43,170 bases of DNA from a virus (taxonomy: Duplodnaviria > Heunggongvirae > Uroviricota > Caudoviricetes), in the IMG/VR virus record IMGVR_UViG_2534682162_000010, one strand, 5' to 3'. Of this stretch, positions 1 through 43,170 are shown in pieces. The notes below the pieces were generated by a model that had not been told where the DNA came from, made no database searches, and saw nothing but the letters and a program-made list of their open reading frames with translations. Positions within the stretch are counted from its first letter, which is position 1. The number at the start of each line of letters is the position of its first letter. The position numbers and the translations under genes are program-made.

Positions 1-1164
1 TTACGCCTTCTTTATATCCTCCATAATTCCAGAGTGGGACATATTTGGGACATTATCACCAAAAATGTCGTCTATTTTCCTCGCATGCTCTGTCAAATGA
101 TTAGGCGCAAGGTGAGCATACCTACGAACCATTTCTATGGACTCCCATCCGCCCATTTCCTGAAGCACTGATAATGGGACGCCTGACTGAATCAGCCAGC
201 TTGCCCAGGTGTGTCTGAGGTCATGGAAACGGAAATCTTCAATTCCTGCACGACGACAAGCTGATAGCCATGATGTCTTGCTGTCGATGCGCATCTTCCT
301 GACCGCAGGCGTTGATGTTCCATCTGCTCGCTTAGCCGCCTTGGTATGTACAAACACCCATTTGTGATGCTTGCCTATTTGATCACGCAACACTTTACAG
401 GCGGTATCGTTCAGCGCCACACCAATGGCGCGGTTTGATTTGCTCTCTTCTGGATTCACCCAGGCAACTCGTCGCTGCATGTCGATTTGTTGCCATTCCA
501 GATTTATGATGTTCGACTTTCTCAGACCAGTTGCCAGCGCAAACTTGACGACAGATTTCAGTGGTTCGGGGCACTCATCAATAAGGCGTTTTGCTTCCTC
601 CTTTTCCAGCCATCTGACTCGCTTGTTTCTGACCGCTGGTATCTTGATGACAGGCGCTTTTTCCAGCCACTTCCAGTCGCGTTCTGCAGCACGGAGAATG
701 GCCTTTATCATGGCAAGATGCTTTGCCTTTGTCTGAGTTGATACTGGCTTTGGTTCATAAACAGGCAGTTCTTTACCTTTCCTGATGGCGGCCTGAACTT
801 TCTGTTTCCATATTTCTTTCGTCTTTCTGTTATGCATTCTGCTTACAGCAGAGTAAATCTTTGCCTCCGAGATATCTTTAAGCCTTATACCCTCAAAATG
901 TTCAAGCCAGAACTCAATCCGGCTTTTATCTGAATCGAGAGATTTTTTATCAGCTTTTTCCTCAAGCCATCTTAGGCAGGCCTCTTCAAAAGTGACATCA
1001 GGTAAATCCCCTAGCTTTTCTACTCGCCAGAGTTCTGCTTTTCGCTTGTCGTGCAACTCCTGAGCTTGCCGCTTGTCCTTTGTGCCAAGAGATTCCTTAA
1101 TTCGTTTCCCGCCCGGGAGCGAATACGAGGCATACCATATTTCATTTCTGCGGAAGAGTGACAT
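1..1164 (-). CDS. int: Tyrosine site-specific integrase (lambdoid, DLP12 IntD-type)
   Basis: 387-aa ORF with C-terminal catalytic box [10 protein letters not shown]...RYAHL typical of tyrosine recombinases; sits at the prophage end. attL and the tRNA target would lie left of the window. Confidence 0.93.
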
Positions 1165-1391
1165 TTTCTTTCCTCTGTTATGCCATCACCCGCGCTCACC
1201 TGGACAGTATGCAGCGGAGACTGAAGCGCCGCAATGCAGGCTTGCCGTGTTGTGAGGTAAGGAGATTTTGGCTTGGTTGGATCTTTACGTGTTGCCTGTA
1301 GGCGGCCTGTTCGTATCCAGTTGGTGGCGGTTGGTCTGGATATCTTAAGAAACTGACAGGCCTCATCGAGTGTGAGGCTGTATGATTCCAT
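1020..1391 (-). CDS. xis: Excisionase-like DNA-binding protein (Xis/AlpA family HTH)
   Basis: ORF immediately upstream of int on the same strand; start set at the internal ATG ([31 protein letters not shown]); its 3' end overlaps the int 5' end in another frame. Length and C-terminal end are uncertain. Confidence 0.55.
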
Positions 1392-1689
1392 GGTTACCTC
1401 TGCTTTTTGAACGCATGTCACGTAACTTCTTAATGTGTTCTGCCGTTTCGATCTCTTCTGCTATCCGATCTGCATCAGCTTTATTCACAGGTTCAAAGTC
1501 ATGATTAAAGCGGAACATGCTGGCGATACATGTTCTGCCTTTTCGGATGTAGTGAACTTTGTTGTGGGTAGAACGCAGGATTTTGCAGGGAGTGCCGTGG
1601 TGGTCGACGTACCAGGTGTTAGGAAAAATGATTCTGAACATTTTTACACCCCAGTTGGACGATGTTGAAATTTGCTGCTTTGAGGCCAT
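1363..1689 (-). CDS. Hypothetical early-left protein (about 108 aa)
   Basis: ORF whose ATG overlaps the stop of the upstream zinc-finger gene in a TGATG arrangement, suggesting translational coupling. No recognisable domain. Confidence 0.45.
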   Translation of the reverse strand: MASKQQISTSSNWGVKMFRIIFPNTWYVDHHGTPCKILRSTHNKVHYIRKGRTCIASMFRFNHDFEPVNKADADRIAEEIETAEHIKKLRDMRSKSRGNHGIIQPHTR

Positions 1690-1907
1690 CACAGTCCCCA
1701 TTGTTTGTTCTTAAGTTCGATCTCCTCCTGGCAACTTGCACAAGTCCGACAACCCTGAACAGCCAGGCGTCTTCGCTCATCTATCGGATCGCCACACTCA
1801 CAACAATGAGTTGCGGATACAGTCTGGTAGTTCAGACGACGCATTTTTATTGCTGTATTGCGCTGTAATTCTTCGATTTCTGATGCTGAATCAATGATGT
1901 CTGCCAT
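1689..1907 (-). CDS. TraR/DksA-family C4 zinc-finger protein
   Basis: 72 aa with CxxC-(17)-CxxC pattern (CCECGDPIDERRRLAVQGCRTCASC) as in TraR/DksA-like small zinc fingers. Lies in the lambda ea22/ea8.5 position. Confidence 0.6.
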   Translation of the reverse strand: MADIIDSASEIEELQRNTAIKMRRLNYQTVSATHCCECGDPIDERRRLAVQGCRTCASCQEEIELKNKQWGL

Positions 1908-2005
1908 CTTTCATTAATCCCTGAATTGTTGGTTAATACGCTTGAGGGTAAATGCGAATAATAAAAAAGGAGCCTGTAGCTCCCTGATGATTTTGCTTTT
2001 CATGT

Positions 2006-2287
2006 TCATCGTTCCTTAAAGACGCCGTTCAACATGCCGATCGCCAGGCTTAAATGAGTCGGTGTGAATCCCATCAGCGTTACCGTTTCGCGGTGCTTCT
2101 TTAGCACGCTACGGCAAATGTCATCGACGTTTTTATCCGGAAACTGCTGTCTGGCTTTTTTGATTTCAGAATTAGCCTGACGGGCAATGCTGCGAAGGGC
2201 GTTTTCTTGCTGAGGTGTCACTGAACAAGCCCCATGCCGGCAAGCATAAGCACACAGAATATGAAGCCCGCTGCCAGAAAAATGCAT
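2006..2287 (-). CDS. Hypothetical early-left protein (lambda orf61 position); start uncertain
   Basis: 93-aa ATG ORF. An alternative GTG start at about 2221 would give about 71 aa and would follow a 27-aa hydrophobic mini-ORF (2218-2301). Confidence 0.4.
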   Translation of the reverse strand: MHFSGSGLHILCAYACRHGACSVTPQQENALRSIARQANSEIKKARQQFPDKNVDDICRSVLKKHRETVTLMGFTPTHLSLAIGMLNGVFKER

Positions 2288-2297
2288 TCAGTGGTTG

Positions 2298-2489
2298 TCA
2301 TACCTGGTCTCTCTCATCTGCTTCTGCTTTCGCCACCATCATTTCCAGCTTTTGTGAAAGGGATGTGGCTAACGTATGAAATTCTTCGTCTGTTTCTACT
2401 GGTATTGGCACAGACCTGACTCCAATTTGAGCAAGGCTATGTGCCATCTCAATACTCGTTCTTAACTCAACAGGAGATGCTTTGTGCAT
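2298..2489 (-). CDS. Small early-left protein, lambda orf63-like
   Basis: 63-aa ORF in the position of lambda orf63 between exo and the ea region; identity from memory only. Confidence 0.5.
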   Translation of the reverse strand: MHKASPVELRTSIEMAHSLAQIGVRSVPIPVETDEEFHTLATSLSQKLEMMVAKAEADERDQV

Positions 2490-2650
2490 ACCGCCTCCCG
2501 TTTATTATTTATCTTCTCAGCCAGCCGCTGTGCTTTCAGTGGATTTCTGATAACAGAAAGGCCGGGAAATACCCAGCCTCGCTTTGTAATGGAGTAGACG
2601 AAAGTGATCGCGCCTACCCGGATATTATCGTGAGGATGCGTCATCGCCAT
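2462..2650 (-). CDS. Small early-left protein, lambda orf60a-like
   Basis: 62-aa ORF immediately downstream of exo, overlapping the exo stop and the next ORF start; position matches lambda orf60a. Confidence 0.4.
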
Positions 2651-3321
2651 TGCTCCCCAAATACAAAACCAATTTCAGCCAGTGCCTCGTCCATTTTTTC
2701 GATGAACTCCGGTACCATCTCGTCAAAACTCGCCATGTACTTTTCATCCCGCTCAACCACGACATAATGCAGTCCTTCACGCTTCATACGCGGGTCATAG
2801 TTGGCAAAGTACCAGGCATCTTTTCGTGTCACCCACATGCTGTACTGCACCTGGGCCATGTAAGCCGACTTTATGGCCTCGAAACCACCGAGCCGGAACT
2901 TCATGAAATCCCGGGAGGTAAACGGGCATTTCAGCTCAAGGCCATTGCCGTCACTGCATAAACCATCGGGAGAGCAGGCGGTGCGCATACTTTCGTCGCG
3001 ATAGATGATCGGGGATTCAGTAACATTCACGCCGGAAGTGAATTCAAACAGGGTTCTGGCGTCGTTCTCGTACTGTTTTCCCCAGGCCAGCGCCTTAGCA
3101 TTAACTTCCGGAGCCACACCGGTGCAAACCTCAGCCAGCAGGGTGTGGAAGTAGGACATTTTCATGTCAGGCCACTTCTTTCCTGAGCGGGGCTTTGCTA
3201 TCACGTTGTGAACTTCTGAAGCGGTGATGACGCCGAGCCGTAATTTGTGCCATGCATCATCCCCCTGTTCGACAGCTCTCACGTCGATCCCGGTACGCTG
3301 CAGGATAATGTCCGGTGTCAT
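2641..3321 (-). CDS. exo: Lambda exonuclease (Red alpha)
   Basis: 226-aa translation [40 protein letters not shown]... matches lambda Exo essentially along its length. Confidence 0.96.
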
Positions 3322-4103
3322 GCTGCCACCTTCTGCTCAGTGGCTTTCTGTTTCAGGAATCCAAGAGCTTTCACTGCTTCGGCCTGTGTCAGTTCTGACG
3401 ATGCGCGAATGTCGCGGCGAAATATCTGGGAACAGAGCGGCAATAAGTCGTCATCCCATGTTTTATCCAGGGCGATCAGCAGAGTGTTAATCTCCTGCAT
3501 GGTTTCATCGTTAACCGGAGTGATGTCGCGTTCTGGCTGACGTTCTGCAGTGTATGCAGTATTTTCGACAATGCGCTCGGCTTCATCCTTGTCATAGATA
3601 CCAGCAAATCCGAAGGCCAGACGGGCACACTGAATCATGGCTTTATGCCGTAACATCCGTTTGGGATGCGACTGCCACGGCCCCGTGATTTCTCTGCCTT
3701 CGCGAGTTTTGAATGGTTCGCGGCGGCATTCATCCATCCATTCGGTAACGCAGATCGGATGATTACGGTCCTTGCGGTAAATCCGGCATGTACAGGATTC
3801 ATTGTCCTGCTCAAAGTCCATGCCATCAAACTGCTGGTTTTCATTGATGATGCGGGACCAGCCATCAACGCCCACCACCGGAACGATGCCGTTCTGCTTA
3901 TCAGGGAAGGCGTAAATTTCTTTCGTCCACGGATTAAGGCCGTACTGGTTGGCGACGATCAACAATGCGATGAACTGCGCATCGCTGGCATCACCTTTAA
4001 ATGCCGTCTGGCGAAGAGTGGTGATCAGTTCCTGTGGGTCGACAGAATCCATGCCGACACGTTCAGCCAGCTTCCCTGCCAGCGTTGCGAGTGCTGTACT
4101 CAT
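3318..4103 (-). CDS. bet: Bet single-strand annealing protein (Red beta)
   Basis: 261-aa translation [66 protein letters not shown]... matches lambda Bet; 4-nt overlap with exo. Confidence 0.96.
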
Positions 4104-4108
4104 CCGTT

Positions 4109-4405
4109 TTATACCTCTGAATCAATATCAACCTGGTGGTGAGCAATGGTTTCAACCATGTACCGGATGTGTTCTGCCATGCGATCCTGAAACTCAACAT
4201 CGTCATCAAACGCACGGGTAATGGCTTTTTTGCTGGCCCCGTGACGTTGCAAATGATCGATGCAGAGTGATTCAAACAGGTGCTGGGGCAGACCTTTTTC
4301 CATGTCGTCTGCCAGTTCTGCCTCTTTCTCTTCACGGGCGATCTGCTGGTAGTGACGCGCCCAGCTCTGAGCCTCAAGACGATCCTGAATGTAATAAGCG
4401 TTCAT
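4109..4405 (-). CDS. gam: Gam, RecBCD inhibitor (short 98-aa form only)
   Basis: [60 protein letters not shown]... matches lambda GamS; SD aggag upstream. An in-frame stop 16 codons upstream rules out the long form. Confidence 0.95.
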
Positions 4406-4480
4406 GGCTGAACTCCTGAAAATGGCTGTGAAAATATCGCCCGCGAAATGCTAGGCTGATTAGGAAAACAGGAAAGGGGA

Positions 4481-4771
4481 TTAGTGATTCAGGCCGTTAC
4501 CGCGTCCGTCGAGAAAAACTTCCACGAGCAAATCACGGGTATAAGTGCGCTCGATGCCGCGATGCAGATATAGCCGTCCGCGTAAATTAGCTGATGCAGT
4601 CCAGGTACCATCTTTGTGTTTGACCAGCATTCCTGGCATGACCGCACCTCGATTAACGGTCTGCGTTCCGTAATGTTGATGAACCATAAAAACTCCTGCC
4701 CGTAAGCTGGGCTGCTGAACATATAGAGACTTCTGCGCGTATTCAGGCGGTGGATGGCCGCCGGTTGTCAT
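4481..4771 (-). CDS. Hypothetical early-left protein, first gene downstream of PL (about 96 aa from ATG; track ORF runs to 4891 with a TTG start)
   Basis: ORF between OL/PL and gam; the ATG at 4771 is preceded by gagg and a 6-bp stem-loop. Gly/His-rich, no recognisable N, Kil or CIII similarity. Confidence 0.4.
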
Positions 4772-4959
4772 AACTAAGTCGCCTCGTTGAAGCGACTGAG
4801 GTATGAAGTGTTGAGTTGATTTCAGCTGGTCACACCGACGTTCACGCGTCCGCTTCACCCCTCGCACTCCCCGGAGCCTGCTGAAATTCAAGCTGCGGAT
4901 CTAAGCGGTCATCGCAACGGTGAATCAGGTGATTGCCGTATCGTTGTGTTGTTGCGATG

Positions 4960-5030
4960 AATTCATTTAAAACTATAGTTGTTTTATCGTCAACAACAAA
5001 AGTTGTTTTGTTGGTTGTTTTAGATATAAC
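4960..5030 (-). promoter_or_regulatory. OL/PL: leftward early promoter with repressor operators
   Basis: Palindrome at 4976-5000 (reverse complement TTTGTTGTTGACGATAAAACAACTA) closely matches the OR palindrome ATGGTTGTTGACTAAAAACAACCAT; embedded -35 TTGACG (4988-4993) with 17-nt spacer to TTAAAT (4965-4970); more ACAAC/GTTGT repeats nearby. Confidence 0.6.
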
Positions 5031-5134
5031 TGGTTGTATTTAAGATGGATTTATTTTGTGACTTGCATCGCATAGCGATAACTGAAGCGAGGTCGTGGTG
5101 GTTTTTTGAACGGTGTGTGATGAGGGGAGGGCAA

Positions 5135-5165
5135 AAGAAAACCCGGCACGGTGGCCGGGTTTAGA
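5135..5165 (-). terminator. Intrinsic terminator ending the repressor operon (tIMM-like)
   Basis: On the minus strand, a 7-bp stem (ACCCGGC / GCCGGGT, 6-nt loop) is followed by TTTCTTTTG, about 75 nt after the stop of the 147-aa gene. Confidence 0.6.
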
Positions 5166-5236
5166 TGATTGGTTAAGAGCGAGGGTAATGGGGAATGAAA
5201 AATCGCTTTACCTAATGCAAGGGTGCGAGCATTTTC

Positions 5237-5680
5237 TTAAGCACTAAAGAAAAAGTACATTGATAGCTTATAAAGTCCTGTTCCTGCAGCGATGATTGCT
5301 GGAACACCAAGCAATACCGCAAGCTTTGCGTCTGAAATCTTTCTATCGACAGCATCACTTGATGGCTTGTTTGTTAAGGATTCTTTTATAGAGTCCAGAC
5401 GTGCAAGAATAGTTATCATATTTTTGTCGATAGCTTTAACGTCTGTTTTAAGTTCATCAACGTCTCGTTTGATATGAGCAACATCGGACTCCAGTTTTGC
5501 AACTTTTTCAGGCATGTTATCACTCCCAGACCCACTGCTACCACTTGATTGTAGCATGTCCCATCTTTTTCCAGATATACCTGCTAGCTGGGAAGACGCA
5601 CTGGAGTGCAAACAAAATGATTCTGCCGCCTTTGCAATTTTATCATTTAGGTTTGGAGCTTCGTAATAATCGTGTTTCAT
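5237..5680 (-). CDS. Tail-anchored coiled-coil membrane protein (147 aa), lysogeny-operon cargo, function unknown
   Basis: ORF with a Ser/Gly-rich linker, a charged heptad-like segment (EKVAKLESDVAHIKRDVDELKTDVKAIDKNMITILARLDSIKESL) and one C-terminal hydrophobic helix (LAVLLGVPAIIAAGTGLY); AT-rich; lies between cI and OL/PL. Confidence 0.6.
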   Translation of the reverse strand: MKHDYYEAPNLNDKIAKAAESFCLHSSASSQLAGISGKRWDMLQSSGSSGSGSDNMPEKVAKLESDVAHIKRDVDELKTDVKAIDKNMITILARLDSIKESLTNKPSSDAVDRKISDAKLAVLLGVPAIIAAGTGLYKLSMYFFFSA

Positions 5681-5692
5681 AATTAATTACGA

Positions 5693-5955
5693 TTAGTTTG
5701 TTTTAGCTTTGTCATGCTGGTCGCGAATGAAGTCAGCCAATTTAAGCATCAATTCTTCGGGCATTCTAATGGTTGCAATGTTGTACTTTATGTTCTCAAC
5801 ATCGTCACTTTCATCAACAGGCCATTCAGTTACATTATGAAAAAAGAAATTGAACCTAGGCGCTGAGAGCCGTCACCAAACGAAGAGTAGCCAAACGCGT
5901 CGGCGTATGCATCGACACAGTTATTTGATTTTTTAACAAGTGTTTTATTACTCAT
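5693..5955 (-). CDS. Hypothetical small protein with an apparent -1 frame change at a T6C run (41-aa ORF 5830-5955; continuation in -1 frame to 5693 gives about 87 aa)
   Basis: ATG at 5955 with SD-like GGAAAGG; frame 0 stops after 41 codons just past tcttttttc (plus-strand A6 at 5840-5845); the -1 frame stays open for 48 more codons and ends 12 nt before the downstream gene. Could be a pseudogene, programmed frameshift or sequence error. Confidence 0.35.
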
Positions 5956-6037
5956 TTTTTGCCTTTCCCGTAATGTTATTTTTTATAAGGTATTTTCTTC
6001 AGCGTATTACCCAAAAGCCTCATCAACACGCGGCTGA

Positions 6038-6727
6038 TTATCCGTGTTTTCTGTACGTCTGCGGCATGCTCCCAATAACCTTACCGAATATGAATACCCG
6101 GTTCATCTCGTCTTTCTCGATCGGGTCCCACGGTGAGTAGCTCTTGTTATCAGAGATAACCAGTAGCTTATCCTTCATCATTTGCAGGCGCTTTACATGG
6201 GCGGTGTCGTCATACAGAAACGCATAGATACCATCACCGTCGAAAGATTTAACCGTGATATCAACGAACAGCAGATCACCTGGTTCGATCGTTCCTGACA
6301 TGCTGTCACCGCGTACGTTAATGATGCGGATATTTTCTGCCTTCCTACCATCGAACATGTGACGAGCATCGTCAAACGAGTACTCAACCGAGCGTAGAAC
6401 TTCTACAAACTCACGGTTGATGACTCCCGGCCCGGCACTCACTTCTATATCAAGAACGTCAATCTTAAAGTATTTGGAATGGCTGACAGTTGATGGTATT
6501 GGTTGCACTGTACTGTCTGACATATTTCCAACGCCAGAAGATAACCATTCTGCGCGCACACCCAAAGCGTTCGCGATCTCCACGATTTTAGTTGTTTGGT
6601 TAGCTTTCCCTGTTTCGATTTTCTGAATAGCAGCTTGGCTAACCCCGACCAAATCCCCAAGCGCCTTTTGTGTAAGGCCTCGCGCTAATCTGGCTTCTTT
6701 AAGTCTTTCTGAGAGTGTTGTTTTCAT
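6038..6727 (-). CDS. cI: CI-like prophage repressor (HTH_XRE + S24 LexA-like peptidase)
   Basis: MKTTLSERLKEARLARGLTQKALGDLVGVSQAAIQKIETG (HTH); Ala-Gly cleavage site (EVSAGPG); catalytic Ser in GDSM and Lys in VKRL. Start moved from the track ATG at 6793 (inside the operator) to the ATG at 6727. Confidence 0.88.
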   Translation of the reverse strand: MKTTLSERLKEARLARGLTQKALGDLVGVSQAAIQKIETGKANQTTKIVEIANALGVRAEWLSSGVGNMSDSTVQPIPSTVSHSKYFKIDVLDIEVSAGPGVINREFVEVLRSVEYSFDDARHMFDGRKAENIRIINVRGDSMSGTIEPGDLLFVDITVKSFDGDGIYAFLYDDTAHVKRLQMMKDKLLVISDNKSYSPWDPIEKDEMNRVFIFGKVIGSMPQTYRKHG

Positions 6728-6831
6728 AGTCCAAATGTACAACCAAGGTTTTATTCCATCAAACGAAAATGGTTGTTGACTAAAAACAACCATAGTTTTA
6801 ATCTTGATTCAAATTAACCACGGAGGTTGTT
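6728..6831. promoter_or_regulatory. OR region with divergent PRM and PR
   Basis: Perfect 25-bp palindrome ATGGTTGTTGACTAAAAACAACCAT (6769-6793) containing PR -35 TTGACT; SD ggagg before cro. On the minus strand TTGATG-17 nt-TACATT places the start at or next to the cI ATG, implying a leaderless cI mRNA as at lambda PRM. Confidence 0.6.
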
Positions 6832-7062
6832 ATGAACCCAGCTATCAAAACAGCGATCAATATCGTTGGTTCACAAAAGAAACTGGGCGCTGCCTGCGAA
6901 GTTTCACAGCAGGCCGTCTATAAGTGGCTTCACAACAAAGCAAAGGTATCCCCTGAACATGTCGGCAGCATTGTTACGGCTACTGGTGGAGTAGTGAAGG
7001 CATACCAGATTCGCCCGGATCTTCCGAAGTTGTTTCCACACACCGAAAAGAACGCAGCTTAA
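6832..7062 (+). CDS. cro: Cro-like repressor (YdaS-family HTH)
   Basis: 76-aa ORF transcribed divergently from cI directly after OR; resembles YdaS-type Cro proteins (GSQKKLGAACEVSQQAVYKW). Confidence 0.8.
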   Translation: MNPAIKTAINIVGSQKKLGAACEVSQQAVYKWLHNKAKVSPEHVGSIVTATGGVVKAYQIRPDLPKLFPHTEKNAA

Positions 7063-7131
7063 ATTTCCATTTCACGCTCTTTAACAATAAGCAATCAACT
7101 TAACAGTCAATTCAAACTAAAGGAGTCAATT

Positions 7132-7671
7132 ATGCAACCACTTACATACCAACAGACTAGCGGATTTAGCCCGACTGCGGTGATAAATCGTTCTCAAACA
7201 AAACAGGTGCCAGGCCACGAAAAAATCCGTGATGCCGTCCGCGCCTGGTCGGCTGAAGATAATCAGGATGTCGTTGCCACACTCATTGTGAATGAGTATC
7301 GGGAGCAGGGCGGCGGCACTATCGATTTCCCTGATGATGTCAGCCGTGCACGCCAGAAGCTGTTCCGCTTCCTCGATAACAAATTCGATTCTGAAAAATA
7401 CCGAAATAACGTGCGTGAACTGACCCCGGCAATTCTGGCGGTACTACCGCTGGAATATCGCGGCCACCTGGTTGAGCAGGATAGCTTCATGGCTCGGCTG
7501 GCTGAAATGGAAAAGGAACTCTGTGAGGCAAAGCAGGCGGTCATTCTCAACGCACCACGCCACCAGAAACTGAAGGAGATGAGTGAAGGCATTGTGTCGA
7601 TGTTTCGAGTGGACCCGGATCTGGCTGGTCCATTGATGGCGATGGTCACCGCCATGCTGGGGGCAATATGA
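7132..7671 (+). CDS. YdaT-family protein (CII-position regulator)
   Basis: 179 aa; motifs VNEYREQGGG and LTPAILAVLPLEYRGHL resemble Rac prophage YdaT; sits between cro and O. Confidence 0.6.
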   Translation: MQPLTYQQTSGFSPTAVINRSQTKQVPGHEKIRDAVRAWSAEDNQDVVATLIVNEYREQGGGTIDFPDDVSRARQKLFRFLDNKFDSEKYRNNVRELTPAILAVLPLEYRGHLVEQDSFMARLAEMEKELCEAKQAVILNAPRHQKLKEMSEGIVSMFRVDPDLAGPLMAMVTAMLGAI

Positions 7672-7757
7672 CAGGTTCAAAAATGGCGAAAGCCGGTCTG
7701 CGGGAACAGAGCCGACTTTCAGGTGCAAATCGTAACGCACTCATTGCGGGAGGAATT

Positions 7758-8687
7758 ATGGCAAACACTGCTGAGATATTCAATTTTCCAGTGCCGGATG
7801 TGGCACAAAAGGAGCCGCGCGTGGCAGATCTCGATGATGGTTATACGCGCATTGCAAATGAGTTGCTGGAAGCTGTAATGCTGGCCGGATTAACACAGCA
7901 CCAGCTTCTGGTCTTCCTGGCTGTCATGCGCAAAACATATGGCTTTAATAAAAAACTGGATTGGGTGAGCAACGAGCAACTTTCCGAGTTAACCGGGATA
8001 TTGCCGCACAAGTGTTCTGCTGCAAAAAGTGTTCTGGTAAAGCGTGGGATTTTTATTCAGAGCGGGCGGAATACCGGCATTAATAATGTGGTCAGTGAAT
8101 GGTCAACATTACCCGAATCAGGTAAGAAAAATAAAGTTTACCTGAAAGAGGTAAATTTACCTGAATCAGGTAAAAAAAGTTTACCCAAATCAGGTAAAGG
8201 CGTTTACCCGAATCAGGTAAACACAAAAGACAAACTAACAAAAGACAATATAAAACCTTTTTCGTCCGAGAATTCTGGCGAATCCTCTGACCAACCAGAA
8301 AACGATCTTCCTGTGGTGAAACCGGATGCTGCAATTCAGAGCGGCAGCAAGTGGGGGACAGCAGAAGACCTGACCGCCGCAGAGTGGATGTTTGACATGG
8401 TGAAGACCATCGCGCCATCAGCCAGAAAACCGAATTTTGCAGGGTGGGCTAACGATATCCGCCTGATGCGTGAACGTGACGGACGTAACCACCGCGACAT
8501 GTGCGTGCTGTTCCGCTGGGCATGCCAGGACAACTTCTGGTCCGGTAACGTGCTAAGTCCGGCCAAACTCCGCGACAAGTGGACCCAGCTCGAAATCAAC
8601 CGAAACAAGCAACAGGCTGGCGTGACAGCCGGCAAACCAAAACTCGACCTGACGAACACTGACTGGATTTACGGGGTGGAGCTATGA
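7758..8687 (+). CDS. O: Replication initiator O (iteron-binding)
   Basis: From MANTAEIFNF...VADLDDGYTRIANELLEA...LAVMRKTYGFNK the N-terminal half resembles lambda O; iterons lie inside the gene; SD gggagg before the ATG at 7758. The track start at 7668 is an upstream extension. Confidence 0.85.
   Translation: MANTAEIFNFPVPDVAQKEPRVADLDDGYTRIANELLEAVMLAGLTQHQLLVFLAVMRKTYGFNKKLDWVSNEQLSELTGILPHKCSAAKSVLVKRGIFIQSGRNTGINNVVSEWSTLPESGKKNKVYLKEVNLPESGKKSLPKSGKGVYPNQVNTKDKLTKDNIKPFSSENSGESSDQPENDLPVVKPDAAIQSGSKWGTAEDLTAAEWMFDMVKTIAPSARKPNFAGWANDIRLMRERDGRNHRDMCVLFRWACQDNFWSGNVLSPAKLRDKWTQLEINRNKQQAGVTAGKPKLDLTNTDWIYGVEL
8108..8222. repeat. Origin of replication: four iterons inside O followed by an AT-rich stretch
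   Basis: Four copies of tacc(c/t)(g/a)aatcaggtaa spaced about 20-40 bp apart, then an A/T-rich segment, as at lambda ori. Confidence 0.8.
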
Positions 8688-9385
8688 AAAACATCGCCGC
8701 ACAGATGGTTAACTTTGACTGTGAGCAGATGCGCCGGATCGCCAACAACATGCCGGAACAGTACGACGAAAAGCCACAGGTACAGCAGGTAGCGCAGATC
8801 ATCAACGGTGTGTTCAGCCAGTTACTGGCAACTTTCCCGGCGAGCCTGGCTAACCGTGACCAGAATGAACTGAACGAAATCCGCCGCCAGTGGGTTCTGG
8901 CTTTCCGGGAAAACGGGATCACCACAATGGAACAGGTTAACGCTGGAATGCGCGTAGCCCGTCGGCAGAATCGACCATTCCTGCCATCACCCGGGCAGTT
9001 TGTCGCCTGGTGCCGGGAAGAAGCATCTGTTAACGCCGGGCTGCCAAACGTCAGCGAGCTGGTTGATATGGTTTACGAGTATTGCCGGAAGCGTGGCCTG
9101 TATCCGGATGCAGAGTCTTATCCGTGGAAATCGAACGCGCATTACTGGTTGGTTACCAACTTGTACCAGAACATGCGGGCCAATGCGCTGACTGACGCGG
9201 AATTACGGCGCAAGGCTGCCGATGAACTGACCTGTATGACAGCGCGAATTAACCGTGGTGAGACGATACCTGAACCAGTAAAACAACTTCCTGTTATGGG
9301 CGGTAGACCTCTAAATCGTGCACAGGCTCTGGCGAAGATCGCAGAAATTAAAGCTAAGTTCGGACTGAAAGGAGCAAGTGTATGA
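8684..9385 (+). CDS. P: Replication protein P (DnaB helicase loader)
   Basis: 233-aa translation MKNIAAQMVNFDCEQMRRIANNMPEQYDEKPQVQQVAQIINGVFSQLLATFPASLANRDQNE... matches lambda P. Confidence 0.95.
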   Translation: MKNIAAQMVNFDCEQMRRIANNMPEQYDEKPQVQQVAQIINGVFSQLLATFPASLANRDQNELNEIRRQWVLAFRENGITTMEQVNAGMRVARRQNRPFLPSPGQFVAWCREEASVNAGLPNVSELVDMVYEYCRKRGLYPDAESYPWKSNAHYWLVTNLYQNMRANALTDAELRRKAADELTCMTARINRGETIPEPVKQLPVMGGRPLNRAQALAKIAEIKAKFGLKGASV

Positions 9386-9684
9386 CGGGCAAAGAGGCAA
9401 TTATTCATTACCTGGGGACGCATAAGAGCTTCTGTGCACAGGACGTTGCCGCGGTAACAGGCGCAACCGTAACCAGCATAAATCAGGCTGCGGCTAAAAT
9501 GGCGCGGGCAGGAATCCTGGTCGTTGATGGTAAGGTCTGGCGAACGGTGTATTACCGGTTCGCTACCAGAGAAGAACGGGAAGGAAAGGTGAGCACGAAT
9601 CTGATTTTTAAGGAGTGTCGCCAGAGTGCCGCGATGAAACGGGTATTGAGGGTATATAAAAGAACATCAATGGGAACACAATGA
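9382..9684 (+). CDS. ren: Ren (resistance to Rex exclusion)
   Basis: MTGKEAIIHYLGTHKSFCAQDVAAVTGATVTSINQAAAKMARAGILVVDGKVWRTVYYRFATREEREGK matches lambda/DLP12 Ren; C-terminus diverges. Confidence 0.85.
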   Translation: MTGKEAIIHYLGTHKSFCAQDVAAVTGATVTSINQAAAKMARAGILVVDGKVWRTVYYRFATREEREGKVSTNLIFKECRQSAAMKRVLRVYKRTSMGTQ

Positions 9685-9751
9685 TGAAACAGGTGAGTTG
9701 AGTTCAAACTGTAGTACAATTCTCTCCAGTTTGAACAGGAAAGAATATGCT

Positions 9752-10084
9752 ATGAACCCTTATATTTATCTTGGTGGTGCAATACTTGCAGAGGTCATTG
9801 GTACAACCTTAATGAAGTTTTCAGAAGGTTTTACACGGTTATGGCCATCTGTTGGTACAATTATTTGTTATTGTGCATCATTCTGGTTATTAGCTCAGAC
9901 GCTGGCTTATATTCCTACAGGGATTGCTTATGCTATCTGGTCAGGAGTCGGTATTGTCCTGATTAGTTTACTGTCATGGGGATTTTTCGGCCAACGGCTG
10001 GACCTGCCAGCCATTATAGGCATGATGTTGATTTGTGCCGGTGTGTTGGTTATTAATTTATTGTCACGAAGCACACCACATTAA
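9752..10084 (+). CDS. emrE: EmrE small multidrug resistance efflux transporter
   Basis: 110 aa from MNPYIYLGGAILAEVIGTTLMKFSEGFTRLWPSVGTIICYCASFWLLAQTLAYIPTGIAYAIWSGVGIV...; four TM helices with conserved Glu14. Confidence 0.93.
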   Translation: MNPYIYLGGAILAEVIGTTLMKFSEGFTRLWPSVGTIICYCASFWLLAQTLAYIPTGIAYAIWSGVGIVLISLLSWGFFGQRLDLPAIIGMMLICAGVLVINLLSRSTPH

Positions 10085-10114
10085 AATAATTTGTTTCTAA
10101 ACGACTAAAATATG

Positions 10115-10155
10115 GAGGCTCTTATATTTATATGAGCCTCGTTTTATGCTTTTTG
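10115..10155 (+). terminator. Intrinsic terminator after emrE
   Basis: Stem GAGGCTC / GAGCCTC with a 12-nt AT loop followed by GTTTTATGCTTTTTG. Confidence 0.6.
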
Positions 10156-10338
10156 TTAATGTCTTTATTTTTTATGTATTCTTTTGTGCTTTCAAGATTA
10201 TGGCGTAAGAAAATTGCAATACGATTATTGTTGTATATTCAAGATAATGTGACCTTAATTGTCTTTTTAAATAAAAATTAAACAAAAATTATATCCCACC
10301 ACTAAGGTTTATAAAAGCATACGTTAGCAGGTGTCACC

Positions 10339-11865
10339 ATGAAAAAAGCCATAGCATATATGCGATTTTCATCACCAGGTCAGATGTCTGGTGACTCATT
10401 AAACCGACAGAGAAGACTTATTGCTGAATGGTTAAAGGTAAATAGTGATTATTATCTTGATACCATAACATATGAAGATTTAGGATTAAGTGCATTCAAA
10501 GGAAAGCATGCACAATCAGGAGCTTTTTCGGAATTTTTAGATGCTATAGAGCATGGTTATATATTGCCAGGAACTACATTGTTAGTTGAAAGTCTGGACA
10601 GACTTTCAAGAGAAAAAGTCGGTGAAGCGATTGAACGTCTGAAATTGATTTTGAATCACGGTATTGATGTTATAACTCTTTGCGACAATACAGTCTATAA
10701 TATTGACTCTTTGAATGAGCCATATTCATTAATAAAAGCCATACTTATAGCACAAAGGGCAAATGAAGAAAGCGAGATAAAGTCAAGTCGGGTTAAATTA
10801 TCATGGAAGAAAAAACGGCAGGATGCACTGGAATCAGGTACGATTATGACGGCGTCTTGTCCGAGATGGCTCTCCTTAGATGACAAAAGAACGGCTTTTG
10901 TTCCAGACCCCGACAGGGTGAAAACTATTGAGCTAATTTTTAAACTCAGGATGGAAAGGCGCTCATTGAATGCAATAGCCAAGTATTTAAATGATCATGC
11001 TGTAAAGAATTTCTCAGGAAAAGAAAGTGCATGGGGACCTTCTGTAATTGAAAAATTATTAGCGAATAAAGCTCTGATAGGTATATGCGTACCTTCATAT
11101 CGTGCAAGAGGGAAAGGGATAAGTGAAATCGCTGGCTATTATCCCAGAGTCATATCAGATGATTTGTTTTACGCTGTACAGGAAATTCGGTTGGCACCTT
11201 TTGGTATTAGCAATAGTAGCAAGAATCCTATGCTAATAAATCTACTTCGAACAGTTATGAAGTGTGAGGCTTGTGGTAATACCATGATTGTTCATGCGGT
11301 ATCTGGAAGTTTGCATGGCTATTATGTTTGTCCGATGAGAAGATTACATCGATGTGACAGGCCATCAATAAAAAGAGATTTGGTTGATTATAATATCATT
11401 AATGAATTGCTTTTTAATTGTAGCAAAATTCAACCAGTTGAAAACAAGAAAGATGCTAATGAAACTTTAGAGTTAAAAATTATTGAGCTTCAGATGAAAA
11501 TTAATAATTTAATCGTTGCATTGTCTGTCGCGCCTGAAGTTACCGCTATAGCAGAGAAAATAAGACTATTAGATAAGGAATTACGAAGGGCTTCGGTATC
11601 ATTGAAAACTTTGAAGAGTAAAGGTGTAAATTCATTCAGTGATTTTTATGCTATTGACTTAACCAGTAAAAATGGACGAGAGTTATGCCGTACACTTGCC
11701 TATAAAACATTCGAAAAAATCATAATTAATACGGATAATAAAACCTGTGATATCTATTTTATGAATGGCATTGTTTTTAAACACTATCCTTTAATGAAAG
11801 TAATATCCGCCCAGCAGGCGATAAGTGCTCTCAAATATATGGTTGATGGTGAGATTTATTTCTAA
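10339..11865 (+). CDS. ybcK: Large serine recombinase (DLP12 YbcK-type)
   Basis: 508 aa; N-terminal resolvase-type domain (AIAYMRFSSPGQ...SLNRQ, catalytic Ser), recombinase and zinc-ribbon region (CEACGNT...C...C); very AT-rich gene. Confidence 0.85.
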   Translation: MKKAIAYMRFSSPGQMSGDSLNRQRRLIAEWLKVNSDYYLDTITYEDLGLSAFKGKHAQSGAFSEFLDAIEHGYILPGTTLLVESLDRLSREKVGEAIERLKLILNHGIDVITLCDNTVYNIDSLNEPYSLIKAILIAQRANEESEIKSSRVKLSWKKKRQDALESGTIMTASCPRWLSLDDKRTAFVPDPDRVKTIELIFKLRMERRSLNAIAKYLNDHAVKNFSGKESAWGPSVIEKLLANKALIGICVPSYRARGKGISEIAGYYPRVISDDLFYAVQEIRLAPFGISNSSKNPMLINLLRTVMKCEACGNTMIVHAVSGSLHGYYVCPMRRLHRCDRPSIKRDLVDYNIINELLFNCSKIQPVENKKDANETLELKIIELQMKINNLIVALSVAPEVTAIAEKIRLLDKELRRASVSLKTLKSKGVNSFSDFYAIDLTSKNGRELCRTLAYKTFEKIIINTDNKTCDIYFMNGIVFKHYPLMKVISAQQAISALKYMVDGEIYF

Positions 11866-12063
11866 ATAATGATCTCGGATTTTAAGTTATGCTATGGTGA
11901 TAAAGTGCAAGATAGAATTAATTATCTTTGACGAAACTTAATGGGTAATTACTTTGTTTGCTCCCACAAGCGAGTTTTGTACGGCTGTATTGGGGTAGTA
12001 AATGAGCTATACAATCTTAATCATTTGTTAGGTGAGAACTCTTGGTCGCAGATTCAAATACTG

Positions 12064-12113
12064 AAAATACGTGACAAATTATTATGAGCAAAATGGTGTA
12101 TGTCACGTATTTT
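12064..12113. repeat. Perfect 13-bp inverted repeat with 24-bp spacer
   Basis: AAAATACGTGACA (12064-12076) and TGTCACGTATTTT (12101-12113) are exact reverse complements; located in the AT-rich ybcK-ybcL intergenic region. Confidence 0.8.
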
Positions 12114-12329
12114 GAATGGTAGGTTAAAAAATAACACCGACTTTCGTAGGTATTACTAATAATAAAGCAGAGTTTTTAGATAGTATCAATGTGCTTTGTG
12201 TATATTGTGGCAAATAATTGGGTTGGGGGTACAATTGTGATTGCTTTTGCATGAACATTGCGCCTTTATGCATAATGAGATAAAGGAATATCAAATAAAA
12301 TAACGATAGGTCATAACAAAGAGGTTTTT

Positions 12330-12881
12330 ATGAAAACACTTATCGTTTCAACTGTATTGGCATTCATAACATTTTCTGCGCAGGCTGCGGCATTTCAGGT
12401 CACTAGTAATGAAATAAAAACAGGAGAGCAACTTAAAACGTCTCATGTCTTTTCTGGATTTGGGTGTGAAGGTGGTAATACATCGCCCTCATTAACCTGG
12501 TCTGGTGTTCCTGAAGGTACCAAAAGCTTTGCCGTAACTGTATATGATCCAGATGCACCTACAGGCAGTGGTTGGTGGCATTGGACTGTTGTTAATATTC
12601 CAGCAACAGTAACATATTTGCCCGTTGATGCAGGGAGACGTGATGGAACAAAACTGCCGACTGGTGCTGTTCAAGGCCGAAATGATTTTGGCTATGCTGG
12701 GTTTGGTGGCGCATGTCCTCCTAAAGGAGATAAACCACATCATTACCAGTTTAAAGTATGGGCTCTAAAAACTGAAAAGATTCCTGTAGATTCTAACTCC
12801 AGCGGAGCGTTAGTTGGTTATATGCTTAATGCTAATAAAATCGCAACCGCTGAGATAACACCAGTTTATGAGATAAAGTAG
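12330..12881 (+). CDS. ybcL: Secreted PEBP/YbhB-family protein (DLP12 YbcL-type)
   Basis: 183 aa with signal peptide MKTLIVSTVLAFITFSAQAAA and PEBP-like core (DPDAP...GWWHW...HHYQFKVWAL). Confidence 0.85.
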   Translation: MKTLIVSTVLAFITFSAQAAAFQVTSNEIKTGEQLKTSHVFSGFGCEGGNTSPSLTWSGVPEGTKSFAVTVYDPDAPTGSGWWHWTVVNIPATVTYLPVDAGRRDGTKLPTGAVQGRNDFGYAGFGGACPPKGDKPHHYQFKVWALKTEKIPVDSNSSGALVGYMLNANKIATAEITPVYEIK

Positions 12882-12890
12882 GGTGAGAGT

Positions 12891-13688
12891 ATGCTGGCAA
12901 GAGGTAAGACTAACTTAAAGATCGAAGAAATACGGATGCATAAACATCATGAGATTCATAGGGTTAAGCCTCTTATGCCAGCTTTGTGTCGTATCCGTCA
13001 GGGAAAGAAAGTTATCAATTGGGAGACGCATACTTTAACTGTTGATAATAATCAAATAATATTATTTCCTTGTGGTTATGAATTTTATATTGAGAATTAT
13101 CCTGAAGCAGGGCTTTATCTTGCAGAAATGCTTTACTTACCCATTGATTTAATTGAGAGTTTCCAAAAACTTTATACGGTAACTGATCAAATACGTAACA
13201 AAACAAGTTTCTTTTTACCTCAAAATCCTGAGTTAATATATTGTTGGGAGCAACTAAAAACATCTGTTTCCCGAGGCTTCTCAACTAAAATTCAGGAGCA
13301 CTTAGCAATGGGCGTTCTACTTTCGTTAGGAGTGAATCATGTTAATCATTTACTTTTATCATATAGTAAACAATCATTGATAAGTCGTTGTTATAACCTG
13401 CTGCTATCCGAACCCGGCACAAAATGGACAGCAAACAAGGTTGCTCGATATCTCTACATTTCTGTTTCTACATTACATCGCCGTCTAGCAAGCGAGGGGG
13501 TAAGTTTCCAAAGTATACTGGACGATGTGAGGTTAAATAATGCGTTGTCTGCTATACAAACGACGGTAAAACCTATAAGCGAGATTGCCAGAGAAAATGG
13601 TTATAAGTGTCCTTCTCGTTTTACTGAAAGATTTCATAATCGTTTTAATATAACACCAAGAGAGATAAGAAAAGCTTCCAGAGAGTAA
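12891..13688 (+). CDS. ybcM: AraC-family transcriptional regulator (DLP12 YbcM-type)
   Basis: 265 aa; C-terminal AraC-type HTH ([37 protein letters not shown]...[22 protein letters not shown]). Confidence 0.85.
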
Positions 13689-13902
13689 AAGTGTTTTAAG
13701 AAGGAGCAATTCTATCGATTTTGATTTTGGGAAATCAACACGGCATAATTATGTCACCGGAGCCTGAACAACTCCGGTGACTTCTGCGCTAAACGGGGAC
13801 GTTTATGCGCACATACAATCCAAACTCTCTTCTCCCTTCACAGATGCAGAAATGCACCTGCAATTCTTTGCATCTAGCGTTTGACCTCTGCGGAGGTGAA
13901 GC

Positions 13903-14358
13903 GTGAACCTCTCACAAGACGGCATCAAATTACATCGCGGCAACTTCACCGCTATCGGTCGGCAGATCCAGCCTTATCTGGAGGAGGGCAAATGCTTTCG
14001 CATGGTGCTTAAACCGTGGCGTGAGAAACGCAGTCTTTCCCAGAATGCACTCAGCCACATGTGGTACAGCGAAATCAGTGAATACCTCATCAGCAGGGGT
14101 AAAACGTTCGCCACTCCAGCTTGGGTAAAAGATGCTCTCAAACACACATATCTCGGTTATGAAACCAAAGACCTGGTTGATGTCGTAACCGGTGATATCA
14201 CCACTATCCAGTCGTTACGCCATACCTCCGATCTTGATACCGGAGAGATGTATGTCTTCCTGTGTAAGGTTGAAGCCTGGGCGGTGAATATTGGCTGCCA
14301 CCTGACTATTCCGCAGAGCTGCGAGTTCCAGCTGCTCCGCGACAAGCAGGAGGCGTAA
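13903..14358 (+). CDS. ybcN: NinB/YbcN-family DNA-binding recombination protein
   Basis: 151-aa ORF at the start of the nin region; matches DLP12 YbcN from memory. Confidence 0.75.
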
Positions 14359-14528
14359 TGGCTACACCGCTTATTCGTGTCATGAACGGACACATCTACA
14401 GAGTATCAAATCGTCGTAAGCGTAAGCCTGAGCTGAAGCCATCCGAAATACCAACACTGCTCGGATATACCGCTAGCCTGGTTGATAAAAAATGGTTGCG
14501 ACTGGCAGCAAGGAGGAATCATGGCTGA
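14358..14528 (+). CDS. ninE: NinE
   Basis: 56-aa [59 protein letters not shown]; its ATG shares a base with the ybcN stop (TAATG); not in the >=60-aa track. Confidence 0.8.
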   Translation: MATPLIRVMNGHIYRVSNRRKRKPELKPSEIPTLLGYTASLVDKKWLRLAARRNHG

Positions 14529-14811
14529 TTTGAGAAAAGCAGCGCGTGGTCGGGAATGCCAGGTAAGAATCCCTGGCGTATGTAATGGCAATTCTGAAAC
14601 GTCTGTACTGGCACATATCCGGCTGGCTGGATTGTGCGGTACCGGTATCAAACCGCCAGACCTGATTGCCACCATTGCATGTTCTGCCTGCCACGACGAA
14701 ATCGACCGCCGCACACATTTTGTCGATGCTGCATATGCAAAAGAATGCGCGCTGGAAGGTATGGCGAGAACACAGGTTATCTGGCTGAAAGAGGGGGTTA
14801 TTAAGGCGTGA
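14521..14811 (+). CDS. ybcO: YbcO-family nin-region nuclease
   Basis: 96 aa from the ATG at 14521 ([24 protein letters not shown]...); overlaps the ninE end. The track start at 14482 is a TTG. Confidence 0.75.
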
Positions 14812-15170
14812 ATACCTACAGTATCACATTACCCTGGCCTCCGAGCAATAATCGCTATTACCGCCATAATCGCGGGCGCACGCACGTCAGTGCAGAGGGG
14901 CAGGCATACCGCGATAACGTCGCCCGAATCATTAAAAACGCAATGCTGGATATCGGCCTGGCTATGCCTGTGAAAATCCGCATTGAGTGCCACATGCCGG
15001 ATCGCCGTCGCCGTGACCTGGATAATCTGCAAAAAGCCGCTTTTGACGCACTCACTAAAGCAGGTTTCTGGCTGGATGATGCTCAGGTCGTTGATTACCG
15101 CGTTGTGAAGATGCCTGTTACCAAAGGTGGGAGGCTGGAACTGACCATCACCGAAATGGGGAATGAATGA
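14808..15170 (+). CDS. rusA: RusA Holliday-junction resolvase
   Basis: 120-aa translation [42 protein letters not shown]...[34 protein letters not shown] matches RusA. Confidence 0.93.
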
Positions 15171-15307
15171 TGTTTGAGTTTAATATGGCAGAACTTCTTC
15201 GCCACCGCTGGGGGCGTCTGCGCTTATATCGTTTCCCCGGTTCTGTTTTGACCGATTACCGAATACTGAAGAATTACGCCAAAACCCTGACAGGAGCAGG
15301 AGTATGA
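15167..15307 (+). CDS. ylcG: YlcG small protein
   Basis: 46-aa [49 protein letters not shown] overlapping the rusA stop (ATGA). Confidence 0.65.
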
Positions 15308-15392
15308 AGTCAGAGATAACAATCAACTAATACTGTTTTGTTGATTTTTGCTTGTAATTGGCGTTCTGGTCTGATTTTTGTGGAGTAAGTTG

Positions 15393-15776
15393 ATGCGTGA
15401 TATTCAGATGGTTCTTGAGCGTTGGGGAGCGTGGGCGGCTAATAATCATGAAGATGTGACCTGGTCGTCCATTGCCGCCGGTTTTAAGGGATTAATTACT
15501 TCAAAAGTAAAATCTCGCCCGCAATGTTGTGACGATGACGCGATGATCATTTGCGGGTGCATGGCCCGTCTGAAAAAGAACAACAGCGATTTGCACGATT
15601 TATTAGTAGATTATTATGTAGTCGGTATGACATTCATGTCACTGGCAGGTAAGCATTGCTGCTCTGATGGTTATATCGGGAAAAGGTTACAGAAGGCTGA
15701 GGGCATAATTGAAGGGATGTTAATGGCATTAGATATCCGGTTAGAGATGGATATCGTTGTTAATAACTCTAATTAA
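15393..15776 (+). CDS. quuD: Late-gene antiterminator Q (DLP12 QuuD-type)
   Basis: 127 aa from the ATG at 15393 ([22 protein letters not shown]...), with Cys-rich zinc-binding region and SD ggag; position between nin region and lysis genes. Confidence 0.8.
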
Positions 15777-15964
15777 TATGCCAATTGTTTACTAAAAATT
15801 ATTAAAAATGGGGCGTTGAAACGCCCCCAAAAATAAAGGGTAATATATAACAGAAGGTTTATATAGTTAGAAGCAAGGTTGTGCTTCTAAAGGAAGTGGC
15901 TTGAGGGAGCCACTTATATGTTGGGGAGGCAAAGCCTCCCACAACATATCTTTTAGTAATCAAA

Positions 15965-17047
15965 TTAGAACTGGTAAACCATACCTACAGCAACGATATC
16001 ATCGGTAGCAACGCCAGATGCTTTCGTGAAATCGCTCTTATCAATCAGGTTGATTTTGTAATCAACAAAAGTGGACATATTTTTGTTGAAGTAATAGGTT
16101 GCACCTACATCAATATATTCAACCAGGTCCTGATCACCCCACGCACCCAAGTCTTTTCCTTTAGATTGCAGGTAAGCAACGGACGGACGCAGACCGAAGT
16201 CGAACTGATATTGTGCAACTACTTCGAAGTTTTGTGCTTTGTTGGCAATATGGTTATTACCAAAAACAGTCATGTTCTGGGTTTCAGAATAGGTGGTAGC
16301 CAGATAGATGTTGTTCGCATCATATTTCAGACCAGCTGCCCATACTTCAGCATTTTGACCAGATGCATTCAGGCTGTTGTTACCGTAGATAACCTGATTA
16401 TTAGTGCGGTCAGATTTAGCATAGGTTGCACCTACACCGAATCCTTCATACTCATAAGTAGTGGAGAAACCGAAACCATCACCATTAGCTTCAGTTACGT
16501 CAGTGCGGTCATTTTTACCCTGATACTGAGCAGCAAAGTTCAGACCATCAACCAGACCAAAGAAGTCGTTGTTACGATAAGTTGCAACACCAGTGGTGCG
16601 ACCAGTCATGAACACATCTGTTTGGGTCCAGGTATCGCCACCGAATTCTGGCAGAACGTCAGTCCACGCACCGATGTCATATGCTACACCGTAGTTACGG
16701 CCGTAATCGATTGAGCCGTAGTCCCCGAATTTCAGGCCTGCAAATGCAAGACGGGTTTTGTCTTTGGAGGAGCCTTGAGATTCAGCGCGGTTGCCTTTGA
16801 ATTCATATTCCCACTGACCGAAACCAGTCAGTTGATCGTTGATTTGGGTTTCACCTTTGAAGCCAAGACGGGCATAAGTAGTATCACCATCATCTGCATC
16901 ATTAGAGGAGAAGTAGTGCTTGGCATTAACTTTCCCATATAGATCCAGCTTGTTACTGTCTTTATTATAAATTTCAGCTGCCTGAGCAGACATCGCCATC
17001 AGTACTGATGCAGCTACAGCAGAAATTGCCACTGTTAATTTTTTCAT
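15965..17047 (-). CDS. nmpC: General porin, OmpC/OmpF/PhoE/NmpC family, intact
   Basis: 360 aa with signal peptide [23 protein letters not shown] and terminal ...VGMVYQF; 16-strand porin hallmarks; antisense to the phage late direction between Q and the holin. Confidence 0.92.
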
Positions 17048-17475
17048 CGTGAGCCCTTTTTTTTGAACTATTATTAAAAAATGATGTCACTGCGCGATAA
17101 ATATTCATCTAATCAATGTGATTATTTCAAGATGTAAGTTTTGGTTTCTCGTTTGATTTGTGAAGTAGATCTCTATTTTTATCTGAACTTTTTTCTATCG
17201 AATCCTATTCATGGCTCTTGGCTGAATAAAAATAAATCTATTAGCCAATTTATATTAACGACTGTTATTTATAAGTGCTCTGTAATTTGAAGGTTCAATT
17301 TAAATCGGCTAAAAATAACACTAGAAATTATTTGTTGGTTATTTGTTGAGATTTGTTTATGTATTTGTAGTGGTGTTTTCAATACTCGGTAGCATTCTCG
17401 CAAATATCATTTTGTGGTTTACGTACGTAAAAAATTGGTTATGCTGTTAAGAGTGGTTACTTCGTCACACAGCTT

Positions 17476-17508
17476 AAACCCGCCGTCGAGCGGGTTTTTC
17501 CATTTTTT
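17476..17508 (+). terminator. Intrinsic terminator upstream of the lysis cassette (candidate tR')
   Basis: aaACCCGCcgtcgaGCGGGTTTTTccATTTTTT, a GC stem-loop plus U-run about 110 nt before the holin gene. The late promoter and qut site were not pinpointed. Confidence 0.55.
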
Positions 17509-17620
17509 GAGTCTCGATATTAGCTGATAACCCAATACCTGAGTTATTCACTGACTCCGAGTCTGTTACGTTTCGTAGTATTCCCTCAATTTACACCCGC
17601 TTTGTCTGCGAGGTGGGGTT

Positions 17621-17836
17621 ATGAAATCCATGGATAAGTTAACAACGGGTGTCGCCTATGGCACCTCAGCAGGTAGTGCCGGTTACTGGTTTTTACAGCT
17701 GCTCGATAAAGTCACGCCCTCACAGTGGGCAGCAATAGGTGTGCTGGGTAGCCTGGTATTTGGCCTGCTGACGTACCTGACAAACCTTTATTTCAAGATT
17801 AAAGAAGATAAGCGCAAGGCTGCGAGAGGTGAATAA
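17621..17836 (+). CDS. essD: Pinholin (phage 21 S21-type class II holin)
   Basis: 71-aa translation [71 protein letters not shown]; dual start (MKSM); two TM segments. Confidence 0.92.
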
Positions 17837-18333
17837 TGCCTCCATCATTACGAAAAGCCGTTGCTGCTGCTATTGGTGGCGGAGCAATTGCTATAGCATC
17901 AGTGTTAATCACTGGCCCAAGTGGTAACGATGGTCTGGAAGGTGTCAGCTACATACCATACAAAGATATTGTTGGTGTATGGACTGTATGTCACGGGCAT
18001 ACAGGAAAAGACATCATGCTCGGTAAAACGTATACCAAAGCAGAATGCAAAGCACTCTTGAATAAAGACCTTGCCACTGTCGCCAGACAAATTAACCCGT
18101 ACATCGAAGTCGATATACCGGAAACAACGCGCGGCGCTCTTTACTCATTCGTTTACAACGTGGGTGCTGGCAATTTCAGAACATCGACGCTTCTTCGCAA
18201 AATAAACCAGGGCGATATCAAAGGCGCATGTGATCAGCTACGTCGCTGGACATATGCTGGCGGTAAGCAATGGAAAGGTCTCATGACTCGTCGTGAGATT
18301 GAGCGTGAAATCTGTTTGTGGGGTCAGCAATGA
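17836..18333 (+). CDS. rrrD: SAR endolysin (T4-lysozyme-like, GH24; R21-type)
   Basis: 165 aa with N-terminal signal-anchor-release segment ([20 protein letters not shown]) and lysozyme catalytic region. Confidence 0.92.
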
Positions 18334-18791
18334 ACAGAGTAACCGCGATTATCTCCGCTCTGGTTATCTGCATCATCGTCTGCCTGTCATGGGCTGTTAA
18401 TCATTACCGTGATAACGCCATTACCTACAAAGCCCAGCGCGACAAAAATGCCAGAGAACTGAAGCTGGCGAACGCGGCAATTACTGATATGCAGATGCGC
18501 CAGCGTGATGTTGCTGCACTGGATGAAAAATACACGAAGGAGTTAGCTAATGCGAAAGCTGAAAATGATGCTCTGCGTGATGATGTTGCCGCTGGTCGTC
18601 GTCGGTTGCACATCAAAGCAGTCTGTCAGTCAGTGCGTGAAGCCACCACCGCCTCCGGCGTGGATAATGCAGCCTCCCCCCGACTGGCAGACACCGCTGA
18701 ACGGGATTATTTCACCCTCAGAGAGAGGCTGATCACTATGCAAAAACAACTGGAAGGAACCCAGAAGTATATTAATGAGCAGTGCAGATAG
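18330..18791 (+). CDS. rzpD: Rz i-spanin
   Basis: From the ATG overlapping the endolysin stop (ATGA): [23 protein letters not shown]... with N-terminal TM and coiled-coil periplasmic domain. Confidence 0.85.
18550..18732 (+). CDS. rzoD: Rz1 o-spanin lipoprotein, embedded in the +1 frame of Rz
   Basis: [20 protein letters not shown] lipobox followed by Pro-rich mature part ([18 protein letters not shown]); entirely inside rzpD. Confidence 0.85.
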
Positions 18792-18822
18792 AGCTGCCCA
18801 TATCGATGGGCAACTCATGCAA

Positions 18823-19116
18823 TTATTGTGAGCAATACACACGCGCTTCCAGCGGAGTATAAATGCCTAAAGTAATAAAACCGAGCAATCCATTTACGAA
18901 TGTTTGCTGGGTTTCTGTTTTAACAACATTTTCTGCGCCGCCACAAATTTTGGCTGCATCAACAGTTTTCTCCTGTCCAATTCCCGAAACGAAGAAGTGA
19001 TGGGTGATGGTTTCCTTTGGTGTTACTGCTGTCGGTTTGTTTCCAACAGTAAACGTCTGTTGAGCACATCCTGTAATAAGCATTGCCAGAGCGGCAGAAA
19101 ACAACATTTTTTTCAT
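18823..19116 (-). CDS. borD: Bor lipoprotein (serum-resistance moron)
   Basis: 97 aa from MKKMLFSAALAMLITGCAQQTFTVGNKPTAVTPKE... matches lambda Bor. The track start at 19164 is an upstream extension. Confidence 0.9.
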   Translation of the reverse strand: MKKMLFSAALAMLITGCAQQTFTVGNKPTAVTPKETITHHFFVSGIGQEKTVDAAKICGGAENVVKTETQQTFVNGLLGFITLGIYTPLEARVYCSQ

Positions 19117-19475
19117 CTTATTATCCTGCATTGTTAAAAACGGCAGAATCCTATGTGACAACAATTAAACGATAGTTAAATGGATTGATGAAAATTAAAA
19201 CTATATAGGTGGATGCTCAGCCTATTGGAGGAGGGGGGCACTCAGAATCCTGTGGAATGAAATAAACCGCTCTTTCTGTCCATTACCCTTTTAGCTGCGC
19301 TGTATCGTCGCCGTATTCCCGCATTAACCATGACCGTAGCCCGACGGGGAATTCCTTCTGCGTGAGTGTGCGGGAATAATCAAAAACGATGCACACCGGG
19401 TTTTACTGTGCTGACAGACGCAGGGTTACCCTCATAGTCGCTTTTCCGGTGCGATGGTGGAAGAAACCGGGATGT

Positions 19476-19670
19476 TTATTCATCATCACTTTGGATTGAT
19501 GTATATGCTCTCTTTTCTGACGTTAGTCTCCGACGGCAGGCTTCAATGACCCAGGCTGAGAAATTCCCAGACCCTTTTTGCTCAAGAGCGATGTTAATTT
19601 GTTCAATCATTTGGTTAGGAAAGCGGATGTTGCGGGTTGTTGTTCTGCGGGTTCTGTTCTTAGTTGACAT
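19476..19670 (-). CDS. Small basic protein near the phage right end
   Basis: 64-aa ORF MSTKNRTRRTTTRNIRFPNQMIEQINIALEQKGSGNFSAWVIEACRRRL...; surrounding DNA resembles the lambda right end; could be a ribbon-helix-helix-like fold. Confidence 0.45.
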   Translation of the reverse strand: MSTKNRTRRTTTRNIRFPNQMIEQINIALEQKGSGNFSAWVIEACRRRLTSEKRAYTSIQSDDE

Positions 19671-19819
19671 GAGGTTGCCCCGTATTCAGTGTCGCTGATT
19701 TGTATTGTCTGAAGTTGTTTTTACGTTAAGTTGATGCAGATCAATTAATACGATACCTGCGTCATAATTGATTATTTGACGTGGTTTGATGGCGTAGATG
19801 CACGTTGTGACATGTAGAT

Positions 19820-20058
19820 GATAATTATTATCATTTTGCGGGTCCTTTCCGGCGATCCGACAGGTTACGGGGCGGCGACCTCGCGGGTTTTCGCTATTTA
19901 TGAAAATTTTCCGGTTTAAGGCGTTTCCGTTCTTCTTCGTCATAACTTAATGTTTTTATTTAAAATACCCTCTGAAAAGAAAGGAAACGACAGGTGCTGA
20001 AAGCGAGCTTTTTGGCCTCTGTCGTTTCCTTTCTCTGTTTTTGTCCGTGGAATGAACA
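19820..20058 (+). promoter_or_regulatory. cos site (cosQ-cosN-cosB); cohesive-end sequence GGGCGGCGACCT at 19870-19881
   Basis: The 12-nt lambda cohesive end GGGCGGCGACCT and the following sequence (TCGCGGGTTTTCGCTATTTATGAAAATTTTCCGG...) match the lambda left end up to the nu1 start. Confidence 0.9.
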
Positions 20059-20578
20059 ATGGAAGTCAACAAAAAGCAGCTGGCTGACATTTTCGGTGCG
20101 AGTATCCGTACCATTCAGAACTGGCAGGAACAGGGAATGCCCGTTCTGCGAGGCGGTGGCAAGGGTAATGAGGTGCTTTATGACTCTGCCGCCGTCATAA
20201 AATGGTATGCCGAAAGGGATGCTGAAATTGAGAACGAAAAGCTGCGCCGGGAGGTTGAAGAACTGCGGCAGGCCAGCGAGGCAGATCTCCAGCCAGGAAC
20301 TATTGAGTACGAACGCCATCGACTTACGCGTGCGCAGGCCGACGCACAGGAACTGAAGAATGCCAGAGACTCCGCTGAAGTGGTGGAAACCGCATTCTGT
20401 ACTTTCGTGTTGTCGCGGATCGCAGGTGAAATTGCCAGTATTCTCGACGGGCTCCCCCTGTCGGTGCAGCGGCGTTTTCCGGAACTGGAAAACCGACATG
20501 TTGATTTCCTGAAACGGGATATCATCAAAGCCATGAACAAAGCAGCCGCGCTGGATGAACTGATACCGGGGTTGCTGA

Positions 20579-20604
<26 letters not shown>
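20059..20604 (+). CDS. nu1: Terminase small subunit Nu1
   Basis: 181-aa translation MEVNKKQLADIFGASIRTIQNWQEQGMPVLRGGGKGNEVLYDSAAVIKWYAERDAEIENEKLRREVEEL... matches lambda Nu1. Confidence 0.95.
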
Positions 20605-24285
<3,681 letters not shown>

Positions 24286-24305
<20 letters not shown>

Positions 24306-25605
24306 TCTCCCGCATATTGCCAGCATGGCCTTTAATGAGCCGCTTATGCTTGAACCCGCCTATGCGCGGGTTTTCTTTTGTGCGCTTGCAGGCCAGCTTG
24401 GGATCAGCCGCCTGACGGATGCGGTGTCCGGTGACAGCCTGACTGCCGGAGAGGCACCCGCGACGCTGGCGTTATCCGTTAATGATGACGGACCACGACA
24501 GGCCCGCAGTTATCAGGTCATGAACGGCATCGCCGTGCTGCCGGTTTCCGGCACGCTGGTCAGCCGGACGCGGGCGCTGCAGCCGTATTCGGGGATGACC
24601 GGTTACAACGGCATTATCGCCCGTCTGCAACAGGCTGCCAGCGACCCGATGGTGGACGGCATTCTGCTGGATATGGACACGCCAGGCGGGATGGTGGCAG
24701 GGGCATTTGACTGCGCTGACATCATCACCCGTGTGCGTGACATAAAGCCGGTATGGGCGCTGGCCAATGACATGAACTGCAGTGCAGGGCAGCTGCTTGC
24801 CAGCGCCGCCTCCCGGCGTCTGGTCACGCAGACCGCCCGGACAGGCTCCATCGGCGTCATGATGGCTCACAGTAATTACGGTGTTGCGCTGGAGAAACAG
24901 GGCGTGGAAATCACGCTGATTTACAGCGGCAGCCATAAGGTGGATGGCAACCCCTACAGCCATCTTCCGGATGACGTCCGGGAGACACTGCAGTCCCGGA
25001 TGGATGCAACCCGCCAGATGTTTGCGCAGAAGGTGTCGGCATATACCGGCCTGTCCGTGCAGGCTGTGCTGGATACCGAGGCTGCAGTGTACAGTGGTCA
25101 GGAGGCCATTGATGCCGGACTGGCTGATGAACTTGTCAACAGCACCGATGCGATCACCGTTATGCGTGATGCACTGGATGCACGTAAATCCCGTCTCTCA
25201 GGAGGGCGAATGACCAAAGAGACTCAATCAACAACTGTTTCAGCCACTGCTTCGCAGGCTGACGTTACTGACGTGGTGCCAGCGACGGAGGGCGAAAACG
25301 CCAGCGCGGCGCAGCCGGACGTGAACGCGCAGATCACCGCTGCGGTTGCGGCAGAAAACAGCCGCATTATGGGGATCCTCAACTGTGAGGAGGCTCACGG
25401 ACGCGAAGAACAGGCCCGCGTGCTGGCAGAAACCCCCGGTATGACCGTGGAAACGGCCCGCCGCATTCTGGCCGCAGCACCACAGAGTGCACAGGCGCGC
25501 AGTGACACTGCGCTGGATCGTCTGATGCAGGGGGCACCGGCACCGCTGGCTGCAGGTAACCCGGCATCTGATGCCGTTAACGATTTGCTGAACACACCAG
25601 TGTAA
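24286..25605 (+). CDS. C: Head protease/scaffold protein C (ClpP/SppA-like)
   Basis: GTG start overlapping the end of B; 439 aa beginning (V/M)TAELRNLPHIASMAFNEPLMLEPAYARVFF... matches lambda gpC. The track ORF at 24139 is an out-of-context upstream extension. Confidence 0.9.
25000..25605 (+). CDS. nu3: Scaffolding protein Nu3 (in-frame internal start within C)
   Basis: An in-frame ATG at 25000 gives MDATRQMFAQKVSAYTGLSVQAVLDTEAAV... sharing the C stop, as in lambda C/Nu3 nesting. Confidence 0.6.
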   Translation: MDATRQMFAQKVSAYTGLSVQAVLDTEAAVYSGQEAIDAGLADELVNSTDAITVMRDALDARKSRLSGGRMTKETQSTTVSATASQADVTDVVPATEGENASAAQPDVNAQITAAVAAENSRIMGILNCEEAHGREEQARVLAETPGMTVETARRILAAAPQSAQARSDTALDRLMQGAPAPLAAGNPASDAVNDLLNTPV

Positions 25606-25614
25606 GGGATGTTT

Positions 25615-25947
25615 ATGACGAGCAAAGAAACCTTTACCCATTACCAGCCGCTGGGCAACAGTGACCCGGCTCATACCGCAACCGCGCCCGGCGGATTGAG
25701 TGCGAAAGCGCCTGCAATGACCCCGCTGATGCTGGACACCTCCACCCGTAAGCTGGTTGCGTGGGATGGCACCACCGACGGTGCTGCCGTTGGCATTCTT
25801 GCGGTTGCTGCTGACCAGACCAGCACCACACTGACGTTCTACAAGTCCGGCACGTTCCGTTATGAGGATGTGCTCTGGCCGGAGGCTGCCAGCGACGAGA
25901 CGAAAAAACGGACCGCGTTTGCCGGAACGGCAATCAGCATCGTTTAA
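25615..25947 (+). CDS. D: Head decoration protein D
   Basis: 110 aa from [52 protein letters not shown]... matches lambda gpD; SD aaggga. Confidence 0.95.
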
Positions 25948-26002
25948 CTTTACCCTTCATCACTAAAGGCCGCCTGTGCGGCTTTTTTTACGGGATTTTT
26001 TT

Positions 26003-27028
26003 ATGTCGATGTACACAACCGCCCAGCTGCTGGCGGCAAATGAGCAGAAATTTAAGTTTGATCCGCTGTTTCTGCGTCTCTTTTTCCGTGAGAGCTATCC
26101 CTTCACCACGGAGAAAGTCTATCTCTCACAAATTCCGGGACTGGTAAACATGGCGCTGTACGTTTCGCCGATTGTTTCCGGTGAGGTTATCCGCTCCCGT
26201 GGCGGCTCCACCTCTGAATTTACACCGGGATATGTCAAGCCGAAGCATGAGGTGAATCCGCAGATGACCCTGCGTCGCCTGCCGGATGAAGATCCGCAGA
26301 ATCTGGCGGACCCGGCTTACCGCCGCCGTCGCATCATCATGCAGAACATGCGAGACGAAGAGCTGGCCATTGCTCAGGTCGAAGAGATGCAGGCAGTTTC
26401 TGCTGTGCTTAAGGGCAAATACACCATGACCGGTGAAGCCTTCGATCCGGTTGAGGTGGATATGGGCCGCAGTGCGGCGAACAACATCACACAGTCCGGT
26501 GGTACGGAGTGGAGCAAGCGTGACAAGTCCACGTATGACCCGACCGACGATATCGAAGCCTATGCGCTGAACGCCAGCGGAGTGGTGAATATCATCGTGT
26601 TTGATCCGAAAGGCTGGGCGCTGTTCCGTTCCTTCAAAGCCGTCAAGGAGAAGCTGGATACCCGTCGCGGCTCTAATTCCGAGCTGGAGACAGCGGTAAA
26701 AGACCTGGGCGAAGCGGTGTCCTATAAGGGAATGTATGGCGATACGGCGATCGTCGTGTATTCCGGACAGTACGTGGAAAACGACGTCAAAAAGAACTTC
26801 CTGCCGGACAACACGATGGTGCTGGGGAACACTCAGGCACGCGGTCTGCGCACCTATGGCTGCATTCAGGATGCGGACGCACAGCGCGAAGGTATTAACG
26901 CCTCTGCCCGCTACCCGAAAAACTGGGTGACCACCGGCGATCCGGCGCGTGAGTTCACCATGATTCAGTCAGCACCGCTGATGCTGCTGGCTGACCCTGA
27001 TGCGTTCGTGTCCGTACAACTGGCGTAA
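26003..27028 (+). CDS. E: Major capsid protein E
   Basis: 341 aa from MSMYTTAQLLAANEQKFKFDPLFLRLFFRESYPFTTEKVYLSQIPGLVNM... matches lambda gpE. Confidence 0.96.
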   Translation: MSMYTTAQLLAANEQKFKFDPLFLRLFFRESYPFTTEKVYLSQIPGLVNMALYVSPIVSGEVIRSRGGSTSEFTPGYVKPKHEVNPQMTLRRLPDEDPQNLADPAYRRRRIIMQNMRDEELAIAQVEEMQAVSAVLKGKYTMTGEAFDPVEVDMGRSAANNITQSGGTEWSKRDKSTYDPTDDIEAYALNASGVVNIIVFDPKGWALFRSFKAVKEKLDTRRGSNSELETAVKDLGEAVSYKGMYGDTAIVVYSGQYVENDVKKNFLPDNTMVLGNTQARGLRTYGCIQDADAQREGINASARYPKNWVTTGDPAREFTMIQSAPLMLLADPDAFVSVQLA

Positions 27029-27069
27029 TCATGGCCCTTCGGGGCCATTTTCTCTCTGTGGAGGAGTCC

Positions 27070-27465
27070 ATGACGAAAAATGAACTGATTGCCCGTCTTC
27101 AGGTGCTGGGTGAGCAACTGAACCGTGATGTCAGCCTGACGGGGACGAAAGAAGAACTGGTGCTCCGTGTGGCAGAGCTGGAAGAGGAGCTTGATGACAC
27201 GGATGACGCTGCCGGTCAGGACACATCTGTCAGCCCGGAAAATGCGTTGACCGGACATGAAAATGAGGTTGTATCAGCGCAGCCGGATACCGTGACTGAT
27301 ACGGCTGATCTGGTCACGGTTGTGGCACTGGTGACGCTGCATACTGATGCACTTCACGCCACGCGGGATGAGGCTGTGGCATTTGTGCTGCCGGGAACGG
27401 CGTTCCGTGTCTCTGCCGGTGTGGCAGCCGAAATGACAGAGCGCGGCCTGGCCAGAATGCAATAA
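27070..27465 (+). CDS. FI: DNA packaging protein FI
   Basis: 131 aa from MTKNELIARLQVLGEQLNRDVSLTGTKEEL... matches lambda gpFI; SD ggagg. Confidence 0.9.
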   Translation: MTKNELIARLQVLGEQLNRDVSLTGTKEELVLRVAELEEELDDTDDAAGQDTSVSPENALTGHENEVVSAQPDTVTDTADLVTVVALVTLHTDALHATRDEAVAFVLPGTAFRVSAGVAAEMTERGLARMQ

Positions 27466-27476
27466 CGGGAGGCGCT

Positions 27477-27830
27477 GTGGCTGATTTCGATAACCTGTTC
27501 GATGCTGCCATTGCCCGCGCCGATGAAACGATACGCGGGTACATGGGAACGTCAGCCACCATGACATCCGGTGAGCAGTCCGGTGCTGTGATACGTGGTG
27601 TTTTTGATGACCCTGAAAATATCAGCTATGCCGGACAGGGCGTGCGCGTTGAAGGCTCCAGCCCGTCCCTGTTTGTCCGGACTGATGATGTGCGGCAGCT
27701 GCGGCGCGGCGACACGCTGACCATCGGTGAGGAAAACTTCTGGATAGACCGGATTTCGCCGGATGATGGCGGAAGCTGTCATCTCTGGCTTGGGCGGGGC
27801 GTACCGCCTGCCGTTAACCGTCGCCGCTGA
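27477..27830 (+). CDS. FII: Head-tail connector FII
   Basis: 117-aa translation MADFDNLFDAAIARADETIRGYMGTSATMTSGEQSGAVIRGVFDDPENISYAGQGVRVEG... matches lambda gpFII. Confidence 0.94.
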   Translation: MADFDNLFDAAIARADETIRGYMGTSATMTSGEQSGAVIRGVFDDPENISYAGQGVRVEGSSPSLFVRTDDVRQLRRGDTLTIGEENFWIDRISPDDGGSCHLWLGRGVPPAVNRRR

Positions 27831-27841
27831 AAGGGGGATGT

Positions 27842-28420
27842 ATGGCCATAAAAGGTCTTGAGCAGGCCGTTGAAAACCTCAGCCGTATCAGCAGAACGGC
27901 GGTGCCCGGTGCCGCCGCAATGGCCATTAACCGCGTTGCTTCATCCGCGATATCGCAGTCGGCGTCACAGGTTGCCCGTGAGACAAAGGTACGCCGGAAA
28001 CTGGTAAAGGAAAGGGCCAGGCTGAAAAGGGCCACGGTCAAAAATCCGCAGGCCAGAATCAAGGTTAACCGGGGGGATTTGCCCGTAATAAAGCTGGGTA
28101 ACGCGCGGATTGTCCTGTCCCGACGCAGGCGTCGTAAAAAGGGGCAGCGTTCAGCCCTGAAAGGTGGCGGCAGCGTGCTTGTGGTGGGAAACCGTCGTAT
28201 TCCCGGCGCGTTTATTCAGCAACTGAAAAATGGCCGCTGGCATGTCATGCAGCGTGTGGCCGGGAAAAACCGTTACCCCATTGATGTGGTGAAAATCCCG
28301 ATGGCGGTGCCGCTGACCACGGCGTTTAAACAAAATATTGAGCGGATACGGCGTGAACGTCTTCCGAAAGAGCTGGGCTATGCGCTGCAGCATCAACTGA
28401 GGATGGTAATAAAGCGATGA
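27842..28420 (+). CDS. Z: Tail completion protein Z
   Basis: 192-aa translation MAIKGLEQAVENLSRISRTAVPGAAAMAINRVASSAISQSASQVARETKVRRKLV... matches lambda gpZ. Confidence 0.94.
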   Translation: MAIKGLEQAVENLSRISRTAVPGAAAMAINRVASSAISQSASQVARETKVRRKLVKERARLKRATVKNPQARIKVNRGDLPVIKLGNARIVLSRRRRRKKGQRSALKGGGSVLVVGNRRIPGAFIQQLKNGRWHVMQRVAGKNRYPIDVVKIPMAVPLTTAFKQNIERIRRERLPKELGYALQHQLRMVIKR

Positions 28421-28812
28421 AACATACTGAACTCCGTGCAGCCGTACTGGATGCACTGGAGAAGCATGACACCGGGGCGACGTTTTTTGATGGTCGCCCC
28501 GCTGTTTTTGATGAGGCGGATTTTCCGGCAGTTGCCGTTTATCTCACCGGCGCTGAATACACGGGCGAAGAGCTGGACAGCGATACCTGGCAGGCGGAGC
28601 TGCATATCGAAGTTTTCCTGCCTGCTCAGGTGCCGGATTCAGAGCTGGATGCGTGGATGGAGTCCCGGATTTATCCGGTGATGAGCGATATCCCGGCACT
28701 GTCAGATTTGATCACCAGTATGGTGGCCAGCGGCTATGACTACCGGCGCGACGATGATGCGGGCCTGTGGAGTTCAGCCGATCTGACTTATGTCATTACC
28801 TATGAAATGTGA
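28417..28812 (+). CDS. U: Tail terminator U
   Basis: 131-aa translation [54 protein letters not shown]... matches lambda gpU. Confidence 0.94.
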
Positions 28813-28819
28813 GGACGCT

Positions 28820-29560
28820 ATGCCTGTACCAAATCCTACAATGCCGGTGAAAGGTGCCGGGACCACCCTGTGGGTTTATAAGGGGAGCGGTGACCCTTAT
28901 GCGAATCCGCTTTCAGACGTTGACTGGTCGCGTCTGGCAAAAGTTAAAGACCTGACGCCCGGCGAACTGACCGCTGAGTCCTATGACGACAGCTATCTCG
29001 ATGATGAAGATGCAGACTGGACTGCGACCGGGCAGGGGCAGAAATCTGCCGGAGATACCAGCTTCACGCTGGCGTGGATGCCCGGAGAGCAGGGGCAGCA
29101 GGCGCTGCTGGCGTGGTTTAATGAAGGCGATACCCGTGCCTATAAAATCCGCTTCCCGAACGGCACGGTCGATGTGTTCCGTGGCTGGGTCAGCAGTATC
29201 GGTAAGGCGGTGACGGCGAAGGAAGTGATCACCCGCACGGTGAAAGTCACCAATGTGGGACGTCCGTCGATGGCAGAAGATCGCAGCACGGTAACAGCGG
29301 CAACCGGCATGACCGTGACGCCTGCCAGCACCTCGGTGGTGAAAGGGCAGAGCACCACGCTGACCGTGGCCTTCCAGCCGGAGGGCGTAACCGACAAGAG
29401 CTTTCGTGCGGTGTCTGCGGATAAAACAAAAGCCACCGTGTCGGTCAGTGGTATGACCATCACCGTGAACGGCGTTGCTGCAGGCAAGGTCAACATTCCG
29501 GTTGTATCCGGTAATGGTGAGTTTGCTGCGGTTGCAGAAATTACCGTCACCGCCAGTTAA
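28820..29560 (+). CDS. V: Major tail tube protein V
   Basis: 246 aa from [67 protein letters not shown]... matches lambda gpV, including the C-terminal Ig-like domain. Confidence 0.94.
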
Positions 29561-29575
29561 TCCGGAGAGTCAGCG

Positions 29576-29998
29576 ATGTTCCTGAAAACCGAATCATTTG
29601 AACATAACGGCGTGACCGTCACGCTTTCTGAACTGTCAGCCCTGCAGCGTATTGAGCATCTCGCCCTGATGAAACGGCAGGCAGAACAGGCGGAGTCAGA
29701 CAGCAACCGGAAGTTTACTGTGGAAGACGCCATCAGAACCGGCGCGTTTCTGGTGGCGATGTCCCTGTGGCATAACCATCCGCAGAAGACGCAGATGCCG
29801 TCCATGAATGAAGCCGTTAAACAGATTGAGCAGGAAGTGCTTACCACCTGGCCCACGGAGGCAATTTCTCATGCTGAAAACGTGGTGTACCGGCTGTCTG
29901 GTATGTATGAGTTTGTGGTGAATAATGCCCCTGAACAGACAGAGGACGCCGGGCCCGCAGAGCCTGTTTCTGCGGGAAAGTGTTCGACGGTGAGCTGA
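29576..29998 (+). CDS. G: Tail assembly chaperone G
   Basis: 140-aa translation MFLKTESFEHNGVTVTLSELSALQRIEHLALMKRQAEQAESDSNRKFTVEDAIRTGAFLV... matches lambda gpG. Confidence 0.94.
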   Translation: MFLKTESFEHNGVTVTLSELSALQRIEHLALMKRQAEQAESDSNRKFTVEDAIRTGAFLVAMSLWHNHPQKTQMPSMNEAVKQIEQEVLTTWPTEAISHAENVVYRLSGMYEFVVNNAPEQTEDAGPAEPVSAGKCSTVS

Positions 29999-30414
29999 GT
30001 TTTGCCCTGAAACTGGCGCGTGAGATGGGGCGACCCGACTGGCGTGCCATGCTTGCCGGGATGTCATCCACGGAGTATGCCGACTGGCACCGCTTTTACA
30101 GTACCCATTATTTTCATGATGTTCTGCTGGATATGCACTTTTCCGGGCTGACGTACACCGTGCTCAGCCTGTTTTTCAGCGATCCGGATATGCATCCGCT
30201 GGATTTCAGTCTGCTGAACCGGCGCGAGGCTGACGAAGAGCCTGAAGATGATGTGCTGATGCAGAAAGCGGCAGGGCTTGCCGGAGGTGTCCGCTTTGGC
30301 CCGGACGGGAATGAAGTTATCCCCGCTTCCCCGGATGTGGCGGACATGACGGAGGATGACGTAATGCTGATGACAGTATCAGAAGGGATCGCAGGAGGAG
30401 TCCGGTATGGCTGA
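29974..30414 (+). CDS. T: T segment of the G-T fusion chaperone, reached by -1 programmed frameshift at G GGA AAG (29974-29980)
   Basis: Slippery heptamer GGGAAAG near the end of G; the -1 frame is open to 30414 (...FDGELSFALKLAREMGRPDWRAMLAGMSSTEYADWHRFY...) and has no independent start context, as in lambda G-T. Confidence 0.85.
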   Translation, partial: GKVFDGELSFALKLAREMGRPDWRAMLAGMSSTEYADWHRFYSTHYFHDVLLDMHFSGLTYTVLSLFFSDPDMHPLDFSLLNRREADEEPEDDVLMQKAAGLAGGVRFGPDGNEVIPASPDVADMTEDDVMLMTVSEGIAGGVRYG

Positions 30415-32968
30415 ACCGGTAGGCGATCTGGTCGTTGATTTGAGTCTGGATGCGGCCAGATTTGACGAGCAGATGGCCAGAGTCAGGCGTCATTTTTCCG
30501 GTACGGAAAGTGATGCGAAAAAAACAGCGGCAGTCGTTGAACAGTCGCTGAGCCGACAGGCGCTGGCTGCACAGAAAGCGGGGATTTCCGTCGGGCAGTA
30601 TAAAGCCGCCATGCGTATGCTGCCTGCACAGTTCACCGACGTGGCCACGCAGCTTGCAGGCGGGCAAAGTCCGTGGCTGATCCTGCTGCAACAGGGGGGG
30701 CAGGTGAAGGACTCCTTCGGCGGGATGATCCCCATGTTCAGGGGGCTTGCCGGTGCGATCACCCTGCCGATGGTGGGGGCCACCTCGCTGGCGGTGGCGA
30801 CCGGTGCGCTGGCGTATGCCTGGTATCAGGGCAACTCAACCCTGTCCGATTTCAACAAAACGCTGGTCCTTTCCGGCAATCAGGCGGGACTGACGGCAGA
30901 TCGTATGCTGGTCCTGTCCAGAGCCGGGCAGGCGGCAGGGCTGACGTTTAACCAGACCAGCGAGTCACTCAGCGCACTGGTTAAGGCGGGGGTAAGCGGT
31001 GAGGCTCAGATTGCGTCCATCAGCCAGAGTGTGGCGCGTTTCTCCTCTGCATCCGGCGTGGAGGTGGACAAGGTCGCTGAAGCCTTCGGGAAGCTGACCA
31101 CAGACCCGACGTCGGGGCTGACGGCGATGGCACGCCAGTTCCATAACGTGACGGCGGAGCAGATTGCGTATGTTGCTCAGTTGCAGCGTTCCGGCGATGA
31201 GGCCGGGGCATTGCAGGCGGCGAACGAGGCCGCAACGAAAGGGTTTGATGACCAGACCCGCCGCCTGAAAGAGAACATGGGCACGCTGGAGACCTGGGCA
31301 GACAGGACAGCGCGGGCATTCAAATCCATGTGGGATGCGGTGCTGGATATTGGTCGTCCTGATACCGCGCAGGAGATGCTGATTAAGGCAGAGGCTGCGT
31401 TTAAGAAAGCAGACGACATCTGGAATCTGCGCAAGGATGATTATTTTGTTAACGATGAAGCGCGGGCGCGTTACTGGGATGATCGTGAAAAGGCCCGTCT
31501 TGCGCTTGAAGTCGCCCGAAAGAAGGCTGAGCAGCAGACTCAACAGGACAAAAATGCGCAGCAGCAGAGCGATACCGAAGCGTCACGGCTGAAATATACC
31601 GAAGAGGCGCAGAAGGCTTACGAACGGCTGCAGACGCCGCTGGAGAAATATACCGCCCGTCAGGAAGAACTGAACAAGGCACTGAAAGACGGGAAAATCC
31701 TGCAGGCGGATTACAACACGCTGATGGCGGCGGCGAAAAAGGATTATGAAGCGACGCTGAAAAAGCCGAAACAGTCCGGCGTGAAGGTGTCTGCGGGCGA
31801 TCGTCAGGAAGACAGTGCTCATGCTGCCCTGCTGACGCTTCAGGCAGAACTCCGGACGCTGGAGAAGCATGCCGGAGCGAATGAGAAAATCAGCCAGCAG
31901 CGCCGGGATTTGTGGAAGGCAGAAAGTCAGTTCGCGGTACTGGAGGAGGCGGCACAACGTCGCCAGCTGTCCGCACAGGAGAAATCCCTGCTGGCGCATA
32001 AAGATGAGACGCTGGAGTACAAACGCCAGCTGGCTGCACTTGGCGACAAGGTTACGTATCAGGAGCGCCTGAACGCGCTGGCGCAGCAGGCGGATAAATT
32101 CGCACAGCAGCAACGGGCAAAACGGGCCGCCATTGATGCGAAAAACCGGGGGCTGACTGACCGGCAGGCAGCGCGGGAAGCCACAGAACAGCGTCTGAAG
32201 GAACAGTATGGCGATAATCCGCTGGCGCTGAATAACGTCATGTCAGAGCAGAAAAAGACCTGGGCGGCTGAAGACCAGCTTCGCGGGAACTGGATGGCAG
32301 GCCTGAAGTCCGGCTGGAGTGAGTGGGAAGAGAGCGCCACGGACAGTATGTCGCAGGTAAAAAGTGCAGCCACGCAGACCTTTGATGGTATTGCACAGAA
32401 TATGGCGGCGATGCTGACCGGCAGTGAGCAGAACTGGCGCAGCTTCACCCGTTCCGTGCTGTCCATGATGACAGAAATTCTGCTTAAGCAGGCAATGGTG
32501 GGGATTGTCGGGAGTATCGGCAGCGCCATTGGCGGGGCTGTTGGTGGCGGCGCATCCGCGTCAGGCGGTACAGCCATTCAGGCCGCTGCGGCGAAATTCC
32601 ATTTTGCAACCGGAGGATTTACGGGAACCGGCGGCAAATATGAGCCAGCGGGGATTGTTCACCGTGGTGAGTTTGTCTTCACGAAGGAGGCAACCAGCCG
32701 GATTGGCGTGGGGAATCTTTACCGGCTGATGCGCGGCTATGCCACCGGCGGTTATGTCGGTACACCGGGCAGTCTGGCTGACAGCCGGTCGCAGGCGTCC
32801 GGGACGTTTGAGCAGAATAACCATGTGGTGATTAACAACGACGGCACGAACGGGCAGATAGGTCCGGCTGCTCTGAAGGCGGTGTATGACATGGCCCGCA
32901 AGGGTGCCCGTGATGAAATTCAGACACAGATGCGTGATGGTGGCCTGTTCTCCGGAGGTGGACGATGA
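30407..32968 (+). CDS. H: Tail tape measure protein H
   Basis: 853-aa, largely alpha-helical Ala/Gln-rich protein in lambda order; translation matches lambda gpH. Confidence 0.95.
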   Translation: MAEPVGDLVVDLSLDAARFDEQMARVRRHFSGTESDAKKTAAVVEQSLSRQALAAQKAGISVGQYKAAMRMLPAQFTDVATQLAGGQSPWLILLQQGGQVKDSFGGMIPMFRGLAGAITLPMVGATSLAVATGALAYAWYQGNSTLSDFNKTLVLSGNQAGLTADRMLVLSRAGQAAGLTFNQTSESLSALVKAGVSGEAQIASISQSVARFSSASGVEVDKVAEAFGKLTTDPTSGLTAMARQFHNVTAEQIAYVAQLQRSGDEAGALQAANEAATKGFDDQTRRLKENMGTLETWADRTARAFKSMWDAVLDIGRPDTAQEMLIKAEAAFKKADDIWNLRKDDYFVNDEARARYWDDREKARLALEVARKKAEQQTQQDKNAQQQSDTEASRLKYTEEAQKAYERLQTPLEKYTARQEELNKALKDGKILQADYNTLMAAAKKDYEATLKKPKQSGVKVSAGDRQEDSAHAALLTLQAELRTLEKHAGANEKISQQRRDLWKAESQFAVLEEAAQRRQLSAQEKSLLAHKDETLEYKRQLAALGDKVTYQERLNALAQQADKFAQQQRAKRAAIDAKNRGLTDRQAAREATEQRLKEQYGDNPLALNNVMSEQKKTWAAEDQLRGNWMAGLKSGWSEWEESATDSMSQVKSAATQTFDGIAQNMAAMLTGSEQNWRSFTRSVLSMMTEILLKQAMVGIVGSIGSAIGGAVGGGASASGGTAIQAAAAKFHFATGGFTGTGGKYEPAGIVHRGEFVFTKEATSRIGVGNLYRLMRGYATGGYVGTPGSLADSRSQASGTFEQNNHVVINNDGTNGQIGPAALKAVYDMARKGARDEIQTQMRDGGLFSGGGR

Positions 32969-33294
32969 AAACCTTCCGCTGGAAAGTGAAACCCGGTATG
33001 GATGTGGCTTCGGCCCCTTCTGTAAGAAAGGTGCGCTTTGGTGATGGCTATTCCCAGCGAGCGCCTGCCGGGCTGAATGCCAACCTGAAAACGTACAGCG
33101 TGACGCTTTCTGTCCCCCGTGAGGAGGCCACGGTACTGGAGTCGTTTCTGGAAGAGCACGGTGGCTGGAAAGCCTTTCTGTGGACGCCGCCTTATGAGTG
33201 GCGGCAGATAAAGGTGACCTGCGCAAAATGGTCGTCGCGGGTCAGTATGCTGCGTGTTGAGTTCAGCGCAGAGTTTGAACAGGTGGTGAACTGA
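32965..33294 (+). CDS. M: Tail tip protein M
   Basis: 109-aa translation MKTFRWKVKPGMDVASAPSVRKVRFGDGYSQRAPAGLNANLKTYSVTLSV... matches lambda gpM. Confidence 0.94.
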   Translation: MKTFRWKVKPGMDVASAPSVRKVRFGDGYSQRAPAGLNANLKTYSVTLSVPREEATVLESFLEEHGGWKAFLWTPPYEWRQIKVTCAKWSSRVSMLRVEFSAEFEQVVN

Positions 33295-33992
33295 TGCAGG
33301 ATATCCGGCAGGAAACACTGAATGAATGCACCCGTGCGGAGCAGTCGGCCAGCGTGGTGCTCTGGGAAATCGATCTGACAGAGGTCGGTGGAGAACGTTA
33401 TTTTTTCTGTAATGAGCAGAACGAAAAAGGTGAGCCGGTCACCTGGCAGGGGCGACAGTATCAGCCGTATCCCATTCAGGGGAGTGGTTTTGAACTGAAT
33501 GGCAAAGGCACCAGTACGCGCCCCACGCTGACGGTTTCTAACCTGTACGGTATGGTCACCGGGATGGCGGAAGATCTGCAGAGTCTGGTCGGCGGAACGG
33601 TGGTCCGGCGTAAGGTTTACGCCCGTTTTCTGGATGCGGTGAACTTCGTCAACGGAAACAGTGACGCCGATCCGGAGCAGGAGGTGATCAGCCGCTGGCG
33701 CATCGAGCAGTGCAGCGAACTGAGCGCGGTGAGTGCCTCCTTTGTACTGTCCACGCCGACGGAAACGGATGGCGCTGTTTTTCCGGGACGTATCATGCTG
33801 GCCAACACCTGCACCTGGACCTATCGCGGTGACGAGTGCGGTTATAGCGGTCCGGCTGTCGCGGATGAATATGACCAGCCGACGTCCGATATCACGAAGG
33901 ATAAATGCAGCAAATGCCTGAGTGGCTGTAAGTTTCGCAATAACGTCGGCAACTTTGGCGGCTTCCTTTCCATTAACAAACTTTCGCAGTAA
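33294..33992 (+). CDS. L: Tail tip protein L
   Basis: 232-aa translation MQDIRQETLNECTRAEQSASVVLWEIDLTEVGGERYFFCNEQNEKGEPVTWQGRQYQPYPIQGSGF... matches lambda gpL. Confidence 0.94.
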   Translation: MQDIRQETLNECTRAEQSASVVLWEIDLTEVGGERYFFCNEQNEKGEPVTWQGRQYQPYPIQGSGFELNGKGTSTRPTLTVSNLYGMVTGMAEDLQSLVGGTVVRRKVYARFLDAVNFVNGNSDADPEQEVISRWRIEQCSELSAVSASFVLSTPTETDGAVFPGRIMLANTCTWTYRGDECGYSGPAVADEYDQPTSDITKDKCSKCLSGCKFRNNVGNFGGFLSINKLSQ

Positions 33993-33996
33993 TCCC

Positions 33997-34740
33997 ATGA
34001 CAGAGACAGAATCAGCGATTCTGGCGCACGCCCGGCGATGTGCGCCAGCGGAGTCGTGCGGCTTCGTGGTGAGAGCGCCGGAGGGGGAAAGATATTTTCC
34101 CTGCGTGAATATTTCCGGTGAGCCGGAGGATTATTTCCGGATGGCTCCGGAGGACTGGCTGCAGGCAGAGATGCAGGGTGAGATTGTGGCACTGGTCCAC
34201 AGTCATCCCGGTGGTCTGCCCTGGCTGAGTGAGGCTGACCGGCGGCTGCAGGTGCAGAGTGATTTGCCGTGGTGGCTGGTCTGCCGGGGGGCGATTCACA
34301 AGTTCCGCTGTGTGCCGCATCTCACCGGGCGTCGCTTTGAGCACGGGGTGACGGACTGTTACACGCTGTTCCGGGATGCTTATCATTTGGTGGGGATTGA
34401 GATGCAGGATTTTCATCGCGGGGATGACTGGTGGCGTAACGGTCAGAATCTCTATCTTGACAATATGGAGGCGACTGGTTTTTACCGTGTCGCACTGACA
34501 GAGGCGCAGCCTGGCGACGTGCTGCTGTGCTGCTTTGGTTCATCGGTGCCGAATCATGCCGCCATTTACTGTGGTGACGGCGAGCTGCTGCACCATATTC
34601 CTGAACAACTGAGCAAACGAGAGAGGTATACCGACAAATGGCAGCGACGCACACACTCCCTCTGGCGTCACCGGGCATGGCGCGCATCTGCCTTTACGGG
34701 GATTTACAACGATTTGGCCGCCGCATCGACCTTCGTGTGA
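33997..34740 (+). CDS. K: Tail tip assembly protein K (JAB/MPN + NlpC/P60-like)
   Basis: From the ATG at 33997: MTETESAILAHARRCAPAESCGFVV...HSHPGG...; exact start uncertain; overlaps I. Confidence 0.9.
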   Translation: MTETESAILAHARRCAPAESCGFVVRAPEGERYFPCVNISGEPEDYFRMAPEDWLQAEMQGEIVALVHSHPGGLPWLSEADRRLQVQSDLPWWLVCRGAIHKFRCVPHLTGRRFEHGVTDCYTLFRDAYHLVGIEMQDFHRGDDWWRNGQNLYLDNMEATGFYRVALTEAQPGDVLLCCFGSSVPNHAAIYCGDGELLHHIPEQLSKRERYTDKWQRRTHSLWRHRAWRASAFTGIYNDLAAASTFV

Positions 34741-35309
34741 AAACGGGGGCTGAAGCCATTCGGGCGCTGGCCACACAGCTCCCGGCGTTTCGTCAGAAAC
34801 TGAGCGACGGCTGGTATCAGGTACGGATTTCCGGGCGGGACGTCAGCACGTCCGGATTGACGGCGCAGTTACATGAGGTTCTGCCTGACGGCGCTGTGAT
34901 TCATATTGTTCCCAGAGTCGCCGGGGCCAAGTCAGGGGGCGTATTCCAGATTGTTCTGGGGGCTGCCGCCATTGCCGGATCATTCTTTACTGCCGGAGCC
35001 ACCCTTGCAGCATGGGGGGCAGCCATTGGGGCCGGTGGTATGACCGGTATCCTGTTTTCTCTCGGTGCCAGTATGGTACTTGGTGGTGTGGCGCAGATGC
35101 TGGCACCGAAAGCCAGAACTCCCCGTACACAGACAACGGATAACGGTAAGCAGAACACCTATTTCTCCTCACTGGATAACATGGTTGCCCAGGGCAATGT
35201 TCTGCCTGTTCTGTACGGTGAAATGCGCGTGGGGTCGCGGGTGGCTTCTCAGGAGATCAGCACGGCAGACGAAGGGGATGGTGGTCAGGTTGTGGTGATT
35301 GGTCGTTGA
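34638..35309 (+). CDS. I: Tail tip assembly protein I
   Basis: 223-aa translation MAATHTLPLASPGMARICLYGDLQRFGRRIDLRVKTGAEAIRALATQLPAFRQKLSDGWYQVRI... matches lambda gpI. Confidence 0.94.
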   Translation: MAATHTLPLASPGMARICLYGDLQRFGRRIDLRVKTGAEAIRALATQLPAFRQKLSDGWYQVRISGRDVSTSGLTAQLHEVLPDGAVIHIVPRVAGAKSGGVFQIVLGAAAIAGSFFTAGATLAAWGAAIGAGGMTGILFSLGASMVLGGVAQMLAPKARTPRTQTTDNGKQNTYFSSLDNMVAQGNVLPVLYGEMRVGSRVASQEISTADEGDGGQVVVIGR

Positions 35310-35369
35310 TGAAAAACGTTTTATGTGAAACCGCCTCCGGGCGGTTTTGTCGTTTCTGGAGCGTGAGGA

Positions 35370-38300
35370 ATGGGTAAAGGCAGCAGTAAGGGGCATACCC
35401 CGCGCGAAGCGAAGGACAACCTGAAATCATCCCAGATGCTGAGCGTGATAGACGCCATCAGTGAAGGGCCGATTGAAGGTCCGGTGGACGGATTAAAAAG
35501 TGTGCTGCTGAACAGTACGCCAGTGCTGGACAGTGAGGGGAATACCAATATCTCCGGTGTCACGGTGGTGTTCCGGGCAGGTGAGCAGGAGCAGACACCG
35601 CCGGAGGGATTTGAATCCTCCGGATCCGAGACGGTGCTGGGTACGGAAGTGAAGTACGACACGCCGATTACCCGGACCATCACGTCTGCAAACATCGACC
35701 GTCTGCGCTTTACCTTCGGTGTGCAGGCACTGGTGGAAACCACCTCAAAGGGGGACCGGAATCCGTCGGAAGTCCGCCTGCTGGTTCAGATACAACGTAA
35801 CGGTGGCTGGGTGACGGAAAAAGACATCACCATTAAGGGAAAAACCACCTCACAGTATCTGGCCTCGGTGGTGGTGGGTAACCTGCCGCCGCGCCCGTTT
35901 AATATCCGGATGCGCAGGATGACGCCGGACAGCACTACAGACCAGCAGCAGAACAAAACGCTCTGGTCGTCATACACCGAAATCATCGATGTGAAACAGT
36001 GCTACCCGAATACGGCACTGGTCGGCGTTCAGGTGGACTCGGAGCAGTTCGGCAGCCAGCAGGTGAGCCGTAATTATCATCTTCGCGGGCGTATTCTGCA
36101 GGTGCCGTCGAACTATAACCCGCAGACGCGACAATACAGCGGTATCTGGGACGGGACGTTTAAACCGGCATACAGCAACAGCATGGCATGGTGTCTGTGG
36201 GATATGCTGACCCATCCGCGCTACGGCATGGGGAAACGTCTTGGTGCGGCGGATGTGGACAAATGGGCGCTGTATGTCATCGGCCAGTATTGCGACCAGT
36301 CGGTGCCGGATGGTTTTGGTGGCACGGAGCCGCGCATCACCTGTAACGCTTACCTGACCACACAGCGTAAGGCGTGGGATGTTCTCAGTGATTTCTGCTC
36401 GGCGATGCGCTGTATGCCGGTATGGAACGGGCAGACGCTGACGTTCGTGCAGGACCGACCGTCGGATAAGGTGTGGACCTATAACCGCAGTAATGTGGTG
36501 ATGCCGGATGATGGCGCGCCGTTCCGCTACAGTTTCAGCGCCCTGAAGGACCGCCATAATGCCGTTGAGGTGAACTGGATTGACCCGAATAACGGCTGGG
36601 AAACGGCAACAGAGCTTGTGGAGGATACGCAGGCCATTGCCCGTTACGGTCGTAACGTCACGAAGATGGATGCCTTTGGCTGTACCAGCCGGGGGCAGGC
36701 GCACCGTGCCGGGCTGTGGCTGATAAAAACGGAGCTGCTGGAGACGCAGACCGTGGACTTCAGTGTGGGCGCAGAAGGGCTTCGCCATGTACCGGGCGAT
36801 GTTATTGAAATCTGTGATGATGACTATGCGGGTATCAGCATCGGTGGCCGCGTGCTGGCGGTGAACAGCCAGACACGGACGTTGACGCTCGACCGTGAAA
36901 TCACGCTGCCATCCTCCGGTACTACGCTGATAAGCCTGGTTGACGGAAGTGGCAATCCGGTCAGCGTGGAGGTCCAGTCCGTCACCGAAGGCGTGAAGGT
37001 AAAAGTGAGCCGTGTTCCTGACGGCGTTGCAGAATGCAGCGTGTGGGGGCTGAAGTTGCCGACGTTGCGCCAGCGCCTGTTCCGCTGCGTGAGTATCCGT
37101 GAGAACGACGACGGCACGTACGCTGTCACTGCCGTGCAGCATGTGCCTGAAAAAGAGGCCATCGTGGATAACGGGGCGCACTTTGACGGCGACCAGAGCG
37201 GCACGGTGAATGGCGTTACTCCGCCAGCGGTGCAGCACCTGACCGCCGAAGTCACCGTAGACAGCGGGGAATATCAGGTGCTGGCGCGCTGGGACACGCC
37301 GAAGGTGGTGAAGGGCGTGAGCTTCCTGCTTCGCCTGACCGTGGCAGCGGATGACGGCAGTGAGCGGCTGGTCAGCACGGCCCGGACGACGGAAACAACA
37401 TACCGCTTCAGGCAGCTGGCGCTGGGGAACTACAGGCTGACAGTCCGGGCAGTAAATGCCTGGGGGCAGCAGGGAGACCCAGCGTCGGTATCGTTCCGGA
37501 TTGCCGCACCGGCAGCGCCGTCACAGATTGAGCTGACGCCGGGCTATTTTCAGATAACTGCCACGCCGCATCTTGCGGTTTATGATCCGACGGTACAGTT
37601 TGAGTTCTGGTTCTCGGAAACGCGGATTACCGATATCAGGCAGGTTGAAACCACAGCCCGCTACCTTGGCACGGGGCTGTACTGGATAGCCGCCAGTATC
37701 AATATCAAACCGGGCCATGATTATTACTTTTATATCCGCAGTGTGAACACCGTTGGCAAATCGGCATTCGTGGAGGCCGTCGGTCGGGCGAGCGATGATG
37801 CGGAAGGTTACCTGGATTTTTTCAAAGGCAAGATAACCGAATCCCATCTCGGTAAAGAGCTGCTGGAAAAAGTCGATCTGACGGAGGATAACGCCAGCAG
37901 ACTGGATGAGTTTTCGAAAGAGTGGAAGGATGCCAACGATAAATGGAATGCCATGTGGGCTGTCAAAATTGAGCAGACCAAAGACGGCAAACATTATGTC
38001 GCGGGTATTGGCCTCAGTATGGAGGACACGGAGGAAGGCAAACTGAGTCAGTTTCTGGTTGCCGCTAACCGTATCGCGTTTATTGACCCGGCAAACGGGA
38101 ATGAAACGCCGATGTTTGTGGCGCAGGGCAACCAGATATTCATGAACGACGTGTTCCTGAAACGCCTGACGGCACCCACCATTACCAGCGGTGGCAGTCC
38201 TCCGGTATTTTCCCTGACATCAGACGGAAAGCTGACCGCTAAAAATGCGGATATCAGTGGCAGTGTGAATGCGAACTCCGGGACGCTCAACAATGTCACG

Positions 38301-38783
38301 ATAAATGAAAACTGTACGATTAAGGGCATGCTGGAGGCGACCCAGGTCAGAGGGGATTTCGTTAAAGCTGTATCAAAAGCCTTCCCGAAAAAAGTCGGTA
38401 CGTGGGGTAACACGGAAACACCAAACGGTACGGTTACAGTCACCATCAGCGATGATCATAACTTTGACCGCCAGATTATTATTCCGCCCATTATTTTTAA
38501 CGGTATAGCGTATGACGATCCGGGGAGCGGAAATAACCCAGGAGGCACGCGATACACGGGTTATGGTTTTGAAGTTCGCAAAAACGGCGTATTAATCGCA
38601 TCCAGAGAAACTAAAGGGGCCATTCCCGGTAGTTACAGTGCGGTTATTGATATGCCGAGTGGCAGGGGAAGCGTCACTCTGGAGTTTAAGATTTTCCAGA
38701 AAGGCAATCAGGGGGCAGGGAATATCACCGATTGTACAGTGATTGTGACCAAAAAAGCGGCTTCCGGTATCAGTATTCGTTGA
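35370..38783 (+). CDS. J: Central tail fibre / host-specificity protein J
   Basis: 1137-aa [57 protein letters not shown]... matching lambda gpJ along its length. Confidence 0.95.
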
Positions 38784-38804
38784 AATATTTATAACCCCAA
38801 TAAA

Positions 38805-38830
38805 TGGCGTCAGGAATGACGCCTTTTTTA
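38805..38830 (+). terminator. Intrinsic terminator after J
   Basis: GGCGTCAggaaTGACGCC stem-loop followed by TTTTTTATTG. Confidence 0.65.
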
Positions 38831-38853
38831 TTGCAGAAAAGCGAGAGGTAATT

Positions 38854-39453
38854 ATGCGTAAAGTTTGTGCAGCCATTTTGTCCGCAGCCATTTGTCTGGC
38901 CGTATTCGGTGCGCCTGCATGGGCATCTGAACATCAGTCCACGCTGAGCGCGGGGTATCTTCATGCCTTGACGAACGTTCCCGGCAGCGATGATCTTAAC
39001 GGGATTAACGTGAAATACCGTTATGAGTTTACGGACACACTGGGGCTGGTGACGTCATTCAGCTATGCAGGAGACAAGAATCGCCAGCTGACCCGTTACA
39101 GCGATACCCGCTGGCATGAAGATTCCGTGCGTAACCGCTGGTTCAGCGTGATGGCGGGGCCGTCTGTGCGCGTGAATGAATTGTTCAGCGCGTATGCGAT
39201 GGCGGGTGTGTCTTACAGCCGTGTGTCGACTTTCTCCGGAGATTATCTGCAGGTGACCGACAACAAGGGGAAAACGCATGATGTGCTGACCGGAAGTGAT
39301 GACGGTCGCCACAGCAACATGTCTCTGGCGTGGGGGACTGGCGTGCAGTTTAACCCGACCGAATCCGTGGCCATTGATGTCGCTTATGAAGGTTCCGGCA
39401 GTGGTGACTGGCGCACTGACGGTTTCATCGTGGGTGTCGGTTATAAATTCTGA
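38854..39453 (+). CDS. lom: Lom outer-membrane protein (Ail/Lom family moron)
   Basis: 199 aa with signal peptide MRKVCAAILSAAICLAVFGAPAWA and terminal ...GFIVGVGYKF beta-barrel signature; matches lambda Lom. Confidence 0.93.
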   Translation: MRKVCAAILSAAICLAVFGAPAWASEHQSTLSAGYLHALTNVPGSDDLNGINVKYRYEFTDTLGLVTSFSYAGDKNRQLTRYSDTRWHEDSVRNRWFSVMAGPSVRVNELFSAYAMAGVSYSRVSTFSGDYLQVTDNKGKTHDVLTGSDDGRHSNMSLAWGTGVQFNPTESVAIDVAYEGSGSGDWRTDGFIVGVGYKF

Positions 39454-39480
39454 TTAGCCAGGTAACACAGTGTTATGACA

Positions 39481-39507
39481 GCCCGCCGGTTCAGGCGGGC
39501 TTTTTTG
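39481..39507 (+). terminator. Intrinsic terminator after lom
   Basis: GCCCGCCggttcaGGCGGGC followed by TTTTTTG. Confidence 0.7.
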
Positions 39508-39517
39508 TGGGGTGAAT

Positions 39518-42500
39518 ATGGCAGTAAAGATTTCAGGTGTACTGAAAGACGGCACAGGAAAACCGGTACAGAACTGCACAATCCAGCTGAAAGCAAAACG
39601 TAACAGTACCACTGTGGTGGTGAACACGCTGGCCTCAGAAAATCCGGATGAAGCCGGGCGTTACAGCATGGACGTTGAGTACGGTCAGTATAGCGTTATT
39701 CTGTTGGTGGAGGGATTCCCGCCGTCACATGCCGGGACCATCACCGTGTATGAAGATTCTCAACCCGGTACGCTGAATGATTTTCTCGGTGCCATGACGG
39801 AGGATGATGCCCGTCCGGAGGCTCTGCGACGTTTTGAACTGATGGTGGAAGAGGTGGCGCGTAACGCGTCCGCGGTGGCACAGAACACAGCAGCCGCGAA
39901 GAAGTCAGCCAGCGATGCCAGCACATCAGCCCGTGAGGCGGCAACCCATGCGACTGATGCTGCAGGCTCAGCACGCGCAGCCAGCACGTCAGCCGGACAG
40001 GCCGCGTCGTCGGCTCAGTCAGCGTCTTCCAGCGCAGGAACGGCATCAGCAAAGGCCACTGAAGCATCAAAAAGTGCTGCCGCTGCAGAGTCCTCAAAAA
40101 GCGCGGCGGCCACCAGTGCCGGTGCCGCGAAAACGTCTGAAACGAATGCTGCAGCGTCACAACAATCAGCAGCCACTTCTGCATCCACCGCGACCACGAA
40201 AGCGTCAGAAGCTGCCACCTCAGCCCGGGATGCGTCGGCTTCAAAAGAGGCGGCAAAATCATCAGAAACGAGCGCAGCCTCGAGCGCCAGTAGTGCAGCT
40301 TCCTCGGCTACGGCGGCAGGAAATTCCGCGAAGGCGGCAAAAACGTCCGAGACGAACGCCAGGTCTTCTGAAACGGCAGCGGAACAGAGTGCCTCCGCAG
40401 CAGCAGACTCAAAAACAGCGGCTGCATCATCTGCCAGCGCCGCGTCAACAAGTGCCGGGCAGGCCTCAGCCAGTGCCACCGCTGCCGGAAAGTCGGCAGA
40501 AAGTGCCGCATCGTCTGCTTCAACAGCCACAACGAAGGCTGGCGAAGCCACTGAACAGGCCAGCGCAGCAGCGAGTTCTGCTTCCGCAGCGAAGACATCC
40601 GAAACGAACGCGAAAGCGTCGGAAACCCGTGCAGAATCCTCAAAAACGGCTGCCGCATCGTCAGCCAGTTCGGCGGCGTCATCGGCCTCATCGGCGTCTG
40701 CTTCAAAAGATGAGGCGACCAGACAAGCGTCAGCAGCGAAGAGTAGCGCCACGACGGCATCCACGAAGGCGACAGAGGCAGCTGGCAGTGCGACGGCGGC
40801 AGCTCAGAGCAAAAGTACGGCGGAATCCGCGGCAACGCGCGCCGAGACAGCGGCAAAACGGGCAGAGGATATTGCATCCGCCGTGGCGCTTGAGGATGCG
40901 AGCACGACGAAAAAGGGGATAGTACAGCTCAGCAGTGCGACCAACAGCACTTCCGAGTCACAGGCGGCAACGCCAAAAGCCGTTAAGGCCGCGTATGACC
41001 TGGCTAACGGGAAATACACCGCACAGGATGCAACGACAGCACAGAAAGGGATAATCCAGCTAAGCAGCGCGACCAACAGCACATCTGAAACGCTTGCCGC
41101 GACACCAAAGGCAGTAAAAACAGCCTATGACAATGCTGAGAAACGTCTGCAGAAAGATCAGAACGGTGCGGATATCCCTGGCAAAGACACCTTTACGAAA
41201 AATATTGGTGCCTGCCGTGCCTTCGGTGGGTCAGTAAGCACAATAACAGGAAACTGGACGACTGCACAGTTTATCGAGTGGCTGGATTCTCAGGGAGCAT
41301 TTAACCATCCCTACTGGATGTGCAAGGGTTCCTGGTCTTATGGCAATAATAAAATCATTACTGATACTGACTGCGGTAATATTCATCTCGCCGGAGCTGT
41401 CATTGAAGTAATGGGGATAAAGTCAGCGATGACGATCCGCATTACCACACCGACCACCTCCACTGGTGGTGGAACAACTAACGCCCAGTTTACCTATATT
41501 AATCACGGAACAGATTATTCACCTGGCTGGCGAAGGGACTATAACTCCAGAAATAAGCCAACGGCATCAGAGATCGGGGCGTTACCGTCAGGTGGAACAG
41601 CAGTATCATCAGTTAATCTGGCTTCAAAAGGTCGGGTAACCGCGCTGACAGACAATACGCAGGGGGCAACAGGTCTTGAGTTATACGAGGTGTATAACAA
41701 CGGATATCCAACAGCGTATGGAAATATCATTCACCTGAAAGGGATGACAGCCGTTGGCGAAGGTGAGTTACTCATCGGCTGGAGTGGTACAAGCGGTGCT
41801 CATGCTCCGGCATTTATTCGTTCACGACGGGATACGACCGACGCAAACTGGTCGCCGTGGGCGCAGCTTTACACCTCGGCTCATCCTCCTGCAGAGTTTT
41901 ATCCAGTCGGTGCACCAATCCCGTGGCCATCAGATACCGTTCCGTCTGGTTATGCCCTGATGCAGGGGCAGACTTTTGACAAATCTGCCTACCCGAAACT
42001 TGCAGCCGCTTATCCGTCAGGCGTGATCCCTGATATGCGTGGCTGGACGATTAAGGGCAAACCTGCCAGTGGTCGAGCCGTATTATCTCAGGAACAGGAC
42101 GGCATTAAATCGCACACCCACAGCGCCAGCGCATCCAGTACGGATTTGGGGACGAAAACCACATCGTCGTTTGATTACGGCACTAAATCCACGAATAACA
42201 CTGGTGCGCATACCCATAGTTTAAGTGGCAGCACGAATGCAGCTGGTAATCACAGCCATAGAGATGGCCGTCGATTTAACCCCAGTGTTTTTAAAGATAC
42301 TTATCAATATGGTTATACAAGCTCAGGTCAAAATACTTGGGGTGTACAAGGCTCAGTAGGTATGTCTACGGGGTGGTTAGCTAATACCAGTACAGATGGT
42401 AATCATAGCCACTCACTGTCCGGCACAGCAGCATCTGCAGGTGCACACGCACATACTGTCGGTATTGGTGCACACACGCACTCCGTTGCGATTGGTTCAC

Positions 42501-42589
42501 ATGGACACACCATCACCGTTAACGCTGCTGGTAACGCGGAAAACACCGTCAAAAACATCGCATTTAACTATATTGTGAGGCTTGCATAA
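39518..42589 (+). CDS. stf: Side tail fibre Stf (full length, about 1023 aa)
   Basis: From the ATG at 39518: [30 protein letters not shown]...; long Ala/Ser/Thr-rich repeat region; C-terminal His-rich motifs ([34 protein letters not shown]) and terminal ...[11 protein letters not shown] as in lambda Stf. Confidence 0.9.
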
Positions 42590-43170
42590 TGGCATTCAGA
42601 ATGAGTGAACAACCACGGACCATAAAAATTTATAATCTGCTGGCCGGAACTAATGAATTTATTGGTGAAGGTGATGCATATATTCCGCCTCATACAGGTC
42701 TGCCAGCAAACAGTACCGATATTGCACCGCCAGATATTCCGGCAGGCTTCGTGGCTGTTTTCAACAGTGATGAGGCATCGTGGCATCTCGTTGAAGATCA
42801 TCGGGGTAAAACGGTTTATGACGTAGCGTCAGAGGACGCGTTATTTATTTCTGAACTCGGTCCGTTACCGGAAAATGTTACCTGGTTATCGCCGGAAGGG
42901 GAGTTTCAGAAGTGGAACGGCACAGCCTGGGTGAAAGATGCAGAAGCAGAAAAACTGTTCCGGATCCGGGAGGCGGAAGAAACAAAAAACAGCCTGATGC
43001 AGGTAGCCAGTGAGCATATTGCGCCACTTCAGGATGCTGTAGATCTGGAGATCGCAACGGAGGAAGAAAACTCGTTGCTGGAAGCCTGGAAGAAGTATCG
43101 GGTGTTGCTGAACCGTGTTGATACATCAACTGCACCTGATATTGAGTGGCCTGTAATACCAGAAGTTTAA
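42589..43170 (+). CDS. tfa: Tail fibre assembly chaperone Tfa
   Basis: 193-aa [62 protein letters not shown]... sharing a base with the stf stop; matches lambda Tfa; ends at the window edge. Confidence 0.92.

Follow-up and report, generated by a model that had tools for sequence, protein, structure and literature searches.

The early-left operon of this lambdoid phage appears to operate without N: we consider it rather probable (about 60%) that kil, gam, bet and exo are expressed from PL in an N-independent manner, and that the leader in front of them tunes kil. The stretch of DNA that was analysed, called the window below, is 43,170 nt long and comes from a virus of the Caudoviricetes. The early-left gene order is PL, a leader of ~270 nt, kil, gam, bet and exo, and the features discussed here are the following.

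4965-5008, minus strand: OL/PL, recognized from sequence, with -35 TTGACG at 4993-4988, a 17-nt spacer and -10 TTAAAT at 4970-4965.
4936-4958, minus strand: first ~23 nt of the PL transcript, CATCGCAACAACACAACGATA, from sequence comparison with relatives.
4808-4935, minus strand: leader core, 128 nt, non-coding, in the slot that holds put or boxA plus N in relatives.
4777-4797, minus strand: 9-bp hairpin, AGUCGCUUC-AAC-GAGGCGACU, found by folding, directly 5′ of the uORF start.
4688-4771, minus strand: upstream ORF (uORF), in this allele an in-frame fusion with kil (96-aa ORF), from comparison with relatives.
4481-4687, minus strand: kil, predicted KilR-family cell-division (FtsZ) inhibitor of 68 aa, from profiles and BLASTP, with an AGGAG Shine-Dalgarno sequence at 4697-4693.
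4481-4487, minus strand: mosaic junction, from blastn and alignment, at a ...CACTAA end common to two unrelated kil genes.
4406-4480, minus strand: spacer between kil and gam, an out-of-frame homolog of the lambda DNA that encodes the GamL N-terminus.
4109-4405, minus strand: gam, short GamS-length form of 98 aa, the only open frame.
2548-2580, minus strand: intrinsic terminator-like hairpin with a T-tract, located in the orf60a homolog and corresponding by coordinate mapping to lambda ~31,255-31,287.
1960-1985, minus strand: strong intrinsic terminator-like site with an 8-bp stem, TTTTTTATTATT, upstream of a DksA-like gene, DUF4222, xis and int.
7075-7087, plus strand: boxA, exact consensus CGCTCTTTAACAA, just past cro at the canonical nutR position.

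An earlier reading of this DNA, made from its letters only (hereafter the sequence-only reading), had recognized an OL/PL ahead of the first early-left gene, and this is borne out: PL/OL lies at about 5008-4965 on the minus strand, with -35 and -10 hexamers and a 19-nt operator/promoter block common to OL/PL and OR/PR at 6783-6801 (95% match). The PL transcript is predicted to start at about 4958, and sequence comparison shows its start to be homologous to those of phi80, HK225, HK639, S9-5 and phiEt88; the boundary of homology between immunity types A and B coincides with this transcript start. The promoter/operator of Salmonella phage UPF_BP1 is near-identical, but there it is followed by putL.

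The same reading had seen neither N nor nutL in the first PL position, and we can extend this to the entire window as far as N is concerned. In tblastn searches over the window, N, cIII and lambda Kil yielded only matches with E>0.1, none of them near the early region, and the phi80 “N” and HK225 early proteins gave no match, while PHROG scans of the early ORFs for such regulators recognized Q alone, with the N PHROG absent. No N is annotated in the deposited genome of phage 4A7, which carries the same module. The absence of a boxA/boxB pair between PL and the first gene also holds, as a boxA scan with up to 3 mismatches allowed was negative on the minus strand from 4958 all the way to int. 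With N missing, and nutL missing both at PL and beyond it, antitermination of the lambda/21/P22 type can be ruled out by elimination as a mechanism usable by this operon. A boxA-like site at 5181-5169 lies upstream of PL in a 147-aa moron cassette, is absent from relatives, and was set aside as a chance match or a relic.

Put-like or boxB-like elements, which the sequence-only reading had contemplated for the PL leader, did not materialize, with the put model, Rfam and the boxA scan all coming back empty. The put covariance model (R1), built from 8 put sequences, has compensatory changes in 7 of its 18 pairs and a signature of two stem-loops with conserved GAACGGC...GGCGGG...CAAUG; in a full-model search of the window its best match had an E of 0.38 and was located in the head genes, with nothing at the PL and PR leaders. 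A permissive Rfam search of 3500-12000, and of the PL leader and the cro-cII spacer separately, returned chance-level matches only, and no similarity between HK022 put and the leader could be seen by eye. The idea of a put remnant, suggested by the common ACGGCAAT, was dropped because CGATA belongs to the PL transcript start common to relatives. RfaH/ops was rejected as well: within 2 mismatches, ops (GGCGGTAGNNTG) has no minus-strand match in 4680-4960 and a single plus-strand match there, and its matches across the window occur in a chance number. The lack of N, nutL and put is a layout common in E. coli prophages. We counted this layout as functional, as it is found in 16 deposited phage genomes, for several of which the listed host is E. 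coli C or MG1655.

The first gene after PL had been thought to resemble no N, Kil or CIII, and possibly to have a new early function. It is indeed unrelated to N, cIII and lambda Kil (with the latter, BLASTP gave no alignment), but profile searches with the 96/136-aa product identify it as a Kil of the KilR/PHROG 294 type, so that the proposed novelty gives way to a known Kil family. PHROG 294 matches residues 60-136 of the 136-aa ORF with an E of 1.4e-38, the KilR-family region comprising residues 69-136. The match to NCBIfam PRK11354, “FtsZ inhibitor protein” (E 6.6e-17), scores 61 bits, under the subfamily cutoff of 92 bits, and the product is therefore to be regarded as a member of the wider Kil family and not as a KilR ortholog. 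In BLASTP it is 36% identical to Rac KilR (E 9e-13), and its identity to HK225 Kil is 85%. In related E. coli prophages, RefSeq calls the same 207-nt gene “cell division inhibitor protein”, and its start there, corresponding to ATG 4687 and a product of 68 aa, is probably the one used here. Annotations of related phages likewise favor the Kil identity. Judged by homology, the first PL gene is thus a cell-division inhibitor of the Rac-KilR type. It adjoins gam-bet-exo on the upstream side, a small early-left gene beside recombination genes, as is the case for KilR-type Kil proteins, which are of ~70-83 aa. Rac kilR has been linked to host stress physiology.

The ORF boundaries of the sequence-only reading are confirmed: the frame that ends at 4481 can be read as 96 aa from ATG 4771 or as 136 aa from TTG 4891. 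The 96-aa form is an in-frame fusion of a conserved upstream ORF with kil. In phi80, HK225 and HK639 this uORF stands apart from kil and codes for 21 aa, and in E. coli IrN it ends after 10 codons; its frame is open in all 43 of the 43 IMG/VR variants, and the residues past HPPP are not conserved between phage groups. The hairpin at 4797-4777 is kept in phi80, HK225 and HK639, where it is placed after a terminator.

The long form of Gam had been described as blocked by an in-frame TAG, and the stop is there, at 4453-4451, together with two additional TAA codons further upstream in the gam frame, so that long Gam is impossible and the 98-aa form remains alone. What destroyed the GamL frame are two base substitutions, which turn CCCGGC into CCTAGC, and the insertion of 1 nt (TTT to TTTT, 4422-4419), all of which fall within lambda-homologous DNA, while the lambda GamL start codon falls in the replaced segment. 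The point at which lambda homology begins, however, is not at gam or in 4410-4450, as had been suggested, but at about 4487, some 40-70 bp away: in blastn, the window is 97.4% identical to lambda from 4487 to at least 2293 (lambda 33193-31000), lambda 33193 lying in the last codons of lambda kil. The junction is an ordinary mosaic boundary, and a short-only Gam is normal in this module, the annotated length of gam being 297 nt in every related phage.

Downstream of exo the situation is different from that between PL and exo, where no intrinsic terminator of any strength is predicted; none is predicted between PR and Q either. Two predicted terminators (2580-2548 and 1985-1960) separate exo from xis/int, and the first one lies at the position of lambda tL3. 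No sigma-70-like promoter was found between the two terminators and int, and therefore an excising phage would benefit from antitermination, which counts against the N-independent reading, as does the location of the leader core in the slot that carries put or nutL in relatives.

In the N-independent reading that we prefer, RNA polymerase starting at PL would need no processive antitermination to reach kil, gam, bet and exo, terminator-free DNA having presumably taken the place of the lambda segment in which N, tL1 and the greater part of the tL2 cluster are located. The untranslated leader, with its C-rich stretches, hairpin and PPP-containing uORF, would mainly limit and time the toxic kil, probably by Rho/NusG-dependent attenuation and translational coupling, and unmodified transcripts would largely end at the retained tL3-like site and at 1985-1960. 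It is likely that the leader and the uORF control the toxic division inhibitor. A role for Rho is suggested by base composition and by analogy: the leader core has a G-rich centre and C-rich flanks, the C/G ratio is 1.3-1.9 at 4958-4915 and 4853-4763, and Rac kilR is known to be silenced by NusG/Rho termination (PMC5793797).

Nus factors without N may offer a different, more tentative explanation, in which the boxA at 7075-7087 would recruit NusB/NusE (plus NusA, NusG and SuhB), as in rrn operons, and shield the PR operon against Rho; PL transcription, for which there is no equivalent, would not be antiterminated. This boxA is the only exact match to the 13-nt consensus in the 43-kb window, its position is that of nutR, its surroundings form a strongly C-rich/G-poor, rut-like spacer (C/G ratio 2-3), and it is kept past cro in all relatives of immunity type A; moreover, boxA alone brings the Nus complex to rrn and other E. 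coli loci (PMC5725501, PMC4807359). No boxB-like hairpin was found 3′ of the boxA at 7075-7087, nor is there a counterpart to it on the PL side. Phages of types B and C, including 4A7, nevertheless share the left operon while having a cro-cII gap of only ~30 nt without boxA, so that phages of this family can do without boxA. The Nus-only explanation is also silent on PL, and the boxA could have been left over from an ancestor that depended on N.

Slightly less probable, and doubtful in our view, is that the leader core at 4935-4808 represents a new cis-acting RNA, or a host-factor site, put-like in its action but unrelated to put, which would take the place of N/nut and put and allow RNA polymerase from PL to pass the tL3-like and 1985-1960 terminators on its way to xis/int. 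Its position is suggestive: the core starts ~23 nt past the predicted PL transcript start, and past the homologous PL starts the same slot holds put in HK639, S9-5, phiEt88 and UPF_BP1, and boxA plus N in phi80 and HK225. Furthermore, the core is linked to kil-gam-bet-exo across three immunity types, terminators do stand before xis/int, and HK639, annotated with a left-side put-like element only, provides a precedent for a single site on the PL side. A put-like position just past PL, however, does not by itself confer membership in the put class, and the structural evidence is mostly unfavorable. The core folds no better than shuffled sequence (z-score -0.8 to -0.9), and no compensatory base-pair changes occur among 42 leader variants that are 95-100% identical, although this covariation test is circular because the structure was derived from the alignment itself. 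Variable columns are rarer in predicted paired positions (19/98) than in unpaired ones (42/100), but in strain IrN the outer helix is weakened and conservation of the core (95.6% identity) is comparable to that of coding sequence (94.7% for kil, 97% for gam). No second copy was found on the PR side. Homologs outside the family are lacking as well: the core is present in 16 of the 50,697 phage records searched, at 94.5-100% identity, with no other match among them even at E<=10, and GTDB species-representative genomes yielded a single near-identical match, on a contig of a mislabelled MAG. A relationship to the KilS sRNA of Rac was considered and dropped, as the leader shows no similarity to it.

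It is improbable that the window represents a defective prophage in which N and nutL were deleted, with the leader as mere debris at the scar of that deletion. Such a scenario could account for an N slot filled by only ~150 nt, and many decayed lambdoid prophages do reside on E. coli chromosomes, but the identical layout is seen in the 16 phage genome records, several of which list E. coli C, MG1655 or ECOR13 as their host, and in ~40% of complete E. coli genomes, 2210 of 5426 of which match a 161-nt query (4965-4805, leader core included) at 95-100% identity. The early, late and structural gene sets of the window are complete as well. Contrary to what would be expected of a scar, no phage in the database combines the leader core with an N gene, and no partial leader matches were found in N-bearing phages, on which grounds the deletion scar was rejected.

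Finally, there is hardly any chance that the 136-aa TTG ORF codes for a divergent N-like protein, in which an Arg-rich N-terminus, RLRGVRGVKRTRERR, superficially similar to arginine-rich motifs, would recognize a hairpin in RNA and a Kil domain would follow as a fusion: the window and 25/43 natural variants have this frame open, but it is broken in the other 18/43 by a stop or by leader indels of +1, -1 or +5 nt, its TTG start has no Shine-Dalgarno sequence, the PHROG and NCBIfam profile matches begin only at residues 60-69, there is no similarity to lambda N and no boxA/boxB target, and no PGAP/RefSeq gene is annotated at the leader among the E. coli matches listed, so that this candidate is refuted in practice. 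The frame of the Arg-rich extension noticed in the sequence-only reading is thus not conserved; no gene corresponds to the 136-aa form, and the Arg-rich peptide is an accident of the untranslated leader.

With kil, the short Gam and the junction all being ordinary, the leader in the slot of N/nut or put is the remaining gap. Should it control elongation, it would constitute an antitermination device new to a family of phages that has been studied very thoroughly; should it not, lambdoid early-left development could skip processive antitermination, and the question would become how the excision genes are switched on.

Comparison with known systems shows that the closest parallels to the kil region are found in Rac KilR and in the Kil proteins of phi80, HK225 and HK639, which are homologous, of similar size (73 aa, versus 68 aa here) and encoded in the same early-left place, ahead of the recombination genes. 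In phi80, HK225 and HK639, kil is preceded by the same hairpin and MTTGGHPPP uORF, although the uORF is not fused in frame to kil as it is in this allele. Here kil is the first gene past PL, whereas Rac, phi80, HK225 and HK639 put other genes, terminators or an sRNA (KilS) before it. Of the relatives that this immunity region was found to have beyond the family, the cro and YdaT-like cII of HK639 are the closest.

Comparison of Gam with its lambda counterparts (GamL of 138 aa and GamS of 98 aa) shows 97% DNA identity, the 98-aa protein here corresponding to GamS; stops and a frameshift prevent the GamL extension from being made, its start codon lies in the replaced segment, and the relatives with a KilR-type kil are all annotated with a 297-nt gam.

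As for antitermination, the overall logic is that of the N/nutL systems of lambda, 21, P22 and phi80, with PL/OL, recombination genes and terminators before xis/int, and even a perfect boxA at the nutR position, but with no N and no boxA/boxB on the PL side. HK022 and HK639 are likewise N-less lambdoid phages with a non-coding element directly past a homologous PL start; here, however, that element has no sequence similarity to put, no two-stem-loop signature backed by covariation, and no right-side copy. Early expression without N, as proposed here, is known from the nin5/byp derivatives of lambda and from LLS (PMC12315714). For LLS, the authors merely speculate on a put-like mechanism (PMC12315714), whereas put is ruled out here; and while nin5/byp are laboratory deletions, the layout described here is natural and very common.

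The window is a lambdoid prophage, and the features on which the analysis turns are laid out as follows.

Early-region features of the window (coordinates, strand, description)
1-1164 (-), int
between int and exo (-), xis and small genes
1985-1960 (-), strong terminator-like site ahead of a DksA-like gene, DUF4222, xis and int, inside a doubtful 31-aa ORF (1914-2009)
2580-2548 (-), terminator-like 9-bp hairpin plus T-tract downstream of exo, in the orf60a homolog; maps to lambda ~31,255-31,287
2641-3321 (-), exo
3318-4103 (-), bet
4109-4405 (-), gam
4481-4891 (-), first ORF after PL, assigned here to kil
5162-5139 (-), terminator ending the cI-moron operon
5237-5680 (-), 147-aa moron
6038-6793 (-), CI-type repressor
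6832-7062 (+), cro
7132-7671 (+), YdaT-like "cII"
after "cII" (+), O, P, ren and nin-type genes
15378-15776 (+), Q-like antiterminator

PL and its operator lie where the sequence-only reading had placed them (TTGACG 4993-4988 and TTAAAT 4970-4965 on the (-) strand, with a 17-nt spacer), the PL/OL block is repeated in the opposite direction at OR/PR (19 nt, 95% complementary), and the PL transcript should start near 4958. Three immunity regions, types A (that of the window), B and C, are found joined to the same left operon, and about 110 nt of 5010-5138 (-), from the cI-operon terminator to OL (…CCTCATCACACACCGTTCAAAAAACCACCAC…GTTATCGCTATGCGATGCAAGTCACAAAAT), are kept in types A and B despite their differing operators. 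The gene in the cII position (7132-7671) codes for a YdaT-toxin-domain protein (Pfam PF06254, E 3e-29; PHROG 163, "CII-like"), so that the immunity region is of the Rac racR-ydaS-ydaT type, not the lambda cII type. The moron between cI and PL, that is, in the rex position, codes for a protein of PHROG 3556 (unknown function) that has a coiled coil and ends in a hydrophobic C-terminal tail; in relatives the place is taken by other cargo, such as an ASCH-domain gene pair or genes with GevT/GevA annotations. Two ORFs have the look of moron insertions of the kind seen in DLP12-type prophages: one of 508 aa in the nin region (10339-11865 (+)), at the place of an annotated recombinase-family gene in the non-A relative phage 4A7, and, on the other strand, one of 360 aa lying between Q and the lysis genes (15965-17047 (-)), where 4A7 has an OmpC/NmpC-like porin gene.

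The first gene after PL had been described as unlike Kil, CIII or N, whereas we found it to belong to a known Kil family, which had been named beforehand as an outcome that would refute the idea, and that description therefore falls. Its product yielded no matches in Pfam; residues 60-136 matched PHROG 294, "Kil protein for bacterial septation inhibition" (E 1.4e-38), and residues 69-136 matched NCBIfam PRK11354, "FtsZ inhibitor protein", the Rac KilR model (E 6.6e-17, at 61 bits, under the 92-bit subfamily cutoff). Over the C-terminal 68 residues, identity is 36% with Rac KilR (E 9e-13) and 85% with HK225 Kil, itself 68 aa long; no similarity to lambda Kil was found. These residues begin at ATG 4687, with a Shine-Dalgarno AGGAG 5 nt upstream, and the same 207-nt gene is the RefSeq model in both related E. 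coli prophages inspected ("cell division inhibitor protein") and, with the ATG 4687 start, in the annotation of 4A7. Judged by sequence similarity, the gene is kil.

The extensions upstream of ATG 4687 are not a conserved protein, and the leader, the ~270 nt from the PL transcript start to kil, is non-coding. Among 43 distinct natural versions of the leader, drawn from 80 IMG/VR loci encoding identical Kil, the 136-aa frame opening at TTG is broken in 18, by a C-to-T stop or by indels of +1, -1 or +5 nt; the Arg-rich peptide RLRGVRGVKRTRERR is thus neither a gene product nor an N-like arginine-rich motif, and was ruled out as such. ATG 4771 opens a short upstream ORF preceded by a 9-bp hairpin (4797-4777), and both are kept in phi80, HK225 and HK639, directly 3′ of a terminator and 5′ of the kil gene block. 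The ORF encodes a 21-aa peptide of its own in those phages and ends after 10 codons in E. coli strain IrN, and in the window allele it is in frame with kil, giving the 96-aa ORF. Its PPP run suggests that the product is a leader peptide that stalls ribosomes in an EF-P-dependent way and controls downstream expression. The conservation of hairpin and ORF (4688-4797 (-)) between the three phages and the window family is at the DNA level (3000-3100 in two of the phage records and ~2580-2660 (-) in the third).

Homology to lambda had been thought to begin abruptly at gam, with a mosaic junction at 4410-4450, but the identity (97.4%) already sets in at window 4487 (lambda 33193) and holds down to at least 2293 (lambda 31000), which places the junction in the last codons of two unrelated kil genes, which share the end ...CACTAA. 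The 75-nt spacer 5′ of gam is DNA of the lambda GamL N-terminal coding region, in which CCCGGC has become CCTAGC, creating a TAG at 4453-4451, and one additional T at 4422-4419 shifts the frame; the GamL start codon of lambda falls within the replaced segment. The expectation that only short Gam can be made was therefore correct, and gam is annotated as 297 nt in all related phages.

Over its first ~23 nt (CATCGCAACAACACAACGATA), the PL transcript is homologous to the 5′ ends of its counterparts in phi80, HK225, HK639, S9-5 and phiEt88. Downstream of this start phi80 and HK225 have boxA and N, HK639, S9-5 and phiEt88 have put, and the window has the 128-nt segment 4935-4808, the leader core. 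The PL promoter/operator of the P22-like Salmonella phage UPF_BP1 is nearly identical to window 4965-5000 and is followed directly by an HK022-type putL, so that the pair cleanly exemplifies module exchange precisely at the transcript start. Within the leader beyond that start, phi80 and HK225 share only 4807-4746 (hairpin and upstream ORF start), the counterpart of which lies after N, other early genes and a terminator. The core is present in 16 phage records at 94.5-100% identity and absent from all others of 50,697, even at E<=10. In complete E. coli genomes, a 161-nt query containing it (4965-4805) matches 2210 of 5426, covering at least 80% of the query in 2045, with a median of one copy per genome and no annotated gene at the matches listed; when one genome of each bacterial species was scanned with a 21-nt stretch inside the core, one contig only came up, from a mislabelled MAG. 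In types A and B the joined immunity region meets the leader at the transcript start, in type C at 4924. In E. coli Res13-Lact-PEA14-20 (2612-4087), an IS3-family element sits inside the leader, past the equivalent of window ~4851; PL and kil are thereby parted, and kil may no longer be expressed.

We infer that PL transcription of kil, gam, bet and exo would do without processive antitermination, since terminator-free DNA stands in place of the lambda segment with N, tL1 and most of the tL2 cluster; from PL to exo we found just two weak terminator-like sites, both within coding sequence. The leader, with its C-rich stretches (4958-4915 and 4853-4763), hairpin and PPP-containing upstream ORF, probably holds back and times the toxic kil, possibly via Rho/NusG-dependent attenuation and translational coupling. 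A statement in PMC5793797, there citing Cardinale et al. 2008, has NusG/Rho termination silencing Rac kilR. Overall, we give this N-independent reading with leader restraint of kil a probability of roughly 0.6: the identities (Kil, a non-coding leader, no N, nut, put or ops) we hold with great confidence, and the mechanistic part at about even odds.

The sole exact boxA consensus in the window, CGCTCTTTAACAA at 7075-7087 (+), directly follows cro, with N and boxB absent, in a C-rich, G-poor, rut-like spacer (C/G ratio 2-3). It is present in all type-A relatives and absent from types B and C such as 4A7, in which the cro-cII gap is just ~30 nt and the cro stop codon lies in a small hairpin, so the phage family can do without it. 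A Nus-only role for this PR boxA is possible but rather unlikely, and would fit both the N-independent reading and that of a cis-acting signal in the leader; no intrinsic terminator was predicted on the (+) strand from cro to Q. The motifs CGCAGCTTRAATTTC (4883-4897 and 7053-7067) and AATCAACTYAACA (4809-4821 and 7093-7105) are collinear in the PL leader and post-cro spacer, flanking a 61-nt G-rich insert on the left and boxA on the right, and each is marginal alone (E 0.08 and 0.7). A boxA-like CGCTCTTAACCAA at 5169-5181 (-), the first nine bases of which match the lambda nutL boxA, lies upstream of PL, just 5′ of the cI-moron terminator, itself homologous to the lambda terminator after rexB (lambda 35796-35826); the boxA-like site is part of the 147-aa moron cassette and is missing in relatives with other morons.

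A role of the 128-nt core as a new cis-acting signal for antitermination is unlikely. The idea is kept alive by xis and int, which lie behind two terminators (2580-2548, in the position of lambda tL3, and 1985-1960) with no sigma-70-like promoter detected between these and int, the main weakness of the N-independent reading. The evidence on a structured leader RNA is inconclusive and leans negative: folding energy was no better than shuffled (z -0.83 for 281 nt, -0.91 for 151 nt), and none of 42 leader variants had a compensatory double change. Variable sites are rarer at predicted paired (19/98) than unpaired positions (42/100), with mostly wobble-compatible transitions at pairs, a bias that is weak evidence since the structure was taken from the same alignment and C-to-U changes predominate. 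Of the copies found, that of IrN diverges most; one of its predicted outer helices is weakened, and its core (95.6% identical) is comparable to kil (94.7%) and gam (97%), and hence not specially conserved. A put site and recruitment of RfaH were excluded: a covariance model built from HK022 putL and putR and six homologs (UPF_BP1, phiEt88, CobraSix, S9-5, HK639 and PdC23; compensatory changes in 7 of 18 pairs), run on the window with filters off, gave a best match of E 0.38 in head genes and none at either early leader, and the leader has no ops element. Rfam scans gave only noise.

A defective, deleted prophage is highly improbable and essentially excluded. A divergent N has virtually no probability left. 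The absence of N and nutL noted earlier was borne out: tblastn of the 43-kb window with lambda N, phi80 "N", HK225/HK639 early-left proteins, cIII and lambda Kil gave only E >0.1, none near the early region, PHROG scans of early ORFs recovered Kil, DksA-like, Ren, Q and unknowns but not N, and boxA YGCTCTTTAACAA with <=3 mismatches does not occur on the (-) strand between PL and int. No N is annotated either in the deposited genome of 4A7, which has the same left operon.

The finding is mostly ordinary, a known gene in an architecture deposited many times, and the interest that remains lies in the leader, which sits unexplained in the antitermination slot and is very common in E. coli. Lambdoid phages without N have been described before, among them HK022 and HK639, in which put does the work. 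The authors on phage LLS, which is without an N homolog, only speculate on a put-like mechanism (PMC12315714). The window family is a further N-less lambdoid group, in which a KilR-type kil is the first gene of PL, and it is set apart by the lack of both put and nutL.

Follow-up and report, generated by a model that had tools for sequence, protein, structure and literature searches.

The window, that is, the whole stretch of 43,170 nucleotides analyzed here, is a lambdoid prophage at a DLP12-type site, with the integrase at its left end. It shares approximately 98 to 99% identity with prophages of many E. coli strains and with ECOR-derived phages such as PhiR34_1. On its minus strand, a CI-type repressor gene is followed by two small genes, referred to here as gene A and gene B, and the reading frame of gene A changes at a run of six T's. 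The features of this region are as follows.

6038-6793, minus strand: CI-type repressor (HTH and S24 peptidase), directly upstream of gene A
5693-5955, minus strand: whole gene A remnant, 263 nt, corresponding to the 264-nt CDS of WP_000066829.1 minus one T
5830-5955, minus strand: 5' part of gene A, 41 codons from the ATG at 5955, with its TAA at 5832-5830
5839-5845, minus strand: T TTT TTC heptamer, containing the T6 run at 5840-5845 (A6 on the plus strand)
5693-5839, minus strand: 3' part of gene A, in the -1 frame, 48 codons, with its TAA at 5695-5693
5237-5680, minus strand: gene B, 147 aa, with a coiled coil and one C-terminal hydrophobic segment (phrog_3556)
5139-5162, minus strand: terminator-like hairpin and T-tract, after gene B

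Translation confirmed the coordinates and frames given in an earlier annotation made from the letters of the window (the sequence-only reading). A 41-codon open reading frame (ORF) starts at the ATG at 5955 and ends just past T TTT TTC, and the -1 frame stays open for 48 more codons, its TAA preceding the ATG of gene B (5680) by 12 nt. The heptamer, which reads tc T TTT TTC at 5845-5839, fits the X XXY YYZ pattern, as that reading had also claimed, and is in phase with the ATG at 5955. The 5' part (window:5830-5955:-) translates to MSNKTLVKKSNNCVDAYADAFGYSSFGDGSQRLGSISFFIM*, which corresponds to residues 1 to 39 of an intact 87-aa protein followed by an out-of-frame Ile-Met-stop. The -1 frame (window:5693-5959:-) reads ...RFNFFFHNVTEWPVDESDDVENIKYNIATIRMPEELMLKLADFIRDQHDKAKTN*, with the tail portion HNVTEW...DKAKTN, and the 3' part is identical at 48 of 48 positions to the C-terminal half of WP_000066829.1.

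In the -1 frame, a stop precedes the His codon by 11 codons, and between that stop and an internal Met there is no ATG, GTG, or TTG from which translation could start. This rules out separate production of the downstream piece, and independent initiation of this half of the gene was rejected, given that the internal Met would yield only 23 aa. The junction peptide that had been proposed earlier, ...SISFFFHNVTEW..., contains three Phe residues and has to be corrected, because a -1 slip on U UUU UUC gives ...SISFFHNVTEW..., with two. The predicted junction peptide of a -1 product from the T6 allele is LGSISFFHNVTEWPVDESDDVENIK.

Tract length and continuity of gene A among homologues

A 401-nt query around the site had matches in 155 complete E. 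coli genomes. Identity reached 99.8% in the best of these, which spanned 402 nt, one base more than the query, and the alignment identified the extra base as a seventh T, in the codons TCT TTT TTT CAT for Ser-Phe-Phe-His. Relative to this T7 tract in all intact copies, the heptamer of the window is one base short. The prevalence of the T7 form was measured with a 71-nt query from O26:H11 strain 11368 at a match of at least 99%, which at this length means exact identity. The exact T7 sequence was found in 151 of the 155 complete genomes with the locus, which are all of the lambdoid copies (151/151). The T6 version of the window, used as a 64-nt query, had no exact match in any complete E. coli genome. 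The other four genomes carry a diverged copy, with 84 to 89% nucleotide identity, in the immI region of P22-like prophages. The one examined of these four (E. coli E4) is T7, as is the P22-like copy of Salmonella phage UPF_BP1.

The intact form is annotated in RefSeq as a single continuous CDS of 264 nt encoding 87 aa (WP_000066829.1). With the T restored, the 87-aa sequence has an exact counterpart in the database, seen on more than 1000 contigs, and restored gene A matches phrog_4231, an 87-aa prophage protein, over its full length (E = 2.3e-52). The DNA of the window equals that of L001 except in the T run.

A protein search showed that the gene A family is small and confined to enterobacterial prophages, with members in Leclercia, Serratia, Raoultella, Salmonella, and E. 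albertii. All of them are single ORFs of 87 to 98 aa in which the junction GSI(S/A)FF(H/Q/K)xV is kept, including the Leclercia, Serratia, and Raoultella homologues, which are 89 to 98 aa long at 60 to 76% protein identity. The DNA of the homologues has T runs of 5 to 7, and its in-frame Phe-Phe codons are TTT TTT or TTT TTC. The heptamer T TTT TTC itself is present in phase in the Leclercia gene, whose frame 0 continues through it.

Between the lambdoid and P22-like copies, the downstream half differs by approximately 7 synonymous to 2 non-synonymous changes, in a continuous frame. This predominance of synonymous changes indicates that the downstream half is translated as a continuation of the upstream half. 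Moreover, the 100% identity of the downstream frame with the C-terminal half of the 87-aa protein points to a split gene and not to a recoding signal. The sequence-only reading had left three options for the break, namely, programmed -1 frameshifting with short and long isoforms, an indel, or a sequencing error, and had suggested that relatives with a different run length and one continuous ORF would point to the latter two. Such relatives with a seven-base run were found (all 151 lambdoid copies and both P22-like copies), and the diverged homologues are likewise single ORFs. This evidence supports the indel and error options and does not support programmed frameshifting.

The T6 allele and the quality of the window

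The exact 41-aa product of the T6 allele was found on approximately 18 contigs, all of them draft or read-assembly contigs, versus the more than 1000 that encode the intact protein. In all 10 of the fetched loci that encode the 41-aa product, the tract was T6. A T8 allele (...SISFFS*) was seen once, on one contig. The 151 complete genomes show no variation in tract length, and T6 and T8 occur only in draft or read-assembly contigs.

The T6 loci fall into five haplotype groups: {window, L009}, {L005, L012}, {L006, L010, L013, L014}, {L007, L011}, and {L008}. In the third of these, L006, L010, and L013 have no substitutions in 1970 aligned columns against O26:H11 11368, which is T7. With five haplotypes, one of them free of substitutions relative to a T7 genome, the T6 allele is polyphyletic and arose, or was called, independently many times. 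In every group, one or more contigs carry other one-base homopolymer contractions as well, and these break conserved genes (repO and ydaT) in most groups, four of the five by our count. The additional contractions are as follows.

L008 and L009: repO split into two ORFs
L010: one contraction, in the repO region
L012: ydaT split
L011: one contraction, intergenic
L014: three more contractions

This scatter of T6 over unrelated backgrounds, together with the accompanying contractions, is the pattern produced by miscalling of homopolymer length. The contig L009 (Logan SRR032849) represents the haplotype of the window, assembled independently but possibly from the same reads. T6 recurs in it, and over 6.1 kb its identity to the window is 99.98%, the sole difference being the repO contraction, which is absent from the window. 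Early SRR0xxxxx runs are probably 454 data, a point that was not used as evidence.

Alignment to a T7-bearing prophage covered approximately 38 kb of the window and revealed no other homopolymer indel that breaks a gene. One-base homopolymer differences from the reference prophage were observed at 5101, 5955-5960, 10082, 10167, 17057, and 17189, all of them outside annotated genes. The lengths at 5101 and in the leader of gene A (A5 or A6 just before the ATG) vary among complete genomes as well, and the differences at 5101 and 5955 are natural polymorphisms. Since no other gene is broken and other differences are natural polymorphisms, the window is not a generally error-ridden assembly. In the comparison of the window with L015, the run lengths were discordant for 1 of 138 5-mers, 2 of 34 6-mers, and 3 of 9 7-mers, and this rise with run length fits real slippage as well as it fits error.

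Search for recoding signals around the heptamer

The sequence TTTTTTC occurs 18 times in the window, versus 10.3 ± 3.1 expected, and is in itself nothing unusual. Comparison of folds with those of shuffled sequences revealed no stimulatory structure 5 to 9 nt downstream of the heptamer, either in the 39-nt fold (-0.6 kcal/mol, z +0.97) or in the 59-nt fold (-5.2 kcal/mol, z +0.36). A hairpin does appear in the 89-nt fold (-16.4 kcal/mol, z -2.5), and 2 of 200 shuffles fold as well. This hairpin (5750-5823, minus strand) begins 16 nt downstream of the heptamer, past the 0-frame stop, in ordinary coding sequence common to all in-frame homologues. It is too distant from the T run for frameshift stimulation and may be due to chance.

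A scan of positions 5100-6200 against Rfam returned no frameshift element, the only match being a sub-threshold one to isrJ at 5138-5219 (E = 0.34). Upstream of the heptamer there is only AGGU, a 4-nt Shine-Dalgarno-like match that ends 8 nt before it. This motif is identical in all in-frame T7 homologues and is therefore not evidence of selection. The two-frame arrangement itself is absent from the 151 lambdoid copies, from both P22-like copies, and from the Leclercia, Serratia, and Raoultella copies.

The AlphaFold model of a homologue (pLDDT 80) consists of three beta-strands and a C-terminal helix, with Phe38-Phe39 in the middle of the long central beta-strand (33-46). Judging from this model, the 41-aa short form would be deprived of one strand and of the C-terminal helix, and would be half a domain and not a folding unit. 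Transcriptional slippage as a means of restoring the frame was judged unlikely, given that six T's are fewer than in the runs known to slip appreciably in E. coli.

In E. coli, unstimulated X XXZ ZZN heptamers were reported to shift at only 2.1 to 10 times a background of 0.055%, and UUY codons were described as highly shifty (PMC4066793). For the bare heptamer in gene A, these rates give an expected leak well below 1% (PMC4066793), and a true T6 template should yield full-length protein in trace amounts at most.

The window also carries a heptamer of another kind, at the end of the tail chaperone gene G.

29974-29980, plus strand: lambda-type G/GT heptamer G GGA AAG, at the end of the G ORF (29576-29998), with the T frame (29980-30414) open in -1

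The reference prophage annotates G and T as separate overlapping genes, and the window keeps both frames. This is the genuine, conserved programmed -1 frameshift of the window phage and provides a useful contrast to the break in gene A. As in the lambda G/GT system, the break in gene A combines an X XXY YYZ heptamer with a -1 step into a downstream ORF that overlaps the first. Lambdoid phages and many other tailed phages have kept the two frames of G/GT and need both products, whereas every relative of gene A has a single frame.

Explanations for the frame break

The reading that we favor, with a probability of about 60%, is that the T6 of the window is a homopolymer miscall. Gene A is an ordinary continuous prophage gene of 87 codons in which the Ser-Phe-Phe-His codons create a T7 tract. 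An undercall in the sequence record would have left this tract as T6, giving a 41-codon stub and an out-of-frame tail of 48 codons, and the real phage would probably be T7 with an intact gene A. The break in frame is no recoding signal, and the apparent slippery heptamer is just what is left of the two Phe codons after the loss of one T. That the window is short of one base for a reason other than programming, be it an error or a real deletion, is very likely. Genes split by miscalling or slippage in homopolymers ("frameshifted" pseudogenes) resemble gene A in the loss of one base from a 7-nt run, with both halves identical to the intact gene, and in an intact form that is universal in finished genomes while the broken form is scattered over unrelated backgrounds. 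We found no substantive difference between gene A and such cases.

A genuine recent deletion of one base by replication slippage in the T7 tract, which would make gene A a pseudogene in the window prophage, is the less probable form of such a loss and is put forward only tentatively. The break does lie in a 7-nt homopolymer, a classic slippage site, and the rise of length discordance with run length, the intactness of every other CDS of the window, and the recurrence of T6 in L009 are in line with a real event. The 100% identity of both halves to the intact protein, together with the intactness of gene B, would fit a very recent event. However, T6 is found in 0 of 151 complete genomes, and it is polyphyletic and tracks contigs whose contractions break essential phage genes, a pattern that an artifact of read chemistry fits better than inheritance does. 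If T6 were real, ribosomes would stop 150 nt before the start of gene B instead of 12 nt, any translational coupling of A and B would be lost, and expression of gene B would probably be lowered.

Improbable, in our judgment, is a hypermutable contingency (phase-variation) tract in which slippage between T7 and T6 or T8 switches gene A and, by polarity, gene B. T6 (in five backgrounds) and T8 do coexist with T7, and gene A lies in the part of the prophage expressed in the lysogen, where on/off switching could in principle be useful. Nevertheless, seven bases are few for a phase-variable tract, and the 151 complete genomes contain no off allele. The off alleles that exist accompany other homopolymer errors, and the diverged homologues cut the run to T5 or T6 by a synonymous TTC without consequence, so that the tract is not conserved as a tract. 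A related comparison is provided by "savior" or compensated indels, such as the +1 and -1 mutants in the G7 tract of the herpes simplex thymidine kinase gene, which show low-level compensatory frameshifting (reviewed in PMC5009743). As in those mutants, the indel in gene A is of one base in a seven-base run, and the slippery run could yield a trace of full-length protein, but gene A shows no sign of selection for the broken state or of any relevance of leak-through. We consider it just as doubtful that T7 is a slippage hot spot that repeatedly silences the cassette through T6 or T8 alleles in natural lysogens, kept leaky by trace -1 slippage on U UUU UUC, which would amount to a small contingency switch for a lysogen-expressed gene.

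Least probable of all is programmed -1 ribosomal frameshifting at U UUU UUC, by which the T6 allele would produce two forms, of 41 and 87 aa. The heptamer has the attributes that prompt such a proposal: it is in the correct phase, the 0-frame stop follows it by 6 nt, a single tRNA-Phe reads both UUU and UUC so that re-pairing would be perfect, and UUY codons are highly shifty in E. coli (PMC4066793). Against this, the two-frame arrangement is conserved in no homologue, and neither a structure 5 to 9 nt downstream nor an Rfam element accompanies the heptamer, with only AGGU upstream. Bare heptamers shift at only 2.1 to 10 times background (PMC4066793), T TTT TTC is read in frame 0 in Leclercia, and the short product would not be a folding unit.

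For annotation, the two pieces of gene A are best treated as a single gene, with T7 restored or with the label "frameshifted", rather than as a recoding event. Scans for frameshift sites commonly return false positives of this type, split genes with a slippery-looking heptamer, since one base lost from any Phe-Phe or Lys-Lys codon pair leaves a heptamer of this kind.

The gene A-gene B cassette and its setting

Gene B is intact in the window and equals a widespread allele, and the hairpin at 5139-5162 is likely to be the end of a repressor-A-B transcription unit. All contexts examined show a B-type gene after gene A. The pair lies after cI in lambdoid prophages, after mnt and before gene 16 in P22-like prophages (in phages of E. 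coli, Salmonella, Leclercia, and Serratia), and in a reverse-strand island among the tail genes in Raoultella. The copies of the cassette are located as follows.

Window: 5237-5955, minus strand
L003 and L004: 1527-2249
L016: 4001-4907
L018: 4001-4689
L019: 4001-4663

The stop codon of gene A and the start of gene B are separated by 12 nt in the window and by 3 nt in the P22-like copies, and they overlap in Leclercia and Serratia. This spacing suggests that translation of the two genes may be coupled.

Together, A and B form a mobile cassette of two genes that occupies prophage positions typical of lysogen-expressed genes, those of rexAB and sieA. In the window, the cassette lies directly downstream of the cI-type repressor gene, where lambda has rexA-rexB, and in P22-like phages it lies directly downstream of mnt, where P22 carries sieA between mnt and gene 16. 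The likeness of A-B to both is by position only, and no sequence or fold similarity to the Rex or Sie proteins was found. The cassette is predicted to encode a small soluble protein (A) and a tail-anchored coiled-coil membrane protein (B). A role in exclusion or in lysogenic conversion can reasonably be proposed from this setting, which makes A-B a candidate exclusion or defense module that may merit separate study.

Scans of restored gene A against Pfam, NCBIfam, and PADLOC returned no match. For gene B, the same scans gave only weak coiled-coil noise, and PADLOC had no hit for A-B. A literature search with the protein accessions and locus tags found no paper. The C-terminal "IRMPEELMLKLADFI" of gene A was considered as the start of a ribbon-helix-helix and dropped, since the model shows a strand leading into a long C-terminal helix and Pfam gave no Arc/MetJ hit.

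A natural fusion of the two genes was observed in P0047, an E. coli protein of 134 aa that combines residues 1 to 57 of a P22-type gene A product with the C-terminal part of a P22-type gene B product. The two are joined at the shared motif DVENIK. Because both P22-type genes contain GD/ADVENIK, the fusion looks like a deletion by recombination at this short shared stretch.

Elsewhere in the prophage, the positions of cro and cII are occupied by a YdaS-type gene (76 aa; 6832-7062, plus strand) and a gene with a YdaT domain (179 aa; 7132-7671, plus strand), as in the Rac-like immunity region, and lambda-type O and P replication genes follow this pair. The segment from approximately 9750 to 17100 (aligned to L015 10611-17908) carries DLP12-region cargo, comprising emrE, the ybcK recombinase gene, ybcL/ybcM/ybcN, rusA, quuD, and an ompC/nmpC-type porin gene. 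An iss/bor-type lipoprotein gene is located after the lysis genes.
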